Origin: Minisyncoccota bacterium | Lineage (GTDB): Bacteria; Patescibacteriota; Minisyncoccia; Phycocordibacterales; Phycocordibacteraceae | Direction of reading: 5' to 3' | NCBI GenBank assembly: GCA_036405415.1 | Contig: DASWXP010000002.1 | Location: forward strand, 556,450-620,449 | Length of the DNA stretch: 64,000 bases | In this document: piece after piece, positions 1 through 64,000 of the stretch | Numbering within the stretch: position 1 is the stretch's first letter | Layout of the letters: every line of letters begins with the position of its first letter | Notes under the pieces: model-generated | Seen by the model: the letters and a program-made list of their open reading frames with translations, nothing else | What the model was told of the DNA's origin: nothing | Databases searched by the model: none | Program-made: the position numbers and the translations under genes

Positions 1-756
1 GAGGTCATGGGGTATCTGCTTGCGACCTATCCGGGGCGATTCTCCCTGTTCGAGGAAACGCCGGTAACGAAGCTCTCGCTTAAGGAGGACAGGGGAATCC
101 TGCATACCCGCCAGGGGCATGTGGTCGAAGCGCGCCGCGTCGTTTTGTGCACGAACGGGTTCGAGCAGTTCCATATCGAGAACGAATCAGGAAGCGATAT
201 AGACACGAAGTTCCATCATCTCGTCCAGGGACGCATCGGTTACATGGCTGGGTACCTTGAATCCATGAACGCCTCACCGACCGCGATCAGCTACTTCCCG
301 AAGGGAATGCCTGAGACCGGCGACCCGACCGGCGAGACCTATTTCTATCTCACTCGAAGGCCTCACGGGGAAGAGCAGAACGAGGCGAAGAATCTCGTAT
401 GCGCAGGCGGTCCGGAGCAGGTACTCCCGAACCAGGCCCTCTACTCGCGTGCGGACCACTGTCGCGAGGACGTGCGCGAATCCTTAGATGATTTCCTCAA
501 GGCTACGTACCGGCACTATCCGGACCCAGGCACCGAGTACGCCTTCTGTTGGCACGGACTCATGGGCTACACGCCTGGGGGATTGCGGCGTATCGGCATC
601 GAGCCGTGCAACCCGATCCTCCTCTACAACCTCGGATGTAACGGGGTAGGAATCCTGCCCTCGATATACGGAGGTAAGCGCATCGCGCGCATCCTCGCCG
701 GAGAGGCTGTGGAGCGTTCCATATTCGATCCTGCGGATCAGCGCTGCGCCATATAG
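1..756 (+). CDS. FAD-dependent oxidoreductase (DAO/glycine-oxidase-like), 5' truncated at window edge
   Basis: ORF 7..756 is open to nt 1; C-terminal-type motifs of DAO-family flavoproteins (VVLCTNGF..., GxxPxxG-like end). Confidence 0.45.
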   Translation, partial: EVMGYLLATYPGRFSLFEETPVTKLSLKEDRGILHTRQGHVVEARRVVLCTNGFEQFHIENESGSDIDTKFHHLVQGRIGYMAGYLESMNASPTAISYFPKGMPETGDPTGETYFYLTRRPHGEEQNEAKNLVCAGGPEQVLPNQALYSRADHCREDVRESLDDFLKATYRHYPDPGTEYAFCWHGLMGYTPGGLRRIGIEPCNPILLYNLGCNGVGILPSIYGGKRIARILAGEAVERSIFDPADQRCAI

Positions 757-759
757 GCT

Positions 760-2472
760 TTGGCGCGCACGCGCTATACTTTCCTCATGATGGAGAACCC
801 GGAACGCGTGACGTACTTCGGAGCGACTGACGCGCGCGGGAAGCGCGTGCCGTTCGGCATCAAGGCCAAGGACCGGGCGCGCCATATGTACGTGATCGGG
901 AAGACGGGCATGGGCAAGTCCACCTTGCTCGAGAACATGGCGATCCAGGACATCCGGAACGGGGAGGGTATGGCCTTCATCGACCCGCACGGCTCGGCGG
1001 TCGAGACGCTCCTCAATTTCATACCGAAGGAGCGCATCAAGGACGTGGTGTATTTTGCGCCGTTCGACATGGATCATCCGATCGCGTTCAATGTTATGGA
1101 GGACGTGGGATACGACAAGCGCCATCTCGTGGTGTCCGGTCTCATGGCTACCTTCAAGAAGATCTGGGTAGATGCGTGGTCCGCCCGCATGGAGTACATC
1201 CTCTCAAACACCATCCTCGCGCTTCTCGAGTACCCGGGCGCGACCCTGCTCGATGTGAACCGGATGTACACCGACAAGAACTACCGCAAGAAGGTGGTCG
1301 AGAACGTGAAGGACCCGGTGGTGAAGAGCTTCTGGGTGGACGAGTTCGCGAACTATGGCGACCGCTACACGCAGGAAGCGACGCCGTCGATCCAGAACAA
1401 GATCGGCCAGTTCACCTCGAACCCGCTCATCCGCAACATCATCGGCCAGGAAAAGTCCTCGTTCGATATCCGGGATCTCATGGATCGCCGCAAGATCCTC
1501 CTCATCAACCTTTCGAAAGGGCTCGTGGGCGACACGAACATGAAGCTCCTCGGGTCCATGCTCACGACCCGCATCTTCTTGGGGGCGATGAGCCGCGCGA
1601 ACCTGCCGCCGCACGAACTTTCTAAGGCGCCGAAGTTTTACTTCTACGTGGACGAGTTCCAGAACTTCGCGAACGATACGTTCTCGGAGATTCTGTCCGA
1701 GGCCCGAAAGTACCAGCTCAACCTCCTTATCGCGCATCAGTACGTGGCGCAGATGGAAGAGGAGGTGCAGGCTGCGGTGTTCGGCAACGTAGGCACGACG
1801 GTTGCGTTCCGTGTAGGACCGCTCGATGCGGAACTCCTCGAGAAGGTGTTCGCGCCTGAGTTCACGCAGGAAGACCTGGTGAATCTCGGATTCGCGCAGA
1901 TCTACCTGTCCTTGATGATCGACGGCATCGGGTCGCGTCCGTTCTCGGCGATAACCATTCCGCCGATCGAGGCACCTGCGACGTCGTATCGCGAGCAGGT
2001 AATCGAAAGCTCGCGTACGCAGTTCGCAGCACCGCGCGCCGGCATCGAAGAGACGCTCTATACCCGCCTTGCAGAGGCCGCAGCGGAAGTCCAGGCAATG
2101 CACAAGGCTGCATCTGCGGGTCCCGCGAAAAAGCCTGCATACGGGAACCAGAAGCCGCCTGTACGGCGAGAGGAACCGCGCCAGGAGCCCCGGCGAGAGC
2201 AGCGGCCCGAGAAGCAGCCGCCGCACGCTGCCCAGAAGACCGCAGAAGATTTGAAGGCAATCCTCCGGGCAACGGTTGCGAACGCGGACAAGGCCAAGGA
2301 TACTAAGGAGAGAGGGAAGCAGGAGTCGCTTAAGGGCGCCCTCAAGGACGCGCTCAAGCCTGCGCAGGCGCCTGCGACCCCGTCCATTACACAAGGGGCA
2401 GATCTTCCGAAACCGAAGACTGTCTTCGAGGTGCCGGAAGAGACACTCCGTTCACTATTCAAGGATGTCTAA
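760..2472 (+). CDS. FtsK/HerA/TraD-superfamily P-loop ATPase (DUF87 / T4SS-coupling-protein-like) with disordered K/P/E/R-rich C-terminal tail
   Basis: Walker A GKTGMGKST followed by FIDPHG motif (compare IDPKG of TraD/HerA-like ATPases); last ~150 aa low complexity. Confidence 0.5.
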   Translation: MARTRYTFLMMENPERVTYFGATDARGKRVPFGIKAKDRARHMYVIGKTGMGKSTLLENMAIQDIRNGEGMAFIDPHGSAVETLLNFIPKERIKDVVYFAPFDMDHPIAFNVMEDVGYDKRHLVVSGLMATFKKIWVDAWSARMEYILSNTILALLEYPGATLLDVNRMYTDKNYRKKVVENVKDPVVKSFWVDEFANYGDRYTQEATPSIQNKIGQFTSNPLIRNIIGQEKSSFDIRDLMDRRKILLINLSKGLVGDTNMKLLGSMLTTRIFLGAMSRANLPPHELSKAPKFYFYVDEFQNFANDTFSEILSEARKYQLNLLIAHQYVAQMEEEVQAAVFGNVGTTVAFRVGPLDAELLEKVFAPEFTQEDLVNLGFAQIYLSLMIDGIGSRPFSAITIPPIEAPATSYREQVIESSRTQFAAPRAGIEETLYTRLAEAAAEVQAMHKAASAGPAKKPAYGNQKPPVRREEPRQEPRREQRPEKQPPHAAQKTAEDLKAILRATVANADKAKDTKERGKQESLKGALKDALKPAQAPATPSITQGADLPKPKTVFEVPEETLRSLFKDV

Positions 2473-3592
2473 ATTCTTCTATGGCCTATTCCTTATCATC
2501 CCTCTCTCACTTGCACCCGGAGTTGCGCACGGGCAGGTACTCGTAAGCGAGATAGCGTGGATGGGGAATGGTGCTGCTACCAATGCCCACTATTGCGAGT
2601 GGGTGGAACTTCATAATCAGGGTGCGGAGCGCGTGTCGCTCTCGGGCTGGAAACTCTCGACCGCCGACGGCGGCATGAACGTATCGCTTACGGGTTCAAT
2701 AGATCCGGGAGCGTATTTCGTCGTAGAGCGGTATACCGCTACCGCGTGTCCTGACCCGGTGCCTGGCATAAGCGACTTGTCCGTATCGTTCGGGAGTGGA
2801 CTCGCCAATTCCGGTGAGATACTCGTGCTTACCGGTGCGGGACAGGAACAGGATCGCGTAGACGCGTCTGTTGGGTGGGAAGATACCGTAGGCGGAGACG
2901 CAACCAAGAAGCTTACGGCTCAGAGAAACGGGGCTTCGTGGGTGACGGCTGAACCAACTCCTGGAGCAGCAAATGCGACGGTGTCGGTTGCAACTGAGGA
3001 GGAATCTACTACGACAACCTCAAGCTCGTCAGGGAGCACGAAGAAAGTAACGAATCCGATCCCGTATCTCGTTATCGAGCCCGGAAAGGACCGCGTGGTA
3101 TCCGTCGGTGCGCATGTAACCTATGCGGCAACCGTGCATGACAGCAAGAGCGAGATCCGGAACCATCCGTATATCACGTGGGCGTTCGGAGACGGCGGGA
3201 GAGAGATCGGGCGGGAGGTGTCGTACAAGTACGACGAGCCGGGAGAGTATCTCGTAGTCGCGCGGGCTCAGGACGGGTATAGCGACGGCCATGCCCTTTT
3301 CACCGTCGTTGCGGATACTGCTGATGTTACGGTTTCAAGCAGCACCGAAAAGGGTATCGAGCTTTTTAACCAGAACGACCGCATCGTCGACCTCTCGCGC
3401 TGGCTACTCTCAAGCGGAGGAGAGACATACCGGCTCCCGGAGGACACGTGGATACTTCCTGGAAGGCGTGTCTGGTTCCTTTCGTCCGTAACGGGCCTTA
3501 GGTCTCTCGGTGAAAGCTCGCTTCTGTATCCTGACGGAAAGATAGCTGCGGCACCCGCGAAACCTGGCGTTCTCGCTGGCGGTTCTCTCTAA
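2465..3592 (+). CDS. secreted lamin-tail-domain (LTD) protein with internal PKD-like domain
   Basis: Signal-peptide-like N-terminus (FFYGLFLIIPLSLAPGVAHG); SEIAWMG...EWVELHN LTD signature twice; central PKD-like segment; start ATG 2465 overlaps stop of upstream gene. Confidence 0.6.
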   Translation: MSKFFYGLFLIIPLSLAPGVAHGQVLVSEIAWMGNGAATNAHYCEWVELHNQGAERVSLSGWKLSTADGGMNVSLTGSIDPGAYFVVERYTATACPDPVPGISDLSVSFGSGLANSGEILVLTGAGQEQDRVDASVGWEDTVGGDATKKLTAQRNGASWVTAEPTPGAANATVSVATEEESTTTTSSSSGSTKKVTNPIPYLVIEPGKDRVVSVGAHVTYAATVHDSKSEIRNHPYITWAFGDGGREIGREVSYKYDEPGEYLVVARAQDGYSDGHALFTVVADTADVTVSSSTEKGIELFNQNDRIVDLSRWLLSSGGETYRLPEDTWILPGRRVWFLSSVTGLRSLGESSLLYPDGKIAAAPAKPGVLAGGSL

Positions 3593-3637
3593 GGAAGAGA
3601 AGCCTTAGCAACCAAGAACCATGCATCTGTCACTCTA

Positions 3638-3675
3638 GCCCCGCCGGGCGCAGCAGAATCTGCGTCCGGCGGGGC
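3638..3675 (+). terminator. GC-rich 16-bp stem hairpin (one G-U) with 6-nt loop, no U-tract
   Basis: gccccgccgggcgcag-cagaat-ctgcgtccggcggggc between LTD gene and yvcK-like gene. Confidence 0.35.
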
Positions 3676-3703
3676 GCCATGCGACAGGAGAAGCGAGGGG
3701 CGA

Positions 3704-3709
3704 TACTAT
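3704..3709 (+). promoter_or_regulatory. -10-like hexamer TACTAT 6 nt upstream of ATG 3716
   Basis: Part of a recurrent TATAcT-N5-12-ATG pattern in this window. Confidence 0.3.
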
Positions 3710-3715
3710 GACTGT

Positions 3716-4684
3716 ATGACCAAGATTGTGACTATAGGGGGCGGGACCGGCACATTCGTGGTCCTTTCAGGACTGCGCCGCCTGCCAGACGTTGAGCTCA
3801 CGGCTATCGTCACGAGCGCGGATGACGGAGGTTCAACGGGGAATCTGCGCGACGCGTACGGGTTCCTGCCTGCCGGGGATTCGCGGCAGGCGCTCGTTGC
3901 GCTCGCGGAAGACGGGAACGTGCTGCGCGACTTGTTTGCGTATCGGTTCGAGAAGAGCGAGGTGAAGGGGCACAATCTCGGGAACCTCTTCCTTACGGCG
4001 CTTACGGACATTCTCGGATCAGATGCTGCAGCGCTTGAAGAAGCATCAAGGATTCTGCGCATCTGCGGGACGGTGGTACCCGCGACAGAATATCCTGCAA
4101 CCCTCGTAGCGACGCTTAAGGACGGTACCGTTCTCCGGAACGAGCGGCATATTGATGAGCGTGTCGGAGGCCGCGCTCGGATTGCTGAGATCGCACTTGA
4201 GGAAAATCCTGAAATGTCCCAGGGAGCGCGCAGCGCGATAGAGTCCGCGGACCTGATAATCATCGGCCCGGGGGATCTCTACACGTCAAGCATCGCGGCG
4301 CTCCTGCCGAATGGCATGAAAGAAGCGATCGGAGGCGCCAAGGGCCGTCTTCTGTACGTATCGAATCTGTTTACGAAGTCCGGGCAGACCGAAGACTATT
4401 CGATCAAGGATCATGTGACCGAGGTGGCGCGGTACGCAGGACGCGAGCCTGACATCATTCTCGTGAATCAGGGAGGGTTAACCGAGGACGTGCTCTCTCG
4501 ATACGCTCAGGAAGGGGAGTACCCGCCAAAGGACGACTATCTCGCGTCTGATACGAGGGTACGCAGGCTACCGCTCGTTTCGGTGTATGCTGTTCCTGCA
4601 GTGCCCGGGGACCCGCTTCCGCGCTCCCTGGTGCGTCACGAGCCCGCGAAGCTCGCTGCAGCCATCGCCACTCTTTTCTCATGA
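3716..4684 (+). CDS. YvcK/CofD-family (UPF0052, gluconeogenesis factor-like) protein
   Basis: N-terminal IVTIGGGTG...VTSADDGGSTG motifs characteristic of the YvcK/CofD family. Confidence 0.7.
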   Translation: MTKIVTIGGGTGTFVVLSGLRRLPDVELTAIVTSADDGGSTGNLRDAYGFLPAGDSRQALVALAEDGNVLRDLFAYRFEKSEVKGHNLGNLFLTALTDILGSDAAALEEASRILRICGTVVPATEYPATLVATLKDGTVLRNERHIDERVGGRARIAEIALEENPEMSQGARSAIESADLIIIGPGDLYTSSIAALLPNGMKEAIGGAKGRLLYVSNLFTKSGQTEDYSIKDHVTEVARYAGREPDIILVNQGGLTEDVLSRYAQEGEYPPKDDYLASDTRVRRLPLVSVYAVPAVPGDPLPRSLVRHEPAKLAAAIATLFS

Positions 4685-5199
4685 GGTACTATCTCGATTT
4701 CGACAGGACGGTCTTCGATACGGAAGCGTTCTATGCGTACGTTGAAGAGCGCGAGGGCGGGACGCTTTTTGCAGGTCTGCCGCGCGAGGAATACTCATCC
4801 ACGCTTCATAGCATGGCGCATGAAGGTAAGATCGCGTTCGAGCCTGGCGAGCTTTCTCGGTTCCTCTATCCGGACGCCGATCGGTTTCTTCGGGAGAAGG
4901 AGAATGCAGTCACTATCATCACTTTCGGGGACATAACGTTCCAGCAGATGAAGGTTAAGAGCGCGCTTCAGGGTATCCCGCGCATGTCCGTTATGTATAC
5001 GGGAGACGTGCGTAAAGGCGAGTACCTTGCGCCCCACACACATTTGCATGAAGGAGCTATCGCAGTGGACGATCTGCCGATTGAGCTTGAGGGGTATACA
5101 GCACATTGTCCGCCGATCCAGCTCTTTGAGATACGCAGGAACGGCGCACCGGGAGACGGGGGGTGGCCGGTAATCAAAAGTCTTACGGAACTGCCATGA
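4681..5199 (+). CDS. hypothetical protein, possible HAD-like hydrolase
   Basis: N-terminal LDFDRTVFDT resembles HAD motif I (DxDxT); start overlaps upstream stop (ATGA). Confidence 0.3.
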   Translation: MRYYLDFDRTVFDTEAFYAYVEEREGGTLFAGLPREEYSSTLHSMAHEGKIAFEPGELSRFLYPDADRFLREKENAVTIITFGDITFQQMKVKSALQGIPRMSVMYTGDVRKGEYLAPHTHLHEGAIAVDDLPIELEGYTAHCPPIQLFEIRRNGAPGDGGWPVIKSLTELP

Positions 5200-6704
5200 C
5201 CACCATCCCGAAGATTATTCATTATGTGTGGGTCGGGGGAAGGCCACTTACGCCGCTTGCGCTCAGTTGTATCGAAAGCTGGAAGACGCACGCGCCTGAC
5301 TACGAGCTCCGCCTCTGGAACGAGGAGAATATTCCACTCGACCATCAGTATGTAATCGAGATGTATCGGATGAAGAGGTGGGCATTCGTGTCGGATTACG
5401 TCCGCTTTTGGGCACTCGAGCGTGAAGGAGGAATCTATCTTGATACGGATATGGAACTATTTCGCCCACTCGACACATTCCTCGAGCAGGGCGCGTTCTT
5501 AGGCCGCTCGAAGAGCGGGCACGTTGAGAGTAGTATTGTCGGAGCCTCTGCAGGGCACCCCTTTATTCGCGCAGCTCTTGCGTTCTACGACCGCGATACG
5601 GAATTCTCGACTGAGAACACGTCTCCGCTCGTGCTCGAGCGAATCTTTAAATCAGGTGCATATCCGGACGTCAGGGTGTACGGCCCAGAATACTTCCACC
5701 CCTGTGACGAAGGGGAGTCCTGCCGCCCGAAAGTCCTTGCACAGGCCTATGCACGGCATCATTGGGCAGAGTCGTGGGTACCGTTCGCGTCGCTCCGAAA
5801 GGCGCTTCGGCGCGTCGGCATCATGCCGGCGCTACGAGCCCTGAAGCGGGGGCTGAGCCCCAAGGCCCGTGTACCGTATCGGCCGCTCGTGTCTATAGCC
5901 ATGACTACTTATAACGGCGGGGACCTGATACGTGAGCAGGTCGATTCGATCCTTGCGCAGACCTACCAGAATCTCGAGCTGGTGATAAGTGATGATGGGA
6001 GCGACGAGAAGACCGTCGCGATACTAAACGAGTACGCAAAGAAGGATCCTCGGGTCTCATGGTCTCGAAGTCCCTTAGAGCGCGGGTACGTGAAGAATAC
6101 TGAGAACTCAATATCGCTCTGTAAGGGGGAGATCATCTTCCTGTGCGACCAGGACGATACATGGTATCCGAAAAAAGTTGAAAAGCATGTGGAGCGATAC
6201 CAGGATCCTTCAGTGACATGGGTTTACAATCGCCTCGTCATTACGGACGCCACAGGTAATGAGATAGGGCACCTTGAGGATACGTTGCCCGACTATTACC
6301 GCCACAAAACCATGCTCGAGAATGCATGGGGAACCTGTATCGGAGGTGCGCAGACATCATATCGCGCCTCGGTAGTGAAGAAAGCAATGCCAGTCGGTAG
6401 GTATGCTCCAGCGCATGATTCCTGGATTCAGCTCGCTATCAATCCCATGAGGGGAACGTTCATAAACGAGATTCTACAGACCTATCGCCAGCATGGCGCG
6501 AACGAGGTGGGTGTGCGGGTGTTCACGCCGGAAGAGGAAGCGGAGCGCGAGACGCGCGCGATATATGAGAATCTCCGGTATCTTCGGAACCTACCTTTAA
6601 ATTCTACGTTGCCGCTCTGGAAAAGGACGTTCTTCCTCCTGGTGTATATAGCAAAGCGCGCCCGTGCAGTGATTAGGAAGGCTCGGTCTCGCTTCGTCTC
6701 CTAA
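5196..6704 (+). CDS. bifunctional glycosyltransferase, GT32-like (DXD) N-domain fused to GT2 C-domain
   Basis: N-terminal half has IIHYVWVGG...YLDTDME (GT32/Gly_transf_sug-like); C-terminal half has VSIAMTTYNGGDLIREQVDSILAQTY...ISDDGSDE...CDQDD (GT2). Confidence 0.6.
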   Translation: MTTIPKIIHYVWVGGRPLTPLALSCIESWKTHAPDYELRLWNEENIPLDHQYVIEMYRMKRWAFVSDYVRFWALEREGGIYLDTDMELFRPLDTFLEQGAFLGRSKSGHVESSIVGASAGHPFIRAALAFYDRDTEFSTENTSPLVLERIFKSGAYPDVRVYGPEYFHPCDEGESCRPKVLAQAYARHHWAESWVPFASLRKALRRVGIMPALRALKRGLSPKARVPYRPLVSIAMTTYNGGDLIREQVDSILAQTYQNLELVISDDGSDEKTVAILNEYAKKDPRVSWSRSPLERGYVKNTENSISLCKGEIIFLCDQDDTWYPKKVEKHVERYQDPSVTWVYNRLVITDATGNEIGHLEDTLPDYYRHKTMLENAWGTCIGGAQTSYRASVVKKAMPVGRYAPAHDSWIQLAINPMRGTFINEILQTYRQHGANEVGVRVFTPEEEAERETRAIYENLRYLRNLPLNSTLPLWKRTFFLLVYIAKRARAVIRKARSRFVS

Positions 6705-6705
6705 C

Positions 6706-7746
6706 TCATTTCTTACATGAAAGCACAGCAACCTCGTCTCGTCCGGGGTGCAGTATATGCAGCCATCCCAGCACGAACCAACGCAATTGCTTCGCGAGTT
6801 TTTCGTATAGGCCCGTACGTGTTGGAGGTTCTGGGTGACCGTAGCGCATTAACCCTTCGGAAGCGTCGAGCAGATAGTCTACGCCCTGAAGCGAAGAGAA
6901 GGAGCGGACGCTACTGAACCCTGTTTCAGCGCCGAGCGCCTTCAGCGCCTGCGGCGTGAATATCTGTAGATGGTCGGGCTCGAATCCGCGCCAGTCCTTG
7001 CAATATTTCTGATGCCCGCGAGAAGCCGCGTTTGGGGTTATGGCGATAAGGACGCCTCCTTCCTTCAGAATTCTCCGGCATTCCTGAAGCAGCGCCTTGG
7101 CGCACGGTACGTGCTCTATGACATGACTCATGATGATGGCGTCAAAGAATCCTTCCGGAAATTTTTGCGACTCAAGCTCGCCGACGCGCGCATCGGTACC
7201 TAGTGAGCGTGCGACGTCTACGGCAACCGGATCGAAATCAACGCCGATTCCGCGCCAGCCTCTCTGCTCAAGTGCGCGCAGAGAGCTCCCGTTTCCGCAG
7301 CCCACATCAAGTACGGTACCGCCTGGGACCGCAGGAAGGTAGAAGACACTCGCAGCCTGTGTATCTCGCCACGCGGGATGTAGGTAAGCGATAGAGGCGA
7401 GGAAAGGACGAAGCCATCGAGGAGACGAGGATGCATACCCATACCGCGTATACAGGTACTCGTTCCGCACTGCGTCGCGTAGATGCTGGGCGAATCCTCG
7501 AGATTTCGTTCCTTCTTGGCCGCCTTCATGGGTCGGATAATTGATATAGAGCTTCCAGAGGTCCTCGTCTACCGTTACAGGATCCTGCCAGAGAGTACCG
7601 CAGCGCTTATCGTTGCATTGCTTCCATCTCCATGACCCTGGTAATCCGAGAATCCTGTCTACCCACTCCTCGTAAAGCACCTGCCCGCTCGAAGAGCAGG
7701 TAGGGCATTCCGGACGGGGGCGGGTACGAATTGTCGCGTTATCCAT
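6706..7746 (-). CDS. class I SAM-dependent methyltransferase with N-terminal Cys4 zinc-ribbon
   Basis: CPTC...C..C zinc-ribbon, then LDVGCGNGS motif I and ILKEGGVLIAITPN-type motifs. Confidence 0.6.
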   Translation of the reverse strand: MDNATIRTRPRPECPTCSSSGQVLYEEWVDRILGLPGSWRWKQCNDKRCGTLWQDPVTVDEDLWKLYINYPTHEGGQEGTKSRGFAQHLRDAVRNEYLYTRYGYASSSPRWLRPFLASIAYLHPAWRDTQAASVFYLPAVPGGTVLDVGCGNGSSLRALEQRGWRGIGVDFDPVAVDVARSLGTDARVGELESQKFPEGFFDAIIMSHVIEHVPCAKALLQECRRILKEGGVLIAITPNAASRGHQKYCKDWRGFEPDHLQIFTPQALKALGAETGFSSVRSFSSLQGVDYLLDASEGLMRYGHPEPPTRTGLYEKLAKQLRWFVLGWLHILHPGRDEVAVLSCKK

Positions 7747-7805
7747 ACGATTTCCGCAGTATAGCAGCCAGGGTTTCCCGGTCTTCGCTGATCAAGTACT
7801 TGGAG

Positions 7806-7811
7806 TACAAT
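7806..7811 (+). promoter_or_regulatory. -10-like hexamer TACAAT 7 nt upstream of ATG 7819
   Basis: TACAAT-agctccc-ATG. Confidence 0.3.
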
Positions 7812-7818
7812 AGCTCCC

Positions 7819-8598
7819 ATGGTCAGGGCTTTCGTGATAAACCTCGATACAGACACGGAGCGCATGGCGTTTATGGCACGCCAGCTCGACGCTCTTGGAA
7901 TTCCGTACGAGCGGTTTGCAGCATTGAGAGGGGAGAGCGTGCCAGCCAAGGAGTACGACGCAGAGGCAGCGCGTTCGACCGGAGGGCACGCGCTTATCCC
8001 TGGCGAGCTTGGATGTGCCGCCTCGCATAAGCGGATATACGAGCAGGTGCTCGCGCGCGGGCTCCCATACGCTCTGGTCCTTGAGGATGATGTCGAGCTC
8101 CCTCGCAATTTCGCAGAGATAGTCGAGGAGGAGGTTGCGCGCAACCGCGGGCAATGGGAGTACCTCCTTTTCGACTACTGGGAACCGGGGATGCCATTTC
8201 TCAATAGATGGTTCAAGTCAGTAGGAAGCACGATCCATGCTTCGCGGAAAAACCCTTTCGTGCTCGCGTGGCACGTACTCTATGCGCTTGCGAAGGTGCC
8301 GTACATAGTCCCGCTCTCCATATTCGAAGGTATTCGTAACGCGTACAAGCGCATGCATCCAGGCCCGGTAGTATTCTACCGACCACTATTCCTGGCAGGG
8401 GCCTACCTTGTGTCTCAGGAAGGCGCGCGGAAGCTTCTTTCGCTTTCAGATCCTATTATCTATACCGCAGATGCGCTTCCGAATGAGGCACGGAGGCGGA
8501 GAGGGCTTGCGTTCAAGGCGTATGCGCCTTGCATAGTGCGTCAGGAAAAGGCTCGATTTGGCTCTAGCATCCTCCACCTCCCAGGCTCCGCAACCTAG
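7819..8598 (+). CDS. glycosyltransferase family 25 (LPS/LOS biosynthesis-type)
   Basis: AFVINLDTDTERMAFMARQL...LGCAASHKRIYEQ...LVLEDDVEL typical of GT25. Confidence 0.6.
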   Translation: MVRAFVINLDTDTERMAFMARQLDALGIPYERFAALRGESVPAKEYDAEAARSTGGHALIPGELGCAASHKRIYEQVLARGLPYALVLEDDVELPRNFAEIVEEEVARNRGQWEYLLFDYWEPGMPFLNRWFKSVGSTIHASRKNPFVLAWHVLYALAKVPYIVPLSIFEGIRNAYKRMHPGPVVFYRPLFLAGAYLVSQEGARKLLSLSDPIIYTADALPNEARRRRGLAFKAYAPCIVRQEKARFGSSILHLPGSAT

Positions 8599-8599
8599 C

Positions 8600-9403
8600 A
8601 TGCATACATCCCAACGAGCACTGAGATTTCTTATTCGGTATGCCGCGCACCCGGTGTATATCGTCACCTACCTTGCAAACTATTGGCGCGCAGGGTTTGC
8701 GCTTGGAATCGACTTATACAGCGAGTCTGAAGTAGTGGAAGAAATACGGAGAGGTAGATCCCTCATACGGTTTGGGGATGGAGAGATAAATCTTCTGCTC
8801 GGGCTTCGTAACCACTACCACGGTTACGACCCTAAACTTAGAAGAATGCTAAAGGAGATTGTTAGGGAATATGACAATAACAAGCCGTACATACTCGCCG
8901 TACCGAAGTTTCTAAACTATAGCAATGCTGAGCTAAGACAAGTCGGGAGACTAAACCTGTGGATGCCGTTCAAGATCATGTTCATGCTGTTGTTTCCGAA
9001 ACATGCACGATACATGGATGCGCACTGCTTCTACTACACCGGCTACTTCGAACGGTTCGTCGCTCCAGCGATTGAGGGGAAGCGCGTGATCTTCGTAACG
9101 AATGAGGCTACTCTTGCAAGGCAGCGCACAAACCCTGCCTTCCCGTGGAAAGACAGTATCGAGATTTCAACCCCGAACGAGGAAGCTTTAGCTGTCTACG
9201 AAACGGTGCGTGCAGAACTCCATGAGACTCTATCCCAAGGAAGAAATGGAGAGTTCGTCACGCTTATATCGATGGGTCCGGCAGGTAAGTACTTGGCGAA
9301 GGAACTCGCTGAAGCAGGATATCAGGTTATCGATCTCGGTAAGGCAGCTGAGGTTATATACACTGAGGAGTCGATTGAGTGGATGATATTAGGAGCCCTC
9401 TAG
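8600..9403 (+). CDS. GT-D-type glycosyltransferase (DUF1792 family), paralog 1
   Basis: IRFGDGE motif and overall similarity to the ORF at 13134..13997 (VRFGDE..., SMG[PS]A[GA]K...L...AGY); ATG 8600 lies 1 nt after the upstream stop. Confidence 0.5.
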   Translation: MHTSQRALRFLIRYAAHPVYIVTYLANYWRAGFALGIDLYSESEVVEEIRRGRSLIRFGDGEINLLLGLRNHYHGYDPKLRRMLKEIVREYDNNKPYILAVPKFLNYSNAELRQVGRLNLWMPFKIMFMLLFPKHARYMDAHCFYYTGYFERFVAPAIEGKRVIFVTNEATLARQRTNPAFPWKDSIEISTPNEEALAVYETVRAELHETLSQGRNGEFVTLISMGPAGKYLAKELAEAGYQVIDLGKAAEVIYTEESIEWMILGAL

Positions 9404-9431
9404 AGCGCTCTCCAAGAGTGAGAGAGGTGAC

Positions 9432-10223
9432 CTAGGCCTTTCCGTAGAGCGATGCGAGGTCCTGGAGCTGCACTTTGAGCGGAGGAAGTACTGCGTCACT
9501 TACGAGGCACTTGTTTACGGTCTCCGGAGTCTCAAACGGCTCTAGGGAGATTTCCTTCCCGTACACCTTGGCGACGATACGCAGAACATCGTGCTTACTC
9601 ATGCATTCGGGAGAGGCAATCTGCGTAAGCCTCGGATAGGCATCCCAGTCGCGAATAAGCATGAGCGCCTGCTTTGCCCACTGAAGCGTCGTGATGCCGT
9701 TCCAGTAATGATTGCTATAGCCTCGTACCGTACCTTCGCTCGCGAGGAACCAGTCGAGGAGCGAAAGGGCGGTGCCGCTCTCGTGCCCGATTATCGAGGT
9801 CCGTATGATCTTCGTATGGGATCCGTGTTCCTCGATCCATGCAGATGCCTTTGCCTTGCTTCTGCCGTACGCATCAGCTGCATCGCGCGACGCATCCTTC
9901 TCATACCGCTCGCCAGGAGGAATGGTTCCGAGGAACTCGCAATCCGTGGAGGGGTGGATCACGCGGCTCCCGACGCTGTCGAGGAACAGGGGAAGGGCTA
10001 CGTTCAGCGTTTCGTAGTCGGAGGCCGTCCCACCTTTCTGCGGAATCTTGCCGATTGCATTAACGATATAGTCCGCACTGGAACCGAGGACGGCTTCCTT
10101 AAACGCTTCGTCGGGCCATCGCGCGCTCGTGGTCACGCATTCTATATCAGCATACGAATCGAGGTGCCTGAAGACCGCATCCCCGAGCATGCCCCGATGT
10201 CCAAGAATGAGTACTCGAGTCAT
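9432..10223 (-). CDS. RmlD-like SDR (dTDP-4-dehydrorhamnose reductase family) sugar-nucleotide reductase
   Basis: VLILGHRGMLG N-terminal Rossmann, YGRSK catalytic motif. Confidence 0.55.
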   Translation of the reverse strand: MTRVLILGHRGMLGDAVFRHLDSYADIECVTTSARWPDEAFKEAVLGSSADYIVNAIGKIPQKGGTASDYETLNVALPLFLDSVGSRVIHPSTDCEFLGTIPPGERYEKDASRDAADAYGRSKAKASAWIEEHGSHTKIIRTSIIGHESGTALSLLDWFLASEGTVRGYSNHYWNGITTLQWAKQALMLIRDWDAYPRLTQIASPECMSKHDVLRIVAKVYGKEISLEPFETPETVNKCLVSDAVLPPLKVQLQDLASLYGKA

Positions 10224-11163
10224 GATGGCTTGAAGTAATCGTGATCCTTAAGAAGGGTTCGGAGATCTTCCTTTGAAATGACACAGTCTTCGGACGAGAG
10301 TCCGTTCTTCGGAAGCCTGCCTTCATGGTACACGTTCCGATAGTGGAGGAGGTATTTTTTGTTGGCTTCATCGTACGTCGCGCGCTCCATCTCATACGGA
10401 GAGATCATCTGCTCATGGGTCTTCTCTGAGATACGAGGCACGCCGAGCTGCCAAGTGAGACTGAACTCCTCTTGGTATATCTCAAAGAGGTCCTTCACCT
10501 TGAAGGCAGGGAGATCAGGGACGATATTGAAGCCAGTCTTCTCGAGTGCATACTCTATGCAGTCGATCGCCTCTTCAATATCGATCATGAATCGCGTCAT
10601 GTCCTCGGAGTAGAGGGTGAGAGGGTACTGCTTGCCGATCGAATCCCAGATGAGTGGGATGATAGAGCCAGTAGAGTTAAGGACATTGCCGTAGATCACG
10701 GAGGTAAGCCGACACGACTCCTCCTCTGCATTGAGCGTGAATGCCTCTCCCGCCACGAACTTCATGGCGCCGTACAGCGTCGTAGCGCAACGACTCTTGT
10801 CGGTCGAAATAAATGCCGCGGCTTTGAGCCCGTTATCGATAGCTGCCTTGCGGGAGTTCATTGCACCGTGGATGATGACCTGCAACGCCTCTTCCACATT
10901 CTGATCCACCGCCTCGATCTGCTTGAGTGAAGCCGCGAATATGCCGATAGTGTGTCCCGCCACGGAGCGGTGCAAGAGCTCGGCGTTTCGAATGTCGCCG
11001 ATGATGCAGCGCACCCTTGGGAAACGCTTTTTAAGGTAGTAATGCTTCGATTCGTCGCGACTGAAGATCGTGATGTCGTTGTGCTCGTAAAAGCGCTTCA
11101 CCAGGTTCCTTCCCAGATATCCCGCGCCGCCGGTAATGAATATCTTCTCGCCTTTGATCATGT
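10220..11163 (-). CDS. PseB/CapD-like UDP-sugar 4,6-dehydratase (polysaccharide biosynthesis protein)
   Basis: KIFITGGAGYLGRNL Rossmann start, YGAMK catalytic motif; start likely ATG 11163 (MIKGEK). Confidence 0.6.
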
Positions 11164-11297
11164 ATGGAGTATATAACCCGCTTGTTTGAATAATAGTAGC
11201 ACCGATTCCCCGGGGGACCACCTAATTGACATCCCATACTCTACTGGTGAAAAGAAATCACATCGCCTTGGGTATTCATTGTTATACTCAAGCCACA

Positions 11298-12329
11298 ATG
11301 ACTACCCGTCGCGTAACTGTCGTAACTGTTGTGTTTGGGGACCGGTGGGACCTTCTTCGTCAGGTTGCAGATTCTCTACTCCCAGATCCTCTCGCCACCA
11401 CGTTTGTCATTGTAGATAACGGCTGCACGGACCGAGAGTTAATGGATGCTTACGCAGCCAACCACCCGGATCGAGTAGTGGTGCTGAGACAGGAAGAGAA
11501 TATTGGCTACTCGGGTGCGATACGCAAAGGTCTCGAGTACGCGCGTACTACCGACTGCGACCGCGTGTTCGTGCTCGACGACGACTCGGTCCCTGAGCCG
11601 GGAGCCATAGGCCGCCTGTATGAGAACCTGGCGTTTTTCCCGGAGCCCGAGAAGATTGTTCTCGCAGGCAACCGCATCGACGTGGCTGACAACGCAAAGG
11701 TCTTCAATCGGTTGCCGTCAAAAACCCTGATGCCTAAAGGTACGCTTTTCGAAGTGTTCTCATTTAGGAAGTTCGTATCGCTCGTGCGGCTCCTCCTCAG
11801 AATACCGAAGCCGGCTGGAGACCCGTATCTTCCTATGGTCCCGCTCGAAGCACTCGTAACCGGCGGGTCGTTCATTCCTATCGGTGCTATCCGCACGACC
11901 GAGCTTCCTGACCCTGAGCTCTTCCTGTATGGCGAGGATCTTGAGTTCTCCTGGCGTATGCGGCGGAACGGATACTCCTGCTACGTGTGTGCACAGCCGG
12001 TGATACGTGATATCGATCTCACATTCTCAAAAGAGGGGGATCATATCTTTGACCTTTTCGAGTCTAAGTTTAGGGACTACAAGGTGTATTTCCGCATCCG
12101 GAACGCAGTCATCATATCTCGTAGGAACACTATCCAGGCGCCTCCGGTGCTTTTAGCGAATGTGCTTATCTGGACGGCAGGTCTCATTGCCATCGGTTTC
12201 TTCGCGAAGGGCCTCTCAAAAACGTTCTTTAAGAGGGCGCGAATCATACTCCGTGCGGTGCGCGACGGCTACGGCTCGGAACGTACGCCCCCGCCGTTTA
12301 TCGAGATACCGGGACGGAAGCGCGCTTAG
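11298..12329 (+). CDS. GT2-family glycosyltransferase
   Basis: VTVVTVVFGDR...VIVDNGCTD...VLDDD motifs; start at ATG 11298 (MTTRR). Confidence 0.6.
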   Translation: MTTRRVTVVTVVFGDRWDLLRQVADSLLPDPLATTFVIVDNGCTDRELMDAYAANHPDRVVVLRQEENIGYSGAIRKGLEYARTTDCDRVFVLDDDSVPEPGAIGRLYENLAFFPEPEKIVLAGNRIDVADNAKVFNRLPSKTLMPKGTLFEVFSFRKFVSLVRLLLRIPKPAGDPYLPMVPLEALVTGGSFIPIGAIRTTELPDPELFLYGEDLEFSWRMRRNGYSCYVCAQPVIRDIDLTFSKEGDHIFDLFESKFRDYKVYFRIRNAVIISRRNTIQAPPVLLANVLIWTAGLIAIGFFAKGLSKTFFKRARIILRAVRDGYGSERTPPPFIEIPGRKRA

Positions 12330-13101
12330 GTATGCACATCCTTCCAAAGCGGAGCGCCATATAGACGAAGAGGGCGAGGTTCCAGAGGTTTCGAGATCCA
12401 ATCTCGCGCGTAAGACGCGCGTACAGCCCGAGCCTAGAGCGGAACGATGCGCGCTCATGCGTGACGCCCCCTGGCAGATACCCTTCCGAATATGTTCCCG
12501 GAAAGGGTAGGTACGTGAACCGGGGACATGCTCTCGCTATCTGCGAGAAGAAAAACCACTCCTCGCCATTCTTTGCCGAAGAAGGGAAGACGCATGCCAG
12601 CGCGTGCACCGAGTTGATGCAATGCGTCGCATCTCCGCTGAATCTCTTCGTTATGAGGTACTCGCGATAATAGGAGACCTCGGAACAGCCCGTGCGGTTC
12701 TTCGTGAGCCGTGTACCGCTAGAGAGGACCCGGTCTGACACAAGCCAGCCATATGGTCGTTCTGAGAGCGTTCTTGCAAACTGCTCAAGGCAGTCGCTAT
12801 CGAGCCAGTCATCGTCATCAAGGAGAATGATGTACCCTTTAAATCCTGAATTTCGCAGGTGCGCGAGTGCAGCATTGAGGGATGCGTTCTTTCCTTCGTT
12901 CTCGGTGTTGCGTATATATGTGATTCTTTTATCTTCAGCGACGGATCGTTCGAAATCGCCATAGGGAATCTCTGGTGAATCGTTCACGCATACGAGTTTC
13001 CATTCTGGATAGGATTGCGCGCGAATGCTCTCAAGGGCCCTTATGGCGAGCGCTTCGCGAGCGTGAGTAGGCATGAGCACGGCGAATCGGACGGGTAGCA
13101 T
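12298..13101 (-). CDS. GT2-family glycosyltransferase
   Basis: FAVLMPTHAREA...VCVNDSPE...ILLDDDDW motifs; start ambiguous (13125/13101/13074). Confidence 0.55.
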   Translation of the reverse strand: MLPVRFAVLMPTHAREALAIRALESIRAQSYPEWKLVCVNDSPEIPYGDFERSVAEDKRITYIRNTENEGKNASLNAALAHLRNSGFKGYIILLDDDDWLDSDCLEQFARTLSERPYGWLVSDRVLSSGTRLTKNRTGCSEVSYYREYLITKRFSGDATHCINSVHALACVFPSSAKNGEEWFFFSQIARACPRFTYLPFPGTYSEGYLPGGVTHERASFRSRLGLYARLTREIGSRNLWNLALFVYMALRFGRMCIPKRASVPVSR

Positions 13102-13133
13102 AGTGTGATATCGTGCGAAAAGCATACCACTTC

Positions 13134-13997
13134 ATGCAACATGCCATGAGCCACCTTACCCATATTTGGAAGAACCGACTGTCTAAATTCAGGGACAACC
13201 CAGGAGGCATTTGGCCGTTTCTTAAGAAGCGGCTCTACTACAACTTCGTTGCGGACCGCTATCTCGGCGCGTACAAGGATTTCCAATATTTGAATTACGA
13301 AGAGACTATCGACACTGCGATTCGCGAGAACAGGTCTGTTGTGCGTTTCGGTGACGAGCTCTTTGACATGCTCCAGGGCATTGGCTTGTACTTCGGGAAC
13401 TGGCGCCAGCGCTATCATCCCGAGCTCGCAGGCCGGCTCAAGGAAATCATCTCGTCGGAAGACGAGCGTCTCCTTATCTGTTTCAATCCGGAGCTCATAC
13501 TCAAGACTAGAAAGGAATTCCGCGACATGGGTATCCCTGAGCAGTATCAGTTCTGGACGAACTCGAAGATGTTCCTGAGGAAGTATTATCACCCACACAT
13601 TGTGTATGGCAGCGCGCTCTCGTTTCATACCCGCTATAATCCTGATCTGGATTTCGAGAAGCTCGGACGTTACTTCGCCACTAAGGATGTGATCATTGTT
13701 ACTTCGGATACGGCTCGGTTCGAGGGACTCTCTCTCGGTAAAAGCACTGCGTTCATAGAGGCGCCTGCGAGCGATGCCTGGGACCGGTACGCAGAGATCT
13801 ATCAGGAGATAGTCCGTCGCATTAAGGCGGGACATCTCTACACGAAAGACGTGCTCGTCATGGTCTCCATGGGAAGCGCTGCCAAGGTGCTTGTCTACGA
13901 TCTTACGAAGGCCGGATATGTGGCATGGGATACGGGCCAGTTCTTCGACTTAGCCTCAAAGAGGATCAATGCGCTCGGGGGCAGGTCAGCTTCCTAG
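13134..13997 (+). CDS. GT-D-type glycosyltransferase (DUF1792 family), paralog 2
   Basis: VRFGDE motif; shares motifs with 8600..9403; start ambiguous (13113/13134/13146). Confidence 0.5.
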   Translation: MQHAMSHLTHIWKNRLSKFRDNPGGIWPFLKKRLYYNFVADRYLGAYKDFQYLNYEETIDTAIRENRSVVRFGDELFDMLQGIGLYFGNWRQRYHPELAGRLKEIISSEDERLLICFNPELILKTRKEFRDMGIPEQYQFWTNSKMFLRKYYHPHIVYGSALSFHTRYNPDLDFEKLGRYFATKDVIIVTSDTARFEGLSLGKSTAFIEAPASDAWDRYAEIYQEIVRRIKAGHLYTKDVLVMVSMGSAAKVLVYDLTKAGYVAWDTGQFFDLASKRINALGGRSAS

Positions 13998-15350
13998 TGG
14001 GTTCCCAGGAAGATCAACAGCGAGTCTCGAGTCTCCCTTTTGAGGGGTCGAAGACCGTCGGACGAAGAGAATAAATAGAGGCACGAGACTGTAGGAGAGC
14101 ACTGTTGCATACGCCGCGCCGAGGATTCCGTATGCCGGTATCCAAAGTAGGTTGCAGACGATATTCACGGTCATGGGCACGAGCGCCGAAAGGACCAACA
14201 CAAGTCGCTTGTTCTTTGTGGTGAGATAGGTGTGGACGAGGATACTGAGCGAGGTACCAACGAACGACCATATATAGACTTGGAGCACGGGTATCGTGGC
14301 TGCGAATTCAGGGCCGTACAGGAGTGGCACGACAAACGGCGCGAGGAGCATCACGAACATGGAGATTCCTACGGGAATAGCGACGAATAGCCAGCTTATG
14401 CGGAGCATCCTTCTTTCGAATACGCGCTCGTCAGACCGGTGCGCGTTTACAATGGCGGGAAAGAGGGCTGATGCGATCGCGCCAGGAATGAAATTCCAGA
14501 GATCCGTAAGTCGTACCGCCGCATCATAAATGCCCACAGCCTCTGCATCAATAAAATGCTTGATAAATACCTGGTCGATGCGGGCATAGATAACTGTGAA
14601 CGCGCTCAGGAACATAATCGGAAGCGAGTCAGCGAGCAGGCGCCGTGCGAGCGTCGGCTCCCATACCCAGTCCCTGAGGCGGTTATGGAAGCGCGTCCGA
14701 TAGAGGTATACGTACATGACCGCATAAAGCGCCGGTTCAAGAAGGAGAATGAGTGCGAGGTATATCACTCCTTCTCCGGCGAGCATAACGCACACCTTGA
14801 GTATATTGAGCACTATCGTGGCCAGTATCGAGATGAGCGTTGGATACTTTGATTCGGCTCGCGCAAGAAATGCAAAAGAGATCACCTGGAATGGAACAAG
14901 AATGAAGGTACCAGCAAGTATGAGAATAAGAATGCGTGAGACGTCATCCGCGGCGACAGTCGCAGCAAGCACTCCCGCAACGACAGCAGTCAGGATCCCG
15001 GCGCCCATTCGCAGCACGAACGAAGTGCCGAGAAGCTGCGAGCGCTTCTCAGGCTCCTTGATGAGTTCACGGAAGAGGATGGTATCAAGCCCAAGTGGCG
15101 CCAAGAACCCAACCAGTCCTACAACGCTGAGCGCATAACTTATCTGCCCATAGTTTTCAGGTCCGAGGTTCCGAGCGATAAACAGGGTCGCTAGGAAGGA
15201 GATGCCGAGTGTAAGCATCCTCCCGCCTAGGAGCCAAGTGGCATTCTTGAAGTATCTTCGAAAACCCTGGTGTATCCAGGCCAGGCGCAGGAGCGCGAGG
15301 GGTCGAGCGAGGATGGGGAGACGGCTCATGAGATGGGTAAATCGTAGCAT
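13986..15350 (-). CDS. Wzx-like polysaccharide/oligosaccharide flippase (multi-pass membrane protein)
   Basis: About 12 predicted TM segments with polysaccharide-biosynthesis-protein-type N-terminus (KNATWLLGGRMLTLGISFL...). Confidence 0.55.
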   Translation of the reverse strand: MLRFTHLMSRLPILARPLALLRLAWIHQGFRRYFKNATWLLGGRMLTLGISFLATLFIARNLGPENYGQISYALSVVGLVGFLAPLGLDTILFRELIKEPEKRSQLLGTSFVLRMGAGILTAVVAGVLAATVAADDVSRILILILAGTFILVPFQVISFAFLARAESKYPTLISILATIVLNILKVCVMLAGEGVIYLALILLLEPALYAVMYVYLYRTRFHNRLRDWVWEPTLARRLLADSLPIMFLSAFTVIYARIDQVFIKHFIDAEAVGIYDAAVRLTDLWNFIPGAIASALFPAIVNAHRSDERVFERRMLRISWLFVAIPVGISMFVMLLAPFVVPLLYGPEFAATIPVLQVYIWSFVGTSLSILVHTYLTTKNKRLVLVLSALVPMTVNIVCNLLWIPAYGILGAAYATVLSYSLVPLFILFVRRSSTPQKGDSRLAVDLPGNPLGS

Positions 15351-15433
15351 CTTGGAAAGGGGTATTGGATATAACCTCGTTGCCCAGGGATTCGTGGCAG
15401 AAATCGGAAATCGAGTAGTATACTGGCCGCATC

Positions 15434-17614
15434 ATGAAAGACGCCGCCCGATGGACCGCTTTGCTAGCCTTGTTCGCGATCCCGTTCCTACCCTTATATG
15501 TATCGAATGAACTTTTCTTCCCGTTCATTACCGGGAAGAACTTCGCGTTCAGGATTCTCGTTGAAATCGCTTTCGTAGCGTATGGATTCCTCGCGCTTGT
15601 AGACAGACGGTATCGTCCGAAGTATTCGCATGTGTTGGCGGCATTCGGCGGGCTCGTTGCTTGGACAGCTGTTGCGAACATGCTCGGCGTGCTCCCGATG
15701 AAAGCGTTCTGGAGTAACTTCGAGCGCATGGACGGGTGGGTGACTCTGGTGCATCTCTTCCTATTCTTCGTCGTGGCGGGCGCAGTGCTTTCGGTTGAGC
15801 GGCTGTGGCGGCGCTGGTGGCTCTTCTTTGTATCTGTTGCGGCGGTAGTGTGTCTTTACGGACTGGTGCAGCTTGGGGGCGGTGCGGAAATCCACCAGGG
15901 AGGCGTGCGTCTCACTGGAACGCTCGGTAACGCTATCTACCTCGCGGTGTACCTCATGTTTGCGATATTCATTTCGTGCTGGCTTGCGGTCCGCTCTAAA
16001 GGCTGGCTTCGCTGGTCGCTTATCGGTTTTATAGCACTCGCGTTCGTCATCATGTTCTTCACCGGATCGCGCGGTCCGCTCGTCGGCCTCATTGCAGGCA
16101 CCATCTCCGGCGCGGGACTGTGGCTCTTCCTCGCTCGTAAGGAGTGGGGTAAAGGCGCTGCAGCGACCGGCATCAAGATTGCGCTCGGAAGCGTCGCTGC
16201 GCTCGTGCTTGCAGGCGGACTGCTGTTTTCGCTCAAGGATAGCGACACCGTTACCGGAAACCCGTTCCTTTCGCGTGCAGCATCCCTCTTCTCAGTGGGA
16301 AGCGAGCTCGAAGTTCGCGAAAAGCTCTGGGGAATCGCGTTCAAGGGTGTAGCGGAGGATCCGATTACCGGCTGGGGTCAGGAAGGGTTCAATCAGGTCT
16401 TCAACAAGTATTACGATCCTTCGCTCTACGATCAGGAGGCGTGGTTCGATCGTGCGCACAACATGTACATCGACTGGTTCGTTGCAGGCGGTATCCCTGC
16501 CGGGCTCCTATTCCTTGCGCTTCTCGGCCTCGGATTCACCGCGCTCGTACGCCTCCCGGGGGCGTCCCGTGCGGAGCGAGTATTCCTTGTTTCTGCATTC
16601 GTAGCATATGCAGTTCAGGCGATCGTAGTGTTCGACAATCTCTTTAGCTACGTACCGCTCATGATGCTCCTTGCGATGGCACATGCGCAGTCGGGCAGGA
16701 ATGTCCGCGCACTCAGTAATGCACCTGAAATGGATGCTGAGAGTACCCGGGGTTATGCAGTCGCGAGTGCGGGGGCTATCATCCTTATCGCCATCATTTG
16801 GACGGTGAATGTGTCAGGAATTCAAGCCGCCAATCATCTCGTCTATGCGCTTTCCTCAGGTCAGAGCGCCACATCGAGCCTTGCTCGATTCGAGGAAGCG
16901 CTCGCGGCAGACTCTTTCGCGTCACAAGAGATCCGAGAACAATTCTCTTCAGCCGCCACATCGCTTAGTGAGAACGAAGCCATACCGGAGCAGATTCGTA
17001 AGGAATTTCTCGTTCGTGCAGCGGAAGAGATGAATAAAGAGGTAGCTTCGTCTCCTAACGATGCGCGTTTGCGTGTACAGTACGCTTCGCTTCTCAAAGC
17101 AGCAGGGGACATAGAAGGAGCGCTAACACAGTATCAAGCGGCGCTCGCGCTTTCTCCGAAGAAGCAGGCAATCTATGTGACGCGCGGATTCATGTTCCAC
17201 GACCTTGGCGATAATGAGTCAGCTCAGCGTGACTTCATATATGCATATGAGCTCGATCCTTCTTTCCCGTCGCTCAATACCAGTATCGCTGCCGGCTTAA
17301 TAATCACAGGCGACGTGGCTAAAGGTAAGGAGATAGCCATGGAGGTATTCAGTACGACTACACCTGACGATGATTCGTTGTTCCTAGCATACTACCGGAC
17401 AAAGGCATGGAACGACCTTATCGCGGTGGCGCGTGCAGGAGTTCTTGCGCGCAGCAACGAGCCTGAGGCGCACTACAGACTTGCGCAGGCGTATGCTGCT
17501 GCAGGTCGTATGGCAGAAGCGCGCGCACAGATCGTACAGACAGTAAAGTCATTCCCTGCGACGCGTGAGCTTGGAGAAGCGCTCATGCAAGAGATCTTCG
17601 GCCAGGCACGATGA
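15434..17614 (+). CDS. O-antigen ligase/polymerase-family (Wzy_C) membrane protein with C-terminal TPR repeats
   Basis: Multi-TM N-domain with FFTGSRGPLVGL motif typical of O-antigen ligase family; C-terminal ~250 aa TPR-like repeats. Confidence 0.6.
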   Translation: MKDAARWTALLALFAIPFLPLYVSNELFFPFITGKNFAFRILVEIAFVAYGFLALVDRRYRPKYSHVLAAFGGLVAWTAVANMLGVLPMKAFWSNFERMDGWVTLVHLFLFFVVAGAVLSVERLWRRWWLFFVSVAAVVCLYGLVQLGGGAEIHQGGVRLTGTLGNAIYLAVYLMFAIFISCWLAVRSKGWLRWSLIGFIALAFVIMFFTGSRGPLVGLIAGTISGAGLWLFLARKEWGKGAAATGIKIALGSVAALVLAGGLLFSLKDSDTVTGNPFLSRAASLFSVGSELEVREKLWGIAFKGVAEDPITGWGQEGFNQVFNKYYDPSLYDQEAWFDRAHNMYIDWFVAGGIPAGLLFLALLGLGFTALVRLPGASRAERVFLVSAFVAYAVQAIVVFDNLFSYVPLMMLLAMAHAQSGRNVRALSNAPEMDAESTRGYAVASAGAIILIAIIWTVNVSGIQAANHLVYALSSGQSATSSLARFEEALAADSFASQEIREQFSSAATSLSENEAIPEQIRKEFLVRAAEEMNKEVASSPNDARLRVQYASLLKAAGDIEGALTQYQAALALSPKKQAIYVTRGFMFHDLGDNESAQRDFIYAYELDPSFPSLNTSIAAGLIITGDVAKGKEIAMEVFSTTTPDDDSLFLAYYRTKAWNDLIAVARAGVLARSNEPEAHYRLAQAYAAAGRMAEARAQIVQTVKSFPATRELGEALMQEIFGQAR

Positions 17615-18621
17615 TGCCCAAGGAACAGATCCTGTTCGCAGGACTCACTACGCTTCGGGTAGGAGGCCCGATTCATGATCTGTTCGAGTGCACGTCCGAG
17701 AATGAGGTTCTGAACGCGATTACGTTTGCACAAGCAAAGCACCTTCCGTGGAGAGTGCTCGGCGAGGGAAGTAACGTCCTGGCCTCAGACGAAGGGTTTG
17801 AAGGAGTCGTGATACTCATGCGTATTCCCGGCATGACGTTTACTGAAGAAGAATCCTTCTCGCTAGTTACCGCTGGTGCGGGCGTGCACTGGGATACGCT
17901 CGTCGAAGAGTGCGCGCAACGGGGACTGTGGGGCCTTGAGAACCTTGCAGGAATCCCTGGAACCGTTGGCGCCTCTCCAGTCCAGAATATTGGTGCGTAT
18001 GGTAGCGAAGTTAAGGACACCATTCATTCCGTAAGAGTCTTGAATACGCGCAGTAATGCTATTGAGGACATGGATAACGCTTCATGCGGCTTCGGATATA
18101 GAGATAGTCTGCTCAAGAGAGACTCAGCACTCATTATCCTAAGCGTCACCTTCAAGCTTTCAAGAAACAGTGCGCCAAGCCTCTCATATAAGGATCTTGC
18201 AGCACGTGCATCAGAAGGAGAGGACCTGTCTACTCCTGCGAAAATCGCAGCGGCAGTGCGCTCGATTCGCGCGCAGAAGTTTCCGGATTTGCATGAGTAC
18301 GGTACGGCGGGCTCCTTCTTTAAGAATCCAACCATTAGTACTGAAGCATACGAAAAGCTCGCATCAGAATACAAAGGGCTGCCAGGATTCCCGAACGCTG
18401 AAGGCGTGAAAATACCGCTCGCATTCGTGCTCGACAAAATTCTTAACCTTAGAGGATACCGAGAAGGAAATGTTTCTCTCTTTGAGCGTCAGCCGCTCGT
18501 ACTTGTCGCAGACCATGGTGCAACGCAGGAGGAGATCGATGCATTCGCGAATGAGATTGCACAACGTGTCTTTGACGCAACGAACATCACTACCGAAAGA
18601 GAAGTACGAACGTTTCCATAA
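17611..18621 (+). CDS. murB: UDP-N-acetylenolpyruvoylglucosamine reductase
   Basis: FAD-binding LTTLRVGGP..., NLAGIPGTVGASPVQNIGAYG motifs. Confidence 0.8.
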   Translation: MMPKEQILFAGLTTLRVGGPIHDLFECTSENEVLNAITFAQAKHLPWRVLGEGSNVLASDEGFEGVVILMRIPGMTFTEEESFSLVTAGAGVHWDTLVEECAQRGLWGLENLAGIPGTVGASPVQNIGAYGSEVKDTIHSVRVLNTRSNAIEDMDNASCGFGYRDSLLKRDSALIILSVTFKLSRNSAPSLSYKDLAARASEGEDLSTPAKIAAAVRSIRAQKFPDLHEYGTAGSFFKNPTISTEAYEKLASEYKGLPGFPNAEGVKIPLAFVLDKILNLRGYREGNVSLFERQPLVLVADHGATQEEIDAFANEIAQRVFDATNITTEREVRTFP

Positions 18622-18804
18622 AAGTTTTTTTCTAAAAATTAATTTTTATTTTTAAAACTTATCCACATATAAAAATATTTCTTACACAAAAAATATTTTT
18701 CAGACGCATACTTATCACTAACACGCATGTGTAAGAAATTTTCGTAAGAAAGATTCTTATCGTGCGGGTCGAAGATATCAGTCATAGCAAAACACTCGAG
18801 ACCT
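18622..18804 (+). promoter_or_regulatory. AT-rich intergenic region upstream of histone-like sORF
   Basis: Strongly AT-biased stretch in a ~60% GC genome; likely promoter region. Confidence 0.35.
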
Positions 18805-18978
18805 ATGGCAGCAAAGAAGAAGACCGTTCGCAAGGCAGCTAAGAAGTCGGTAAAGAAGGCAGCTCCTAAGAAGAAGACTGCAAAGAAGACCGTCAAGAAG
18901 GCAGCTAAGCGTCCGGCAGCAAAGAAGAAGGCTGCGAAGAAGGCTCCTGCGAAGCGCAAGACCGCGCGCCGCAAGTAG
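18805..18978 (+). CDS. small Lys/Ala-rich histone H1-like / nucleoid-associated basic protein (57 aa; missed by ORF track)
   Basis: ATG 18805 to TAG 18976-18978 encodes MAAKKKTVRKAAKKSVKKAAPKKKTAKKTVKKAAKRPAAKKKAAKKAPAKRKTARRK, followed by a hairpin terminator. Confidence 0.5.
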   Translation: MAAKKKTVRKAAKKSVKKAAPKKKTAKKTVKKAAKRPAAKKKAAKKAPAKRKTARRK

Positions 18979-19000
18979 CCCCTCTTCGACCCTCTTATGC

Positions 19001-19028
19001 AAAGCCTCCCGTACGGGAGGCTTTTGCG
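19001..19028 (+). terminator. rho-independent terminator (10-bp stem, GTAC loop, T-tract)
   Basis: aaagcctccc-gtac-gggaggctttt. Confidence 0.6.
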
Positions 19029-19049
19029 GTATAGTGGCCGATACCTATA

Positions 19050-19055
19050 TATAGT
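19050..19055 (+). promoter_or_regulatory. -10-like hexamer TATAGT 7 nt upstream of secA ATG, within CCTATATATAG motif
   Basis: tacctatatatagttattcct-ATG. Confidence 0.35.
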
Positions 19056-19062
19056 TATTCCT

Positions 19063-21588
19063 ATGCCTACTTTCCTCGGTAAACTCTTCTCCAAGAACCA
19101 GTCCCAGGGCTTCGTGAAAGCCGCTGCACCGGTTGTTCAGGCCGCCGCTGCCCTCTCTGACGAGCTTGAGGCGCTTAGCGACCAGGCGCTTAAAGAGCGA
19201 TTTCTCGCCATAAGGAGCCGTGTAGCGGGCGTTCCTGAGGAGACTAAGGATATCGCTGAGACCTTCGCGCTCGTGCGCGAATCAGCACGCCGCACGCTCG
19301 GGGAGCGTCATTACGACGTACAGCTCATCGGCGGACTCGCGCTCGGAAAGGGAAAGATCGCCGAGATGCGCACGGGAGAGGGAAAGACGCTCGTGGCGAC
19401 GCTTCCAGTATCGCTGTTCGCGCTTGCCGGTAAGGGCGTGCACGTCGTCACCGTAAACGACTACCTCGCACGTCGTGACGCAGCTTGGATGGGGCAGGTG
19501 TATGCAGCGCTTGGCCTTTCGGTTGGTGCCGTAACGTCGCAGGGTGCGTACCTCTATGACGCGTCTCATGTTGAGTCTGAGGAAGATAAGGAGCGAGACG
19601 CTGAAGGATCGTTCCGCGTGTTCTATGACTACCTGCGTCCGGTATCGAAGCAGGAAGCATACGCCGCAGACATCACGTACGCGACCAATAATGAGCTTGG
19701 ATTCGATTATCTGCGTGACAATACCGCATACGACGTATCGCAGCTCTCACAGCGCGGCCATCACTACGCTATCATCGACGAGATCGACTCGATACTCATC
19801 GACGAGGCGCGCACGCCGCTCATCATTTCTGGCCCCGCAGGCGACGCCGAAGGTCTGTACGAGCGCTTCGCAGGGATCGCCCGCTCGCTTGTCGAAGGAG
19901 AAGACTACACGGTCGATGAGAAGCAGCGCGCTGTGCAGGTGACCGAAGAGGGTATCCGTAAGGCAGAAGAGGCACTCCATATCGAGAACCTCTACGCAGA
20001 GGGTGGCATGAAGTACGCGCACCATCTTGATACCGCAGTGCGAGCGAAGGCTCTCTTTAAGAAGGACAAGGAATACGTCATTCGCGATAACGGGATCGTG
20101 ATCGTTGACGAGTTCACGGGGCGCCTGCAGCCAGGACGTCGCTGGAGCGAGGGTCTGCACCAAGCCATCGAGGCTAAAGAGGGCGTGCCGATTCAGAAGG
20201 AGACGCGTACGTACGCATCCGTAACGTTCCAAAATTATTTCCGCATGTACGACCGCATTGCGGGCATGACCGGTACGGGTCTTTCCTCTGAGGAGGAGTT
20301 CTTCACGGTGTACGGGCTTGAGGTGGTGCAGGTGCCTACCCATCGCCCGATACAGCGCCGTGACTACGACGATCTCATCTTCCAGAACGTGCCGGGCAAG
20401 TACAAAGCGCTTGCCGCGCATGCCAAGGAGATGCACGAGAAGGGCCAGCCGATCCTCATCGGTACGGTCTCTATCGAGGACAACGAGGTAGTGAGCGAGG
20501 CGCTTACTCAGGCGGGCATTCCGCATGAGGTATTGAACGCAAAGAACCATGAGCGCGAGGGCGAGATTATCGCGAACGCGGGGCGCAGGGGCGCCGTAAC
20601 GGTCGCTACAAACCTCGCAGGTCGCGGCGTCGACATCAAGCTCGGGGGCGCGATTGCTACCCCAGAGGAGCGCGAAGAAGTTCGCTCGCTCGGTGGACTC
20701 GCCGTGCTCGGTACCGAGCGCCATGAAGCCCGTCGTATCGATGACCAGCTCCGTGGCCGCTCTGGCCGTCAGGGCGATCCGGGAGAGACGCGATTCTACG
20801 TGTCGCTCGACGACAAGCTCATGCGCGTCTTCGCATCCGACATGGTGAAGAACGTCATGGGTACGTTCAAGATCCCGGAGGACGAGCCAATACAGAGCTC
20901 GCTCATTACGAAGTCGCTTGAGACCGCTCAGCGCCGTATCGAGGGCTTTAACTTTGATGCGCGAAAGCAGGTACTCTCGTACGACGATGTGCTGAACTCC
21001 CAGCGACTCGCGGTCTATCGCGAGCGCATGACGGCGCTCATGGGCACCGATGAGGAGATCGAAGCCCTGGTACGCGATGCTCTTAATGGAGACGCGGAGG
21101 CGGTCGCTGCGTATGAAGCCAAGCGCGAAGAATACGGACCTGAGGTTTTCGCGACGCTCCTCCGACGCATTGTCCTTCAGGTGACTGATACGCTCTGGCT
21201 CGAGCACCTTGAGACCATGGACTACCTGCGACGCTCCGTATCGCTTCGCGCGTACGGACAGCGCGACCCGCTTATCGAGTATCGAAAGGAGGGACTCGCG
21301 AGGTTCCAGGCGATGCAGGCAGCGGTACGCGCTGCGATCGTTGAAGCTATCCCGCGCATCCGTCCGGCAGATGACGCGCGTATCCGTGCCGAGGAAGAGA
21401 AGACCCGAAGGCAGCTCGTAGCGGCATCCGAAGGGGGCGATGCATCAGTCACAAAGGAGCCGGTCTTGAACGGAAAGGAGTACGGCCGGAATGACGAAGT
21501 GACTATCCGCAAGGGAGACGAGACGCAGACGCTCAAGTACAAGAAAGCGGAGCCGCTGCTCGAGGAAGGGTGGACCATCGTGTCCTAA
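19063..21588 (+). CDS. secA: preprotein translocase ATPase SecA
   Basis: Canonical SecA motifs (GKIAEMRTGEGKTLVATLP, DEIDSILIDEARTPLIISG); ORF-track start 18997 lies inside the upstream terminator hairpin, so ATG 19063 is preferred. Confidence 0.9.
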   Translation: MPTFLGKLFSKNQSQGFVKAAAPVVQAAAALSDELEALSDQALKERFLAIRSRVAGVPEETKDIAETFALVRESARRTLGERHYDVQLIGGLALGKGKIAEMRTGEGKTLVATLPVSLFALAGKGVHVVTVNDYLARRDAAWMGQVYAALGLSVGAVTSQGAYLYDASHVESEEDKERDAEGSFRVFYDYLRPVSKQEAYAADITYATNNELGFDYLRDNTAYDVSQLSQRGHHYAIIDEIDSILIDEARTPLIISGPAGDAEGLYERFAGIARSLVEGEDYTVDEKQRAVQVTEEGIRKAEEALHIENLYAEGGMKYAHHLDTAVRAKALFKKDKEYVIRDNGIVIVDEFTGRLQPGRRWSEGLHQAIEAKEGVPIQKETRTYASVTFQNYFRMYDRIAGMTGTGLSSEEEFFTVYGLEVVQVPTHRPIQRRDYDDLIFQNVPGKYKALAAHAKEMHEKGQPILIGTVSIEDNEVVSEALTQAGIPHEVLNAKNHEREGEIIANAGRRGAVTVATNLAGRGVDIKLGGAIATPEEREEVRSLGGLAVLGTERHEARRIDDQLRGRSGRQGDPGETRFYVSLDDKLMRVFASDMVKNVMGTFKIPEDEPIQSSLITKSLETAQRRIEGFNFDARKQVLSYDDVLNSQRLAVYRERMTALMGTDEEIEALVRDALNGDAEAVAAYEAKREEYGPEVFATLLRRIVLQVTDTLWLEHLETMDYLRRSVSLRAYGQRDPLIEYRKEGLARFQAMQAAVRAAIVEAIPRIRPADDARIRAEEEKTRRQLVAASEGGDASVTKEPVLNGKEYGRNDEVTIRKGDETQTLKYKKAEPLLEEGWTIVS

Positions 21589-21590
21589 GG

Positions 21591-21620
21591 AAAAGCCGCC
21601 ACGAGGGCGGCTTTTCTCTT
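21591..21620 (+). terminator. rho-independent terminator
   Basis: aaaagccgcc-acgag-ggcggctttt followed by ctctttgttc. Confidence 0.6.
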
Positions 21621-21677
21621 TGTTCATAAGAACCTCGATACTAGATAAAGTCAACGTTCCGTGATACGGTGACTCTA

Positions 21678-22658
21678 ATGGCATTTATCGATGAGATGCA
21701 GGTACACGCGGTCGCCGGAAAGGGTGGCAACGGTGTCGTGCGCTGGCTCCACCTCAAGGGCAAGGAGCGCGGCGGCCCTTCTGGAGGCGACGGGGGTCGT
21801 GGCGGCGATATTATCGTTGAGGGGGTTCATGACCTCGCGATCCTCGCTGCATACCGGTACACCAAGCGCATCGCTGCCGAGAACGGAGGTGACGGCGAGG
21901 GTAACGATCGGCACGGCAAGGACGGCGAACCCTACGTTCTCAAGCTTCCGGTAGGGAGCTCGGTCACGGTCTCCTCGACCGGTGAGACCTACGAGATCCT
22001 CGAGGCTGGACAATGCTTTACGGTCCTTAAAGGAGGGTCCGGAGGGTTCGGTAACGCGCACTTCAAAGGGTCTACAAACCAGAATCCTAAGCAGGTTACC
22101 TACGGCCGGAACGGCCAGAGTGGGGATATCCGGGTGAGTCTCAAGCTTATCGCAGACGCAGGCCTGATCGGCTTCCCGAACGCCGGAAAGTCATCCCTCC
22201 TTAACGAACTTACCCGCTCCCGGTCTCGGGTGGGTGCCTATCCCTTCACCACGCTCGATCCGCATTTGGGAGACTTCTACGGCCGTATCTTGGCCGATAT
22301 TCCAGGGCTTATTGAGGGCGCCTCGGAAGGGCGAGGTCTCGGTTCTCGGTTCCTCAAGCACATAGAACGTACGAGATTCCTTGTGCATCTCGTCTCGGCT
22401 GAGCAAGAAGACGTGGTTTCTTCGTATAGGGCCATACGGAAAGAGCTTGAGGCGTTCGGACACGAGCTTTCCGAGAAAGAGGAGCTCGTGGTGCTCTCGA
22501 AGACTGATGTGCTGAGCCCTAGTGAGGTTTTAGAGCGGGTTTCTGCCCTGGAGGCTGTAGCGGGGAAGGGGGTGCTCACCCTTACGATCCTCGACGACAC
22601 CTCGGTTAAGGCCTTCGCGGATGAGCTTACCAAGCGCCTTTCGGCACCGGTTTCCTAG
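21678..22658 (+). CDS. obg: GTPase Obg/CgtA
   Basis: Obg fold N-terminus (FIDEMQVHAVAGKGGNG), GFPNAGKSSLL G1 motif, DIPGLIEGA. Confidence 0.85.
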   Translation: MAFIDEMQVHAVAGKGGNGVVRWLHLKGKERGGPSGGDGGRGGDIIVEGVHDLAILAAYRYTKRIAAENGGDGEGNDRHGKDGEPYVLKLPVGSSVTVSSTGETYEILEAGQCFTVLKGGSGGFGNAHFKGSTNQNPKQVTYGRNGQSGDIRVSLKLIADAGLIGFPNAGKSSLLNELTRSRSRVGAYPFTTLDPHLGDFYGRILADIPGLIEGASEGRGLGSRFLKHIERTRFLVHLVSAEQEDVVSSYRAIRKELEAFGHELSEKEELVVLSKTDVLSPSEVLERVSALEAVAGKGVLTLTILDDTSVKAFADELTKRLSAPVS

Positions 22659-22696
22659 CTGGCGGGCGGGAAGCCTGGCGTGCTAGCATTTCCTTT

Positions 22697-24109
22697 ATGA
22701 GCGCGTACCGCCCGACCATAGGACTTGAGATCCATGCAGAACTCGCCACAGCGACTAAGATGTTCTGTGTCTGTAAGAATGATCCTGAAGAGGCTCGCGC
22801 GAACGCGAATGTCTGTCCGGTGTGCATGGCGCACCCAGGCACACTTCCGGTCCCGAACCGGGAGGCAGTACGCCAGGTGCTTCGGGTCGGTGCGGCGATT
22901 GGCGGCTCGCTCGCGGACTTCAGCGAATTCGATCGCAAGAGCTACTTCTATCCGGACATACCGAAGGGATATCAGATAAGTCAGTTTGAGCACCCACTCG
23001 TGCTCGGAGGAACGCTTGCAGGTGTGGCAGTAACACGCATCCATCTTGAAGAAGACACCGCGCGATCTTCTCATGAGGATGGTGTGAGTCTCGTAGATTT
23101 CAATCGCGCAGGCGTTCCGCTTATGGAGCTCGTTACGGAACCGGTCATCCATGATGCTGAGACCGCAGGTACGTTCGCACGCGAGCTTCAGCTCCTGCTC
23201 CGCACTCTCGGCGCGTCACACGCAAACCTCGAGAAAGGAGAGATGCGCATCGAGGCGAACATCTCTGTCTCCAAGGATGAGTCGTTCGGCACGAAGGTCG
23301 AGGTGAAGAACCTCAACTCGTTCCGCTCGGTCGAGCGCGCCATCGCCTTCGAAGTCGAGCGACAATCAAAGCTTCTCGATGAGGGAGGTGTAGTTGTACA
23401 GGAGACGCGAGGATGGGATGAGAACGGACAGCGCACCTTCTCGCAGCGCCTCAAAGAGGGCAGTGCCGACTACCGGTACTTCCCGGAGCCGGACATCCCG
23501 AAGCTCCTCCTTTCTGAAGAGGCAGAGCTTTCCGCTGATGCGATACGAGCGTCACTGCCGGAGCTTCCATGGCAGCGCCGTGAGCGGTATACGAGTCTCG
23601 GACTCAAGGTCACGGACGCTGTCTATCTTTCTGATACGAATGCACGATCAGAATTCTTCGATGCGGTCCTCACTGAACTCGGATCGAAGCAAGATGATAT
23701 TCTGCTCGCCGCAAACTACCTCATTTCAGATGCTGCCGGATGGTATGCAAAAAACGGAAAGCCTGAATACGAAGGTCTCTCATCTTCAAGCTTCTCGAGT
23801 CTCATACGCCTGGTCTCGGACCAGAAGCTATCTTCAAGGGGGGCGAAGGATGTTCTTGCCCTGATGCTTGAATCTGGAGGAGATCCGGAAACCCTTGCTC
23901 GCGAGCACGGGCTCCTGCAGGTCAGTGACGAAGGAGCGCTTAGGGGGGTAGTAAAGCAGGTAATCGCTGAAAACGAAGCCGCTGTACTTGAGTTCAAGGG
24001 CGGCAAAGAGGCGTCCCTCCAGTTCCTGATTGGCATGTCCATGAAAGCCACCAAGGGTGCTGGTAACCCAGCGTCACTGAAGGCACTTCTCCTGGAAGAA
24101 CTCGCGTAA
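22697..24109 (+). CDS. gatB: aspartyl/glutamyl-tRNA(Asn/Gln) amidotransferase subunit B
   Basis: PTIGLEIHAEL...KMFCVC...NANVCPVCMAHPG canonical GatB N-terminus. Confidence 0.9.
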   Translation: MSAYRPTIGLEIHAELATATKMFCVCKNDPEEARANANVCPVCMAHPGTLPVPNREAVRQVLRVGAAIGGSLADFSEFDRKSYFYPDIPKGYQISQFEHPLVLGGTLAGVAVTRIHLEEDTARSSHEDGVSLVDFNRAGVPLMELVTEPVIHDAETAGTFARELQLLLRTLGASHANLEKGEMRIEANISVSKDESFGTKVEVKNLNSFRSVERAIAFEVERQSKLLDEGGVVVQETRGWDENGQRTFSQRLKEGSADYRYFPEPDIPKLLLSEEAELSADAIRASLPELPWQRRERYTSLGLKVTDAVYLSDTNARSEFFDAVLTELGSKQDDILLAANYLISDAAGWYAKNGKPEYEGLSSSSFSSLIRLVSDQKLSSRGAKDVLALMLESGGDPETLAREHGLLQVSDEGALRGVVKQVIAENEAAVLEFKGGKEASLQFLIGMSMKATKGAGNPASLKALLLEELA

Positions 24110-24122
24110 GGATAAGATAGGG

Positions 24123-24149
24123 AAAAGGCCGGTTTGAAACCGGCCTTTT
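24123..24149 (+). terminator. rho-independent terminator
   Basis: aaaaggccgg-tttgaaa-ccggcctttt. Confidence 0.6.
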
Positions 24150-24188
24150 CTGTTATCAGAACTTCCTTCCAAGTACTGTTTATAAGCT

Positions 24189-25103
24189 ATGTTAACCGAG
24201 GCAAGAAAGCTATATAGTATATGCATGGATGAGATAACTATTGGTGACAAGGTCTATATCTCGTCAAAGCGCGCCGCAAAAATTACTGGTTATGCGAAGG
24301 ACTATGTCGGCCAGCTTTGTCGTGAGGGCAGGGTTGAAGCGCGACTGGTAGGCCGAAACTGGTATGTCCTGGAATCTGCGATCCGTGAGCACCGCTTCGG
24401 TTCTGCGCATGAATCCAGCAATGTAGCAGCTAGCTCTGAGGAGGTTCCTGTTGAGGATAGGGCAAATACGTGGCAGAAACCTACATATATACCTGAAAAT
24501 CCTTTGATGGTGCCAGAACTTGCCCAGAAGCCTGTTCAAGAGCCAGTTTCAAGCCCTGCGATAGCTGATATGCAGTCTGCTTGGAGGGAGTGGTTCTCCG
24601 ATAAGAAGACAGTTGATGCGCTTCCTGACGGATCTGAAGACTTTAAGGACGAATATCTCCCTGTAGTGCTTGAAAGTGCCGAGCCTGTAGAGATAAGAGA
24701 AGAGGAAACCGTAACCCTGCAAAGAATAGAGTCTCCAGTTGAGGCAAAAAAGCCTGAAAGCAGTGAGGAAAGTGAGGTTGAGATTCACAAATCCTACGCC
24801 TCTAGGGAGACGGGAGAGCTGGTACCGCATACCAGCATTCCTGTAGTCGACCTAACACCTAAGAGCCAGGGTAGAAGCAGGCCTGTAAAGCCACTAAATC
24901 CGGCAGCAACCGCTAAAAAACCTTCGGGCAGTGGTGTAACCCGAGCGCTCCTGATTGTTCTCGCTTCGGTAGCAGTGCTAGTAGCTGTTGTAGGAACCGG
25001 TAATGCCGACAGATACATTGGCACTACTAGTACCGATTCAGGACCACAGAAAGCGATTCTGGACTTTCTCGGAGGAAAGAGTAGCTATAAAAGTACCCTA
25101 TAA
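24189..25103 (+). CDS. bitopic membrane protein with N-terminal excisionase-type HTH (HTH_17-like), acidic linker, C-terminal TM helix and short exposed tail
   Basis: KVYISSKRAAKITGYAKDYVGQLCREGRVEARLVGRNWYV matches the HTH_17 pattern and the N-terminus of the giant ORF at 25688; TM ALLIVLASVAVLVAVVG near C-terminus; alternative start ATG 24225. Confidence 0.5.
   Translation: MLTEARKLYSICMDEITIGDKVYISSKRAAKITGYAKDYVGQLCREGRVEARLVGRNWYVLESAIREHRFGSAHESSNVAASSEEVPVEDRANTWQKPTYIPENPLMVPELAQKPVQEPVSSPAIADMQSAWREWFSDKKTVDALPDGSEDFKDEYLPVVLESAEPVEIREEETVTLQRIESPVEAKKPESSEESEVEIHKSYASRETGELVPHTSIPVVDLTPKSQGRSRPVKPLNPAATAKKPSGSGVTRALLIVLASVAVLVAVVGTGNADRYIGTTSTDSGPQKAILDFLGGKSSYKSTL
24213..24218 (+). 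promoter_or_regulatory. -10-like hexamer TATAGT 6 nt upstream of ATG 24225
   Basis: gctatatagtatatgc-ATG. Confidence 0.3.
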
Positions 25104-25147
25104 AATATAGATATCTCGTCTCGTATCAAAGAGATTAGATAAAACGT

Positions 25148-25183
25148 ATAGAACACCCTCAACTTATGTTGAGGGTGTTCTAT
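25148..25183 (+). repeat. perfect 16-bp inverted repeat, 4-nt loop
   Basis: atagaacaccctcaac-ttat-gttgagggtgttctat. Confidence 0.45.
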
Positions 25184-25310
25184 CAATTTAGATCAGCTAA
25201 ATAAAGGCTAACCACTAGCAAATATGTACAAAAAGTCATTCTGTAGGAATTAATACTCCGTAGACGGTCTCTTAATAACTGGCAAAAAATTAGAGATTAA
25301 GAGCAATTAA

Positions 25311-25348
25311 CGAGCCCTACATACCTATATATAGATATGTAGGGCTCG
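25311..25348 (+). repeat. 38-bp near-perfect palindrome centred on CTATATATAG
   Basis: cgagccctacata-c-ctatatatag-a-tatgtagggctcg; candidate operator. Confidence 0.45.
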
Positions 25349-25687
25349 TACAAATTAAACTTCTGCGCGCAATTACTAATAAATACTTAGTTAGTCCGAA
25401 TAACCGATACGCTCCTATATATAATTGTCTACTTACACACGAAACTAGTTCTGGTAGGAATTTTGTATCCCTTCTGTTGCAAGGGAGTTGAATCTAAGGG
25501 TGGTAATTCTCTTGGATTTGAGTTTAGTGTCTATGCTGCGATGAATTTTTTCGTAATCAGTAGTAATGGATCTTGTTGGCAATTTTTTTCATGATGAGTG
25601 CCTGAAGAATATCCACAAAGAAACATACTAATTAAAAGAAATATCAAGGTAAACTGTAGTTAATTCGGATATCCGACCTACTGCACC

Positions 25688-28600
25688 TTGAACAAACTTC
25701 TTCAAGAAAAATTAATTTCTACGAAAGACGCCTCTGCTCTTTCTGGATACACTTCCGACTATCTTTCACGGCTATGTCGCGAAGGAAAGATTGATGGCAC
25801 GCAGGTCGGAAGAACATGGCTTGTAGATCGTGATTCGCTTGAGAAGTTTATTGCAACGCAGATTGATCGAAAGGCTGAGCTTGCAGAATCGCTTGCACGC
25901 GAGCGCGAGCGCGAGTATCGCTTGAGCAACACGAAATCCATCTCGATGACTCGTTCGATGGAGCGGGGAACGCGGGATGCGGTCAACTCTGTGGTTGCAG
26001 CGTTTGCAAAGGCACGGCTGCCTCACGGTATGCCGGCATTCTCAGGGACTGCTGTTGCTATGGCACTTACCGCAATCGTACTTGCTGGTAGCGCAGCAGC
26101 CGCAGGATCTGGAGTGGTCGCGCGCATGGGTGCCGGTCTTCTCGCGGCAGCGCTCGAGGCTCGAGTCCAGGTACTTGAAGGAGCACACTCACTTGCGATT
26201 GATTCATTAGCGCATCGAGAGACGCTTGCAGAGACAGCGCGCGAAGACCTTGCGCTTGATGAGAATGCATTTGCAAACGTGCAGAGCATAAAGCTTGAAG
26301 AAGTGTCTTCGGCACTTACGCTAGCGATGCGCGACGTGCATGCCCCCGTAGCCCCAACGCAGATTGCATACGAGCGCGCAGAAGAAATCTCTGCTACCTA
26401 TGCGAGCGATACTACGTTTGCAGAAAGCGCAAAGGCAATTGGATCGGCAGTACAGAATCCTAACGTTACAGCCTCTGTTGTGGCTGATGGTCTTATGCGC
26501 ACCTACGCATCGGTTGGTGCGCTTGCGCTCCGCGACATTGAGACGACGCTAAGCGCACATGAGGATGCGGTCACTGCAGCAGGCGAAGGATTGTTCGCGC
26601 TAAGCACCGGCATGCGCGATGGTGCACGTACGCTACCGCTTGCGGTAGGAAGTGCTTTCATAAGAGCGAGCGACGCGTCATTGAGTCTCTACGAACAGGG
26701 TGTCTATGGGTTCGCAGCGCTCTCCCAGGATGTCCCGCATACTCTCGTTGCTGCAGCGCTCGATACTGGCTCCATGGTTGGGGGACTCACACAGCTTGCG
26801 GTCACAGCTGCCCCTCGAGCGTATGAAGATGGGATGATTTCATTCAGTGAGGAGACCTCGCAGCTTGGAATGCGCATATCTGAAGGATCCTTTGCGCTCG
26901 GGGCCAATTCACACGGTCTCGTTTCAGGCCTCTTGATCGCTGAAGACCGCGCAATCGCAGGATTCATGCGCTCTGCTAGCGATACGGTTGCTCTAGCTCC
27001 CGCAGGTACCGGAAGCGCTTCAGCACAGCAGGGAATCGATCTGGTACCAAGCGCCATAACGAACGAAGTGCTGGGAATCGTAGGCAATATCGCGCTCTCG
27101 ATCGAGAACCTGGAGGGAGACATGCTTACCGCGTCTCCGCTCGCGTCTCTTAACCTCGACGCATTCGTTCCAGGATTCCTCAAGAATGTGACCGCGGTGC
27201 TTGCTCGCGCATTTGATAGCGCGCTCCATGGAATCCTCGGACCGCTCGCGGGCTTCTTTGGCGCAGGCGAAGAGGCGGGCATCGCGATCATTCCTGGAGA
27301 CGGTGCGAACATCCCGGGTCCTGGTGACCGCGGCTCGAGTGAGGCTTCGATCGTGTACAACGGGCCGGTAACAATCATCCGTAATGAGTATCCTTCCGTA
27401 ACCTACGGAGGTGTACCTCAGGCATACGTCGATGAACGATTCGACTTCCTCCGTCGCACGCTCTACAACCGCATCGAAGACGTTGCTGATGACGATGATG
27501 TCGGCATCACGACGCTCGACGGCCAGACCGGCAATGACATGTTGCTTAATAATCCGACGATCGTCGGAGGGACCATCACCGACAGCGAACTCGATGTCGC
27601 AACCTCGACCGTAACCGGCTCGTTCACCGTAAACGGGAACGCATCGATCACCGGCGACCTCACTGCTACGAATGCAACCACGACGAATTTCTACGCGACT
27701 GCCGGCTCCTTCGCCTCGGCGACCATCGATGTGCTTACCGCGCCGTCTGCGACCATAGCGAATCTCATCGTCACGAACAGCACCACCACGAACGCGACGT
27801 CGACCAATCTCTACGTTTCCAATCTCGCAGGCCTCGTAGCGACGATTACCGATGCGTTCTTTACGAACGTCACCGCATCGCTCGCGACGCTCACGAACGC
27901 GGTCGTAACGACGCTCACCGCTACGAATGCGACACTCACGAACGCCACGTCGACCAACGCGACCACCACCGGGTCGCTCGCGCTTACGTACGTGACCCCG
28001 TCACGCCTCCTGTCCGTAGACGCGTTCGGGAAAGTCGTCGCGACCAATCTCGCGTCATGGGTAACCGGCTCAGCGAACCAGATCACGGTGACGGATACGG
28101 GCGCAGGCGGCATCCAGCTCTCGCTCCCGTCAGTACTCGTCTTCGGCACATCCTCTCCGACCACGCTTGCCGGAAACGGCGCTACCAGCACCTTCGGCGG
28201 CGGCATCTACGCGCCGCGCATCGAGGCGGGAGAGTACATCGCAGGCCCGTACGTCCTCGCCACCTCGACCACCGCAACCTCGGCGTTCTCAGGCAACATA
28301 GCGATCGGTCGGAACGCCACGATCGGTACCAGCGCGTCCGATTCGCTCGTCGTGAATGCGACCGTCGGCTCTAACTTCGTCCCGTCTCTTAATAACGCGT
28401 ACGATCTTGGCTCCGCCGCGAATAACTGGCGCCGTATCTACGTAGATGAAGTGGTAGCGAACAACCTCTCCGCAGCGTCCACCTCGATCGCAGGGACGGT
28501 ATCGAGCGACTTCTCCATAAACTCTGATAACGCTTCGAACGATACGGAGGACATGAGCCTCACGTTCAATCGCGGCGTCGCGTCCCCGAACGCTATCCTC

Positions 28601-31600
28601 GCGTGGAACAGCACGACGAAGCGCTTCGAGTTCAACATGCCGGTCTTCTCCGCAAACGGCATCTTCACAAACGCGACCACGAGTAACCTAGCCGTTACGA
28701 ACTTCACGCTCGGCGGTTCCACCTTTACCTCGCTCCTCGGATCAGGACTCTCGAACGTTGGGGGCGCACTTACCGCAGACCTCGGCGCGCTCGACGACAC
28801 GTTCTTCAGGCAGGACGGGAACTCTTTCGGCGCTACCGCAATCCTTGGCACGAACGACAATAACAATCTCGCGTTTGAGACGAACGGGTCCACGAAGATG
28901 ACCCTCCTTGCCAACGGCTACCTCGGTATCGGCACCACCTCTCCGACGACCCCGCTTTACGTCTCGAGCGACTTCCCGCGCATCACCATCGACAGGAATA
29001 CGAACAACAGCGGCAACTCGCTCATACTCTTCAACCAGGAGTCCGTACTCAAGGCCGGGATAGGAATCGCCGGAGGAACCAACGGCGTGATTGCTGGAAG
29101 CGTATCCGGAGACCTCGTCGCGCGCACTCAGGGAGGGAACATGTACTTCTCGAACGATGGCACGGGAGCGACCTCGCAGCTCTCGATTATCAATAACGGG
29201 AACGTCGGTATCGGTACCGTGACGCCATCGACGCTCTTGCATCTTCATACGGCCGGCGGAGGTGACGCACCTCGCCTTAAGTTCACGAACGGCACCACCG
29301 GCACGACCGCGACAGACGGCGCGTTCGTGGGCATCTCGAACACCTCGCAGCTCGATGTGTGGAACTTCGAGAGCAATTCCTTGCGGTTTGCCACAGCGAA
29401 CACCCTGCGGATGGTAATCGATGCTACGGGAAATGTAGGAGTAGGAACCTCGTCTCCAGCTTTCGCGGCGATATCAGCCCGGTATCTGGCGGTTGACGGG
29501 TCAAGTCTCGGAGCGGATATTCCTGGTGCGGTCGGTGCCGGAGGCAACATCACAGGAACTACGAATAACATCGGCCAGTTTGCGTTCTACAACAACGCGC
29601 TTTCAACCGCAGAGAAGCGCAACGCGACGATTGTAGGAACGAACGACGGGGCGCTCAATAGCGGTCTCATCAGATTCTTCACGGCGAATGCGGGCACGCT
29701 AGGCGAACGCATGCGCATCACGTCAACCGGCAACATCGGTATCGGCACCACAACTCCGGATCGAATGCTCTCTGTGGCGGGTACGGGACTCTTCACCGGC
29801 CTCACGACCTTCCTCTCCGGCTTTGACATCGGAGGCTCGACGTTCACGTCGCTTCTCGGGAGCGGCCTCACTAACGTAGGCGGCGCGCTTACGCTTGACC
29901 GCACGGGAGACTGGACCGGAACATTCGATGGACAGGAGGGGTCGTACTATCTTGCGCGCGCGAACCATACCGGTACGCAGCTAGCGTCTACCATCTCTGA
30001 TTTCGCAAGCACCGCGCGCGGACTCTTCAGCTCGACCGCGACGGGCCTTACCTATACTTCAGGCACGGGCGTCTTTTCTCTGACATCAGGCTACGAGATT
30101 CCGCTGACCGCTTCAACTACCAATTGGAACACCTTCTATAACACCCCTTCGACCCGCATCACCGCAGGTTCTGGCCTTGCATGGGCAGGCAACACGCTCT
30201 CAGCAGACCTTAATACCCTCGACGACACGTTCTTCAGGCAAGACGGCAATTCCTTCGGAACGACCGCAACGCTTGGTACGAATGACAGCAATGCGCTCGC
30301 ACTTGAGACCAATGGATCAACCCGGCTCACCATCACGTCCTCAGGGAACGTCGGTATCGGAACGAGCTCGCCGACGCATGCACTGTCCGTAAACGGAAAT
30401 GCCTATATACAAGGAGGAATCGGAAGCGGCATCGAGCCGGCTTCAGTGCCGGGCATACTCTTGCTTAACCGCACGGGCGGCGATCCGGCCATAGTGTTCT
30501 ACGAGAATGGTTCCCAGGTCGGACAGCTGCGCGGAGACGGCACCAACAACAAGATCCAGTTCAGTAACGCGCTCGCAACCCGCTTCCCGTTCACTCTTGA
30601 TCTGACGACAGAGAACATCGGTATCGGCACCACAACTCCGGAGGGCCGCCTTACGCTTGTGGCGAGCTCGACAGGAGACTCGCTTGTCATCGCAAGCTCG
30701 ACCGGCGCTCGGCAGCTTACGGTCAATACGAATGGCTCCCTAATCTTCTCTTCAAGCGGGCAGTCCTACAAGCAGGTTACGGGCGTAGATGAGGACGGGC
30801 CTTCGATCTTCCTTAACCGCACGCTCGGCAATGAAGCCACGGCAAACGAGCACGGCATCATAGACCGCAACACCTTCACGCGCGCGACCAAGGCCTATAA
30901 CTCGTACGACTCACAGCCGTACTTTACGGGTACGAACGACTACGATCACTACGCAGGATTCCAAGCCCGGGGCGCGATGAACTCGACCGGCACGCTCAGC
31001 CGTTATCACGGCTTCGCATCGACGCCGAATGTCGCCGCTGGTACGGTGACGAACCTGTACGGCTACAGCGTCTACGACGCGGTCGGTGCCGGAACGGTGA
31101 CGAACAACTACGGCCTCCACGTACAGAACCTTACGAAGGGAACGAATAACTTCGCGATATACACCGACGGAACTACAAAGTCCTATTTCGGCGGAAACGT
31201 CGGCATCGGTACCACATCTCCAGCGTCACTACTCCACGTCTCTTCTAACACATCTACGAGTTTTACCGTCGAGCGCGATAGCGTTACTGATCCTGGAAAG
31301 ATCCAGCTCATTACTGAATCGGCAGAGAACAGCATTTACTCGAGAACTAACACAACAGCCGCAAAGAACTTGCGATTTGTAATCGGTACTGCCGAGCGAA
31401 TGCGCATCGATACGTTAGGCAATGTCGGTATCGGAACGACGTCGCCATCCCGACTGCTCTCCGTTGGTGATGACGGAACATACTCCGCGTACTTCTCCGG
31501 TCGCGTGGGTATCGGAACGACATCGCCTACCCGCGGTCTAGTTCTTACTTCTGCAACAACGGTTAACGCAGCCCTCCAGCTTGCTTATACGGCCTCAGGC

Positions 31601-34600
31601 GGACGCACCTGGGACATCAATCCGTTCCGAAACGGCGTGAGCAATGCCGGATTCGAGATTTACGATGTCACCGCAGGAGCGAGCCGCATTGCGATTGACG
31701 CGTCAGGGAACGTAGGTATCGGCACTACATCTCCTTCTGCGAAGCTTGATGTGTACGGGAACGCAATCCTTTCATCGGCAGGCTCTACCCTCAGTTTCGT
31801 TAAGAGCGGCGCAGGAGAGACGCCTGCAATCCTCTTTACGCACTCGACGAATGCCGGCGGCTCCCGCATAGTCTCGAGCGGCTCGAACGCGCAGGCGCTG
31901 ATCATCGATCTTGATCAAGATGCAACCTCAAATTTCGATGCATTCAGCATCAGGGCGAACAATACGAGCACGCGATTCCACATTGATAATGCGGGGAATG
32001 TCGGTATCGGCACCACATCTCCATTCGCCAAGCTTCATGTATATGGCGGCGCATCAGGAGTTACTACGCCTTCTGCTACCGCAGACGATTTCGTTGTTGA
32101 AGGCAGCTCGACGAGCCAGAACGGCTTTTCGCTCCTCGGTCCCGACAGCGCGTACGCTTACCAAGTATTCGGTTCTCCCTCAGACAGCTTTGGCGCGTTC
32201 TCGCGGTGGAACTTTAATAATAAGCTTTTTGAAATAGGAACCGCAGATGACACCGGTGCCGCAGACCTTGCCTTCGTGACCGGAAACTCTTCCGAGAAAA
32301 TGCGCATTCTTGATAATGGGAATGTCGGTATCGGCACAACCACGCCAGGGCAGCTGCTCCATGTATATGGCGGAACGAACCCGGCTATCCGCGTTACCGG
32401 AAGCGGCAACACGAGCGCGTACATGGACATTGCAACCGATGGAACCGGCACGGCTCAGACGCGATACATAACAGGGAATACGGCACGGTGGGCCGTAGGT
32501 GTCGACCCGGCAGCGAATAACAATTTCGTGTTCGCGAATAGCTCCGCTGTTACGAGCGGTCAAAGGATGGTGCTTACGACTTCTGGAAATCTCGGTATCG
32601 GCACTGTCGCGCCGCAGACGGCACTTTCTTTCGCGACAACGTCTGCCGCATCCGGCATAACGCTCTATCAGACAGCTGACGAGACGACGAATTACGCGCG
32701 GGGACGCATGTACTACAACGGAAGCGTGTTTACGCTTCGCACGGAAAAGGCAGGATCAGGAGCCGATACGCCGCTCAGTATCTACCCATCAAACGGCATC
32801 GCGAATATCTACTTCTCAACATTAGGCACAGATGGAAATACCGGCTTCGTGCAGATCGGCGCTGCCAATAACACACAGAACCGCATCAGCGTGCATCTCG
32901 GTGTCGGCTCGCACGGCGCTTCTGTAGGAACGCAGACACAGGTCGCTATCCAGCCTACGATTGCGCAGGCTGGAACTGCGAACTACATTGCGCTCTCCAT
33001 CAAGCCGACCGAATCATCGCTCGGATCCGGAAGCAGCTATCTGTTCCAGGCGGGGACCGCAGCCAATCCTGGGATGTTTAACATCACGAATGCTGGAAAC
33101 GTGGGTATTGGAAACTCGAATCCTGGCTCGCTTCTGAATGTTTCTACCGATACGGTCGGCGCAGCAGCTTTCATGGTCAATACTGTAACGGGGGGCCAGG
33201 CACGATGGCAGATTACAGCGGCAGGTTCGCCAACAACCTCGCGCTTCATAATGTCTGCGCGAGACAGCTCGAACAACACTGCTGTGTCCATCGATCCAAC
33301 GGGAACAACCTATTTCAATACTGGAGGCAATTTCGGTATTGGCACTTCCAGCCCGTCACGCAAGCTTACGGTTGAAGGCGACGCATCTGTCTTGTTCCGC
33401 CTCGATCGAACCACGACGGTTAACAGCTATAATACGATTCAATTCAACAGCCCTTGGACAGGTGGAAGCTACACAGCACAGATAGGAACGAAGGCAGAAA
33501 GTACGTATGCCAATAGCTACACGTACATCTCGGCTGATAATACGAACATTCACCTCGCGGTAACCACTGCGGGTAACGTGGGCATCGGCACCGTCAGTCC
33601 AACCGACAAGCTTGCGGTGCTCGGAGACACGAATGGATACATAAACGCTCGCGTACGCAATGATAATGCCGGATCTTCAGCGTATGCGATGATCGGCATC
33701 AATGCTTCAGGCAACTCCTGGGGCATGCGCATGGGGTCTGCAGCAAACAACAGCAACAGGCTTGATTTCGTCTCAGACGCCTTCGGTACGCCTGTAGAAA
33801 GGTTGAGCATCACGACAGCAGGAAACGTCGGTATAGGTACCACGACTCCTACCGCACTGTTCCAGGTAGGAAGCGCGACTCAACGCGGCTTCAAAGTGTA
33901 TGGAAATAATAGTCCTTATGGGACGGTGCTCGCCGGTGATGCTGGTGGTTGGGCGTTTGGGTATAATTTTGAAGGTAATGCAGGAGCAGCTCTCGGTGGA
34001 TTCGGAGCGTTAGGGAACTCAAATAGCCTGGACAGTTACTATATCGGTACGTTCGCGAATCAGAGGATGACTATCCTTAGCGGGGGTAATGTCGGTATCG
34101 GGACTACAAGCCCGTACGCTGGACTCACGATTGCCCGCGGAGGCGGTACTGCAGCATTTGCCGACACAATCCTTTCGCTAAACAGCTCATCGAATGTTGA
34201 GCGATTCAGATTCTCCGGAGACGGTTCGATGCAGTGGGGAACAGGTGCGGCAAACGGCATCCTTTCTTGGGATACAAATCTCGCGATAGTGGGGGGAAGC
34301 GCAGGGAACGCCCTTTCTCTACGTGCGAACAATGCAGACGTTGTCCGCATAACAACTGCAGGCAACGTCGGCATCGGCAACTCGGCGCCAACCACACCAC
34401 TTGATACGCAGGGCATAATCACGACGCGCTCCGCGGCAGCGGATACGCCGGGCGCGCCAACCGAAAGCATTCGCATGTCGCTTACGGGATATTCGCCAAC
34501 AGACAGATATAGGAATTCGATATTCAACTCGGTATCGACCATCCCCGCTTCTTCGGTAATGCAGTTCAGGGTTAATAATGGTGATACGACGCAGGCGACG

Positions 34601-37600
34601 GTAATGACGCTGCTGGGCAATGGAAACGTAGGCGTCGGCATCACGAATCCAAGCTACCGATTCACCGTTCAGGATACGACGACAGACGGTATCGCAGGAC
34701 GATTCTCTCAGTCAGGAACGGGCACGCCCTTTGGTGTCTACTCGTCAGCAACAGGCGCGGGAACGCAGAACGTTGCCGGCTACTTCCAGACAAGCGGCGC
34801 AACTACGAATATCGGCGTAAGTGCTGACGTTGCGTCAGGCGCGAACAACTACGCCTTCTACGCAGCCAATACTGCAAAATCGTACTTCGCAGGCAACGTC
34901 GGCATCGGCGTTACGAGTCCCGCAAGCCAACTCACGGTTGGAAAGACAACCGGAGGTGTCATATCGATCACGACCGCAGGAACCGCGGGTACCACCGCCT
35001 CGCCGCTTCCGGCGACCCTCAACTTCGTTGGGTACGGAGAAGTCACCAAGGGCGCTATCAGCGTGCAGGACCGAACCGGAAACGTCCTCGGAGGATGGAT
35101 GAAGTTCCAGACCGCCGACAGCTCTGACGTGCTTCAGGACCGAGTAATGATAGATAGGGCGGGCAACTTCGGTATCAATACGATGACGCCGCAGGCAACG
35201 CTCGTGGTGGGCGGCGCGCAGAGCGGCAATGCAGGCCTCGAGATCGTTCCAGGCTCCGGCATCGTCGCGCAGTCGTACAACCGAAACACAAGCGCGTATG
35301 CAAGCCTCAGCTTCGACGCGTCAGCAATCGCATTCCGCCCGAGCGGCTCGACCATGCTTACGGTCAACGGCGCAGGAGCTGCGGTGGGAACCGCGAGCGT
35401 CTCTGACCGCTTCGTCGTGGAGGTCGCGACCAATAAGCGTCTCGGTGTAGAAGAGATCACGAGCTCGGCAATCAGCGACTTCTCGACGGGCGGCGCGAGC
35501 ATCCAGTTCTCGCGCGCGAGCGATGGGGCAGATAACCTGACCGGTATATTCACCTACAACAATTCCGGAAACACGAGCATTAACCTCGCCATGGCAGCAC
35601 GCAGCGACTTGGTGTTCGCAGCTGGCGGAGGCGCAGCGTACACGAACTCTCCAGAGCGCATGCGCATAACGAGTTCCGGTAACGTCGGTATCGCTACGTC
35701 CACTCCTGGCCAGGCGCTCACGGTTGCAGGAAGCACGTACATAACCGGAGGTCTTGGCATCGGTAACGTCAACACGACTGCAGGCTCGCTCCTCACCACC
35801 TCGCACATAACGATGGGAACGCTCTCGCAGTTCTCTGCTGCAGGCGGCTCAGCACTCACGTCGCCAGCAAACGGCGTATGGCGCGTAACCAACAACGCAG
35901 GAACCGACTTCAGTCGCTTCCAGTTCGGCGGAGGCACTTCAGCATTCCCGTCTATCAAGCGCAATGGCGCAGGTCTCGACTTCCGCCTGGCGGATGATTC
36001 CGGATATGCGACCACGACCCATCAGGGCGGTCTCTTCCTTGGAAATGTCGGTGTGGGAACCACGACGCCAGGGTACAGGCTTAGTGTTGGAGGCGATATC
36101 AATTTTACCGGCAGCCTTTATCAGAACGGCGTCGCGTTCGGCGGCTCGTCACAGTGGACGACGAGCGGAAGTAACATCTACTACAACACTGGCAATGTCT
36201 CGATTGGTACGACCACAACGTCATCCACAACGAAGCTCTTCGTGGTAGGTCCGAACACTGGTACTGTCGCATTCTCGGTTGGCGATAGGTTTAGGGTTGA
36301 TGGCCTAGGAAATCTTTTCTGGGGCCAAACCGCAGGAACTGTTAGCGGCATTCTTTCATCTGCTGCGAATGGTGACGTAACGATGGGTTCTCAGTTTGCT
36401 AATAGAGACTTGTACATTCAGACAAGTGCATTTAACGCTATCCAAATCTACGGAGGTGTTACCGGCACGCTAGGAAACATCAAGCTTGGCGCATATGGAG
36501 CGGGTACACTCCAGACAGACGGTGCCGGAAACGTCACTGCTTCATCGGATGAGCGCCTCAAGGATATTCAAGGCAATTTCTCGAGAGGGCTTGCAGATCT
36601 CATGGCCATAAATCCGATTAATTACCGATGGAACGCAGCTTCAGGGTTCGATACTGAAGGCATGTACAGCGGATTCTCAGCACAGAACGTCAAAGATTCT
36701 ATCCCTGAAGCGGTAGGAACAGATCCGAGGGGATATCTGACGTTGTCGGATCGACCAATACTTGCTGCTACCGTGAACGCAGTGAAGGAGCTCAATGTCC
36801 GCACGCTTTCACTCGCACCAGCGGCTCAGAACCAGGAAGCACACTCGCTCGCGGTATCCGCAGACGCGTCCGTAGCAGGCCTCCTCACGGTCTCCGGCAC
36901 CGGCTCATTCCTCGGTACCGTAGAAGCAGCGTCATTCCTGACGACTGCAGACGCAGGACTTCCTGAGAACGTGCTCACGGCAGGTCAGGCAGACCTCTAC
37001 AAGATGGCGCGCTTCGCCATCTCAGAGATCAAGGACCTCAAGGAGCGCACGGACCTCCTTGCGGTACGCATCGACGACATCGAGACCCGTGTTGCCGCGC
37101 TCGAGGCACAGGGACAGAGCGCCTCCTCGACCATGGCCGGGGCCGTTGGCCTCACGGCAAGTTCCCTCAAGAGCGCGCTCGAATCCTTCGGTATCTTCAT
37201 CGAGAACGGCATCGCGCAGTTCAATACGCTCGTATTCCGACAGCTCGCGGTTGCCAAGGACGAAGCGGGCGACTCTTCCGCAGGCAGCGTAACCATCCTC
37301 GCGGGCAACACCGTGACGCAGGTGCAGAACCCGTACGTGCTCCCGACCTCAAAGGTATTCGTCACCTTCACGAGCCCGGTGGTTGGCGCGTGGTACATCA
37401 GCCACAAGGAAGCAGGCAGCTTCCGCGTGACGCTCGCCGAGTCCCAGCCTTCTGACGTCTCCTTCGACTACTTCATCCTCCAGACCGAAGGCCAGCTCGC
37501 AAGCCCGGGCGCCGCAGGACCGAGTCAGCAGAACCAGGTCCCGACGCCGGCACCGCAGCCGTTCCAGCCGGTGTTCCCGCAGGACGGGGGAACCACGACG

Positions 37601-37981
37601 CCAGCAACCTCAGGCGACACCACGCCGCCATCCATCTCGCTTAACGGAAGCGCCGCTATCGAAGTAGGGCAGGGAGGCTCTTGGAACGATCAGGGCGCAA
37701 CAGCTTCAGACGACGTTGACGGCGACCTCTCGAGCCATATTCAGGTATCAGGCTCCGTTGATACGGCAACGCCTGGCCTCTACACCGTCACGTACTCCGT
37801 ATCGGACGCTGCGGGTAATCAGGCGAACGTATCACGCATCGTGACGGTTACTGCAGCGCCACAGGCACCAGCACCAGCTCCAGCTCCGGCTCCGGTGCCT
37901 ACACCGACTCCGGAACCAGCTCCGGCTCCAGCACCTGAACCTGCTCCAGCTCCGGAACCAGCACCGGCACCCTCCGTATAG
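25688..37981 (+). CDS. giant (4097-aa) membrane-anchored surface fibre protein: N-terminal HTH_17-like module, TM helix, T/N-rich region, ~25 GNVGIGTTSP repeats, Peptidase_S74-like intramolecular chaperone domain, coiled coil, DUF5011 Ig-like domain, Pro/Ala/Glu tail
   Basis: Single uninterrupted ORF; only available start is TTG 25688 (in-frame TAA at 25661); domain calls from motif recognition (see findings). Confidence 0.7.
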   Translation: MNKLLQEKLISTKDASALSGYTSDYLSRLCREGKIDGTQVGRTWLVDRDSLEKFIATQIDRKAELAESLAREREREYRLSNTKSISMTRSMERGTRDAVNSVVAAFAKARLPHGMPAFSGTAVAMALTAIVLAGSAAAAGSGVVARMGAGLLAAALEARVQVLEGAHSLAIDSLAHRETLAETAREDLALDENAFANVQSIKLEEVSSALTLAMRDVHAPVAPTQIAYERAEEISATYASDTTFAESAKAIGSAVQNPNVTASVVADGLMRTYASVGALALRDIETTLSAHEDAVTAAGEGLFALSTGMRDGARTLPLAVGSAFIRASDASLSLYEQGVYGFAALSQDVPHTLVAAALDTGSMVGGLTQLAVTAAPRAYEDGMISFSEETSQLGMRISEGSFALGANSHGLVSGLLIAEDRAIAGFMRSASDTVALAPAGTGSASAQQGIDLVPSAITNEVLGIVGNIALSIENLEGDMLTASPLASLNLDAFVPGFLKNVTAVLARAFDSALHGILGPLAGFFGAGEEAGIAIIPGDGANIPGPGDRGSSEASIVYNGPVTIIRNEYPSVTYGGVPQAYVDERFDFLRRTLYNRIEDVADDDDVGITTLDGQTGNDMLLNNPTIVGGTITDSELDVATSTVTGSFTVNGNASITGDLTATNATTTNFYATAGSFASATIDVLTAPSATIANLIVTNSTTTNATSTNLYVSNLAGLVATITDAFFTNVTASLATLTNAVVTTLTATNATLTNATSTNATTTGSLALTYVTPSRLLSVDAFGKVVATNLASWVTGSANQITVTDTGAGGIQLSLPSVLVFGTSSPTTLAGNGATSTFGGGIYAPRIEAGEYIAGPYVLATSTTATSAFSGNIAIGRNATIGTSASDSLVVNATVGSNFVPSLNNAYDLGSAANNWRRIYVDEVVANNLSAASTSIAGTVSSDFSINSDNASNDTEDMSLTFNRGVASPNAILAWNSTTKRFEFNMPVFSANGIFTNATTSNLAVTNFTLGGSTFTSLLGSGLSNVGGALTADLGALDDTFFRQDGNSFGATAILGTNDNNNLAFETNGSTKMTLLANGYLGIGTTSPTTPLYVSSDFPRITIDRNTNNSGNSLILFNQESVLKAGIGIAGGTNGVIAGSVSGDLVARTQGGNMYFSNDGTGATSQLSIINNGNVGIGTVTPSTLLHLHTAGGGDAPRLKFTNGTTGTTATDGAFVGISNTSQLDVWNFESNSLRFATANTLRMVIDATGNVGVGTSSPAFAAISARYLAVDGSSLGADIPGAVGAGGNITGTTNNIGQFAFYNNALSTAEKRNATIVGTNDGALNSGLIRFFTANAGTLGERMRITSTGNIGIGTTTPDRMLSVAGTGLFTGLTTFLSGFDIGGSTFTSLLGSGLTNVGGALTLDRTGDWTGTFDGQEGSYYLARANHTGTQLASTISDFASTARGLFSSTATGLTYTSGTGVFSLTSGYEIPLTASTTNWNTFYNTPSTRITAGSGLAWAGNTLSADLNTLDDTFFRQDGNSFGTTATLGTNDSNALALETNGSTRLTITSSGNVGIGTSSPTHALSVNGNAYIQGGIGSGIEPASVPGILLLNRTGGDPAIVFYENGSQVGQLRGDGTNNKIQFSNALATRFPFTLDLTTENIGIGTTTPEGRLTLVASSTGDSLVIASSTGARQLTVNTNGSLIFSSSGQSYKQVTGVDEDGPSIFLNRTLGNEATANEHGIIDRNTFTRATKAYNSYDSQPYFTGTNDYDHYAGFQARGAMNSTGTLSRYHGFASTPNVAAGTVTNLYGYSVYDAVGAGTVTNNYGLHVQNLTKGTNNFAIYTDGTTKSYFGGNVGIGTTSPASLLHVSSNTSTSFTVERDSVTDPGKIQLITESAENSIYSRTNTTAAKNLRFVIGTAERMRIDTLGNVGIGTTSPSRLLSVGDDGTYSAYFSGRVGIGTTSPTRGLVLTSATTVNAALQLAYTASGGRTWDINPFRNGVSNAGFEIYDVTAGASRIAIDASGNVGIGTTSPSAKLDVYGNAILSSAGSTLSFVKSGAGETPAILFTHSTNAGGSRIVSSGSNAQALIIDLDQDATSNFDAFSIRANNTSTRFHIDNAGNVGIGTTSPFAKLHVYGGASGVTTPSATADDFVVEGSSTSQNGFSLLGPDSAYAYQVFGSPSDSFGAFSRWNFNNKLFEIGTADDTGAADLAFVTGNSSEKMRILDNGNVGIGTTTPGQLLHVYGGTNPAIRVTGSGNTSAYMDIATDGTGTAQTRYITGNTARWAVGVDPAANNNFVFANSSAVTSGQRMVLTTSGNLGIGTVAPQTALSFATTSAASGITLYQTADETTNYARGRMYYNGSVFTLRTEKAGSGADTPLSIYPSNGIANIYFSTLGTDGNTGFVQIGAANNTQNRISVHLGVGSHGASVGTQTQVAIQPTIAQAGTANYIALSIKPTESSLGSGSSYLFQAGTAANPGMFNITNAGNVGIGNSNPGSLLNVSTDTVGAAAFMVNTVTGGQARWQITAAGSPTTSRFIMSARDSSNNTAVSIDPTGTTYFNTGGNFGIGTSSPSRKLTVEGDASVLFRLDRTTTVNSYNTIQFNSPWTGGSYTAQIGTKAESTYANSYTYISADNTNIHLAVTTAGNVGIGTVSPTDKLAVLGDTNGYINARVRNDNAGSSAYAMIGINASGNSWGMRMGSAANNSNRLDFVSDAFGTPVERLSITTAGNVGIGTTTPTALFQVGSATQRGFKVYGNNSPYGTVLAGDAGGWAFGYNFEGNAGAALGGFGALGNSNSLDSYYIGTFANQRMTILSGGNVGIGTTSPYAGLTIARGGGTAAFADTILSLNSSSNVERFRFSGDGSMQWGTGAANGILSWDTNLAIVGGSAGNALSLRANNADVVRITTAGNVGIGNSAPTTPLDTQGIITTRSAAADTPGAPTESIRMSLTGYSPTDRYRNSIFNSVSTIPASSVMQFRVNNGDTTQATVMTLLGNGNVGVGITNPSYRFTVQDTTTDGIAGRFSQSGTGTPFGVYSSATGAGTQNVAGYFQTSGATTNIGVSADVASGANNYAFYAANTAKSYFAGNVGIGVTSPASQLTVGKTTGGVISITTAGTAGTTASPLPATLNFVGYGEVTKGAISVQDRTGNVLGGWMKFQTADSSDVLQDRVMIDRAGNFGINTMTPQATLVVGGAQSGNAGLEIVPGSGIVAQSYNRNTSAYASLSFDASAIAFRPSGSTMLTVNGAGAAVGTASVSDRFVVEVATNKRLGVEEITSSAISDFSTGGASIQFSRASDGADNLTGIFTYNNSGNTSINLAMAARSDLVFAAGGGAAYTNSPERMRITSSGNVGIATSTPGQALTVAGSTYITGGLGIGNVNTTAGSLLTTSHITMGTLSQFSAAGGSALTSPANGVWRVTNNAGTDFSRFQFGGGTSAFPSIKRNGAGLDFRLADDSGYATTTHQGGLFLGNVGVGTTTPGYRLSVGGDINFTGSLYQNGVAFGGSSQWTTSGSNIYYNTGNVSIGTTTTSSTTKLFVVGPNTGTVAFSVGDRFRVDGLGNLFWGQTAGTVSGILSSAANGDVTMGSQFANRDLYIQTSAFNAIQIYGGVTGTLGNIKLGAYGAGTLQTDGAGNVTASSDERLKDIQGNFSRGLADLMAINPINYRWNAASGFDTEGMYSGFSAQNVKDSIPEAVGTDPRGYLTLSDRPILAATVNAVKELNVRTLSLAPAAQNQEAHSLAVSADASVAGLLTVSGTGSFLGTVEAASFLTTADAGLPENVLTAGQADLYKMARFAISEIKDLKERTDLLAVRIDDIETRVAALEAQGQSASSTMAGAVGLTASSLKSALESFGIFIENGIAQFNTLVFRQLAVAKDEAGDSSAGSVTILAGNTVTQVQNPYVLPTSKVFVTFTSPVVGAWYISHKEAGSFRVTLAESQPSDVSFDYFILQTEGQLASPGAAGPSQQNQVPTPAPQPFQPVFPQDGGTTTPATSGDTTPPSISLNGSAAIEVGQGGSWNDQGATASDDVDGDLSSHIQVSGSVDTATPGLYTVTYSVSDAAGNQANVSRIVTVTAAPQAPAPAPAPAPVPTPTPEPAPAPAPEPAPAPEPAPAPSV
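28900..36250 (+). repeat. about 25 degenerate coding repeats (~240-300 nt each) each containing a G-N-[VIL]-G-[IV]-G-T-T-[ST]-P motif
   Basis: Motif recurrences read directly from translation (e.g. GNVGIGTTSPASLLHV, GNVGIGTTSPSRLLSV, GNVGIGTTSPFAKLHV). Confidence 0.7.
36542..36810 (+). other. Peptidase_S74-like intramolecular chaperone/autoprotease domain (tail-fibre/endosialidase C-terminal chaperone type)
   Basis: ASSDERLKDIQGNF...LMAINPINYRW...GFSAQNVKDSIPEAV matches the conserved SDxRLK Ser-Lys dyad region of S74 domains. Confidence 0.6.
37624..37852 (+). other. DUF5011-type bacterial Ig-like domain
   Basis: PPSISLNGSAAIEVGQGGSWNDQGATASDDVDGDLSSHIQVSGSVDTATPGLYTVTYSVSDAAGNQANVSRIVTV. 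Confidence 0.55.
37856..37978 (+). repeat. Pro/Ala/Glu-rich C-terminal tail encoded by short tandem ccagct/ccggct/ccggaa units
   Basis: APQAPAPAPAPAPVPTPTPEPAPAPAPEPAPAPEPAPAPSV. Confidence 0.5.
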
Positions 37982-38034
37982 CGAAGGGTAGGGATGGTAG
38001 ACTTTATCCATATTCAGGTATCAAACGTACATCT

Positions 38035-39045
38035 ATGGCCATTCGGGTAGCGATTAACGGTTTCGGGCGCATCGGCAGGGCATTCGTCCGGCAGACATGG
38101 GATAACCCGGAGATAGAGCTCGTGGCCATTAACGATCTCGGTTCCGCAGAGAATCTCGCGTATCTCCTCAAGTTCGATACGGTATACGGCCGAGCGCCGT
38201 TCCCGGTCTTGTGGAAGGAAGGCGCGCTCTCGATCAACGAGAAGGAGGTCCGTTTCCTCTCAGAGAAGGACCCCGCGCTCCTTCCCTGGAAGGATATGCA
38301 GGTAGACGTAGTAGTCGAGGCGACCGGGTTCTTCACGGACTATGAGAAAGCGAACGCGCACGTTACCGCAGGCGCCCGCCGCGTCGTCATCACGGGACCG
38401 GTGAAGGAAGAGCATCCCTTGGGCGCGACCATCCTCATGGGGCTCGACGAATCAAAGCTCGCTACCTGCCCGATAACGAGTAACGCCTCCTGCACTACCA
38501 ACTCCGCGTCTCCGGTGATCGCCATCCTCGACGAGGCGCTCGGCATCGAGAAGGCCGTGCTCTCGACCACGCACGCCTACACCGCGAGCCAGTCCATCGT
38601 GGACGGTCCGTCCAAGAAGGACCTCAAGGAGGGCAGGGCAGCGGCGCAGAACATCGTGCCGACCTCTACCGGCGCTGCGGTCGCGGTAACGAAGGCATAC
38701 CCGTCGCTTTCCGGGAAGTTCGACGGCATCTCGCTTCGCGTTCCGGTTCCGGCAGGCTCCATCGCGGACATAACCTTCATCGCCAAGCGCCCGACAACCG
38801 CGGAAGAAGTGAACGACATCCTCCGGAAGGCGGCTGAGCTCCCGCGCTGGCAGGGCATCTTCCGGGCTTCGGACGAGGAGTACGTCTCGAGCGACATCGT
38901 GGGCGAGCACGCCGCTTCCATCGCGGACCTCGGCATGACGCGCGTCGTGGACGGGAACCTCGTGAAGGTGCTCGCGTGGTACGACAACGAGGCCGGATAT
39001 ACGGCGACCCTGGTGCAGCACGTGCTCAAGGCAGGCGCGGCGTAA
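38035..39045 (+). CDS. gap: glyceraldehyde-3-phosphate dehydrogenase
   Basis: VAINGFGRIGR, SNASCTTN, catalytic Cys context. Confidence 0.9.
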   Translation: MAIRVAINGFGRIGRAFVRQTWDNPEIELVAINDLGSAENLAYLLKFDTVYGRAPFPVLWKEGALSINEKEVRFLSEKDPALLPWKDMQVDVVVEATGFFTDYEKANAHVTAGARRVVITGPVKEEHPLGATILMGLDESKLATCPITSNASCTTNSASPVIAILDEALGIEKAVLSTTHAYTASQSIVDGPSKKDLKEGRAAAQNIVPTSTGAAVAVTKAYPSLSGKFDGISLRVPVPAGSIADITFIAKRPTTAEEVNDILRKAAELPRWQGIFRASDEEYVSSDIVGEHAASIADLGMTRVVDGNLVKVLAWYDNEAGYTATLVQHVLKAGAA

Positions 39046-39063
39046 AACTCACACATTGACGCA

Positions 39064-39090
39064 GATACCACGCGCTATGCGCGTGGTATC
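39064..39090 (+). terminator. 12-bp perfect stem hairpin with 3-nt loop, followed by U-rich tcttattat
   Basis: gataccacgcgc-tat-gcgcgtggtatc. Confidence 0.5.
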
Positions 39091-39100
39091 GTCTTATTAT

Positions 39101-39490
39101 ATGGAACCCGTATCTCAAGCCGACCCTACCGAGCCTCGCACGAGAAGAGTCTTTATCATAATCTCCACCGTAGCGGTGCTCGCTGTCATAGTCGCAGGAG
39201 CGGCATACATGGCCTTCAATCCAAAAGAGAAGGAGGTCACGCTCATACGGAACTTCGCGTGTGCGGACGGTTCGCGGTATCTCGTGATCGACAATACGGA
39301 CAAGATTACCGTGTCCGGTCAGGAATTCGCCCGCGCCGGAGAGTCAGTGCCAGCTCGATACGAAAACGGCACGGATATAGCATTCGTGCTTAGCGAAGAC
39401 ACACTCGCAGTCGTTAACAATAAGACTGAGGAGTCCATCGCGACCTGCACAGCCCAGGCGGCTGAAGTTGATTTCGTAAAGGAGCAATAA
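39101..39490 (+). CDS. hypothetical single-pass membrane protein
   Basis: TM helix VFIIISTVAVLAVIVAGAAYMAF; start ATG 39101 chosen to sit after the terminator hairpin. Confidence 0.35.
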   Translation: MEPVSQADPTEPRTRRVFIIISTVAVLAVIVAGAAYMAFNPKEKEVTLIRNFACADGSRYLVIDNTDKITVSGQEFARAGESVPARYENGTDIAFVLSEDTLAVVNNKTEESIATCTAQAAEVDFVKEQ

Positions 39491-39498
39491 CGGAGCAT

Positions 39499-40992
39499 AT
39501 GAAAACCACACTATTCGCAAGAATCATCTCAGCTTCCTCAGCGCTTGCTCTGGCGACTCTCATTTTCTTCATGGCAGCTACGAATGCGCTTGCCTGCGGG
39601 ATGACCTGTAATGGGGACTACTTCGCTGCTGGTACGCCCGGAGCAGTTGCAGAGACGGGCAGGTACGACACGGCGGTGTGCATGGGGTCTGTCTCGATAG
39701 AAGAATGTCCTGGCGGAACCGATTATGGAGGCGGGGGCGGAGGTGGTGGTGGCGGAGGCGGCAGCTATGTCGACCTTACCGCAAGCGACATAACACCGGT
39801 CATCACGACTAGCGGCGAAGCACAGACATACTACGCAACCGTCTATAACGGCCCGACGATCGCAGGGAACACTACGACCCTGTTCCAGCGGACCGAGAAT
39901 CCCGGTGACGTGAGCGCGCCAGTGGTGAGTATGGTCGCGACAGCGAGCATGAACCCATACTCAGCGCGCACCTTGTCGGCAAGCTATACCCGTACGGGCG
40001 GTTCGTTCTACATGCGCGCATGCGCAGACGCGAACAATCAGATCGCCGAGATCAACGAGAATAACAACTGCGGTCCGTGGACGCTCATAACCGTCATGCC
40101 TTCTGCGCAGCAGGCGGATCTCGTCGCAGGAAGCGTGAGCGTCTCGAACGCGGTCCAAGGCGCGGCTGCGACCCTGAGCGCGAGCGCGTCGAATATCGGT
40201 GCTGGCGCGTCCGATAGCTTCCCGCTCTTGTTCCAGATCTCAGAGACCGGAGCACGCACTAACAGCGCGTACCTCGGGGGACTCGGTTCCGGCGCTTCTG
40301 CGGGCGGTACCGGCTCGTACAAGTTCCCGGATTTCGGGGTGTACAACGTGCGAGCCTGCGCGAACTTCGACACGGCCTGGAATCCGGTCGCGGCCGAATC
40401 GAGCACCGCGAACAACTGCGGTCCGTGGACCGAGGTCACGGTCTCGCCCGTGGTAACGCCGGCGCTCTCGTGCTCCGTATCGGCGACATCGGTAGCGGTT
40501 GGCGGATCGGTCACCTATAGCGCGAACCCGTCAGGAGGCGCCTCTGGTCCCTACACCTGGACCGCGTCTGACGGCGGGAGCTACGGAACCGGCTCGACCG
40601 CATCCCGATCCTTCAGCGCTCCCGGCACGTACGCGATGAACGTCGATACGTCCTCGACCGCGGTATCCTACTGCCCGAACGTGAGCGTCGTATCGACCGC
40701 ATGTAGCGCTGCGACAACTGATCTCTCCATAACCGCGACCCCGTCACGCGTGCGTGCGGGACAGACCTCGACCATCTCCTGGACCGCGTCCGGCGTGAAC
40801 GGCGAAGGCGCAAGCTGCACCGTCTCGGGCCCTGGCGTCTCCTGGACCTCAAGCGTAACGGCAGCGCCGCAGTGTTCCGCAGGCGGATCCTCAAGCGCTA
40901 CGATCGCGACCCAGAGCACCTACACCATCACGTGCGCCGGCCAGTCCGAGAGCGTCGTGGTGAACGTGATTCCGCAGATCATCGAGTTCTAG
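39499..40992 (+). CDS. secreted CARDB-domain adhesin-like protein A (Gly12 tract; C-terminal Cys-containing module ending NVIPQIIEF)
   Basis: Signal peptide, NNCGPWT motifs twice, C-terminal ~300 aa paralogous to the protein at 49982..51940. Confidence 0.6.
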   Translation: MKTTLFARIISASSALALATLIFFMAATNALACGMTCNGDYFAAGTPGAVAETGRYDTAVCMGSVSIEECPGGTDYGGGGGGGGGGGGSYVDLTASDITPVITTSGEAQTYYATVYNGPTIAGNTTTLFQRTENPGDVSAPVVSMVATASMNPYSARTLSASYTRTGGSFYMRACADANNQIAEINENNNCGPWTLITVMPSAQQADLVAGSVSVSNAVQGAAATLSASASNIGAGASDSFPLLFQISETGARTNSAYLGGLGSGASAGGTGSYKFPDFGVYNVRACANFDTAWNPVAAESSTANNCGPWTEVTVSPVVTPALSCSVSATSVAVGGSVTYSANPSGGASGPYTWTASDGGSYGTGSTASRSFSAPGTYAMNVDTSSTAVSYCPNVSVVSTACSAATTDLSITATPSRVRAGQTSTISWTASGVNGEGASCTVSGPGVSWTSSVTAAPQCSAGGSSSATIATQSTYTITCAGQSESVVVNVIPQIIEF

Positions 40993-40995
40993 TCC

Positions 40996-41487
40996 ATGCC
41001 CAAGGTATATATCGCGAGCGATCATACGGGATTCCTGCTCAAGGGAGAGCTCGTGACGTATCTCACCGAGACGCTCCTCTACGAGGTTGAGGATCTCGGT
41101 GCGCACGAACTCAATCCCGAAGATGATTATCCTGACCTCATAACGCCATGCGCGAAGAAGGTCGTAGGCACGCCTGACGCGCTCGGCATCGTGATCGGCG
41201 GATCAGGGCAAGGGGAAGCGGTTGCAGCGAACCGGGTCCCGGGCGTGCGCGCCGCGCTCTTCTACGGCGAGGCGCGGGCCGTAGGCGCTATCGACGCTGA
41301 AGGCGCCCCTGCGCTCGACGGCTACGATATCGTGCGCCTTGCGCGCGTGCACAACGATGCGAACGTACTTTCGCTTGCAGCGCGCTTCGTGGATACCGAC
41401 ACTGCTAAGGAGGCGGTGCGCATTTTCGTCTCGACGGCGTTCTCAGGCGTCGAGCGGCACCTGCGACGCATCAGAAAGCTCGGGTAG
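40996..41487 (+). CDS. rpiB: ribose-5-phosphate isomerase B (RpiB/LacAB family)
   Basis: KVYIASDHTGF...GIVIGGSGQGEAVAANR motifs. Confidence 0.8.
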   Translation: MPKVYIASDHTGFLLKGELVTYLTETLLYEVEDLGAHELNPEDDYPDLITPCAKKVVGTPDALGIVIGGSGQGEAVAANRVPGVRAALFYGEARAVGAIDAEGAPALDGYDIVRLARVHNDANVLSLAARFVDTDTAKEAVRIFVSTAFSGVERHLRRIRKLG

Positions 41488-41495
41488 GAGCGCGC

Positions 41496-41501
41496 TATAC
41501 T
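41496..41501 (+). promoter_or_regulatory. -10-like TATACT 7 nt upstream of ATG 41509
   Basis: gcgctatactagggtgc-ATG. Confidence 0.35.
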
Positions 41502-41508
41502 AGGGTGC

Positions 41509-42231
41509 ATGGGAATCATAGTCCCGGCCATACTTCCGGTATCGCGCGAGGACCTCGAGCAGAAGCTCGATATTCTTGACGGTGTCTGCGAAGAGGTGCA
41601 GGTAGATATCGTGGACGGCGTCTATGCCGGTCCTGCGACCTGGCCCTATACCCGGGACGCGTCAGAACCGTCACGCATGCTCGCGGATGGGGAATTCCTC
41701 CCGAAAGCCGGTCGCTTCAGGATTGAAATCGATCTCATGAGCGGAGACCCGGAGTCTGTGGCGGGAACCTGGATCGGGCTCGGCGCTGCGCGTCTTACGA
41801 TCCACGCGGAGAGCACGCGGTACCTGCCGCGCTTCCTTGCGAGCACCCGCTCCCTGTACGGGCATGACAAGGAGTTCGAATCCGACCTGCTGTCGCTCGG
41901 CCTTGCTATTGGCGCAGAGACCGACCTCTCGCTGATCGAGCCCTATATCGACAAGATCGATTACGTGCAGTTCATGGGCATCCGTACCATAGGCAGGCAG
42001 GGCGAGCCGTTCGATATGCGCACGATCGCGAAGGTCCGGGCATTCCGGAAGAAGTACCCGAAGACGCCGGTGCAGGTGGACGGAGGCGTGACGCTCAAGA
42101 ACGCCGCAGAGCTCCTTGATGCGGGTGTGGCGCGCCTTGTCGTGGGCTCTGCGATCTGGCGCGCAGAGAATCCACTCGACGCGTATCGCGCGCTCGACGC
42201 CCTCACCGAGCAGCATGGGCTCTATGCATAG
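41509..42231 (+). CDS. rpe: ribulose-phosphate 3-epimerase-like (divergent)
   Basis: IVPAIL N-terminus, VQVDIVDG, later FMGIRTIGRQGEPFD motifs reminiscent of Rpe TIM barrel. Confidence 0.55.
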   Translation: MGIIVPAILPVSREDLEQKLDILDGVCEEVQVDIVDGVYAGPATWPYTRDASEPSRMLADGEFLPKAGRFRIEIDLMSGDPESVAGTWIGLGAARLTIHAESTRYLPRFLASTRSLYGHDKEFESDLLSLGLAIGAETDLSLIEPYIDKIDYVQFMGIRTIGRQGEPFDMRTIAKVRAFRKKYPKTPVQVDGGVTLKNAAELLDAGVARLVVGSAIWRAENPLDAYRALDALTEQHGLYA

Positions 42232-42754
42232 CATCCGCGGATTCACTCTTATCGAGCTTCTCGTAGTGATAGCCATCATCGGCGTGCTCTCGTCGGTAGT
42301 ACTCGCAAGCCTCAGTCAGGCGCGCATCAAAGCACGCGACACGTCCCGGATATCGCAGCTCGCGGAGATCCGGAAAGCGCTCGAGCTCTATTATCTCGAT
42401 AAGGGCTACTATCCGGCATCTAACTGCGGCTGGGACTGCAACGGATACCGCTACAGCTACGACAGCTCATGGAATGCGCTCGCGAGCGACCTTGCTCCGT
42501 ACATGAGTACGTTGCCGCGCGATCCCGTGAATACCGGCTGCACGCCGTGGAGTGCGAATTGCTTCTCATACGCGTACGGGAACGTAGGACGCAGCACCTA
42601 TGCGCCGCAGTACGATCTCACCGCCCAGCTCGAAGACCCCTTGAGCGCGTACCGCTGCACAGCTCGCGGTTACCGGTTCTATTTCAATAATCAGGGCTGG
42701 TGCAGTGCATCTGGGGGATCCTATTCGGATCAGATTTACGAAGCGTCGCCATAA
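42215..42754 (+). CDS. type IV pilin / pseudopilin (prepilin-type N-terminal cleavage-methylation domain)
   Basis: MGSMHSIRG|FTLIELLVVIAIIGVLSSVVLASL class III signal; ATG 42215 overlaps rpe stop. Confidence 0.75.
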   Translation: MGSMHSIRGFTLIELLVVIAIIGVLSSVVLASLSQARIKARDTSRISQLAEIRKALELYYLDKGYYPASNCGWDCNGYRYSYDSSWNALASDLAPYMSTLPRDPVNTGCTPWSANCFSYAYGNVGRSTYAPQYDLTAQLEDPLSAYRCTARGYRFYFNNQGWCSASGGSYSDQIYEASP

Positions 42755-42759
42755 GCTGT

Positions 42760-43002
42760 ATGTCTAACGTCGTATTTAACGAAGAACAGACGCCAACGAG
42801 ACAGGTCGTGAACCGGGATCCGCTCTTCGTGCGCCTCCTTATCAAGTACCAGATAGTAAAGACTCCCAAAGCGGCGGAATACGTGCTTATCGCAGCGATC
42901 GTTCTCGCATGTATCGCGGCCGTCATCGTGTTCCCGAAGGGAAGGCCTGATCCGGGAACCAATATCCCGGTCGCAGGACCCATGGACACCCGTATGCGCT
43001 AG
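42760..43002 (+). CDS. hypothetical small membrane protein
   Basis: One TM helix YVLIAAIVLACIAAVIVF; weak support. Confidence 0.2.
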   Translation: MSNVVFNEEQTPTRQVVNRDPLFVRLLIKYQIVKTPKAAEYVLIAAIVLACIAAVIVFPKGRPDPGTNIPVAGPMDTRMR

Positions 43003-43012
43003 AGACGCGCGG

Positions 43013-43018
43013 TATACT
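43013..43018 (+). promoter_or_regulatory. -10-like TATACT 8 nt upstream of ATG 43027
   Basis: ggtatactggaaggta-ATG. Confidence 0.35.
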
Positions 43019-43026
43019 GGAAGGTA

Positions 43027-43884
43027 ATGGCGCTTACCGATACCGACGTACGCATGCTCGAAGAGAAGGCGGAAGCTATCCGCGAGACGATACTCGACAT
43101 GCTCGTCCAGGCAGGAAGCGGACACACCGCAGGTCCGCTCGGCATGAGCGACCTCTTCGCCGCGCTCTACTTCAGGGTCCTTAGGTACGATCCGAAGAAT
43201 CCGGATTGGGACGAGCGGGACTATCTCGTCCTCAGTAACGGGCACACCGCGCCGGTGCGCTATGCGGCGATGGCGCATGCAGGCTATTTCCCGATAGAGG
43301 AATGCCTCACGCTCCGAAAGTTCGGGTCGCGCCTCCAAGGACACCCGGAGCGCACGAAGCTTCCGGGACTGGAGACTACGTCCGGACCTCTCGGTTCAGG
43401 ACTCTCCCAGGCGGCAGGCATGGCACTCGCGCTTTCCATGGACCGGAAGAAGAATCGCGTGTTCTGTATGATGTCAGACGGCGAGCAGCAGGAGGGGAAT
43501 ACCTGGGAAGCGGTACTGTTCGCATCCAAGTACGGGCTCGGGAACCTCACGGCCATCATGGACCGCAATTTCATCCAGATAGACGGCATGACGGAAGATG
43601 TGATGCCGCTCGATTCGCTCAAGGCGAAATACGAATCCTTCGGATGGGAGGTGCTCGAGATCGACGGGCACAACATGAAAGCTATCGTGGACGCCTGCGA
43701 GGAAGCGAAAGCTATCGTTGAGAAGCCGACCTTGATCATCGCGCGCACGATTCCAGGGAAGGGCGTACCTGAGATCGAGTACGATTATAAGTGGCATGGA
43801 AAGCCGCCTACCAAGGAAGAGGCAGCTCGGTTCATGAAAGAGCTACGCAGCGGTGCGGGGAGGGTACCACACGAATATGCTTAA
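43027..43884 (+). CDS. tkt: transketolase, N-terminal (TPP-binding) subunit
   Basis: SGHTAGPLGMSDLFAALYF...SNGH motifs of transketolase N-terminal section. Confidence 0.85.
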   Translation: MALTDTDVRMLEEKAEAIRETILDMLVQAGSGHTAGPLGMSDLFAALYFRVLRYDPKNPDWDERDYLVLSNGHTAPVRYAAMAHAGYFPIEECLTLRKFGSRLQGHPERTKLPGLETTSGPLGSGLSQAAGMALALSMDRKKNRVFCMMSDGEQQEGNTWEAVLFASKYGLGNLTAIMDRNFIQIDGMTEDVMPLDSLKAKYESFGWEVLEIDGHNMKAIVDACEEAKAIVEKPTLIIARTIPGKGVPEIEYDYKWHGKPPTKEEAARFMKELRSGAGRVPHEYA

Positions 43885-44866
43885 CAAGAACGTAAGACTC
43901 TCAGACAAGATTTTCTCGAAGGATATTGAGCGAGCTCCGACGCGCGACGGATTCGGGCGCGGCACGGTTGCAGCAGGGAAGAAGGATGAGAACGTCGTGG
44001 TGCTGTGCGCCGATCTTAAGGAATCGACGCGCGCGGAATGGTTCGAGAAGGAGTTTCCGGACCGCTTCATCGAGGTGGGAGTAGCGGAGCAGAACCTCGC
44101 GACCGCCGCCGCAGGCATGGCAGCGATCGGGAAGCGCCCGTTCATCGCAAGCTACGCCGCGTTCAGTCCGGGCCGCAACTACGAGCAGATCCGCACGACC
44201 ATCGCGCTCAACGAGCAGCCGGTAGTGGTGTGCGGCATGCACGCGGGCGTGTCGGTTGGTCCTGACGGCGCGACGCACCAGATGCTCGAGGACATCGGGC
44301 TCATGCGCATGCTTCCGGGCATGTCTGTCATCGTGCCGGGGGACGCGGTAGAGGCGCAGAAGGCAGTCGAATACGCGGCTGTCGCAAGTCATCCTACCTA
44401 CATACGCTTCGGCAGGTCTCCGGTTCCGACCTTCACTACCTCAGAGACCCCGTTTGCATACAGCAAGGCGATCTCGGTGTGGGAGAGCGACAAGCCGAAG
44501 GTAGCGCTCATGGCGACCGGCGCGCTCACCTACGAAGCGCTCGTTGCGGCAAAGGCGCTCGCGGCTGACGGCATCGAGGTCTCGGTGCTGCACGTGCCAT
44601 TCGTTAAGCCGCTTGACGAGGAAGCGGTGCTTGCGGCGGCAAAGCGCGCAGGCCGGGTCATTACGATCGAGGAGCATCAGGCAGCGGGCGGGTTCGGCAG
44701 CGCCGTTGCGGAATTCCTTTCAGGCGCGTATCCGGTGCCGGTCATGCGTCTCGGCGTCCAGGATCAGTTCGGACAGTCCGGCGAACCGCAGGAACTCCTT
44801 TCGCACTACGGCCTCACGGCTCCGGAGATAACCGCTGCGGTGCGCAAGTCGCTCGGGGTATACTGA
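43877..44866 (+). CDS. tkt: transketolase, C-terminal (pyrimidine-binding) subunit
   Basis: FIEVGVAEQNLATAAAGMA..., split-tkt arrangement; ATG 43877 overlaps upstream stop. Confidence 0.85.
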   Translation: MLNKNVRLSDKIFSKDIERAPTRDGFGRGTVAAGKKDENVVVLCADLKESTRAEWFEKEFPDRFIEVGVAEQNLATAAAGMAAIGKRPFIASYAAFSPGRNYEQIRTTIALNEQPVVVCGMHAGVSVGPDGATHQMLEDIGLMRMLPGMSVIVPGDAVEAQKAVEYAAVASHPTYIRFGRSPVPTFTTSETPFAYSKAISVWESDKPKVALMATGALTYEALVAAKALAADGIEVSVLHVPFVKPLDEEAVLAAAKRAGRVITIEEHQAAGGFGSAVAEFLSGAYPVPVMRLGVQDQFGQSGEPQELLSHYGLTAPEITAAVRKSLGVY

Positions 44867-45036
44867 TGCCTATGAAAGGCAAGAAGCTCTCAGGATACGC
44901 GATCGCTTTCATCTTCTTTATGCTCGGGGTAGCAGCAACCCTGATCATCCTTACGGCAGCGAACCGCGCGGAATCGATGCATGAGGATTACGATTCCATA
45001 AACCCCGCAGACCTGAACGCGGACTTCGGACGATAG
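44866..45036 (+). CDS. hypothetical small membrane protein (56 aa; missed by ORF track)
   Basis: MPMKGKKLSGYAIAFIFFMLGVAATLIILTAANRAE...; ATG overlaps tkt stop (TGATG). Confidence 0.3.
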   Translation: MPMKGKKLSGYAIAFIFFMLGVAATLIILTAANRAESMHEDYDSINPADLNADFGR

Positions 45037-45039
45037 AGG

Positions 45040-45061
45040 AAAGGCCCCGTACGGGGCCTTT
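45040..45061. terminator. bidirectional hairpin terminator between convergent genes
   Basis: aaaggcccc-gtac-ggggccttt. Confidence 0.5.
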
Positions 45062-45065
45062 CGCG

Positions 45066-46085
45066 TTAGGGTGTAGTGAGCCTATACGAATCAGGTGCGG
45101 TCCTGAGGTATTCCTCGAGCGCCTCGCGCGTGAGTAGGCCTTCCTGGCCGCCGATCTTCTGTACGACCGACATGGAATTCACGGGTCCCCACAGGAGCGC
45201 CTCCTCAAGCGGCTTCCCGAGCGTGAGCGCGGCCGTCACGGTCGAGGCGAACGAATCCCCGGCGCCCGTGCGCTCGAACGGCTCGCGGGTATCCGGATAC
45301 ATAGGTACGAAGTACTGCTGCTCGCCGTTAAACGCATATGCGCCTGCGCGGCCGTCCGTAATGATCACGGTCTTCGGTCCGAGCGCGCGGATGCCTGAAA
45401 GGAGCGCTGACATCTCGGGCGTTCCGGAAAGGCCGAGGATGCGCGCCGCCTCCTCCTTGTTGCAGAAGAAGAGATCCGTGCGGGCGTAGATGCGCGAAAG
45501 GCGCTCGGTGCCCATGGCCATCTGGAAGGTGCCTGGCTGGAATACGAGACGCATGTCCGGACGCTCCTCAGCGAAATCAGCGATCGCCTCGTAGTACGAG
45601 TCCGGTACTTCGCCGAGCGAGGAGAGGTACAGCGTTTTCACGTCCGGCAGGTCGTTCGGGAAATAGTAGGCATAGGTCTCATGCTTCACGAGGATGGTGC
45701 GCTCGCTCTCGAACCACAGCACGTAGTGGTAGTTGGTCTTCTTGCCTTCCTGGAGCGCCACGTAGCTCGTGTCTACGCCGTTGCCGCGCAGGCTTAAGAG
45801 GATCTCTTCGCCGTACTGGTCCTTTCCGGTGTTCGAGATGAGGGAGCTCGAAAGGCCGAGGCGCGCGGCAGATACGGAGGCGTTCGCGGAATTGCCGACG
45901 CCTGAGACCTTCGTGGAGGATTCGAATGGGATCTTATCCCCGAAGCGCATGCAGATCTCGCAGCTCCCGTCCTGGATGTTGCAGTTCGTGCGTGCGTCCT
46001 TGAGGCGGATAAAGTCGTCGATGACGGTGTCGCCGATGGCGAGGAAGTCGATCCCTCCCTTGGGAGTGCGTGAGAATAGCTTCAT
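45066..46085 (-). CDS. PfkB-family carbohydrate kinase (ribokinase/fructokinase-like)
   Basis: Ribokinase-like fold motifs incl. C-terminal GAGDSFASTVTAAL (PfkB signature 2). Confidence 0.7.
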   Translation of the reverse strand: MKLFSRTPKGGIDFLAIGDTVIDDFIRLKDARTNCNIQDGSCEICMRFGDKIPFESSTKVSGVGNSANASVSAARLGLSSSLISNTGKDQYGEEILLSLRGNGVDTSYVALQEGKKTNYHYVLWFESERTILVKHETYAYYFPNDLPDVKTLYLSSLGEVPDSYYEAIADFAEERPDMRLVFQPGTFQMAMGTERLSRIYARTDLFFCNKEEAARILGLSGTPEMSALLSGIRALGPKTVIITDGRAGAYAFNGEQQYFVPMYPDTREPFERTGAGDSFASTVTAALTLGKPLEEALLWGPVNSMSVVQKIGGQEGLLTREALEEYLRTAPDSYRLTTP

Positions 46086-46132
46086 GCGCCGATACTAACA
46101 CGTAGCCAAACCATGCCCTGATGGCTGGGGGC

Positions 46133-46138
46133 TATACT
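46133..46138 (+). promoter_or_regulatory. -10-like TATACT 6 nt upstream of ATG 46145
   Basis: ggctatactgggacc-ATG. Confidence 0.35.
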
Positions 46139-46144
46139 GGGACC

Positions 46145-47143
46145 ATGACTGATCTCTCTGGTATCGCGCGTTCCTTAGTCGCTCCCGGCAAGGGGATCCT
46201 CGCCGCAGACGAGGGCAACGAGACTGCGGACAAGAAGCGCCTTGAAGCGTTCGGCATCGCGACCGGTCCTGAGATGCGCAGGAAATTCCGTGATCTTCTC
46301 CTTGCAACGCCGGGCATCGAGCAGTACCTCACGGGCGTCATCCTCTATAAGGAAACGCTGGAGCAGGAAAGTCTCGAGGGAATCCCGTTCCCGAAGCTCC
46401 TCCTTGAAAAGGGCATCGCTCCCGGCATCAAGGTGGACGAGGGCCTCGATCCGCTTGAGGGAAGCCCGGACGAGACGATTACGAAAGGGCTCCTCGGGCT
46501 GCCCGAGCGGCTTCTCGAATACCGCGAGCGACACCAGACGAGCTTCACGAAGTGGCGAGCGGCGATCCGTATCAGCGGAGATCGCCTCCCGACGAAGAAG
46601 GCGTTGCTTGAGAATGCGAAGCGTCTGGCGTCGTACGCGTGCGAAGTGCAGAGGGCGGGTATGGTGCCTATGCTCGAGCCTGAGGTACTGCTCGAAGGGA
46701 ATCACAGCCGCCTTCGCGCGCGCAAGGTGATCGAGGAATCAATGACCATGCTCTTCGATACACTGAACGAACAGTGCGCGGATATCTCCGGCGTCATCGT
46801 GAAGACTTCCATGGCGCTCTCAGGAAGCGGGACCGGCAGGACCGATACGCCGGAAGAGGTTGCTGAGGATACGCTCTGCGCTTTGATGGCGACGGTACCA
46901 GCAGACGTTGGCGGCATCGTGTTCCTCTCGGGAGGTCAGTCGCCGGACCAGGCGACCGAGAACCTGCGTGCTATAACGACGCTCGCAAAGAAACTCAAGG
47001 CGCCGTGGCCGCTCACGTTCAGCTACGCCCGCGCGTTCCAAGAGGAGGCGCTCCAAATATGGAAGGGGAAGGACGAGAACGTGGAAGCCGCCCGGGATGC
47101 ATTCGTGGCGCGCCTCAAGAAGGCTTCAGACGCGCTGCTATAA
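46145..47143 (+). CDS. fba: class I fructose-bisphosphate aldolase
   Basis: GKGILAADEGNETADKKRLEAFG class I FBA signature; ATG 46145 preferred over 46121. Confidence 0.8.
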   Translation: MTDLSGIARSLVAPGKGILAADEGNETADKKRLEAFGIATGPEMRRKFRDLLLATPGIEQYLTGVILYKETLEQESLEGIPFPKLLLEKGIAPGIKVDEGLDPLEGSPDETITKGLLGLPERLLEYRERHQTSFTKWRAAIRISGDRLPTKKALLENAKRLASYACEVQRAGMVPMLEPEVLLEGNHSRLRARKVIEESMTMLFDTLNEQCADISGVIVKTSMALSGSGTGRTDTPEEVAEDTLCALMATVPADVGGIVFLSGGQSPDQATENLRAITTLAKKLKAPWPLTFSYARAFQEEALQIWKGKDENVEAARDAFVARLKKASDALL

Positions 47144-47151
47144 TTTGAGGT

Positions 47152-47382
47152 ATGGACGTTAAGTTTGATGAGACTTCGTACGCTCCTCGGACGACCCAGG
47201 CTGCGCGTACCTCTGTTATGACGAGCCTCGTTATGAAGGCAGGTCTTGCAAAGGACGAGAAGGAGGCTAACCATGTGTTCTTATGGATAATCGGCCTATG
47301 CCTGCTCATACCCGCCGGCCTTTGGCTCGTTCCAGCACTCATACCCGATCCCGAGGTTCAACCCATAGTCTTGCCGAAATGA
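47152..47382 (+). CDS. hypothetical small membrane protein
   Basis: TM helix FLWIIGLCLLIPAGLWLVPALI; weak. Confidence 0.2.
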   Translation: MDVKFDETSYAPRTTQAARTSVMTSLVMKAGLAKDEKEANHVFLWIIGLCLLIPAGLWLVPALIPDPEVQPIVLPK

Positions 47383-47825
47383 TGAACCACAGCCGCGGCT
47401 TCACCCTCATCGAGCTTCTCGTAGTGATTGCCATCATCGGCGTACTTTCCTCGGTGGTGCTCGCGTCCCTTAATACCGCGCGCACGAAATCTCGCGATGC
47501 TGCACGCGTGGCTACCATGAAGCAGATCCAGAACGCACTCGCGCTGTATCACCTCGACCGTGGATATTATCCTACGATTACGGAGAACGAGTGTGGAGGA
47601 ACAGAAGGATTCACCACGAGCAACAACAATTTCATGCAGTCCCTGGTATCAGGCGGGTATCTGCCTGCGTATCCCATCGATCCAGGGAACCTGAGCTGTG
47701 GTATGCAGTACTACCAGAGCGGCAATAATGCCTACTATCTGTTCTACCGGCTCGAGGCTGGTCCTGTACCGTCTGCTACTGGCTGCAACCAGCCCCCGAC
47801 CTGGTACTGCATAGCCGGTGGTTAG
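47379..47825 (+). CDS. type IV pilin / pseudopilin (second copy)
   Basis: MMNHSRG|FTLIELLVVIAIIGVLSSVVLASL; paralog of 42215..42754. Confidence 0.75.
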   Translation: MMNHSRGFTLIELLVVIAIIGVLSSVVLASLNTARTKSRDAARVATMKQIQNALALYHLDRGYYPTITENECGGTEGFTTSNNNFMQSLVSGGYLPAYPIDPGNLSCGMQYYQSGNNAYYLFYRLEAGPVPSATGCNQPPTWYCIAGG

Positions 47826-47862
47826 GACCGCACTGCATCTTGCCACTGCGCCGTATTTCAGG

Positions 47863-47868
47863 CATACT
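47863..47868 (+). promoter_or_regulatory. -10-like CATACT 9 nt upstream of ATG 47878
   Basis: ggcatactccaggaact-ATG. Confidence 0.3.
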
Positions 47869-47877
47869 CCAGGAACT

Positions 47878-48504
47878 ATGCAGCACAACCTTACCGTTTC
47901 CCCGCGCGATATCGTCGGGAAGAGTTCCGGCAAGCTCGCTGACGAGGGCCTTATCCCGGCCGTCGTCTACGGGCCGAAGCAGGAGGCTCTCTCCATTTCC
48001 GTTCCGCTCCTCCCGTTCGAGGCAGTGCTCCGCCATGGCGGCGAGAGCGCGCTCATCGAGCTTTCAGGCCTCTCGAAGCCGATGCAGGTCCTCGTGCACG
48101 ATCTTGATCGCGACCCAGTAACGCACGTGCCGCGCCACGTCGACTTCTACGCGGTCGAGAAGGGCGCCAAGGTGCAGGTCATGGTGCCGCTGTCGTTCGT
48201 AGGCGAGTCCATGGCGATGAAGCAGGGCGCGAACCTCGTGAAGGTGCTTCACGAGGTTGAGGTCGAGTGCGATCCTTCGAAGATTCCGGCTGAGATCGAG
48301 GTGGACATCACGGCGCTCGCGGCCGAGGGCGACCAGATCCACATCTCCGACATCAAGGCTCCTTCTGGCGTTACTATCCTTACGTCAGGCGAGGAGGTGG
48401 CTGCGATCGCCCAGGCGGTCGAGGAAGAGTCCGAGGAGGGCGCTGCGCTCGATATGGACGCAATCGAGGTAGAGAAGAAGGGCAAGGAAGAGGAAGGCGC
48501 GTAA
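47878..48504 (+). CDS. rplY: ribosomal protein L25 / general stress protein Ctc form
   Basis: L25 N-domain plus acidic Ctc-type C-terminal extension. Confidence 0.75.
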   Translation: MQHNLTVSPRDIVGKSSGKLADEGLIPAVVYGPKQEALSISVPLLPFEAVLRHGGESALIELSGLSKPMQVLVHDLDRDPVTHVPRHVDFYAVEKGAKVQVMVPLSFVGESMAMKQGANLVKVLHEVEVECDPSKIPAEIEVDITALAAEGDQIHISDIKAPSGVTILTSGEEVAAIAQAVEEESEEGAALDMDAIEVEKKGKEEEGA

Positions 48505-48525
48505 GCCTGAACGCTTCATGTTCCC

Positions 48526-48557
48526 GGAGAAGCCCGCACGGTAAGTGCGGGCTTCTC
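48526..48557 (+). terminator. rho-independent terminator
   Basis: ggagaagcccgcac-ggtaa-gtgcgggcttctcc followed by atttcgtcttct. Confidence 0.55.
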
Positions 48558-48572
48558 CATTTCGTCTTCTGG

Positions 48573-48578
48573 TATACT
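48573..48578 (+). promoter_or_regulatory. -10-like TATACT 10 nt upstream of ATG 48589
   Basis: ggtatactactagtccca-ATG. Confidence 0.35.
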
Positions 48579-48588
48579 ACTAGTCCCA

Positions 48589-49920
48589 ATGAAGCGAATC
48601 GTTGTCGTACTTTCCGTGTTCGCGCTCTTGGTCGCCGGTCCCGCCGCGATCCTCGCGCAGGAACTAACTGCGAGCGAGCGCGCCGAGCTCGAGCGGCAGC
48701 TCGCGGACCTCGAGCGCGAGATGCAGAAGACACAGGCTACGATCGACAATCTTTCCGCACAGGGCGCTTCGCTCCAGCGCGATATCGCCATCCTCGACGG
48801 AGAGATCAAGCGCGCGCGCCTCAAGGTGCAGACCGCAGAAGCCGAGATCCGTGCGCTCGCGGCAGGCATCGTGGTGCACACGCGCACCATAGGAACGCTT
48901 AGCGAGAAGATGGTGCGCGAACGGGACTCGCTCGCGCAGATCCTGCGCAAGACCGATGCGATCGACGACTACACGCTCGTCGAAGCGGTGCTTTCAGGCG
49001 CCGAGATCTCTGATTTCTTCAGCGACCTCGATACGTTCGCCTCGATCAAGCAGGCGATGCGCACCTCCTTCGAGGAGCTCCGGGCTACGAAGGCGGAAAC
49101 GCAGGAAGAGCGATCGGGTCTCGAGAGCCAGAAGACCGATCAGGAGATCCTCAGGTCTGCGCTCGTGCTCGCGCAGCGCGAGGTAGAGGCGAAGGAAGCC
49201 GAGAAGAAGAAGCTCCTGGCTGAGACGAAGGGGCAGGAGAGCCTGTACCGCGGCCTCAAGTCCTCGCAGGAACAGACTGCGGCGCAGATCCGCGCGAAAC
49301 TGTTCCCGCTGCGCGATACCTCGGGCATCCAGTTCGGAGATGCGGTGCGCTATGCGCAGACCGCGAGCGCGCGTACCGGAGTGCGCCCGGCGCTCATCCT
49401 CGCGATCCTTTCGCAGGAAAGCGATCTCGGAAAGAACGTAGGACAGTGTCTCATCACGGATCTTGCAACCGGAGACGGAAAGGGCAAGAACACCGGTACG
49501 CCGTTCCCGGGAACCATGAAGGCGCCGCGCGACACGGTTCCGTTCGAGCGTCTCATGAAGGCCGCAGGCCGCGATCCTCTGAATACGCCGGTCTCATGTC
49601 CGCTTCCGGGCGGCTACGGCGGCGCGATGGGTCCGACCCAGTTCATCCCAAGCACCTGGGAGATGTACGAAGGACGCATCAAGGCCGCGCTTGGCGTGTC
49701 TGCGGCAGATCCGTGGAATGCGTCCCATGCGGTTATGGCTACCGCGCTCTATCTCGCTGATGTGGGTGCAGGAGGCGGAACCTATCTCGCGGAGCACACG
49801 GCAGCCGCCAAGTACTACGCAGGAGGGAACTGGGCCTCGAGCGGCCAGGGATACGGCAACAGCGTGATGAGCAAGGCCGCAGCGTTCCAGAAGGACATCG
49901 ACTTCCTCGAGGCGAATTAG
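48589..49920 (+). CDS. secreted coiled-coil protein with C-terminal lytic-transglycosylase-like (SLT_2/MltB-type) domain
   Basis: Signal peptide; ~230 aa heptad-rich region; C-terminal GAMGPTQFIPSTW signature. Confidence 0.6.
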   Translation: MKRIVVVLSVFALLVAGPAAILAQELTASERAELERQLADLEREMQKTQATIDNLSAQGASLQRDIAILDGEIKRARLKVQTAEAEIRALAAGIVVHTRTIGTLSEKMVRERDSLAQILRKTDAIDDYTLVEAVLSGAEISDFFSDLDTFASIKQAMRTSFEELRATKAETQEERSGLESQKTDQEILRSALVLAQREVEAKEAEKKKLLAETKGQESLYRGLKSSQEQTAAQIRAKLFPLRDTSGIQFGDAVRYAQTASARTGVRPALILAILSQESDLGKNVGQCLITDLATGDGKGKNTGTPFPGTMKAPRDTVPFERLMKAAGRDPLNTPVSCPLPGGYGGAMGPTQFIPSTWEMYEGRIKAALGVSAADPWNASHAVMATALYLADVGAGGGTYLAEHTAAAKYYAGGNWASSGQGYGNSVMSKAAAFQKDIDFLEAN

Positions 49921-49970
49921 TCTCACTGTATCAACACGACTCCAGGGGAAGGAGTTGGAAGGTGCTACCC

Positions 49971-49976
49971 TATATT
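49971..49976 (+). promoter_or_regulatory. -10-like TATATT 5 nt upstream of ATG 49982
   Basis: ccctatatttgtat-ATG. Confidence 0.3.
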
Positions 49977-49981
49977 TGTAT

Positions 49982-51940
49982 ATGAACGCCACACTCAAGA
50001 CGCTCCTCCTCAGCTTGTTTATCGGTATCGGAATCGCAGGATTCTTCCTTGCGCCCCAGCCCGCGAACGCAGCCGCATGTAATTTCAGCAACACGAACAT
50101 ACGAATCGCGTGGACTCCGAGTTCTCCCTATGACATGCAGGGAGGAACAAGCAGCTACTCCTATTCTCCCGGCACCACGGTAGCGAGATCCTACGGAGAA
50201 CTGAGCCTCAACCCTCAAACACCGAGGAACTGGACGGTGTCGGTGAACGTGACGAATAACGGGGTCACAAAGACATTGAGCACGTCAGAGTGTAACTGGG
50301 CGTATATCAACGGTCCGTGTTACACCCAGACAGGGGATCAGGATATCGGAGGTGCGACCTTCAATATGTTTTTCGAGGTGCAGTCTTATATAAAGGCTGA
50401 GATTACCTGTACGCCATCGCCTGAAGTAACGCCAGACCTTATCGGACAGGTCGGTGGCGCTCGTACCGTACAGGCGGAGCAGCCGGTTACCCTTTATGGA
50501 GCGATCGCGAATAGTGGCGGAAACGCCGGAGCATTCGAGAACATCATCCAGGTATGCGACCAGAGCTGCTTCACGCTTAACCGAATACTCTCAGCGACCA
50601 CGCTGTCGTCACTCGCTGCAGGGAGCTCTGCGGCCATATCCGCAACATTTACACCGGCCGCAACTCCTGGCGTCACGGACTACATGTATCGAGTGTGCGC
50701 GAACACGCGTGTTACTACGAGCAAGGGATCAAGCACCTGGAGCAACCCTGCTACTGAATCCAATTATGCGAACAACTGTAGCGGGTGGCAGTCCCTCACG
50801 ATCCAGCAAGCGCCGGTGCCGCCGACCGCAAACCTGACACTGACACCAGCGTCCATTGCTTACGGGGGCGCATCCATCCTGCAGTGGGGCTCGACGAATG
50901 CCACGTCCTGCACCGGTACCAACTTCTCGACGGGAGGGGCGACTTCGGGAAGTGTGTCCGTAACGGCGACGCAGAACACAACCTACACCGTGACGTGTAC
51001 GGGCGCTGCGGGAAGCGCGTCCGATTCCGAGCTTCTTAGCGTCGGCGCACAGCCGCAGCCAGACCTGGTCGCAGGTACGGTGACTGCGGGAAGCCCGCAG
51101 GCAGGCGTCTCCGCGACACTTTCAGCGGATGTTACCAACGTCGGTCCTGCAACCTCAGGCTCGTTCCCGATCCTCTTCCAAGTGTCCGAGACCGGCGCGC
51201 TCGCGCAAAGCGGGTATCTTGCGGCGCTCGGCTCCGGAGCCTCCCGAAGCGGGTCTGCGTCCTACACGTTCCCTGCGGCCGGAACCTACCAGGTCCGAGC
51301 ATGCGCTAACTACAATACGAGCTGGACAGCAATTACGACTGAGTCGAATTATGCGAACAATTGCGGACCGTGGACTACCATAACCGTTTCTTCTGCGCCG
51401 CAGCCGCCAGCCCTCTCCTGCAGCGTATCGCCAACGTCGGTTGCCCTGGGAGGATCGGTCACGTATAGGGCGAATCCGTCCGGCGGCGCATCAGGTCCCT
51501 ATACCTGGGTTGCAGCAGATGGCGGTAGCTATGGCACGGGCGCAACCGTAACCCGAACCTTCACGGCTTCGGGAACCTACGCCATGAACGTGGATACGTC
51601 CTCGACCGCGAGATCCTACTGTCCGAACGTGACGGTGACGTCGAACGCATGCAGCGGGGCAAGCACGAATCTCACGATAACCGCGACCCCTGAGCGCGTT
51701 CGGGCGGGGCAGTCATCGACCATAACCTGGAACGCTACTGGAGTGAATGGAGAGAGTGCCACCTGCACGGTCTCAGGTCCGGGCATATCCTGGAGCTCTC
51801 CGGTATCCGCAGCGCCGCAGTGTTCCGTAGGTGGCTCAGCATCCGCAACGATTGCCTCTCAGAGCACCTACACCCTCACCTGCGGCGGGGTCTCCGAGAA
51901 CGTCGTGGTGAACGTGATCCCGAAGATTATCGAGTTCTAG
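49982..51940 (+). CDS. secreted CARDB-domain adhesin-like protein B (C-terminal module ending NVIPKIIEF)
   Basis: Signal peptide MNATLKTLLLSLFIGIGIAGFFLAPQPANA; ANNC[SG][GP]W motifs; C-terminal ~300 aa paralogous to 39499..40992. Confidence 0.6.
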   Translation: MNATLKTLLLSLFIGIGIAGFFLAPQPANAAACNFSNTNIRIAWTPSSPYDMQGGTSSYSYSPGTTVARSYGELSLNPQTPRNWTVSVNVTNNGVTKTLSTSECNWAYINGPCYTQTGDQDIGGATFNMFFEVQSYIKAEITCTPSPEVTPDLIGQVGGARTVQAEQPVTLYGAIANSGGNAGAFENIIQVCDQSCFTLNRILSATTLSSLAAGSSAAISATFTPAATPGVTDYMYRVCANTRVTTSKGSSTWSNPATESNYANNCSGWQSLTIQQAPVPPTANLTLTPASIAYGGASILQWGSTNATSCTGTNFSTGGATSGSVSVTATQNTTYTVTCTGAAGSASDSELLSVGAQPQPDLVAGTVTAGSPQAGVSATLSADVTNVGPATSGSFPILFQVSETGALAQSGYLAALGSGASRSGSASYTFPAAGTYQVRACANYNTSWTAITTESNYANNCGPWTTITVSSAPQPPALSCSVSPTSVALGGSVTYRANPSGGASGPYTWVAADGGSYGTGATVTRTFTASGTYAMNVDTSSTARSYCPNVTVTSNACSGASTNLTITATPERVRAGQSSTITWNATGVNGESATCTVSGPGISWSSPVSAAPQCSVGGSASATIASQSTYTLTCGGVSENVVVNVIPKIIEF

Positions 51941-51960
51941 GCCTCCATACCAGGCTTTAC

Positions 51961-51996
51961 GGAGCGCTCCGGCATTGCTGCCGGGGCGCTCCTCTG
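51961..51996 (+). terminator. hairpin (12-bp stem, one mismatch)
   Basis: ggagcgctccgg-cattgctg-ccggggcgctcc. Confidence 0.4.
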
Positions 51997-51997
51997 G

Positions 51998-52003
51998 TAT
52001 AGT
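51998..52003 (+). promoter_or_regulatory. -10-like TATAGT 9 nt upstream of ATG 52013
   Basis: ggtatagtccctctgac-ATG. Confidence 0.35.
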
Positions 52004-52012
52004 CCCTCTGAC

Positions 52013-52261
52013 ATGAAGAAAGACACGCATCCGAAAGACTACCGACAGGTCCTTTTTGAGGACATGTCTTCTGGCGCCCAGTTCCTCGTTGGGTCCACCA
52101 TCCGCACGTCCGAGACCGGCACCTACGAGGGCAAGGAATACCCGAAGTACGTGATCGAGATCTCGAGCCAGTCCCACCCGTTCTACACCGGCGAGGACCG
52201 CTCGCTCGACAAGACCGGACGCGTGGAGCGCTTCAAGCAGCGCGCAGCGAAGAAGCAGTAG
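52013..52261 (+). CDS. rpmE: ribosomal protein L31
   Basis: MKKDTHPKDY start typical of L31. Confidence 0.85.
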   Translation: MKKDTHPKDYRQVLFEDMSSGAQFLVGSTIRTSETGTYEGKEYPKYVIEISSQSHPFYTGEDRSLDKTGRVERFKQRAAKKQ

Positions 52262-52315
52262 AGAGGGGAGGAAGAAGGCGCGGGGCCCTATGGTCCCGCG
52301 CCTCTCCCGTTACGC

Positions 52316-52321
52316 TATACT
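52316..52321 (+). promoter_or_regulatory. -10-like TATACT 9 nt upstream of ATG 52331
   Basis: gctatactcagagacac-ATG. Confidence 0.35.
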
Positions 52322-52330
52322 CAGAGACAC

Positions 52331-53287
52331 ATGATCGACTACTCGCCCGAGTTCAAGCAGAACCATCAGACCGCATATCTTGCGGAGGAGTATGAGCGGT
52401 TGTCGCGCGAGAAGACGGAAGCACTTGAGGCGGCCGGCGAGGACGCGGTGCTTCGCGAGATGGCTGCAGAAGACGAAGCGCGCATCGAGGCACGCCAGAA
52501 GGACATCCTCCTTGAGATCGAGAAGATCCTCGACAAGGAGAAGGAAGAGGCTGCAGCAGCCAAAGCGATCGTGCTTGAGTTCCGCGCAGGCGCAGGCGGC
52601 GACGAGGCGAACCTCTTCGCGCAGGAGCTCCGCGATATGTATATGAAGTACGCGGAAGGGAAGCGCTGGCGCGTGCGCAGCATCGACGACCTCACGCTCG
52701 AGATCGAGAGCGCGGAAGCCTATGAGGCGCTCCGGTACGAGACCGGCGTACATCGCGTGCAGCGCGTTCCGGTTACGGAGAAGTCCGGACGCATCCATAC
52801 CTCTACCGCGTCCGTTGCGGCGCTCCCGATCCGGCAGAAGCCGGTGGTTACGATTAATCCGTCCGACATCGAGATGGAGTTCACCCGCTCAGGAGGTGCC
52901 GGAGGCCAGAACGTGAACAAGGTGGAGACGGCGGTCCGTCTCATCCATACGCCGTCGGGTATCGATGTGCGCTCATCCAGCGAGCGCAGCCAGCTTGCGA
53001 ACCGCGAGAAGGCCATGGCAATCCTCGCCGCGAAGCTCGAGGCGCTTGCTATAGAGAAGGAGGCGTCCGAGCATGCGGCGCTCCGATCCGGCCAGATCGG
53101 CACCGGGGACCGCTCGGAGAAGATCCGGACCTACAACTTCCTCCAGGATCGCGTGACTGACCATCGTCTCAAGGAATCCTGGCACAACCTCCCGAAGATC
53201 CTCCAGGGCGGGATTGACCCTATCGTGGGGGCTCTCCAGGCGGCTGCCGAGAGCGGGGGTATCGGGGCGGCCGAGGATGGCGATTGA
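52331..53287 (+). CDS. prfA: peptide chain release factor 1 (short form)
   Basis: GGQ motif ([20 protein letters not shown]) and PVT tripeptide (RF1-type PxT) in [14 protein letters not shown]. Confidence 0.75.
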
Positions 53288-53321
53288 TAGGAAAAAGGCC
53301 TTGTGGTAAGCTAGCGAAATC

Positions 53322-54032
53322 ATGACTGAAGTATCACAGACCGCCATGAGCGGCCCTGGCGTTGAGCGTCTATTCGGCGCCGGCGCTCATTTTGCGCAGG
53401 TGAAGAGCCGTCGCCATCCGACCATGCGTCCGTTCGTGCTCGGCGCGAAGTCCAATGTCGAGATCTTCGACCTTAAGAAGACCGATGAGCAGCTCGCGAA
53501 GGCGAAGTCCGTAATGGCAGCGCTCGCACGCGATGGCAAGGTAGTCCTCGTCGTCGGCGGCAAGCGCGAGGCTCAGGACGGCGTAAAGGCAATCGGCAAG
53601 CGCCTCGGCGTTCCGTTCGTCGCCGGCCGCTGGCTCGGCGGTACGCTCACGAACTTCACGGAGATCAAGAAGCGCATCGATCGCCTTGCTGACCTTTCTC
53701 AGAAGCGTGACAACGGCGAGCTCGCAAAGCTCTACACGAAGCTCGAGCGCATCCGCATCGACCGCGAGATCGAGAAGCTCACGACCCGCCTTTCCGGCCT
53801 TACCTCGCTCCAGCGCCGCCCGGACGCGATGGTTATCGTCGATACCCGCCATGAGGCGCATGCGTCCCGCGAGGCACGCGCGCTCGGCATCCCGGTCATC
53901 GGCGTGATGAGCTCTGACTGCGACCTTAAGGACGCGACCTACCCGGTGGTAGTGAACGACGCATCCCGCGACACCATCGCGCTCGTGCTCGACGAGCTCG
54001 CGTCTGCGTACGAGTCAGGCCTCAAGGGCTAG
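53322..54032 (+). CDS. rpsB: ribosomal protein S2
   Basis: GAHFAQVKSRRHPTMRPFVLG..., S2 signature; start possibly ATG 53346. Confidence 0.9.
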   Translation: MTEVSQTAMSGPGVERLFGAGAHFAQVKSRRHPTMRPFVLGAKSNVEIFDLKKTDEQLAKAKSVMAALARDGKVVLVVGGKREAQDGVKAIGKRLGVPFVAGRWLGGTLTNFTEIKKRIDRLADLSQKRDNGELAKLYTKLERIRIDREIEKLTTRLSGLTSLQRRPDAMVIVDTRHEAHASREARALGIPVIGVMSSDCDLKDATYPVVVNDASRDTIALVLDELASAYESGLKG

Positions 54033-54085
54033 TCTCCGTTTTCGCTCCGGTTCCTCTTACTTACATTCAATAGCGCTTCATACCT

Positions 54086-54667
54086 ATGGACATCTCTCTC
54101 GATACCGTTAAGGTCCTCCGCGACAAGACCGGCGTTTCCATCATGCAGTGCCGCAAGGCGCTCGAGGAGGCCGAGGGCGACATGGACAAGGCCGAGGTTA
54201 TCCTGAAGAAGCGCTCCGGCGCGGCTGCCGACAAGAAGGCGGACCGCGAGCTCGGCGCAGGCGCTATCGGCACCTACGTCCATGACGGCGTGGTGGGCGC
54301 GATGGTCCTCCTTTCGTCCGAGACCGACTTCGTATCGAAGAACGAGGAGTTCGGCGATCTCGCGCGCGCTATCGCGATGCACGTCGCCGCAACCAATCCG
54401 GTCTTCCTCTCGTCTGACGAGATCTCTGAGGATAAGAAGGCAGCAGCCATGTCCATCTTCCAGGAGGAGGTGAAGGACAAACCGGCAGAGATGCAGGAGA
54501 AGATTCTCGAGGGCAAGATGGCGTCCTACTTCAAGGACCAGGTGCTCCTCGAGCAGTCCTACATCCGCGACGACTCGAAGACCGTCCGCGACCTCCTCAA
54601 CGAGGCTTCGCAGAAGTTCGGCGAGCGCGTCGAGATCTCCAAGTTCGCGCGCTTCTCAGCTCGCTAG
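54086..54667 (+). CDS. tsf: elongation factor Ts (short form)
   Basis: VKVLRDKTGVSIMQCRKALEEAEGDMDKA UBA-like N-terminus. Confidence 0.85.
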   Translation: MDISLDTVKVLRDKTGVSIMQCRKALEEAEGDMDKAEVILKKRSGAAADKKADRELGAGAIGTYVHDGVVGAMVLLSSETDFVSKNEEFGDLARAIAMHVAATNPVFLSSDEISEDKKAAAMSIFQEEVKDKPAEMQEKILEGKMASYFKDQVLLEQSYIRDDSKTVRDLLNEASQKFGERVEISKFARFSAR

Positions 54668-54668
54668 C

Positions 54669-54692
54669 CGAAGGCCGGGAGACCGGCCTTCT
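54669..54692 (+). terminator. hairpin
   Basis: gaaggccgg-gaga-ccggccttc. Confidence 0.4.
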
Positions 54693-54700
54693 CGCGTATC

Positions 54701-55117
54701 ATGATTTACCTCATCTTCATCGGCGTCTCAGCCCTTCTTCTCGGAGGTTTCTTCCTCCTCATCGCGGTTGAGAGGAATAGCGGAAACCGCGTTCTAGGCT
54801 CCTTCCGCGCGAAGCTTGATCGCAAGGTCTCGCGGACCGCGTTCATAGCGACGCATGTCGACTGGGGCGCGTTTGCACGGCACCTTGCGGGAACGGCGCT
54901 CGAGCGCGTGCTGCATGATATCGCGCATACCATCCTCCAGATGGTCCGCGCAACCGAGAGGATCCTCACGAGGGCTGTGAAGACGCTCCGGGAGCGCCGC
55001 GGCATGCCGGTTGCAGAAGAGGATAGCCAGGACGCGGCGAGCCCGCTCGCTCGAAGTCTCGACCGTGTGCGCACGGCGCTCAGGAGTGCGCGTAAGGCGC
55101 CGAGGAACAAGGCATAA
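54701..55117 (+). CDS. hypothetical membrane-anchored protein
   Basis: N-terminal TM IYLIFIGVSALLLGGFFLLIAV. Confidence 0.3.
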   Translation: MIYLIFIGVSALLLGGFFLLIAVERNSGNRVLGSFRAKLDRKVSRTAFIATHVDWGAFARHLAGTALERVLHDIAHTILQMVRATERILTRAVKTLRERRGMPVAEEDSQDAASPLARSLDRVRTALRSARKAPRNKA

Positions 55118-55160
55118 GAGAAAGCGAGGACCCGGAACGGGCCCTCGCTCGTTTCTTGCT

Positions 55161-55580
55161 TCACGAAGGGAAGAGAAGCGAGAGGTCGCGGAGTGCCTCA
55201 CGCTCGTTGATAGGGCGGTGCACGGCGTTCTCCCACCAAGGCGCGTCTCCCATGCGCTCTTCTGACGCGCCGCTTGCGAACCGCGCGCGCAGGGTGTGCG
55301 GGCGACAGCGACGGGGATCGCTATCATCTCCCACGACCTCAAGGAGCCGGTCGATGCTCGCAACCTCAAGGAGAAGCGCGATGCCGTCCATGCCGCAGAG
55401 TCGCGCGGCTATGGCGTCCCGCGCGCTCTGGTCCATGTGGTCGTAGAGCGCGTGCACGAGCGCTTTTGTGTAGGTGATACGCTTCTCGCGAATAATCGAG
55501 ACTCCCTCATTCTTAAGCGCAGCGACAATCTCGTCACGGCGCCCAGTCGCCTTAGGCTTGATGATGCAGCACGCACGCAT
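55161..55580 (-). CDS. nucleoside-diphosphate-kinase-like protein (divergent)
   Basis: CCIIKPKATGRRDEIVAALKNEGVSII resembles NDK N-terminus; NAVHRPINEREALRDLSLLF resembles the NIIHGSDS...E..WF end. Confidence 0.45.
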   Translation of the reverse strand: MRACCIIKPKATGRRDEIVAALKNEGVSIIREKRITYTKALVHALYDHMDQSARDAIAARLCGMDGIALLLEVASIDRLLEVVGDDSDPRRCRPHTLRARFASGASEERMGDAPWWENAVHRPINEREALRDLSLLFPS

Positions 55581-55679
55581 GGCTTCCTCCTAACGAACCA
55601 AGGTCCAGTGAGAATATAGGAAGCGGTTGATAGGAGTTTCCTGGATTAAACATAAAGTTTCCGGTATCGTAGCGTAATC

Positions 55680-55752
55680 GCCGGGATAGCTCAGTTGGTA
55701 GAGCAACGGTTTTGTAAACCGTAGGTCGCGAGTTCAAGCCTCGCTCCCGGCT
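55680..55752 (+). tRNA. tRNA-Thr (anticodon UGU)
   Basis: Cloverleaf folded by hand: acceptor GCCGGGA/TCCCGGC, D stem GCTC/GAGC, anticodon stem ACGGT/ACCGT with loop TTTGTAA, T stem GCGAG/CTCGC with loop TTCAAGC; 73 nt, CCA not encoded. Confidence 0.85.
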
Positions 55753-55762
55753 CAGGCAAGAG

Positions 55763-55794
55763 AAAAGCGCCCGAGGGAATCCTCGGGCGCTTTT
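55763..55794. terminator. bidirectional rho-independent terminator
   Basis: aaaagcgcccgagg-gaat-cctcgggcgctttt. Confidence 0.6.
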
Positions 55795-55808
55795 CTCATT
55801 CATTACTC

Positions 55809-56492
55809 CTACTCTTCGCCTTCAGCGTCTGTCGAGCTCGCCATCTCAAACAGCTCCTCAGGGAAGCGTTCCTCGAACGTCTCGAGGTCCTCGAATCCGT
55901 ACGAACGCTCGCCCTCGATAACGAAGGCAGGGAAGCGTTCGTCGATCTTCTCGACCGCGATAAGCGTCTTGAGGGCTCCGAGGTCGAGATTGTAGTCGAA
56001 CGAGTAGACGCGGAGCCCCGGGTACGTCTGGCGGAGGTAGGAGAGCGCGTAGCTGGCGCGGTCACAGCTCTCGCAGGCGCCCGGCTCGTTGGAGTAGAAG
56101 TAGAGCGCGGTCACCGGCTCCACATCGCAGGTGTCCGCGATGCGCTTCGTGAGGAGGTAGTCGCGGATCTGAAGCAGCGTGTACTGCTTCTTGATGCGGA
56201 TAACCTCAGGGTTGTCGCTTCCGAGACGCGATTCGGTAGCGCCGAGACGATCGCCGAGGAGCGATACCTCCTGTGTGAGGTCCGTACCGACCGAGAGATC
56301 CTCGCACGGCGCGTCCTCGAGTAGGGCGAACTGCGTCTCGATGGAGAGGGTGTCGGTGGCGAGCTGCGCCTGGATGGCGTCGAGTTCGGCGATGCGCTGG
56401 CGATCGAGATGATTGATCGCGGCGACGATGGTGCCGAAGATGGCGACAGTAATCGCGAGGGCGAGCAAGGCGTTTCGGGTAGCGAGAGGCAT
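55809..56492 (-). CDS. hypothetical membrane-anchored protein with CxxC motif (possible thioredoxin-like)
   Basis: N-terminal TM; NEPGACESCD motif; acidic C-terminus. Confidence 0.35.
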   Translation of the reverse strand: MPLATRNALLALAITVAIFGTIVAAINHLDRQRIAELDAIQAQLATDTLSIETQFALLEDAPCEDLSVGTDLTQEVSLLGDRLGATESRLGSDNPEVIRIKKQYTLLQIRDYLLTKRIADTCDVEPVTALYFYSNEPGACESCDRASYALSYLRQTYPGLRVYSFDYNLDLGALKTLIAVEKIDERFPAFVIEGERSYGFEDLETFEERFPEELFEMASSTDAEGEE

Positions 56493-56514
56493 GGTACGGG
56501 ATTAGATATAAGAG

Positions 56515-57753
56515 CTAGCGCCAGGCACGGCGCTTGCCGGTAAGCACATCATACATGGAACGCATGAGCCAGAACGGGGCGATGAAGGCGTAGATGAACG
56601 TGTATCCCACGATGCCGAGCGCCACCTTCGCCGGCGTGTTCGAGACGTGGCGGCCGATAAGGACGAGGGAGATCGAAAGGACGCCCACCACCACGCTCGC
56701 AAGGAGTATGAACGTGACGGGCACGTAGAACCAGTCGAGCGCGACGCGGGGCGTAAGGGTGTAGGCAAGCGGGATGCCGCTCGCAAGCGAGAGCGAGCGG
56801 TACACGCCCTGCGCGAGCGCAAGGAGCGCCACGAAGAAGAGGAACGCGCCGCCTACGATAGCCACGAAACCCAAGGGGAGGACCATGAGGCCGAGCGTGC
56901 CGTACTTCGGGTTGCCAACGAGGTCCCGATAATCGGTCATCACGTTCCGTAGGAAGCCGGTGGTCCAGCGGGTGCGCTGCTTGATGAGCTTCGGCACCGA
57001 GCGAGGAACCTTCGTGTAGACCCGGGCGCGCGGCGCGTTCTCGATCTCATAGCCTGCGCGCTGCATGCGGAGCGCCATCTCCATGTCCTCGGCCTGATGC
57101 GCGTGGCGGAAGCCGCCGATCTCCTCGATCACGGAGCGGCGGTAGAAGGAGAACGGGCCCGGGGTTACGTAGATGCCGTTCACGGCAGAAAGGGCATGGC
57201 GCGCGGCGATCCCGATGATGTACTCGGCGTTCTGCATCTGCTCGAGCAGGTTCTTCGGCTGGAACACCGACATGGCCGGGGTGGCAGCCGCCACCTTCGG
57301 GCTGTCGAAGGAGCCGATGATCTCGCGGAGCGCGTCAGGCGCTACGAACGAATCGGCGTCGAGGCATCCTACGAACTCGGCGTCCTTCGCGTGCTCGATG
57401 CCGAGATTGATCGCGGTGTGCTTCCCGCCGTTCTCCTTATGAATGACGGTTATCTGCGGATTCCCCACATACGCGTCCATAACTTCCTTCGTGTTATCGG
57501 TAGAGCCGTCGTTCACGAGGATGATCTCGAGCCTGTCTTTCGGATAGTCGAGCGCGAGAAGCGAGTTCACGGTCCCGCCGATGGTGTCCTGCTCGTTCCA
57601 GCAGGGAACGATGATCGCCACCTTGGGCGTGTTCGTCGCGGCAGCGCGGAGCCGGCGCTCCTTGGCCGGTTGCGAGAGGAAGGTTAGAAGCATGAAGACC
57701 TCAAAATAGAGGCCGAGGAACACGAACGGGTAGGCGAGTACCTCGAGGTTCAT
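56515..57753 (-). CDS. GT2-family processive glycosyltransferase (membrane-integrated, Q-x-x-RW-type)
   Basis: IIVPCWNE...LVNDGSTD...LDADS...QRTRWTTG motifs; multiple TM helices at both ends. Confidence 0.65.
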   Translation of the reverse strand: MNLEVLAYPFVFLGLYFEVFMLLTFLSQPAKERRLRAAATNTPKVAIIVPCWNEQDTIGGTVNSLLALDYPKDRLEIILVNDGSTDNTKEVMDAYVGNPQITVIHKENGGKHTAINLGIEHAKDAEFVGCLDADSFVAPDALREIIGSFDSPKVAAATPAMSVFQPKNLLEQMQNAEYIIGIAARHALSAVNGIYVTPGPFSFYRRSVIEEIGGFRHAHQAEDMEMALRMQRAGYEIENAPRARVYTKVPRSVPKLIKQRTRWTTGFLRNVMTDYRDLVGNPKYGTLGLMVLPLGFVAIVGGAFLFFVALLALAQGVYRSLSLASGIPLAYTLTPRVALDWFYVPVTFILLASVVVGVLSISLVLIGRHVSNTPAKVALGIVGYTFIYAFIAPFWLMRSMYDVLTGKRRAWR

Positions 57754-57813
57754 AGATGCCAGAGCGTTCTCGTAAGCATAGCAAATACGCCTGTTTTTTC
57801 TAGGTTTCCGCTG

Positions 57814-57819
57814 TATACT
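57814..57819 (+). promoter_or_regulatory. -10-like TATACT 9 nt upstream of pheS ATG
   Basis: ctgtatactgcggaagac-ATG. Confidence 0.35.
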
Positions 57820-57828
57820 GCGGAAGAC

Positions 57829-58557
57829 ATGGATTCGGGACGCTTGCATCCGCTCTCAGCAGACATTCGCCAGATCGCGGCGATATTCGCGCGCATGGGA
57901 TTCGGGATCGCCTACGGCCCTGAGCTCGAGGACGAGCATCATAACTTCGATGCACTGCGCATGCCTGCGGATCATCCGGCACGCGACATGCAGGATACGT
58001 TCTGGACGAAGGAAGAGACGCCTCGTGCGCCACGCACGCATACCACGTCAGTTACGATCCGCTGCCTCGAAGAGATGGCGAAGAGCGGACAGTCCGAAGC
58101 GCGCATGATTGCTCCTGCGAAGGTGTTTAGAAACGAGGCGACCGACGCGACGCATGAGGCGCAGTTCTATCAGCTCGACGGGTTCGCCGTAGGACCGAAG
58201 GGAACGGTTACGCTCGCGCACTTGAAGGGAACGTTCGACTATTTCTATCGCCAGTATCTCGGCGAGGACGCGAAGGTGCGCTTCCGTCCGAGCTTCTTCC
58301 CGTTCGTCGAGCCGGGCGTCGAGATCGACGTGTGGTACGAGGTTCCCGGCAAGAAGGGCAGGTGGCTCGAGACCGGTGGCGCAGGCATGCTCCATCCTGA
58401 AGTCATCAGGAACGCTGGCCTCGATCCTGATAAGATCGCTGGCTTTGCGTTTGGGGGCGGTATTGAGCGACTTCTTATGGTGAAGTACGGCATCCCGGAC
58501 GTGCGCGCCTTCCATAACGGCGATATCCGCTTCACATACGGGTTCGATCCCGCATAG
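57829..58557 (+). CDS. pheS: phenylalanine--tRNA ligase alpha subunit (short form)
   Basis: Class II aaRS motifs (FRPSFFPFVEPGVEIDV, GAGMLHPEV, GFAFGGGIERL). Confidence 0.85.
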   Translation: MDSGRLHPLSADIRQIAAIFARMGFGIAYGPELEDEHHNFDALRMPADHPARDMQDTFWTKEETPRAPRTHTTSVTIRCLEEMAKSGQSEARMIAPAKVFRNEATDATHEAQFYQLDGFAVGPKGTVTLAHLKGTFDYFYRQYLGEDAKVRFRPSFFPFVEPGVEIDVWYEVPGKKGRWLETGGAGMLHPEVIRNAGLDPDKIAGFAFGGGIERLLMVKYGIPDVRAFHNGDIRFTYGFDPA

Positions 58558-58560
58558 CAT

Positions 58561-60465
58561 ATGAGGATATCCAAGAAATGGCTCCAGCAATACTTTGACT
58601 CAGCGCTCCCAGACACGGAGGCGCTTTCGGACGCGCTCACGTTCCATGTCGCAGAGATTGAAGAGGCTACGAGTGACATGCTCGATGTTAAGGCGCTTCC
58701 GGACCGGGCGGCGTACCTCATGTCGCACCGCGGTGTTGCGCTTGAGCTCGGGGCAGCGCTCGGAATGCCTCTCAAGTCTGATCCGCTCCGAAAGGAGCTT
58801 CCGGTGTTCCCTGAAACCGACGAGCTCTCGGTCTCGCTCGATGCGGAAGGCAAATGCAATCGCTACATGGGCGCCCTCGTGAAGGGCGTGAAGGTCGGCC
58901 CGTCCCCGGCATGGCTCAAGGAGGCGCTTGAGTCCGTAGGACAGCGCTCCATCAACAACGTCGTGGACGCTACGAACTACGTGATGCTCAATATCGGGCA
59001 GCCGCTCCATGCGTTCGACGCGAAGAAGCTCTCCGTGCGCGACGGCAAGTACGCCATCGCTGTCCGCATCGCTACCGAAGGAGAGGCGTTCACGTCGCTT
59101 ACGGGAGAGGAGTACGCGCTTCCGGAGGGAACGCTTGTAATTGTCGACGGCAACAATGACGCGGTGCTCGGTGTGGCCGGTGTGAAAGGCGGGAAGGAAG
59201 CGCAGGTGGATGAGCGTACTACTGACCTTGTCATCGAAGCGGCGAACTTCGACGGCACGCAGGTGCGCCGCACCGCGCAGAAACTGAAGCTCTTCACCGA
59301 TGCGTCTTCGCGCTTCCAGAATCGTCCATCTCCTGCACTCGCCGCCTACGGCATGCGCGACGTGCTCGCGCTCATAACGGATATCGCAGGCGGCACGGTA
59401 GCGGGCGTCACGGATATCTATCCAAATCCTGAGGAGCCTCAAACGGTGTCGGCCTCTTTGCTTGAGGTGAACGCGGTGCTCGGCACGTCACTTTCCATGG
59501 ACGAGGTGCGTGCAGCGCTCACGCGCCTCTCGTTCTCCTTCGAGGAAGTCGAGGACCGATTCATCGTCCTCGTGCCGTTCGAGCGTCGGGACCTTTCTAT
59601 ACCTGAAGACCTGATCGAAGAGATAGGCCGTACGATCGGATACGACTCCATTGCTGGTGTGCAGCTCCCGGTATCAGCAGGCGAGCCGGAGCAGGCACGC
59701 TATCGCGGCATCGAGCGCGTGAAGGACTTCCTTATCGAGCGCGGCTACGCAGAAGTGTCCACGCCGTCGTTCGCAGGAGAGGGTGAGGTCCTGCTCGCGA
59801 ATCCGCTCCAGGAGGAGAAGCCGTACCTGCGCGCTTCGCTCATCGAGAACGTAAAGGATGCGCTTACGCGCGCCGCTCAGCTCGCGCCGCGCGTGATAGG
59901 GCCGGAGCAGTTTGTGCGGCTCTTTGAGGTGGGGAACGTATTCACGGCGAAGGGAGAGCATCTCGTCCTTTCGGTGGGTGCAGTGCCGCTTTCAGGAAAG
60001 CCTGCTAAGGCAGCGGAGCTCCTTCAGCAGGACGTACTCGCGCTCTCGCAGGATCTTGTCGGCGCTCCGCTAACGCCGCGCTACAGCCTCGACGGGCAGG
60101 TCATGGAGTTCGATCTCGGTGCGCTCAATCTCGAGAAGCTCGGGGAGGACTATGCGCCGAAGACGGTACGCTTAGGAGCGTTCCGTCCGTATTCCCAGTA
60201 TCCGTTCGCGCTCCGCGATATCGCGGTGTGGACGCCTGAAGGAACGACCGAGAGCGAAGTGGCGAACGCCATCGTGAAGGATGCCGGAGCATTCCTCGTG
60301 CGTCTCGACTGCTTCGACCGCTTCGAGAAGGAAGGCAGGACCTCCTACGCGTTCCGCCTCGTGTTCGAGTCTATGGAGCGCACCCTCGCTGATACGGATC
60401 TCGATCCTGCTATGCAGCGGGTTACCGACGGCCTGAACGCGAGAGATGGCTGGGAAGTGCGCTAA
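58561..60465 (+). CDS. pheT: phenylalanine--tRNA ligase beta subunit (short form)
   Basis: MRISKKWLQQYF start and B3/4 domain motifs. Confidence 0.85.
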   Translation: MRISKKWLQQYFDSALPDTEALSDALTFHVAEIEEATSDMLDVKALPDRAAYLMSHRGVALELGAALGMPLKSDPLRKELPVFPETDELSVSLDAEGKCNRYMGALVKGVKVGPSPAWLKEALESVGQRSINNVVDATNYVMLNIGQPLHAFDAKKLSVRDGKYAIAVRIATEGEAFTSLTGEEYALPEGTLVIVDGNNDAVLGVAGVKGGKEAQVDERTTDLVIEAANFDGTQVRRTAQKLKLFTDASSRFQNRPSPALAAYGMRDVLALITDIAGGTVAGVTDIYPNPEEPQTVSASLLEVNAVLGTSLSMDEVRAALTRLSFSFEEVEDRFIVLVPFERRDLSIPEDLIEEIGRTIGYDSIAGVQLPVSAGEPEQARYRGIERVKDFLIERGYAEVSTPSFAGEGEVLLANPLQEEKPYLRASLIENVKDALTRAAQLAPRVIGPEQFVRLFEVGNVFTAKGEHLVLSVGAVPLSGKPAKAAELLQQDVLALSQDLVGAPLTPRYSLDGQVMEFDLGALNLEKLGEDYAPKTVRLGAFRPYSQYPFALRDIAVWTPEGTTESEVANAIVKDAGAFLVRLDCFDRFEKEGRTSYAFRLVFESMERTLADTDLDPAMQRVTDGLNARDGWEVR

Positions 60466-60479
60466 ATAAGCCATATTAG

Positions 60480-62639
<2,160 letters not shown>

Positions 62640-62650
62640 GCGACACAAGG

Positions 62651-62682
62651 AAAAGCCCTCGCTCATAGGAGCGAGGGCTTTT
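62651..62682. terminator. bidirectional rho-independent terminator
   Basis: aaaagccctcgc-...-gcgagggctttt. Confidence 0.6.
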
Positions 62683-62707
62683 CTGTAAGGAGAAGGGAAA
62701 CGACGTC

Positions 62708-63475
62708 CTAGTCCTCGATGTCGACGGTGACCGAACGGTCGTTGTTGCTCTCGTTCGACTCGCGTACGTCATCATCCTGATCAACCGTGATCTCGATGCG
62801 GCGGTTGTTACCTTCGCGCGTCTGGTCGAAGCCCATCACGTACTCGATGCGCTCGCCCGGACGAAGAGACTGCTGCGTCTTCGAGCTGTAGGTGTAGCCG
62901 CGGGTCGTCGGGAGCTCGGCCTCGAAGTCGAAGCGTCCTGATACGTTGGTGCCGCGGTTTGCGATCGTGAACTTCACGGCGCCACGCTCGCCATCCGGAA
63001 CGCGGCTCGATGCGCGGAAGGAGCTCGTGTTCGAGGATGAGAGGTAGCCGGTCTGGACATTCTCGATGACGAGGTCCGGAAGGCCGTAGTAATTGGTAGA
63101 TGCCGGGACCTGGACCGGGATGACGGTCGTGGTCGGAGTGCCTGGACGAGGATTGGTCGTCACGGTGCCTCCCGTAGCCGGGGTGGTGGTAGGCGTCGAG
63201 GTGGCAACCTCAGCGTCGTCACCGAACGGTACGGTCTCGGTCGGAGGCACGACCACGAGGTCGGTGTCTCCCTCGTCAGAAGGGAAGACCTGGGACGAGA
63301 GGTATACCGCTGCGGAGCCTACGCGAGAGAGCGCAGCCGGAACGAAGGTCGCCGCGTAGATAGCGAGCGCCATGCCGATAAGGATAAGCACGATGAAGCC
63401 GACGATCGCGAGCGCGTTCACCGCCGCCTGGCGGGAACCCGAACGGGTCGTTGTACGGATGGTTGTCGTTTCCAT
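62708..63475 (-). CDS. membrane-anchored surface protein with Thr/Pro-rich linker and CARDB-like domain
   Basis: N-terminal TM helix; TPTTTPATGGTVTT linker; ESNESNNDRSVTV CARDB-like end. Confidence 0.45.
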   Translation of the reverse strand: METTTIRTTTRSGSRQAAVNALAIVGFIVLILIGMALAIYAATFVPAALSRVGSAAVYLSSQVFPSDEGDTDLVVVPPTETVPFGDDAEVATSTPTTTPATGGTVTTNPRPGTPTTTVIPVQVPASTNYYGLPDLVIENVQTGYLSSSNTSSFRASSRVPDGERGAVKFTIANRGTNVSGRFDFEAELPTTRGYTYSSKTQQSLRPGERIEYVMGFDQTREGNNRRIEITVDQDDDVRESNESNNDRSVTVDIED

Positions 63476-63609
63476 ATGTCACCCTATATACCACAGCCTA
63501 TATTTTCTGTCAAATCTCTGGTCTGGCAGGACCAGGAGCCTTCAGCATACCTTCAGGTACCTGACGGTAGGGTGAGGGAAGCCCTTCGCCTCCCTGGACC
63601 CAGTCAGGC

Positions 63610-63637
63610 TTGACAAATACTAGTTAGAATGTAATAT
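63610..63637 (+). promoter_or_regulatory. sigma70-like promoter, TTGACA-16 nt-TAATAT
   Basis: cTTGACAaatactagttagaatgTAATATagc, 14 nt upstream of ATG 63652. Confidence 0.45.
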
Positions 63638-63651
63638 AGCCAAGTCCAGGT

Positions 63652-64000
63652 ATGACAGCGATACAGAACACCGTCAAGTTCGTACGCGCCTCAGGGCGCG
63701 CATGGTCCAGGAAGTGGAGCTTCCTGGGCGTATTCCTTGCGGTCTTCTTCGTATCGTTCTCGACGCTCGCCGCGTTCGATCTCGTGCCTGAGACACCGGA
63801 AAAGGTCGCAGAGACCGATGTCCCGGCTCGTGCACTTTCCGCATCGGTTGCACTTGCCGCTCCGGAGAACGCTACGCGCGTTGCGATCGAGAAGATCGAT
63901 CTGGACGTCGTAGTCAAGAACCCTACGTCCACGAACGTGGCGGTGCTCGACGAGGCGCTCCTTACGGGCGCGGTCCGGTACCCGACCTCGGCGAAGCTCG
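63652..64000 (+). CDS. sortase-family protein, N-terminal part (3' truncated by window)
   Basis: TM helix then RVAIEKIDLDVVVKNPTSTNVAVLDEALLTGAVRYPTS resembling the sortase beta1-beta2 region (IPKIG...L..G.GH.PGT). Confidence 0.4.
   Translation, partial: MTAIQNTVKFVRASGRAWSRKWSFLGVFLAVFFVSFSTLAAFDLVPETPEKVAETDVPARALSASVALAAPENATRVAIEKIDLDVVVKNPTSTNVAVLDEALLTGAVRYPTSAKL

Follow-up and report, generated by a model that had tools for sequence, protein, structure and literature searches.

In the window (the whole 64-kb stretch of DNA analysed here), the gene for a small helix-turn-helix (HTH) protein, which starts with ATG at 24225 and ends with a stop codon at 25101–25103, is followed by a 584-bp gap (25104–25687) and then by a giant gene that encodes a surface protein. 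The gap contains no open reading frames (ORFs) of at least 80 amino acids, and its GC content is 0.348 versus 0.577 across the whole window; the 584-nt segment with the lowest GC in the entire sequence (0.336, about 5 standard deviations under the mean) starts at 25082, the runner-up (0.409) starting at 18316. The first-pass annotation described an AT-rich, non-coding gap of 584 bp, which is borne out (about 35% GC against about 58% in the window), and called it the only long non-coding stretch, which holds in part: a second AT-rich gap is present at 18622–18996 (375 bp, GC 0.42), but contains a 57-aa Lys-rich ORF. An all-against-all comparison of six-frame stop-to-stop segments from 11 gaps detected no small conserved ORFs, matches being confined to the promoter block, itself conserved, where they fall in differing frames, and a start-stop ATG-TAG at 25337–25342 is not conserved.

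The order obg, gatB, small HTH gene, AT-rich gap, giant gene is common to relatives from Candidatus Paceibacterota and is held in 11 loci that were retrieved via the small HTH protein (31–58% identity). The gaps of the relatives have a GC content of 0.30–0.41 and span 583–712 bp in most loci, the intergene distance in loci L014 and L016 being about 600 and about 730 bp when small mechanical ORFs are discounted. Conserved gap sequence is limited to six short islands, with the remainder 18–45% identical and about 450 AT-rich bases poorly conserved. The giant gene starts with TTG in the clade of the window, and a separate clade among the relatives has an ATG start. This conservation supports the earlier view of the gap as a genuine non-coding control region. 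The promoter comparisons draw on 32 sequences, 21 of which were retrieved by an exact search with the leader box listed below, so that the invariance of the box among these 21 holds by construction; the 11 protein-seeded loci form the unbiased set. The features of the gap and of the two promoters compared with it are as follows.

19041–19058, plus strand: secA promoter region ATACCTATATATAGTTAT, which holds the other copy of the M2 14-mer; TATAGT at 19050–19055, 7 nt before ATG
24197–24206, plus strand: CGAGGCAAGA, M1-like (consensus CGAGnCrAGA), located in the promoter spacer of the small HTH gene
24213–24218, plus strand: TATAGT, predicted −10 of the small HTH gene, leaderless type, inside GCTATATAGTAT, 6 nt before ATG
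25114–25124, plus strand: M1 motif TCTCGTCTCGT, 10 nt past the stop codon of the small HTH gene
25148–25183, no strand assigned: perfect 16-bp stem with a 4-nt loop, probable bidirectional-type terminator of the small HTH gene
25276–25288, no strand assigned: M5 motif TAACTGGCAAAAA, single copy per locus, confined to the gap
25310–25349, no strand assigned: palindrome of 20+20 nt with one mismatch, conserved only in its core (25321–25334)
25388–25408, plus strand: TAGTTAGTCCGAATAACCGAT, degenerate second leader box, 269 bp 5′ of the main one
25420–25425, plus strand: TATAAT, −10-like, inside the third copy of CCTATATATA (25414–25423), weakly assigned candidate distal promoter; most loci of the window's clade keep a −10-like AT-rich stretch here, with TGT after it
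25609–25617, plus strand: DnaA-box-like 9-mer ATATCCACA, one mismatch to the consensus TTATCCACA (8 of 9); most relatives have the exact consensus
25650–25655, plus strand: TAAACT, putative −10 hexamer of the giant gene's proximal promoter, TAnnnT in homologues
25661–25677, plus strand: leader box TAATTCGGATATCCGAC, 17 nt, candidate operator just before the TTG start
25678–25690, plus strand: clade-specific leader extension CTACTGCACC with the TTG start codon (25688) of the giant gene (4097 aa)

The strongest element, overlooked in the first-pass annotation, is the right end of the gap, that is, the 9-mer, the −10 hexamer and the leader box. The hexamer 5 nt ahead of the box reads TAnnnT, with the T1, A2 and T6 of a sigma-70-type −10, in all 32 distinct homologous sequences, in a fixed register and with the inner three bases varying. 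A conserved −35 element (TTGACA-like, 16–18 nt upstream) of the giant gene's promoter was not found, and two-hexamer promoter scans came back empty for the L006, L069 and L009 gaps and for the plus strand of the window; with promoters that have no −35, such scans carry no information. The 9-mer lies about 40 bp 5′ of the −10 hexamer and starts either 51–53 or 61–63 nt 5′ of the leader box, the two registers being about one helical turn apart. Within 346 kb of related DNA, exact TTATCCACA occurs solely in the giant gene's promoter and in one other conserved AT-rich promoter region. The arrangement shares with DnaA-box promoters, at which DnaA regulates transcription, a 9-mer at 8/9 or 9/9 of the consensus at a fixed distance 5′ of the −10, but consists of a single box; the consensus is that of E. 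coli, to which the present organism is unrelated, and binding by the patescibacterial DnaA is putative. In E. coli, where TTATCCACA is the consensus, DnaA prefers pairs of boxes 2–3 bp apart, and single consensus boxes are often unbound in vivo (PMC11317965).

The leader box occurs once in the 64-kb window and once in a 674-kb contig (Ga0181349_1000001), and among the 11 protein-seeded loci it is exact in 8, near-exact in 2 and replaced in 1. Of the homologous contigs, several stem from the Hainich aquifer. It is non-coding, given that its frame relative to the start codon varies between clades. The leader is identical over 17–39 nt between species in which the neighbouring protein is only about 50–60% identical; this invariance exceeds the typical need of an operator and hints at an additional constraint, at the RNA level or of another kind. 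At 39 nt, the shared stretch is also longer than the k-mers normally used in assembly and probably causes metagenome assemblies to break at the giant gene. Within the box lies TCGGATATCCGA, a perfect 12-bp palindrome (25665–25676), which we propose on sequence grounds as the best operator candidate of the locus. The same HTH N-terminus follows every true metagenomic occurrence of the box. The loci informative on co-variation are just two, namely L011, where a different leader palindrome stands alongside a clearly diverged HTH, and L005, where the box carries 4 changes and the HTH sequence is as in the window; given the latter, box and HTH do not strictly co-vary. The degenerate copy of the box is a direct repeat (D3; 80% identical), and its spacing from the main box is 259–278 bp in six lineages.

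At the left end of the gap, M1 is the left-hand part of a dyad or short hairpin (25112–25141; fold computed), is 99% conserved in the clade of the window and is found in nearly all homologous loci, in many of them as a perfect dyad of 8–12 bp. The M1-like motif in the promoter of the small HTH gene keeps its position, 3–6 nt 5′ of the −10, in about 35 homologous loci. Downstream of M1, the perfect 16-bp inverted repeat reported earlier is confirmed (arms 25148–25163 and 25168–25183, 100% complementary); its stem has 7 G-C pairs and begins 44 nt past the stop codon of the small HTH gene, and none of 200 shuffled sequences folds equally well (z = −7.6). An A-run precedes the stem, and the T-rich tail is better on the minus strand: in a terminator scan, the plus-strand tail CAATTTAGAT misses the rule of 5 T in 8, and the minus-strand tail ACGTTTTATC passes. 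Hairpins of unrelated sequence, flanked by an A-run and a T-run, occupy the equivalent position in L005–L009, L012, L014, L015, L061, L064 and L069, and relatives show clear T-runs on both sides; the presumed terminator is conserved by position and not by sequence. The repeat is most likely a bidirectional terminator of the small HTH gene, judging from its sequence and placement. It shares with Rho-independent (bidirectional) terminators a G-C-containing 16-bp stem, a 4-nt loop and a location just past a stop codon but differs in having a poor U-tract as its plus-strand tail (CAATTTAG), the scan accepting the minus strand only.

The promoter strings outside the gap conform to a genome-wide pattern. 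Of 26 TATA[CG]T hexamers, 15 are followed within the next 5–12 nt by the ATG of an ORF of at least 80 amino acids, compared with 2.5% of random positions. This pattern indicates that leaderless promoters, as predicted, are widely used in the genome and that the strings upstream of secA (true start, ATG 19063) and of the small HTH gene are their −10 elements. Leaderless-mRNA promoters have been mapped in mycobacteria (PMC3898074, PMC4633059) and modelled in GeneMarkS-2 (PMC6028130); they share with many genes here, including secA and the small HTH gene, a −10-only TAnnnT placed 6–12 nt before ATG. In comparison, the giant gene appears exceptional in having a conserved leader of 16–26 nt, no Shine-Dalgarno sequence and, in the clade of the window, a TTG start.

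Both flanking genes had been reported to encode HTH modules, and indeed both proteins start with an excisionase-type HTH_17 domain, although that of the small protein scores below the Pfam cut-off. Against HTH_17 (PF12728; cut-off 27), the isolated domain of the giant protein scores 32.9 bits and the small HTH protein 23.1 bits; TIGR01764 ('excise') gives the flanking HTH 26.1 where 28.8 is needed. A search of the HTH sequence against the PDB yielded a single match, to TraN/AM32 (E = 0.19). A single-sequence structure model (pLDDT 80) contains a strand-helix-helix-strand-strand core followed by a 30-residue helix and superposes at 1.5–2.1 Å on known structures (Xis 4j2n, 1.5 Å; BldC 6amk, 1.6 Å; TraN 4p0y, 2.1 Å), with a TM score against Xis 4j2n of 0.73–0.75 relative to the target and weak Foldseek E-values (0.03–0.4). 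The flanking domain, as modelled, is a winged-helix fold of the Xis/BldC type. The fold of the excisionase/MerR-superfamily binders (Xis of phage Pukovnik, 4j2n; Tn916 Xis, 1y6u; BldC, 6amk; TraN, 4p0y) thus begins both flanking proteins, but whereas those family members are small and soluble, here it is fused to a long helix and a transmembrane segment, and the giant protein adds about 3,950 extracytoplasmic residues. Both candidate binders are tethered to the membrane, which weighs against a role at the leader box. A cytoplasmic DNA-binding domain on one transmembrane helix is also the architecture of ToxR, CadC and TcpP, which carry OmpR-type winged helices and sense via a periplasmic domain. 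Domains of the Xis/BldC type typically bind direct repeats as monomers, not palindromes as dimers, which weighs against the same role.

The first-pass annotation described a near-perfect palindrome of 38 bp (25311–25348), called it an obvious operator candidate and pointed to identical and related strings upstream of secA and the small HTH gene. The palindrome is present, as two loopless arms (25310–25329 and 25330–25349) that are 95% complementary, and it folds far better than expected (z = −7.5 to −7.9). Its conservation in related genomes is confined to the core, referred to as M2 (ATACCTATATATAG at 25321–25334; dyad consensus ATACCTATATATAGGTAT), which is 86% conserved in the clade of the window and corresponds in relatives to an AT-rich dyad of 14–18 bp; the core being kept, the refuting condition set in the first-pass annotation, a palindrome that is not conserved in related genomes, does not apply to it, but the outer arms are replaced by unrelated sequence or absent, and conservation fails for the 38 bp as a whole. 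The 14-mer ATACCTATATATAG occurs exactly twice, at 19041–19054 and 25321–25334, versus 0.08 expected, and CTATATA occurs 11 times versus 2.9 expected (0 of 100 shuffles). The identical string upstream of secA is thus real, if one base off the coordinates first given, and the related string GCTATATAGTAT lies at 24209–24220 as claimed. Both strings stand 6–7 nt before an ATG, as do leaderless −10 elements throughout the genome, and therefore give no evidence of a shared operator. The better operator candidate is the 12-bp palindrome of the leader box.

That the palindrome or its core ATACCTATATATAGGTAT is nevertheless the operator of an HTH protein, uniting secA and the giant gene in one regulon, appears rather unlikely to us. 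The core is dyad-symmetric and well conserved in the clade of the window, the secA promoter contains an identical 14-mer, and there, in the clade of the window, it resembles an 18-nt insertion between an ancestral −10 (GGTATAGT) and the ATG, an operator-like position; moreover, similar dyads occur 45–70 nt 5′ of the secA −10 in L014 and L016, and ACC-W6-9-GGT dyads are overrepresented in 404 kb (10 versus 2.2 expected). Yet M2 also coincides exactly with the −10 of leaderless genes, namely the one at 62708–63475, the small HTH gene of L067 and obg of both L012 and L014; it may be no more than a strong −10 region. The outer arms lack conservation, a different dyad takes the equivalent place in the ATG-start clade, and no gene follows M2 within the gap. 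We read M2 as a promoter-like or protein-binding dyad, not a 38-bp operator, that has the sequence of the organism's −10 region. The long arms could themselves be a mutational by-product, given that template switching at a short inverted repeat 'corrects' and extends quasi-palindromes, in which case they would lack a function of their own, or a lineage-specific hairpin insulator; this is a possibility of some weight, although we would not bet on it. Palindromes of 40–42 bp with unrelated arms are built on the same core in the window, L014 and L031, those of other lineages span 12–18 bp only, and terminator-like A/T-run flanks occur in L031 only, but selection for a hairpin or cruciform could account equally well for three independent extensions at one site. 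The conserved dyad arms are too short for a dif site and show no resemblance to parS, and both candidates were rejected.

The suggestion that the region encodes a small RNA found no support in Rfam matches, excess folding or covariation, and we regard it as unlikely. Two bodies can be envisaged: a minus-strand RNA of about 105–140 nt running from M5 (about 25281) to the terminator (about 25142), or a plus-strand RNA from TATAAT at 25420 to a hairpin at 25488–25521. The minus-strand consensus of M5 in relatives, G-TATTTT-yrCCAGTTAAA, comprises a −10-like hexamer and a conserved start region and matches the GG-TATAnT style of −10 in this genome; the 16-bp hairpin has its better T-run on that strand, with symmetric A-runs and T-runs in relatives; on the plus strand, terminator-like hairpins lie in mid-gap in the window and L009. 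Both candidate bodies, however, are just 18–40% identical between relatives, and the mid-gap terminators are not conserved. Rfam 15 gave no hit in the gap at gathering score when the whole window was searched, and at E-values up to 10 the segment 24900–25900 yielded just chance hairpin matches to microRNA models. The segment 25350–25687 folds no better than shuffled sequences (z = −0.1), and RNAalifold on 6 sequences paired the two box copies with each other, a pairing broken in the window, without covariation (term, −0.16 kcal/mol). Also rejected were an ARAGORN 'tRNA-Asn' at 25445–25521, which has its anticodon at position 32, lacks an Rfam tRNA match even at E = 10 and is unconserved, and a leader hairpin that would sequester the TTG (25643–25691, z = −4.4), the outer stems of which lie 5′ of the inferred transcription start and are missing in the ATG-start clade. 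AT-rich, conserved, non-coding DNA with a conserved 9-mer that matches TTATCCACA could also be part or all of a chromosomal replication origin, but the gap holds one box with at most one mismatch and the whole window 10 versus 6.1 expected, that is, no cluster; genes to the left and right alike lie on the plus strand, cumulative GC skew climbs on either side without a minimum, and neither dnaA nor dnaN turned up in the Pfam scan of eight flanking genes, so that we rejected an origin as extremely improbable. Nor is it at all probable that the giant protein phase-varies through inversion of the promoter segment of about 270 bp that separates the two box copies. Two related near-palindromic boxes do flank the proximal promoter, the gene downstream codes for a surface protein and the HTH belongs to the excisionase type, but the repeats agree at no more than 12 of 17 positions, the ON orientation is shared by all 32 distinct homologous sequences, and four independent (Logan) assemblies run straight through the left repeat in one orientation; inversion was rejected.

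We therefore think that the gap is probably a conserved transcription-control spacer ahead of the giant surface-protein gene, neither a protein gene nor a structured-RNA gene, and the best reading of its parts, in which we have reasonable confidence, is a terminator, one or more promoters and operator-like sites that control the giant gene. Such a spacer is an ordinary kind of element, the motifs of which are unusually invariant and hitherto undescribed. Under this reading, the transcript of the small HTH gene would cross the M1 dyad and end at the 16-bp hairpin acting as a bidirectional intrinsic terminator, and the palindrome would be a lineage-specific extension of the conserved M2 dyad. 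The giant gene would be transcribed from the proximal promoter, with the DnaA-box-like 9-mer upstream of TAAACT and no −35 consensus. We infer a transcription start at about 25662, which would give a 26-nt leader that lacks a Shine-Dalgarno sequence and begins with 16 nt of the nearly invariant box containing TCGGATATCCGA. The box would then act as an operator, a dimeric sequence-specific DNA-binding protein at +1 to +17 blocking RNA polymerase; the most economical candidates for this binder may be the flanking excisionase/MerR-like HTH domains, each followed by its long helix, and the degenerate upstream copy could serve as an auxiliary site. A main operator over the transcription start, paired with a weaker one a few hundred bp off, is familiar from lac O1/O2 and the gal operators; in contrast to those looping operators and to ToxR, CadC and TcpP, binding and looping are predicted here by analogy.

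A more far-reaching version, which we put forward as a speculation more apt to be wrong than right by a wide measure, is that the leader box and M1 are cis targets of the adjacent membrane-tethered HTH domains, such that the promoter of each HTH gene would contain a site reserved for that gene, the gene or its promoter would be coupled physically to the membrane through the giant protein or the small one beside it, and the whole would form an autoregulating DNA-membrane tethering module specific to Paceibacteria, with the DnaA-box-like 9-mer tying expression to the replication cycle. Our literature search found no description of promoters in Patescibacteria (CPR) or of the present locus, and the module, if it exists, would to our knowledge be the first cis-regulatory system to be defined in CPR bacteria. 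Large surface proteins of CPR bacteria are often assumed to mediate attachment to host cells, and if the giant protein does so, its switch would be of biological interest. Almost nothing is known about gene control in uncultured Patescibacteria, and the locus supplies concrete, testable parts: a mostly leaderless genome with one exceptional gene for a giant surface protein, a phased DnaA-box-like element and two adjacent membrane-anchored domains, candidate regulators, predicted to bind DNA.

The gap at 25104-25687 is flanked by two plus-strand ORFs, a small HTH gene on the left (292 aa) and the giant surface-protein gene on the right (4097 aa), and its GC content is 0.348 vs 0.577 for the window, which bears out the strong AT-richness reported in the first-pass annotation. 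Among the 584-nt windows over the 64 kb, the GC minimum (0.336, about 5 s.d. under the mean) starts at 25082, and the second-lowest value is 0.409, at 18316. As first described, the gap is in essence the only long stretch of non-coding DNA, given that the other AT-rich gap contains an ORF and two further apparent gaps have normal GC, one of these being filled by a pilin-like ORF. A 212-aa ORF with a prepilin-type segment GFTLIELLVVIAIIGVL (42116-42754, plus strand) occupies an apparent 452-bp gap of the simple ORF map. Alignments with relatives delineate six conserved islands in the gap, the remainder being 18-45% identical. The features are:

18622-18996: second AT-rich gap, with a 57-aa Lys-rich ORF
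19050: TATAGT, predicted -10 of secA, 7 nt before ATG 19063
24213: TATAGT, predicted -10 of the small HTH gene, 6 nt before its ATG
24225-25103, plus strand: small HTH gene, ATG 24225, stop 25101-25103
25114-25124: M1, TCTCGTCTCGT, conserved island
25148-25163 / 25168-25183: arms of a perfect 16-bp hairpin with a 4-nt loop
25276-25282: M5, TAACTGG, conserved island
25310-25329 / 25330-25349: arms of the palindrome, 20+20 nt, one mismatch
25321-25334: M2, ATACCTATATATAG, core of the palindrome, conserved island
25610-25619: DnaA-box-like TATCCACAAA, conserved island
25655-25659: TGTAG, flank of the -10, conserved island
25661-25693: leader box and extension, TAATTCGGATATCCGAC and TACTGCACCTTGAAC, conserved island
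25688-37981, plus strand: giant gene, TTG start

Scanning genomes with the small HTH protein identified 12 relatives, each of them a metagenome-assembled genome that carries the label Candidatus Paceibacterota, Parcubacteria or Patescibacteria. The order obg, gatB, small HTH gene, AT-rich gap, giant gene is found in 11 of the 12, and in most of these the gap spans 583-712 bp with GC of 0.30-0.41, regardless of the genome GC (0.46-0.61). The spacers of about 600 bp in locus L014 and 730 bp in L016 are broken up by small ORFs of the mechanical ORF list. Because order and low GC are kept despite small-HTH-protein identity of just 31-58%, the AT-rich spacer is an old, maintained feature. In four short Logan contigs, identity to the window extends over the entire gap. 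We found no conserved small ORF in the gap and no Rfam family matching it, the right two-thirds fold no better than shuffles (z = -0.1), and the alignment fold is without covariation; hence, in our reading the gap is control sequence acting at the DNA level and not a gene. An ARAGORN 'tRNA-Asn' at 25445-25521 is unsupported. The gap motifs are in no RNA-family library, and we found no description of them in the literature.

The leader box, a 17-mer (25661-25677) with a 12-bp palindrome (25665-25676), is unique in the window and occurs once in a 674-kb contig of the metagenome scan. A metagenome scan with this 17-mer yielded 59 loci, of which about 33 are true homologues, the others being chance matches in unrelated GC-rich contigs. 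All true homologues share one architecture: T(T/A)ATCC(A/C)CA begins in one of two registers, 51-53 or 61-63 nt before the box, that differ by one helical turn (the pattern matched in 27 of 32 distinct sequences); a TAnnnT -10 hexamer (32/32) precedes the box by five bases; and the box is followed either by ATG directly or, in the window clade, by CTACTGCACC and then TTG, with the same HTH N-terminus downstream. A single variable base, 25678 (C or T, missing in L009), parts the box from the extension. Since the frame of the box relative to the start codon differs between the window clade and the ATG-start clade, the constraint on the box is non-coding. Among the unbiased loci seeded with the small HTH protein, 8 have the exact box and 2 (L005, L015) an altered form, and in L011, where the HTH is clearly diverged as well, another palindrome takes its place. 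In L011, a more distant relative, this palindrome, GAGATAGCTATATAAAATATAGATATCTC (region 12560-12690), has 19 nt in common with window 25099-25117, two additional ORFs lie between the small HTH and giant genes, and two tandem HTH repeats form the start of the giant protein. Further upstream is a degenerate copy of the box, at a distance of 269 bp in the window and of 259-278 bp in five other lineages. Four independent Logan assemblies (L001-L004) end, at points equivalent to window 25675-25695, inside or just past a 39-nt block, TGTAGTTAATTCGGATATCCGACCTACTGCACCTTGAAC, identical between several species; the assumed Logan k-mer (k=31) is shorter than this block, and a cross-species branch in the assembly graph is the likely cause.

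TTATCCACA is the E. coli DnaA-box consensus (PMC11317965). Its exact form occurs in 346 kb of related DNA only at the giant promoter and in the AT-rich gap that precedes the Lys-rich ORF and secA. A replication origin is argued against by the single box, the same-strand genes on both sides and the lack of a skew minimum. In the second AT-rich gap, the exact TTATCCACA (18659-18667) is conserved in relatives, with a -10-like ATACT or ATAAT about 40 nt past it; the 57-aa ORF (18805-18978) is Lys/Ala-rich and histone-like, and a terminator hairpin at about 19000-19028 lies ahead of the secA promoter.

Both the perfect hairpin and the palindrome are exactly where the first-pass annotation placed them, and each folds far better than shuffles (z about -7.5, 0/200 shuffles equal). 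At the equivalent site 3' of the small gene, relatives carry strong hairpins, unrelated in sequence, between an A-run and a T-run, the signature of bidirectional intrinsic terminators, so that the hairpin is most likely a terminator of this kind for the small HTH gene. In the window, the minus strand has the better T-run, and the plus-strand assignment thus draws mainly on position and conservation.

The palindrome had been proposed as an operator, with related strings at secA and the small HTH gene. Here the observation holds and the interpretation is right in part. What is kept in relatives is the core dyad, M2 (consensus ATACCTATATATAGGT/AT, 310-400 bp upstream of the leader box), present in the window, L006-L009, L014, L031, L042, L054, L061 and L069; a palindrome of 40-42 bp is found only in the window, L014 and L031, with different outer arms in each, and the dyad elsewhere spans 12-18 bp. 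Selection for a hairpin may account for the long arms, as may template-switch 'correction' of a quasi-palindrome. In four ATG-start-clade relatives (L024, L030, L038, L048), M2 is missing and another conserved dyad, TTCGCACAATGTT..AACATTGTGCGAA, occupies the equivalent place, 400-500 nt upstream of the box.

The window contains just two copies of the 14-mer ATACCTATATATAG, at 19041 and 25321 (0.08 expected), and CTATATA is over-represented (11 vs 2.9 expected). Upstream of the window genes, TATACT or TATAGT is found 6-12 nt before ATG, usually without a Shine-Dalgarno sequence, and 15 of 26 TATA[CG]T hexamers have the ATG of an ORF of at least 80 aa within the next 5-12 nt, compared with 2.5% of random positions; this layout is that of leaderless or near-leaderless mRNAs. 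Promoters consisting of a -10 only, GG/GC-TATACT or TATAGT, precede many genes (e.g., 775, 15419, 41496, 43013, 46133, 52316, 57814), and Shine-Dalgarno-like sequences are mainly seen before operon-internal genes (e.g., 39499, 49955); leaderless mRNAs appear to be the rule in this genome. The strings at secA and the small HTH gene are indeed present, but both fit this layout and are accordingly read as -10 elements instead. In distant relatives, secA is preceded by plain GGTATAGT or GGTATACT, 9 nt and ATG; in the window clade, about 18 additional bases with M2 lie between the ancestral-type -10 and ATG. Dyads similar to M2, ACC-W6-9-GGT (10 in 404 kb vs 2.2 in shuffles), are located in the gap and near secA, and others coincide precisely with the -10 elements of obg (L012, L014) and the small HTH gene (L067). 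M2 may act as a symmetric -10 module, as a protein-binding dyad, or in both ways.

The HTH modules noted in both flanking genes are supported, residues 1-71 of the giant protein passing the Pfam HTH_17 cut-off of 27 (32.9 bits) and the small protein N-terminus scoring under it (23.1). In a single-sequence model (pLDDT 80), a strand-helix-helix-strand-strand core leads into a helix of 30 residues. This model superposes to within 1.5-2.1 A, at E-values that are weak, on the Xis proteins of phage Pukovnik and Tn916, on BldC and on TraN, a secretion protein that binds DNA; all four bind DNA sequence-specifically. In the giant protein, the HTH is followed by a long helix and a hydrophobic segment (residues ~110-140), and near the C-terminus lie an intramolecular-chaperone domain of the Peptidase_S74 type (3620-3676) and a bacterial Ig-like domain (3983-4054), as are known in phage tail fibres and adhesins.

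The small HTH promoter (24160-24225) is highly conserved in about 35 loci: tGTTnATAAC, ~10 nt, aCGAGnCrAGAwA, 3-4 nt, TATAAT/TATACT, 6 nt, ATGGATGAG. The gene starts at ATG 24225, the mechanical ORF start at 24189 being wrong, and its predicted mRNA is evidently leaderless. CGAGnCrAGA in the promoter spacer is the reverse complement of M1, the dyad just 3' of the same gene. With an M1-type motif here and the box at the giant gene, the predicted promoter of each HTH gene carries a conserved motif private to that gene. The M1 10-mer TCTCGTCTCG is also found inside obg (21669-22658), at 22389-22397 (Leu241-Val242-Ser243), where two codon columns show the highest and second-highest synonymous conservation among the 105 conserved degenerate ones in 23 homologues (GTC 22/22, TCG 22/23; median top-codon share 0.48). 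Some 60 nt upstream (about 22320-22345) there is another constrained patch, GCCTCG..CGAGGTCTCGG, and these patches suggest a nucleotide-level function within the coding sequence.

In the mechanism we propose, the small gene transcript would terminate at the hairpin, and the giant gene would be driven by the proximal -10, with a start at about 25662 and the DnaA-box-like site upstream, where DnaA might act. The palindromic box, at +1 to +17, would be the operator, bound by a dimeric protein that could repress the giant gene; one of the adjacent HTH domains is the most economical candidate. The upstream degenerate copy would provide an auxiliary site. What the analysis establishes is the anatomy and conservation of the gap, the promoter grammar and the fold class of the HTH; the start site, the repression, the binder and a role of DnaA are inferred. 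The extreme invariance of the leader, over 17-39 nt between species, suggests an additional constraint beyond the operator role. We take the gap to be of an ordinary kind, a probable terminator, promoter and operator region.

Follow-up and report, generated by a model that had tools for sequence, protein, structure and literature searches.

A probable giant trimeric, cell-anchored fibre with a modular shaft encoded by a Candidatus Paceibacterota bacterium

The closest described relatives of the protein analyzed here are the mosaic adhesive trimer (MAT) fibres of Bdellovibrio bacteriovorus, among them Bd3182 of the S74 subgroup (PDB 8OJN/8ONB/8ONC; Caulton et al. 2024, PMC10769870), Bd2133 (8OND) and Bd1334 (8OML) (PMC10769870). 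In the 1.1-Å trimeric beta-helix of Bd3182, two capping loops (R656-H669 and F752-H765) lie 96 aa apart, and the myelin regulatory factor MyRF carries the same capping-loop motif (PMC10769870). Giant membrane proteins of 1,392-4,163 aa have been described in CPR bacteria such as Vampirococcus lugosii (PMC8080830). Our search of the literature found no paper joining Patescibacteria with S74 or endosialidase-chaperone terms.

Here we analyze a 64,000-nucleotide stretch of DNA (the window) in which an uninterrupted 12.3-kb ORF with a TTG start (25688..37981; this and all features below lie on the + strand) encodes a putative fibre protein of 4,097 aa. An earlier note on this DNA had described repeats that are intragenic, old, variable and at risk of assembly collapse. 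The first three properties stand, and the last is not supported for this copy. The note did not say what the repeats are; we interpret them as modules, each with a capping loop, of a trimeric beta-helix that makes up the shaft of a fibre.

Repeat array, module fold and C-terminal domains

The core G-N-V-G-I-G-T-T-S-P-x-x-x-L-x-V was found 23 times in the ORF by regular expression, and a profile derived from these copies recovers the same 23 (domain E-values of 1e-12 to 3e-19) together with two weak ones, at aa 1643 and 3499. All 25 copies, each marking one beta-helix module, fall within aa 1065-3510 (28880..36217), in keeping with the roughly 25 repeats originally placed at 28900-36250. Start-to-start spacing of the motif ranges from 27 to 205 aa, and the median of 18 regular units (89 aa, or 267 nt) lies inside the 240-300 nt first proposed. 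Self-BLAST of 100-aa chunks yields 394 off-diagonal HSPs at E<1e-3, confined to aa ~984-3510, against 0 in each of five shuffles, which places the suspected periodicity of the protein beyond chance.

At the DNA level, only a motif core of 29-60 nt is recognizable among units (60-80% identity), the longest exact repeat is 29 nt, and Tandem Repeats Finder reports no array of ~267-nt period. Aligned units average 25% amino acid and 38% nucleotide identity, so the array is not a recent DNA tandem repeat. Even where two units share a residue, the third codon position is the same in only 38% of cases. The old expansion that had been proposed from nucleotide divergence is thereby borne out, and the repeats are structural modules rather than a DNA repeat phenomenon. 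Two larger internal duplications had also been pointed out, and both are real. The first (...DDTFFRQDGNSFG...ETNGST..., near 28790 and 30220) links aa 1018-1092 (28739..28963) to aa 1494-1568 (30167..30391) with 67% identity over 75 aa in self-BLAST, and corresponds to the longest DNA repeat detected (family D7, 28775-28948 against 30203-30376, 72% identity over 174 nt); the second (...GGSTFTSLLGSGL.NVGGALT..., near 28710 and 29830) links aa 984-1051 (28637..28840) to aa 1360-1425 (29765..29962) with ~50% identity.

The homology of the module is supported by sequence and fold. In phmmer, GNVGIGTTSPSRLLSV and GNVGIGTTSPSAKLDV of the window align onto RVGVGTTAPTSALH and FFGINTAAPAYNIH of Bd3182 (8ojn), the motif coinciding residue for residue with both capping loops, and the loop spacing of Bd3182 matches the unit length of the array. 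PDB sequence matches comprise 8ond (E=2e-11), 8ojn (2e-6) and 8oml (2e-5). An AF2 model of five units (aa 1890-2331), a monomer of moderate confidence (mean pLDDT 67.7), is all-beta, with pLDDT of 80-93 at the motifs. Its 13 best Foldseek matches in PDB are all Bdellovibrio MAT fibres (probability 0.99-1.00, E down to 3e-7), followed by the tail fibres of Mu, T5 and T4, with low global TM-scores throughout (0.16-0.21, query-normalized).

Downstream of the array, a last Gly/Thr-rich segment of array-like composition (aa 3511-3619, 36218..36544), which may constitute the distal tip of the mature fibre, directly precedes the serine of a Peptidase_S74 intramolecular chaperone/autoprotease domain (S3620-D-E-R-L-K3625; aa 3620-3676, 36545..36715; Pfam PF13884, 31.1-34.2 bits against a cut-off of 22). 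The S, D and K of its S-D-x-x-x-K motif are conserved without exception (12 of 12 members of the family), and its model matches the MyRF ICA domain 7dc3 with probability 1.00 and a target-normalized TM-score of 0.51-0.54. It is followed by long helices forming a probable coiled coil (aa ~3770-3853, 36995..37246; low-confidence AF2 helices H186-225 and H240-269, weak DUF7310 coiled-coil match), a small beta-sandwich (aa ~3865-3931, 37280..37480; AF2 strands 281-347, pLDDT 75-83) in which a Pfam search gave no match, a bacterial surface Ig-like domain (aa 3983-4054, 37634..37849; PF16403, E=3e-22; PDB 2kpn by sequence and by fold) and a Pro/Ala/Glu-rich C-terminal tail (aa 4055-4097, 37850..37978) with Tandem Repeats Finder rows at 37864-37971. 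A similar tail closes most complete family members, and every complete member has a conserved extension of 345-541 aa after S74, which is therefore not terminal. This extension would leave the fibre if cleavage occurs, a point against the fibre model proposed below.

The same data might be read as a monomeric beta-solenoid, or a wall- or S-layer-type protein, whose units fold independently and whose S74-like domain is inactive. The available model is indeed an all-beta monomer with confident motif regions, the C-terminus holds Ig-like and Pro/Ala-rich segments of wall-spanning type, and giant membrane proteins of diverse domain content are known from CPR bacteria (PMC8080830). We nonetheless judge this reading improbable: beta-helix faces in the solved homologues are built from several chains (PMC10769870), so that the fold cannot be closed by a single chain, every one of the closest structures is a trimer, and the invariant S74 residues argue for an active, trimer-dependent protease.

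Variation of the array among relatives

Variation in array length between relatives, which the earlier note had anticipated, is stronger than it claimed. Homologues sharing the N-terminal region contain 0-33 units, and those complete with both conserved ends contain 6-33 (eleven independent assemblies). In the closest relative (L003/P0244), most flanking proteins show 93-98% identity and the ends of the giant gene 79-80% in DNA; the array yields only patchy, non-colinear DNA matches of 70-77%. Ten of the 24 variable segments have a counterpart in this relative, and some find better counterparts in distant members. The array has been reshuffled and partly replaced between gene ends and neighbours that are conserved. 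Block edges fall on the motif in 10 of 14 cases (P=5e-4), a coincidence to be expected in part, since local alignments run on into whatever motif is conserved.

All sequences compared are metagenome assemblies, so part of the apparent shuffling could stem from chimeric joins at the motif. It is quite unlikely, in our view, that the hypervariability as such is an artefact in which reads from several strains were joined at the motif, which is conserved and in frame. In favour of such an artefact, up to 29 nt of the motif core are identical in DNA, and joins there would preserve the reading frame. The syntenic contig L002 stops at residue 1969, within the array. Truncation is frequent among database homologues, and about half of the 19 family members examined lack the conserved C-terminal tail and break off in the stalk or the array; these breaks indicate that fragmented assembly of such genes is common. 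However, 29 nt is far below read length, 14 of the 24 variable segments lack any counterpart in the closest relative and hence call for more than rearrangement, the range of 6-33 units recurs across the eleven assemblies that keep both ends, and the window SecA matches, at 100% identity, the SecA of a Candidatus Paceibacterota MAG with a longest contig of 622 kb. The feared collapse of this copy of the array is likewise unsupported, since no identical stretch exceeds 29 nt and the largest DNA repeat (174 nt) is only 72% identical.

Gene context and N-terminal architecture

The giant gene is flanked by MurB, SecA, Obg and GatB upstream and by GAPDH, RpiB and Rpe downstream, a housekeeping gene order found in three other genomes. 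Its positional orthologues in L001, L002 and L003 sit downstream of MurB-SecA-Obg-GatB and a ~300-aa hypothetical protein. In the window, the latter gene (24189..25103) encodes 304 aa with a C-terminal hydrophobic helix and an HTH-like N-terminal motif resembling that of the giant protein (aa 24-60 against giant aa 10-46, 49% identity, E=1e-11); it adjoins the giant gene in L001 (55% identity), L002 and L003 (78%), and its product is a possible partner of the giant protein. A conserved 45-nt 5' leader (25643..25687) adjoins the TTG start and is 100% identical in L001 and L003; from its perfect palindrome TCGGATATCCGA (25665-25676), which occurs once in the window, through to the start codon it is also invariant in L002. 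The remainder of the 590-nt upstream spacer gave no alignment with the spacers of relatives. A tRNA call by ARAGORN was not supported.

The protein opens with an HTH_17-like domain, putatively cytoplasmic (aa 10-58, 25715..25861; PF12728 at 24.5-26.4 bits, slightly under the cut-off of 27), which is matched by NCBIfam 'excise' and phrog_6401 as well; PF12728 is present in homologues P0001-P0003, whose names describe them as HTH domain-containing proteins. A domain of DNA-binding type at the N-terminus of an extracellular fibre is odd. The sole hydrophobic segment (aa 114-145, 26027..26122), a predicted transmembrane anchor, includes the only 19-residue window of the protein with Kyte-Doolittle hydropathy >1.6; the 110 residues ahead of it are Arg/Lys-rich, and the N-terminus would lie inside and the C-terminus outside. 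The family-defining Ala/Gly/Leu-rich N-terminal domain, presumably extracellular (aa 146-650, 26123..27637), shares 74% identity with its counterpart in P0244 and 28-47% with those of other members; querying with aa 1-650 retrieves 318 representative proteins at E<=1e-10, and 20 at E<=1e-30. The basal stalk (aa 651-1064, 27638..28879), rich in Thr, Ala and Asn (T 17%, A 14%, S 11%, N 10%) and bearing short TNATxTN-type repeats, to which direct-repeat families D8-D10 map, is the best-conserved part of the gene (96% identity in P0244, 59-66% in a further five members).

A prophage or phage-derived tail-fibre gene serving in a virion or tailocin would explain the strong matches to PHROG tail-fibre profiles (E=3.5e-53 and 5.8e-51), the presence of the module in fibres of isolated Pelagibacter phages and cyanophages and in P0029, a protein with a phage Mtd_N domain, and an S74 domain of the kind typical of phage fibres and spikes. 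Yet the neighbours are housekeeping rather than phage genes, the position is shared by four genomes (SecA 83-98% identical), the N-terminus consists of an HTH-like domain and a membrane anchor instead of a virion-attachment domain, and the locus shows no tRNA or integration signature. This context largely refutes a phage role, which we hold to be very improbable; the gene is cellular in origin and belongs to an ultrasmall CPR bacterium, Candidatus Paceibacterota, as the SecA match to a MAG of that group also indicates. Least tenable is a contingency-type tandem repeat, in which near-identical DNA units would change rapidly in number through slippage or unequal crossing-over; the varying unit number would suit it but the DNA divergence refutes it (~38% nucleotide identity, no Tandem Repeats Finder array, no exact repeat above 29 nt).

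Fibre model and comparison with known systems

We consider it likely that the gene encodes a giant homotrimeric, cell-anchored adhesion fibre with a recombining modular shaft. Each ~90-residue unit would form one segment of an intertwined three-chain beta-helix (beta-prism), with the conserved motif as the capping loop at the segment's edge. From a cytoplasmic HTH-like N-terminus, the chain would pass through the transmembrane anchor, the ~500-aa N-domain and the Thr/Asn-rich stalk into the 25 modules, whose length, scaled from Bdellovibrio fibres, may very roughly reach 110-180 nm. The S74 chaperone would set the register of the three chains and then cut itself off at Ser3620. The distal tip would then be the last segment of beta-helix, and a conserved 478-aa fragment spanning the coiled coil, the beta-sandwich, the Ig-like domain and the Pro/Ala tail would be freed. 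Most likely, the fibre serves to adhere over a long reach to the surface of a host or partner cell, or to recognize it. The array would evolve as a mosaic with junctions at the conserved motif, whole modules being gained, lost, reordered or replaced while both gene ends are kept, and its strong difference even in a close relative marks it as a candidate structure for host recognition.

Phage S74 fibres and spikes, compared here through the T5 L-shaped tail fibre pb1 (4UW7/4UW8), the K1F endosialidase (3GW6), PHROG tail-fibre families 9942 and 18345, and Pelagibacter phage and cyanophage fibres such as S-TIM5, have in common with the proposed fibre a trimeric beta-helix, the repeated module itself and, C-terminal to the shaft, an intramolecular chaperone cleaving at the Ser of SDxxxK. 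They are virion parts with phage-attachment N-termini and S74 as the last domain, whereas the giant gene is chromosomal and its product far longer and apparently membrane-anchored. The S74/ICA fold also matches that of MyRF (7DC3), likewise a membrane protein, which has its DNA-binding domain at the N-terminus and a non-terminal S74. In MyRF, however, both domains lie on one side of the membrane and cleavage releases the DNA-binding domain; in the giant protein ~3,500 residues and the membrane would separate HTH from S74, so that cleavage could not free the HTH. In the T-even phage adhesins gp37/gp38, hypervariable segments lie between conserved glycine-rich motifs, at which recombination takes place. 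As in the giant array, a short Gly-rich motif thus bounds exchangeable segments, giving mosaic receptor-binding proteins, but gp37/gp38 belong to a phage, are of much smaller scale and have an unrelated fold and motif, so the likeness is functional only. The giant proteins of V. lugosii are comparable in size to the window protein, and they too are located in the membrane and presumed to act in host recognition and attachment; they differ in their described WD40, PKD, integrin and fibronectin-type domains (PMC8080830).

MAT fibres share the shaft module, the capping-loop motif, a similar loop spacing and an S74 domain with SDxxxK after the last beta-helix; in both cases the gene belongs not to a phage but to a cell that lives on other bacteria, and both families are mosaic. 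The giant protein is ~4x longer (4,097 aa with 25 modules, against 922 aa for Bd3182 and 1,031-1,151 aa for the other crystallized MATs). [quoted passage not shown] Its host is a monoderm-type CPR bacterium rather than a Gram-negative predator, and whereas MAT mosaicism has been described as tip swapping, that of the giant protein resides in its shaft modules.

Repeat array of the giant gene and the identity of its unit

The repeats lie within a single open reading frame on the plus strand (25688-37981; 12.3 kb, 4,097 aa, TTG start), which holds the whole finding. A simple pattern search of this ORF for a G-N-V-G-I-G-like core yielded 23 copies, and a profile built from these cores recovered the same 23 (domain E-values of 1e-12 to 3e-19) while adding two weak copies at aa 1643 and aa 3499. 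All 25 fall between aa 1065 and 3510 (nt 28880-36217), in close agreement with the roughly 25 repeats at 28900-36250 described in the earlier note. The consensus over the 25 copies is R-M-R-I-x-x-x-G-N-V-G-I-G-T-T-S-P-x-x-x-L-x-V, with the motif residues G, N, G, I, G and P each kept in 22-24 of them. Motifs are spaced 27-205 aa apart, with a median of 89 aa (267 nt) over 18 regular units. Chunked self-BLAST of the giant protein produced 394 off-diagonal HSPs, limited to aa ~984-3510, versus none in five shuffles, and both of the larger internal duplications that had been noticed by eye are present: aa 1018-1092 and 1494-1568 share 67% identity (72% at the DNA level over 174 nt), and aa 984-1051 and 1360-1425 about 50%.

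Diverged intragenic repeats are common in giant surface proteins. Aligned units here have a mean identity of 25% in amino acids and 38% in nucleotides, their synonymous positions are randomised, and at the DNA level the motif core alone is recognisable, the longest exact repeat being 29 nt. Together with the excess of HSPs over shuffled sequences, this divergence indicates that the repeats are real, far beyond chance and old, upholding the view of an old expansion. A DNA tandem repeat or contingency locus can be dismissed on the low nucleotide identity of the units, the shortness of the longest exact repeat and the outcome of Tandem Repeats Finder, which reported no array of the unit's period. 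Silent donor cassettes were likewise not found, as no other motif-encoding reading frame occurs in the 64-kb window or in L003, the locus of the closest relative.

The repeat unit has no model in Pfam or NCBIfam, but it gives strong matches to PHROG tail-fibre families (phrog_9942, E=3.5e-53; phrog_18345, E=5.8e-51). The only solved structures with sequence similarity to the repeats are fibres of Bdellovibrio bacteriovorus (8OND, 8OJN, 8OML and 8OL4). In these mosaic adhesive trimer (MAT) fibres, three chains intertwine into a beta-helix that bears capping loops of the form V-G-G/N-small-x-x-P-x-x-x-L at its edges (Caulton et al. 2024, PMC10769870); in Bd3182, a member of the S74 subgroup, two such loops (R656-H669 and F752-H765) stand 96 residues apart (PMC10769870). 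In a phmmer alignment, GNVGIGTTSPSRLLSV and GNVGIGTTSPSAKLDV of the window protein fall exactly on RVGVGTTAPTSALH and FFGINTAAPAYNIH of Bd3182. On sequence grounds, then, the repeated motif is the capping loop of a beta-helix shaft, and the unit is a loop-to-loop shaft segment.

Structure prediction points the same way. An AlphaFold2 monomer model of five units (aa 1890-2331), built with 60 aligned homologues, is all-beta, with a moderate mean pLDDT of 67.7 that rises to 80-93 at the motifs. Its best 13 Foldseek matches in the PDB are all MAT fibres (probability 0.99-1.00, E down to 3e-7), with 27-34% identity to the Bd3182 beta-helix, followed by the tail fibres of Mu, T5 and T4. The motif alignment and the Foldseek fit thus both support a MAT-type intertwined shaft with capping loops, for which we infer the trimer itself. 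With a five-module query, the module was detected in at least 3,370 proteins (E<1e-5); most of the matches listed are unannotated metagenomic proteins of 500-770 aa, some carry S74 and one carries phage Mtd_N. Tblastn further located it in 44 isolated phages, mainly Pelagibacter phages and cyanophages, within annotated tail fibres. A curated profile for this capping-loop beta-helix module, which has no Pfam family, could therefore annotate many proteins now called hypothetical.

Chromosomal setting and variation of the array among relatives

The giant gene is preceded by genes for a Wzy-like protein, MurB, SecA, Obg and GatB, and followed by those for GAPDH, a CARDB protein, RpiB, Rpe, a pilin-like protein and transketolase. 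A 'Candidatus Paceibacterota bacterium' MAG (longest contig 622 kb) has a SecA that matches the window's at 100% identity, and the matches next in rank are all from Patescibacteria. Positional orthologues of the giant gene occur in the same gene order at three relatives' loci, L001 (SecA 83% identical), L002 (88%) and L003 (98%). Given these housekeeping neighbours and the order shared with three other genomes, the giant gene is a stable chromosomal gene of a CPR bacterium, and neither part of a prophage nor a virion structural gene, since it lies in no phage or prophage module. Its fixed position also makes it recoverable and comparable across genomes. Downstream, at 39499-40992 and 42116-42754, RpiB, Rpe and a split transketolase are interleaved with the CARDB-domain protein and type IV pilin-like genes (N_methyl/T2SSG). 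In L003 this stretch (22265-28115) contains four pilin-like genes. Whereas most housekeeping neighbours are 93-98% identical in this close relative, its CARDB protein reaches only 77%. Between SecA and Obg, L001 carries an additional reading frame of 446 aa (4457-5797, minus strand), which neither the window nor L002 or L003 shares.

An exhaustive search with aa 1-650 returned 20 representatives at E<1e-30, and 19 family members, the window protein included, were examined. Eleven are complete, with S74 and the C-terminal tail; they span 1,890-4,524 aa and contain 6-33 modules, so that the variation between relatives anticipated in the earlier note is borne out and, as described below, exceeds mere variation in length. 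The other eight stop within the stalk or the array, lack both S74 and the tail, and have 0-5 modules. The L001 gene runs off before its end, leaving at least 27 units (P0246, considered as the L001 protein, was ruled out at 36% identity), and in L002 (17017-22526 of CAZEGH010000003.1) the contig ends within the array, at residue 1969 of the giant gene. Metagenome assemblies often break up such genes; a missing tail, with the protein ending in the stalk or array, was seen in about half of the members examined (for instance P0249, P0250, P0267, P0271, P0321, P0323 and P0389). The earlier suggestion that the array is prone to assembly collapse nevertheless finds no support for the window copy, because its units have diverged at the DNA level.

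The comparison with L003 localizes the change to the middle of the gene. SecA, Obg, GatB and GAPDH are 93-98% identical between the two genomes and MurB 82%. The ends of the fibre gene align with the window DNA at 79% over 25688-29215 and 80% over 36758-37965, and the C-terminal 250 aa of the L003 giant protein (P0244) are 92% identical to the window protein. Between ~29215 and 36758, by contrast with these ends, matches are short, non-colinear and 70-77% identical. Of the 24 variable inter-motif segments, just 10 can be matched to P0244, at shifted positions, and some are better matched in much more distant members of the family: segment u2979 is 79% identical in P0247, and P0253 and P0252, with N-domains only 28-33% identical to that of the window protein, match u1348 at 75-79%. 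The array is scrambled likewise in comparison with L001. Inside the array, 10 of 14 homology-block edges fall on the motif, which makes up 26% of its length (binomial P=5e-4); part of this coincidence is to be expected, because alignments extend into any conserved motif.

We read this as an array that evolves through module-wise gain, loss, reordering and replacement, with the motif acting as putative junction. There is a small probability that assembly chimeras joined at the motif explain the shuffling, but they would not account for the many segments without any counterpart, nor for the range of unit numbers over eleven assemblies that keep both conserved ends. The middle of the giant gene is changing far more rapidly than the remainder of the genome.

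Conserved ends of the protein and the leader of its gene

Downstream of the array, the giant protein matches Peptidase_S74 (PF13884) above the cut-off of 22 bits, whether scanned in full (31.1 bits) or as the C-terminal piece alone (34.2 bits); aa 3620-3676 cover profile positions 1-57 of 58. The catalytic Ser-Lys dyad is present (S3620-D-E-R-L-K3625), its S, D and K being invariant in all 12 aligned family members, and a model of the domain (m66c4da16fd68; pLDDT 74-84) matches the MyRF ICA structure (7dc3) with probability 1.00 and a target-normalised TM-score of 0.51-0.54. The S74 region is closer to that of the distant P0245 (76%) than to that of the nearest relative, P0244 (56%).

S74 usually forms the C-terminal end of phage fibres and MATs, but in the giant protein 478 residues remain from Ser3620, about 400 of them beyond the domain, and 345-541 residues remain after S74 in every complete member; MyRF shows that a terminal position is no strict requirement. 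In the extension, long helices are followed by a small beta-sandwich, then by an Ig-like domain of the bacterial surface type (PF16403, E=3e-22) and a Pro/Ala/Glu tail. Over aa 3800-4055, five of the eight members that were compared show 68-92% identity, far above the conservation of the array, and for this reason the post-S74 fragment (36545-37978, aa 3620-4097) is probably functional in its own right, beyond a disposable chaperone.

At the other end, aa 10-58 form an HTH_17-like domain that scores just below the Pfam cut-off and is backed by the NCBIfam 'excise' model, a PHROG DNA-binding family and named homologues. A basic linker leads to the sole strongly hydrophobic segment of the protein (aa 114-145), which we infer to be an N-in/C-out membrane anchor, followed by a domain rich in Ala, Gly and Leu (aa 146-650) and a stalk rich in Thr, Ala and Asn (aa 651-1064). 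The stalk is the most conserved part of the giant gene, its protein being 96-99% identical in the closest relative. It also carries a second set of short-period repeats of the T-N-A-T-x-T-N type at 27650-27970 (aa ~655-760), spaced 15-45 nt apart (families D8-D10). Homologues of the N-terminus are Patescibacteria proteins named 'helix-turn-helix domain-containing'. The aa 1-650 query matched 2,254 representative proteins at E<=1e-3, and because many of these matches, in proteins of widely varying length, cover the first ~80-160 residues alone (HTH-like domain, linker and transmembrane helix), the N-terminal module appears to be a widespread 'head' on otherwise different proteins.

The gene that always adjoins the giant gene on its 5' side (24189-25103, plus strand) encodes a 304-aa protein that is 55% identical in L001 and 78% in L003. 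Its HTH-like N-terminal motif recurs in the giant protein (49% identity over 37 aa, E=1e-11), and it has a hydrophobic helix at its C-terminus. No Pfam family reaches threshold for this protein, which may be either a partner or a paralogue of the anchor module.

Immediately before the TTG start, the window (25643-25687), L001 (9956-10000) and L003 (8185-8229) share 45 nt at 100% identity; the corresponding stretch in L002 is ~16657-16701. A perfect palindrome, TCGGATATCCGA (25665-25676), and CCTACTGCACC-TTG are invariant in all four genomes, and a further conserved box, TATCCACAAA, lies ~70 nt upstream. The remaining ~600-nt AT-rich spacer is unalignable among relatives, and the encoded N-termini are just 48-93% identical. 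No Shine-Dalgarno-like sequence precedes the TTG start, and scanning the leader for sigma-70 promoters produced no signal beyond chance level; the leader with its palindrome is a candidate operator or translational control element. The spacer itself (25100-25690, 590 nt), unusual for a compact genome, lies within a 2-kb stretch at 45% GC versus 58% window-wide and contains two long perfect hairpins, at ~25148-25183 and ~25308-25349; the first, which scores as a minus-strand terminator, is probably where transcription of the upstream gene ends. An integration site had been suggested by an ARAGORN call of a tRNA-Asn at 25445-25521, whose anticodon is oddly placed. This call is most likely a false positive: L001 does not conserve the sequence, and Rfam reports no tRNA at this place, whether at its gathering threshold or with the limit relaxed to E<=1.

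Proposed working and relation to known fibres

Apart from type IV pili, little is known of how CPR bacteria (Patescibacteria) locate their hosts and stay attached to them. By analogy with known fibres, the S74 chaperone would bring three chains with their N-termini in the membrane into register, working from the C-terminal side as is established for phage fibres and Bd3182, and the chains would then zip into an intertwined beta-helix shaft. Cleavage at Ser3620 is predicted to expose the last beta-helix segment as the tip, much as S74 cleavage exposes a ligand cleft in Bd3182 and phage fibres (PMC10769870). Scaling by the Bd3182 tip (60 Å per 135 aa) gives an array of about 110 nm and an extracellular part of 155 nm, and scaling by the whole fibre (550 Å for ~760 aa) gives about 180 nm and 250 nm; on this very rough estimate, fibre length would be comparable to CPR cell diameter. 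The fibre probably serves to reach a host cell over a distance and to adhere to it or recognise it, in line with the presumed host-recognition role of the giant membrane proteins of the CPR predator Vampirococcus (PMC8080830). The DNA-binding-type N-terminus on a fibre is a puzzling feature of this scheme.

A bolder proposal, which we consider unlikely, is that the array is a host-range cassette system in an episymbiotic CPR bacterium, coupled to HTH autoregulation through the TCGGATATCCGA palindrome. The in-frame motif (~48 nt) may then be a recombination junction for ~90-residue shaft modules, and even for the S74 region, with other lineages or phage fibres as possible exchange partners, while the membrane-tethered HTH, common to the upstream gene product, might bind the palindrome before its own start codon and so regulate fibre synthesis. 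If this were true, fibre length and surface could be re-tuned with the anchor and C-terminal end held fixed.

In the literature that we could search, we found no S74, endosialidase-chaperone or MAT-like fibre described in Patescibacteria, a full-text search did not return the motif string 'GNVGIGT', and neither the giant-gene (Omnitrophota) paper nor a Patescibacteria perspective describes this architecture. The locus offers a concrete candidate for CPR host attachment, with a fibre whose length may equal that of the cell and whose modules are those with which phages and Bdellovibrio recognise bacterial surfaces.

The shaft and S74 domain are homologous to those of S74-type MAT fibres and phage tail fibres, and the giant protein would work like both. 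All 21 MATs have a signal peptide followed by a conserved ~130-aa beta-rich N-terminal domain (PMC10769870). Compared by architecture rather than by sequence, the N-terminus of the giant protein instead combines an HTH_17-like domain, one transmembrane helix and an Ala/Gly/Leu-rich domain, and we do not file it as a MAT because this defining architecture differs; its chromosomal context sets it apart from virion fibres. Relative to MAT and phage fibres, the giant protein is about four-fold longer, is held by an HTH-plus-transmembrane anchor, belongs to a family with an internal S74 domain and a conserved 345-541-aa extension, resides in a CPR host, and shows mosaicism in its shaft modules, beyond the tips alone.

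Follow-up and report, generated by a model that had tools for sequence, protein, structure and literature searches.

A giant Patescibacteria surface fibre with an internal S74 chaperone domain and a conserved C-terminal module as its predicted assembly-and-release cassette

The window, a 64,000-nucleotide stretch of DNA from a Minisyncoccota bacterium, carries a giant fibre gene whose translation over the whole open reading frame yields a protein of 4097 residues (Table 1). Contigs of the same organism are also present in SRR11449180-82. The setting is chromosomal, with SecA, Obg and GatB encoded upstream and GAPDH and RpiB downstream, the GAPDH start lying 54 bp past the end of the fibre gene. 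No phage context is seen around the gene, and no immunity-like or partner gene lies beside it, the next gene being that for GAPDH. An Rfam scan of the window returns one tRNA and nothing else, a promoter scan of the spacer upstream of the fibre gene gives no more sites than chance, and an NCBIfam scan yields nothing informative. Patescibacteria (CPR) are mostly tiny obligate epibionts, and to our knowledge their host recognition and attachment are largely unknown.

Table 1. The fibre gene and its encoded features, in window coordinates
Feature	Position	Strand	Basis
Giant fibre gene	25688..37981	+	4097 codons + stop, TTG start
HTH_17 domain, N-terminal (aa 10-58)	25715..25861	+	29.9 bits vs cut-off 27
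Single hydrophobic TM-like segment (aa 122-140)	26051..26107	+	Kyte-Doolittle hydropathy
Fibre shaft (aa 1077-3465)	28916..36082	+	21 capping-loop motifs
Hypervariable stretch, putative mature distal tip (aa ~3480-3619)	36125..36544	+	15-31% identity, largely unalignable
S74 / intramolecular chaperone domain (aa 3611-3709)	36518..36814	+	PF13884; pLDDT 94-97; Foldseek; profile matches
Ser3620 codon, predicted nucleophile	36545..36547	+	Pfam, alignments
Lys3625 codon, predicted general base of dyad	36560..36562	+	Alignments
Second-S74-copy remnant (LPENVLTAGQADLYK...) running into helix, putative trimeric coiled coil (aa 3758-3815)	36959..37132	+	
Conserved beta-sandwich domain, no Pfam family (aa 3859-3934)	37262..37489	+	pLDDT >91
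Bacterial surface Ig-like domain PF16403, formerly DUF5011 (aa 3983-4054)	37634..37849	+	79-83 bits
Pro/Ala/Glu low-complexity tail (aa 4055-4097)	37850..37978	+	Translation

The N-terminus of the fibre protein bears an HTH_17 domain, which is scored in a scan of the first 200 residues and presumably lies on the cytoplasmic side. Nine of ten N-termini scanned (the window and nine relatives) match HTH_17, six of them above the cut-off. The sole strongly hydrophobic stretch of the protein follows at aa 122-140, with a mean Kyte-Doolittle hydropathy of 1.91 over its 19 residues against 1.41 for the runner-up segment. This layout, HTH and then TM-like segment, is conserved in relatives. Further along, the shaft displays 21 copies of the capping-loop motif GNVGIGTTSPxxxL, commonly spaced by 75-108 residues (range 75-283), and the repeated capping-loop motif of S74 fibres has been defined as V-G-G/N-pi-x-x-P-x-x-x-L (PMC10769870). 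A profile of homologues also matches the stalks of Bdellovibrio MAT (mosaic adhesive trimer) fibre structures 8ond, 8ojn, 8oml and 8ol4. The 60 residues preceding Ser3620 reach a pLDDT of only 46-75 in the monomeric AlphaFold model.

Analysis of the region beyond the shaft reveals a genuine S74/CIMCD domain, as judged by sequence, profile and predicted fold, with its Ser-Lys dyad in place. PF13884 (Peptidase_S74) aligns to aa 3620-3676 at 31.1 bits (E 2.9e-7) when the whole protein is scanned and at 34.2 bits (E 3.1e-8) with the last 597 residues, above a gathering cut-off of 22 bits in both cases, and the alignment spans model positions 1-57 of 58. The motifs first noticed here read back from the translation of 36542-37981 and of the whole frame: ASSDERLKDIQ occupies aa 3618-3628, LMAINPINYRW aa 3638-3648 and GFSAQNVKDSIPEAV aa 3662-3676. 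The dyad consists of S3620 and K3625, five residues apart in SDxxxK spacing as SDERLK. Their counterparts are S911 and K916 in endoNF and S587 and K592 in MyRF, where S587A and K592A each abolish cleavage (PMC8326128); in the Bdellovibrio protein Bd3182 the corresponding serine is S782, and S782A blocks processing (PMC10769870). The predicted scissile bond is S3619-S3620, with ...GAGNVTAS ending the upstream side and SDERLKDIQGNFSR starting the downstream side, and a cut at this point is computed to separate a 478-residue, 49.0-kDa fragment from a 3619-residue, 369-kDa remainder.

Structural comparison supports the same assignment. The homologue profile matches solved S74 proteins, namely tail fibre 8jov (E 3e-14), the MyRF ICA 7dc3 (E 8e-10) and the phage S16 fibre 6f45 (E 2e-9). 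These structures are reached only with the profile; as a single sequence searched against PDB sequences, the last 597 residues return Ig-like domains only and no S74 protein. The AlphaFold model of the S74 part, with pLDDT of about 94-97, has chains A-C of 7dc3 as its top Foldseek matches (E 4e-5, probability 1.00, TM-score on target 0.52-0.56), while endoNF 3gw6 is matched weakly; the models are monomeric and the S74 active site is trimer-dependent.

As the initial annotation stated, the domain is not terminal, and 388 residues extend past its predicted end at aa 3709. In this module a coiled coil is succeeded by a tailspike/H-lectin-like beta-sandwich, the PF16403 Ig-like domain and the Pro/Ala/Glu tail. 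The coiled coil, DUF5011 domain and Pro/Ala/Glu tail had been named beforehand, whereas the beta-sandwich had been missed. The coiled coil itself needs qualification: the model predicts a 46-residue helix (aa 3770-3815), but part of the region is what is left of a second S74 copy, and relatives carry a complete second copy (STRxxK) at this place. Profile matches of the coiled-coil region to designed trimeric coiled coils are weak. By structure comparison the beta-sandwich resembles H-type lectins and tailspike C-terminal domains, and helix and beta-sandwich together look like the C-termini of phage depolymerases, of tailspikes and of pyocin fibres. No toxin, enzyme or known signalling domain is detected in the module with Pfam or NCBIfam. 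Some aspects of this layout speak against release: unlike the phage and Bdellovibrio proteins, the fibre protein does not end with its S74 domain, and for a chaperone that is simply discarded, about 390 additional, well-conserved residues are a large number in so small a genome, a hint of some further role. Because it resembles receptor-binding or lectin domains, the beta-sandwich might be the functional tip.

Giant HTH- and TM-anchored fibres in at least 112 Patescibacteria genomes terminate in this same C-terminal module. Wherever the sequence suffices, a self-cleaving domain precedes it, either S74 or, in 12 loci, Peptidase_G2, and every informative locus shows an S74, G2 or intein junction ahead of the module. 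Within this family a fragment of this kind is thus not unusually large, as had been supposed, since the module of about 390 residues recurs behind a cleaving domain throughout these genomes and MyRF already provides a case of an internal S74 domain (PMC8326128). Among alignments drawn from the window and 76 Patescibacteria loci, Ser and Lys are both kept in all 47 S74 first copies that cover the site, although the loci are related and do not amount to 47 independent events; this retention argues that the dyad is under selection. Neighbouring positions of the motif vary in the same alignments, the Asp position being D, S or T and the Arg position R, N, K, H, A, S or T. In the closest relative (L005) inspection and HMM show SDENLK, with Ser and Lys intact.

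Conservation along the chain changes abruptly. In comparisons with the closest relatives, aa 3501-3600 show 15-31% identity and the remainder of the chain, starting at aa 3601, shows 49-74%, with the single exception of a swapped S74 unit in one relative (L007, 35%), and among these sequences the alignable region opens about 10 residues before the catalytic Ser. On these alignments, the boundary between variable and conserved sequence falls at the predicted cleavage site, and the conservation pattern of the C-terminal module is that expected of an assembly cassette.

A Peptidase_G2 autochaperone like that of gp12, the pre-neck appendage protein of phi29 (PF11962; 3gqh), and unrelated to S74, occupies the S74 slot in the 12 loci; it is absent from the window, where S74 stands instead. 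Its DxAE motif is invariant in these loci. With E 8e-4 the G2 family profile finds 3gqh, a phi29 gp12 fragment whose first residue is the Asp of this motif, and with E 5e-6 the Dpo31 chaperone domain. PF11962 matches seven of nine G2 members, with Pfam scores mostly just below the curated cut-off, and single relatives give weak matches or none, so that the family alignment is required. The interchange of S74 and G2 in one slot is natural evidence for self-cleavage as the selected property. Inteins occur at the junction of fibre and module in 11 loci of relatives, and the Hint domains found there are complete inteins with both splice junctions present. The fibre protein itself matches neither Hint nor intein models, and searching the six-frame translation of the window with Int-N and Int-C queries gives no match.

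Known S74 systems share parts of this plan. The phage CIMCDs (MEROPS S74, PF13884; endosialidases, the T5 L-shaped tail fibre pb1, the GA-1 neck appendage) belong to the same Pfam family and share the Ser-x4-Lys dyad; in them the domain sits immediately behind a trimeric beta-helical fibre, as it probably does here, and in both the beta-rich core is followed by a helix or coiled coil. However, the phage domain ends its protein about 100-150 residues from the Ser, whereas 388 more residues follow the domain here, in a 4097-residue, chromosomal, membrane-anchored cellular protein without phage context. The MAT fibres of Bdellovibrio bacteriovorus in the S74 subgroup, such as Bd3182, are also cell-encoded and combine capping-loop repeats with an S74 domain; their Ser self-cleavage has been demonstrated experimentally and their mosaic tips described (PMC10769870). 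MAT proteins measure about 1000 residues, a quarter of the length seen here, begin with a signal peptide and a conserved domain, rich in beta structure and about 130 residues long, instead of HTH_17 and a TM-like segment, and end in the S74 domain, whereas the fibre protein has a conserved module past it; their host is a predatory proteobacterium rather than a member of the Patescibacteria.

The best structural match, the MyRF ICA (PDB 7dc3; PMC8326128), also belongs to a membrane-anchored protein with a DNA-binding-type domain and an internal S74 domain followed by a large C-terminal part. In MyRF the cut frees an N-terminal DNA-binding trimer from the membrane, whereas in the fibre protein the HTH lies on the opposite side of the TM segment from the S74 domain and about 3500 residues from the cut, and cleavage would for this reason free the C-terminal piece. 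No earlier description of S74 domains in Patescibacteria was found in the literature searched.

We consider it rather likely that the product of the gene is a surface fibre, trimeric and resembling a phage tail fibre, whose last 478 residues form a conserved assembly-and-release cassette. The fibre would be held by one N-terminal TM helix with the small HTH domain in the cytoplasm, and the cassette would comprise the S74 domain, the second-copy remnant, the coiled coil, the tailspike-like beta-sandwich, the Ig-like domain and the Pro/Ala/Glu tail. Following export, three chains would join into a trimer through the S74 and coiled-coil parts of their cassettes, and on this nucleus the beta-helical shaft would fold, beginning at the shaft's C-terminal end and proceeding towards the membrane. 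Once the trimer has folded, Lys3625 would activate Ser3620 to cut the S3619-S3620 bond, and departure of the 49-kDa (x3) cassette would uncover the hypervariable fibre end (aa ~3480-3619), where contact with a host or partner cell is likely to be made. Since the S74 domain is intact and a conserved lectin-like/Ig-like module comes after it, the assembled fibre is probably severed from that module. The release interpretation of the initial annotation finds partial, comparative support in the genuine internal S74 domain, the conserved dyad, the G2 substitution and the boundary at the site, while its emphasis on unusual size is dropped. Its suggestion of a secreted effector or signal finds no support: the module is conserved rather than polymorphic, contains no toxin or enzyme domain and has no immunity-like gene 3' of it. 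As read from sequence, the data fit a conserved cassette that exposes a variable tip, and an effector or signal fits less well.

Cleavage might instead liberate a working product, in that the 49-kDa trimeric fragment, envelope-held or secreted, would serve as a lectin/Ig-like protein and one gene would supply both a fibre that varies and a trimer that is conserved and either soluble or wall-bound. The large, well-folded module with its 49-74% identity is compatible with such a role, as are the likeness of its beta-sandwich to H-type lectins and tailspike C-terminal domains, the Ig-like surface domain, and the fact that some relatives even join module to fibre via inteins. An assembly module would, however, be conserved just as much, and the absence of enzyme, toxin or known signalling domains and of an adjoining partner or immunity gene leaves this outcome unlikely. 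Equally doubtful is the broader proposal of two products with separate roles, a hypervariable membrane-anchored host-contact fibre and a conserved trimeric lectin/Ig-like protein with its own role, the cassette possibly being exchangeable Patescibacteria-wide. The argument differs if nothing is released. The internal S74 domain would then be a trimerisation knot, uncleaved or cleaved but held, and the coiled coil, beta-sandwich and Ig-like domain would form the target-binding tip. The non-terminal position of the domain, the resemblance of helix and beta-sandwich to the way phage depolymerases, tailspikes and pyocin fibres end, and the common presence of Ig-like domains in adhesins accord with this. 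Yet neither Ser nor Lys changes where the residues around them do, an unrelated self-cleaving G2 domain with catalytic DxAE intact fills the same slot in relatives, and variability, which is expected of a receptor-binding tip, is lowest in the module and highest immediately upstream of it; a module that stays in place as the tip is accordingly quite improbable.

Polymorphic toxin systems include tail-fibre repeats and HINT peptidases (PMC3482391), and a giant repeat protein with a processing peptidase and a C-terminal piece would fit the layout of a filamentous carrier whose releasing peptidase delivers a C-terminal toxin. Compared with those systems, the C-terminus here is conserved and toxin-free, no immunity gene lies 3' where GAPDH is next, and the Hint domains of relatives are complete inteins; this reading is rejected as extremely improbable.

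Under the favoured assembly-and-release reading, the fibre gene belongs to a widespread, syntenic Patescibacteria family of giant fibres that follow the building principles of phage tail fibres, in which the base is conserved, shaft and tip are hypervariable, and the C-terminal cassette, again conserved, is predicted to cleave itself off. If cleavage proceeds as predicted, the exposed tip would be the variable residues just before Ser3620, singling out the segment to assay for host binding and the one to leave off for expression. The S74 chaperone/protease mechanism of phages, Bdellovibrio and animal MyRF would then extend to a third cellular setting, a trick of phages and a predator would reach ultrasmall symbiotic bacteria, and the leaving group would be unusually large.

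In some lineages of relatives the intein is split, with a gene cassette of 2.4-3.4 kb between the halves. The C-terminal cassette may there be separately encoded and attached by protein trans-splicing, which, if true, would provide a post-translational switch for fibre maturation. An apparent free-standing module gene of 362 residues (P0040) was rejected as an independent gene, because frameshifts and an intein break up the fibre gene at its locus (L085), which has the same synteny as the other fibre loci.

The interval 36542–37981 comprises the final 480 codons of a single forward-strand ORF (25688–37981, TTG start), which translates into a 4097-aa fibre protein. The initial annotation had recognized a Peptidase_S74 domain here from three quoted motifs, and this identity stands: ASSDERLKDIQ (aa 3618–3628), LMAINPINYRW (aa 3638–3648) and GFSAQNVKDSIPEAV (aa 3662–3676) are all present, while Pfam places Peptidase_S74 (PF13884) on aa 3620–3676 with 31–34 bits (E 3e-7 to 3e-8), above the curated cut-off of 22 bits. 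Ser3620 and Lys3625 are spaced S-x4-K, as a catalytic dyad requires, and a predicted cut before Ser3620 would yield a 478-aa fragment of 49 kDa and a 3619-aa remainder. A single-sequence search of PDB sequences missed S74 proteins; a profile built from 38 homologues matches the phage tail fibre 8jov, which carries SDERLK (E 3e-14), the MyRF ICA domain 7dc3 (E 8e-10) and the long tail fibre of phage S16, 6f45 (E 2e-9). In an AlphaFold model of aa 3560–3975, the S74 core reaches a pLDDT of 94–97, and the top Foldseek matches in the PDB are three MyRF ICA chains (probability 1.00, TM-score on target 0.52–0.56), followed more weakly by the endosialidase chaperone 3gw6. By sequence, profile and predicted fold, the domain is an S74 domain. 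MyRF, which must trimerise to be cleaved, is no longer cut when it carries S587A or K592A, the counterparts of S911 and K916 in endoNF (PMC8326128); processing of Bd3182 is blocked by S782A (PMC10769870).

Features of the fibre protein (residue numbers, aa) and of its surroundings (nucleotide positions in the window, or in the named locus of a relative)
Feature	Position	Strand	Remarks
304-aa ORF	24189–25103		just upstream of the giant gene; no Pfam match
AT-rich spacer	25104–25687		584 bp, 5' of the giant gene
Spacer hairpin 1, perfect	25148–25183		16-bp arms
Spacer hairpin 2, perfect	25310–25349		14-bp arms, 12-nt loop
HTH_17 to TM-like segment	25715–26107 (aa 10–140)		
HTH_17 domain	aa 10–58	+	29.9 bits, scan of first 200 aa
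Sole clearly hydrophobic, TM-like segment	aa 122–140	+	
Thr/Gly/Ala/Ser-rich shaft	aa 1077–3465	+	GNVGIGTTSPxxxL x21, spacing commonly 75–108 residues
End of S74 helix	~aa 3709	+	then poorly predicted linker
Remnant of second S74 copy, LPENVLTAGQADLYKMARF...	after linker, before 46-residue helix	+	
46-residue helix	aa 3770–3815	+	then short second helix
Beta-sandwich	aa 3859–3934	+	confidently predicted, without Pfam family
Pro-rich linker	between beta-sandwich and Ig-like domain	+	
Ig-like domain, PF16403 (former DUF5011)	aa 3983–4054	+	~80 bits, Pfam
Pro/Ala/Glu tail	after Ig-like domain	+	
CARDB protein	39499–40992		497 aa, two CARDB (cell-adhesion-related) domains; just downstream of the giant gene
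GAPDH/RpiB region	38035–41487		
GAPDH/RpiB region, locus L004	8134–9650		
GAPDH/RpiB region, locus L085	9677–11147		

The ~390 residues behind the S74 domain form a conserved module. A protein search with aa 3590–3965 returns 134 matches; where the source is named, it is nearly always a member of the Patescibacteria (Parcubacteria, Kaiserbacteria, Pacebacteria, Minisyncoccia). A profile of the 168-aa module (DLYK...FDYFxxQTEGQ; 67% mean column identity), run against a set with a single genome for each species, locates it in 112 genomes; among the 80 loci kept, every lineage-named record is Patescibacteria, and the module ends giant ORFs, many exceeding 3400 aa within the 10-kb flank. The stretch retained in the window only as a remnant corresponds, in many relatives, to the latter half of a further S74 copy that is complete there and has the motif STRxxK.

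Comparison across these loci suggests that selection acts on cleavage itself. An S74-region HMM aligned 47 first-copy domains (the window and 46 loci) over the catalytic positions; Ser and Lys are each present in 47 of 47, and the neighbouring positions drift, with D, S or T at the Asp position and R, N, K, H, A, S or T at the Arg position. In 12 loci, the slot 5' of the same module is filled by another domain, in which DxAE (DYAEYF and variants) is invariant. A profile of this domain hits the chaperone domain of the Dpo31 tailspike (E 5e-6) and 3gqh (E 8e-4), the fragment that the phi29 pre-neck appendage protein releases, whose chain starts at that very Asp; Pfam's Peptidase_G2 ("IMC autoproteolytic cleavage domain") matches seven of nine members of the group. 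Two unrelated self-cleaving chaperones sharing one slot are hard to explain unless cleavage matters. An S74 copy 1, a copy 2, a G2 domain or an intein junction precedes the module in every locus with enough upstream sequence, and L074 carries STREQK before it. The G2-type autochaperone, in DYAEYF or DVAEN form, lies ~300–450 aa upstream of the FDYF motif (L035, L036, L041, L046, L052, L056, L057, L058, L063, L070, L073 and L076); in L057, L063 and L070 it is followed by S74 copy 2.

Alignment of the window protein with its seven closest relatives in 100-residue windows reveals a mosaic. The membrane-proximal aa ~700–1100 share 62–74% identity with the five closest relatives and ~20–30% over most of their length with L040 and L022. 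Across shaft and tip (aa 1100–3600), identity falls to 11–50% in nearly all windows, with many gaps, and aa 3501–3600, at 15–31%, are among the lowest. From aa 3601 to the end it rises to 49–74% with the five closest relatives and to 38–64% with the more distant L040 and L022, the alignable region starting ~10 residues before the catalytic Ser. This is the pattern expected of phage fibres, namely a conserved attachment end, a variable binding end and a conserved chaperone, and the profile over 27785–36487 (aa ~700–3600) suggests that the shaft repeats are frequently exchanged or rapidly diverging. The exception within the conserved end is one exchanged S74 unit, in L007 (SDRRLK), with ~35% identity to window 36518–36814; LNVRTLSIAPAAQNQEAHSLAVSSDASI, directly after it, hardly differs between the two, so S74 units seem to move on their own, apart from the module behind them. 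In L023 (8912–11011), LVIVD/beta-propeller repeats replace the GNVGIG repeats just before S74, which illustrates that one cassette can carry different tips.

The best-supported reading, which we regard as probable, is that the last 478 residues form an assembly-and-release cassette that exposes a variable tip. The analysis shows what the domain is, its catalytic residues and predicted fold, the architecture and the conservation pattern; in the mechanism proposed from these, three cassettes would trimerise, the shaft would fold, Ser3620 with Lys3625 would cut the S3619–S3620 bond, and the cassette would depart, uncovering the tip. The fragment could instead be a working lectin- or Ig-like product, envelope-bound or secreted, a milder form of the "effector or signal" proposed in the initial annotation; this is compatible with cleavage, and we consider it possible but unlikely.

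That the module is itself the adhesive tip and is never released appears doubtful and quite improbable, as the catalytic dyad is invariant, G2 replaces S74 in relatives, and it is the region upstream that varies, whereas the module is conserved. A polymorphic-toxin-like system, the least credible alternative by far, was rejected because the module is conserved and lacks both a toxin domain and an adjacent immunity gene.

In 11 loci, an intein interrupts the fibre gene at the junction before the module; the window's own fibre gene has none. L043 (1–3450) carries a contiguous intein (Cys1, TxxH, ...HN|T) with an NYN domain inside, between S74 copies 1 and 2. Nine loci (L004, L014, L019, L029, L051, L055, L067, L072, L079) contain the same intein in split form, whose Int-N half closes the upstream giant ORF and whose Int-C half (…VYDIEVEGTHNFVGNxIFAHN|T) opens the downstream module ORF. 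Other genes of the same orientation fill the 2.4–3.4 kb between the halves; in L004 (1028–6682) they comprise one for a Bro-N protein plus ORFs of 450, 155 and 52 aa. The arrangement resembles a "fractured gene" whose pieces a split intein joins, and Int-C stands at the start of ~35 of 120 database homologues.

The proposed mechanism is the one known from the phage CIMCD/S74 family, and the Bdellovibrio MAT fibres are the closest cellular precedent: 13 of the 21 have S74 at their end, and Bd3182 has been demonstrated to undergo cleavage (PMC10769870). The shaft motif corresponds to the "capping loop" consensus V-G-G/N-pi-x-x-P-x-x-x-L known for S74 fibres of Bdellovibrio and for MyRF (PMC10769870), and a profile of homologues matches the solved MAT stalks 8ond, 8ojn, 8oml and 8ol4. 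The single feature unshared with phage and MAT S74 members is that the window's S74 is not at the protein end, for which MyRF is the closest precedent; where MAT fibres start with a signal peptide followed by a beta domain, the protein has an HTH and TM anchor. New are the Patescibacteria host lineage, the fibre size and its HTH and TM anchor, the conserved module behind the cleaving domain, the S74/G2 interchange in one slot and the inteins at the junction in relatives; no description of Patescibacteria fibres with these features was found in the literature searched. Its main interest is that it singles out which end of a widespread CPR surface fibre is likely to contact the host, in a form that a simple experiment could check.

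Each of the nine relatives with a complete N-terminus that was read begins HTH-like, as the window protein does, and also has a RARELA...EYR stretch and a hydrophobic segment; Pfam HTH_17 matches eight of them. In the window, this domain is of excisionase/MerR type and presumably lies on the cytoplasmic side, followed by the single TM-like segment; its role at the base of an extracellular fibre of 0.4 MDa could be that of a regulator tethered to the membrane, or simply that of an anchor. Housekeeping genes flank the fibre gene upstream (O-antigen-ligase-like protein, MurB, SecA, Obg, GatB) and downstream (GAPDH, CARDB protein, RpiB); it is chromosomal rather than prophage-borne. GAPDH and RpiB lie 3' of the fibre gene in the window, L004 and L085, and the fibre genes are one syntenic family; Rpe, transketolase and aldolase come next in both relatives. 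By this gene order, the fibre gene holds a fixed place beside a sugar-phosphate cluster. Promoter-like sites above chance were not found in the spacer, which falls in a 24–26 kb bin with GC ~0.45 against ~0.58 in the surroundings; its first hairpin is probably the terminator of the upstream gene.
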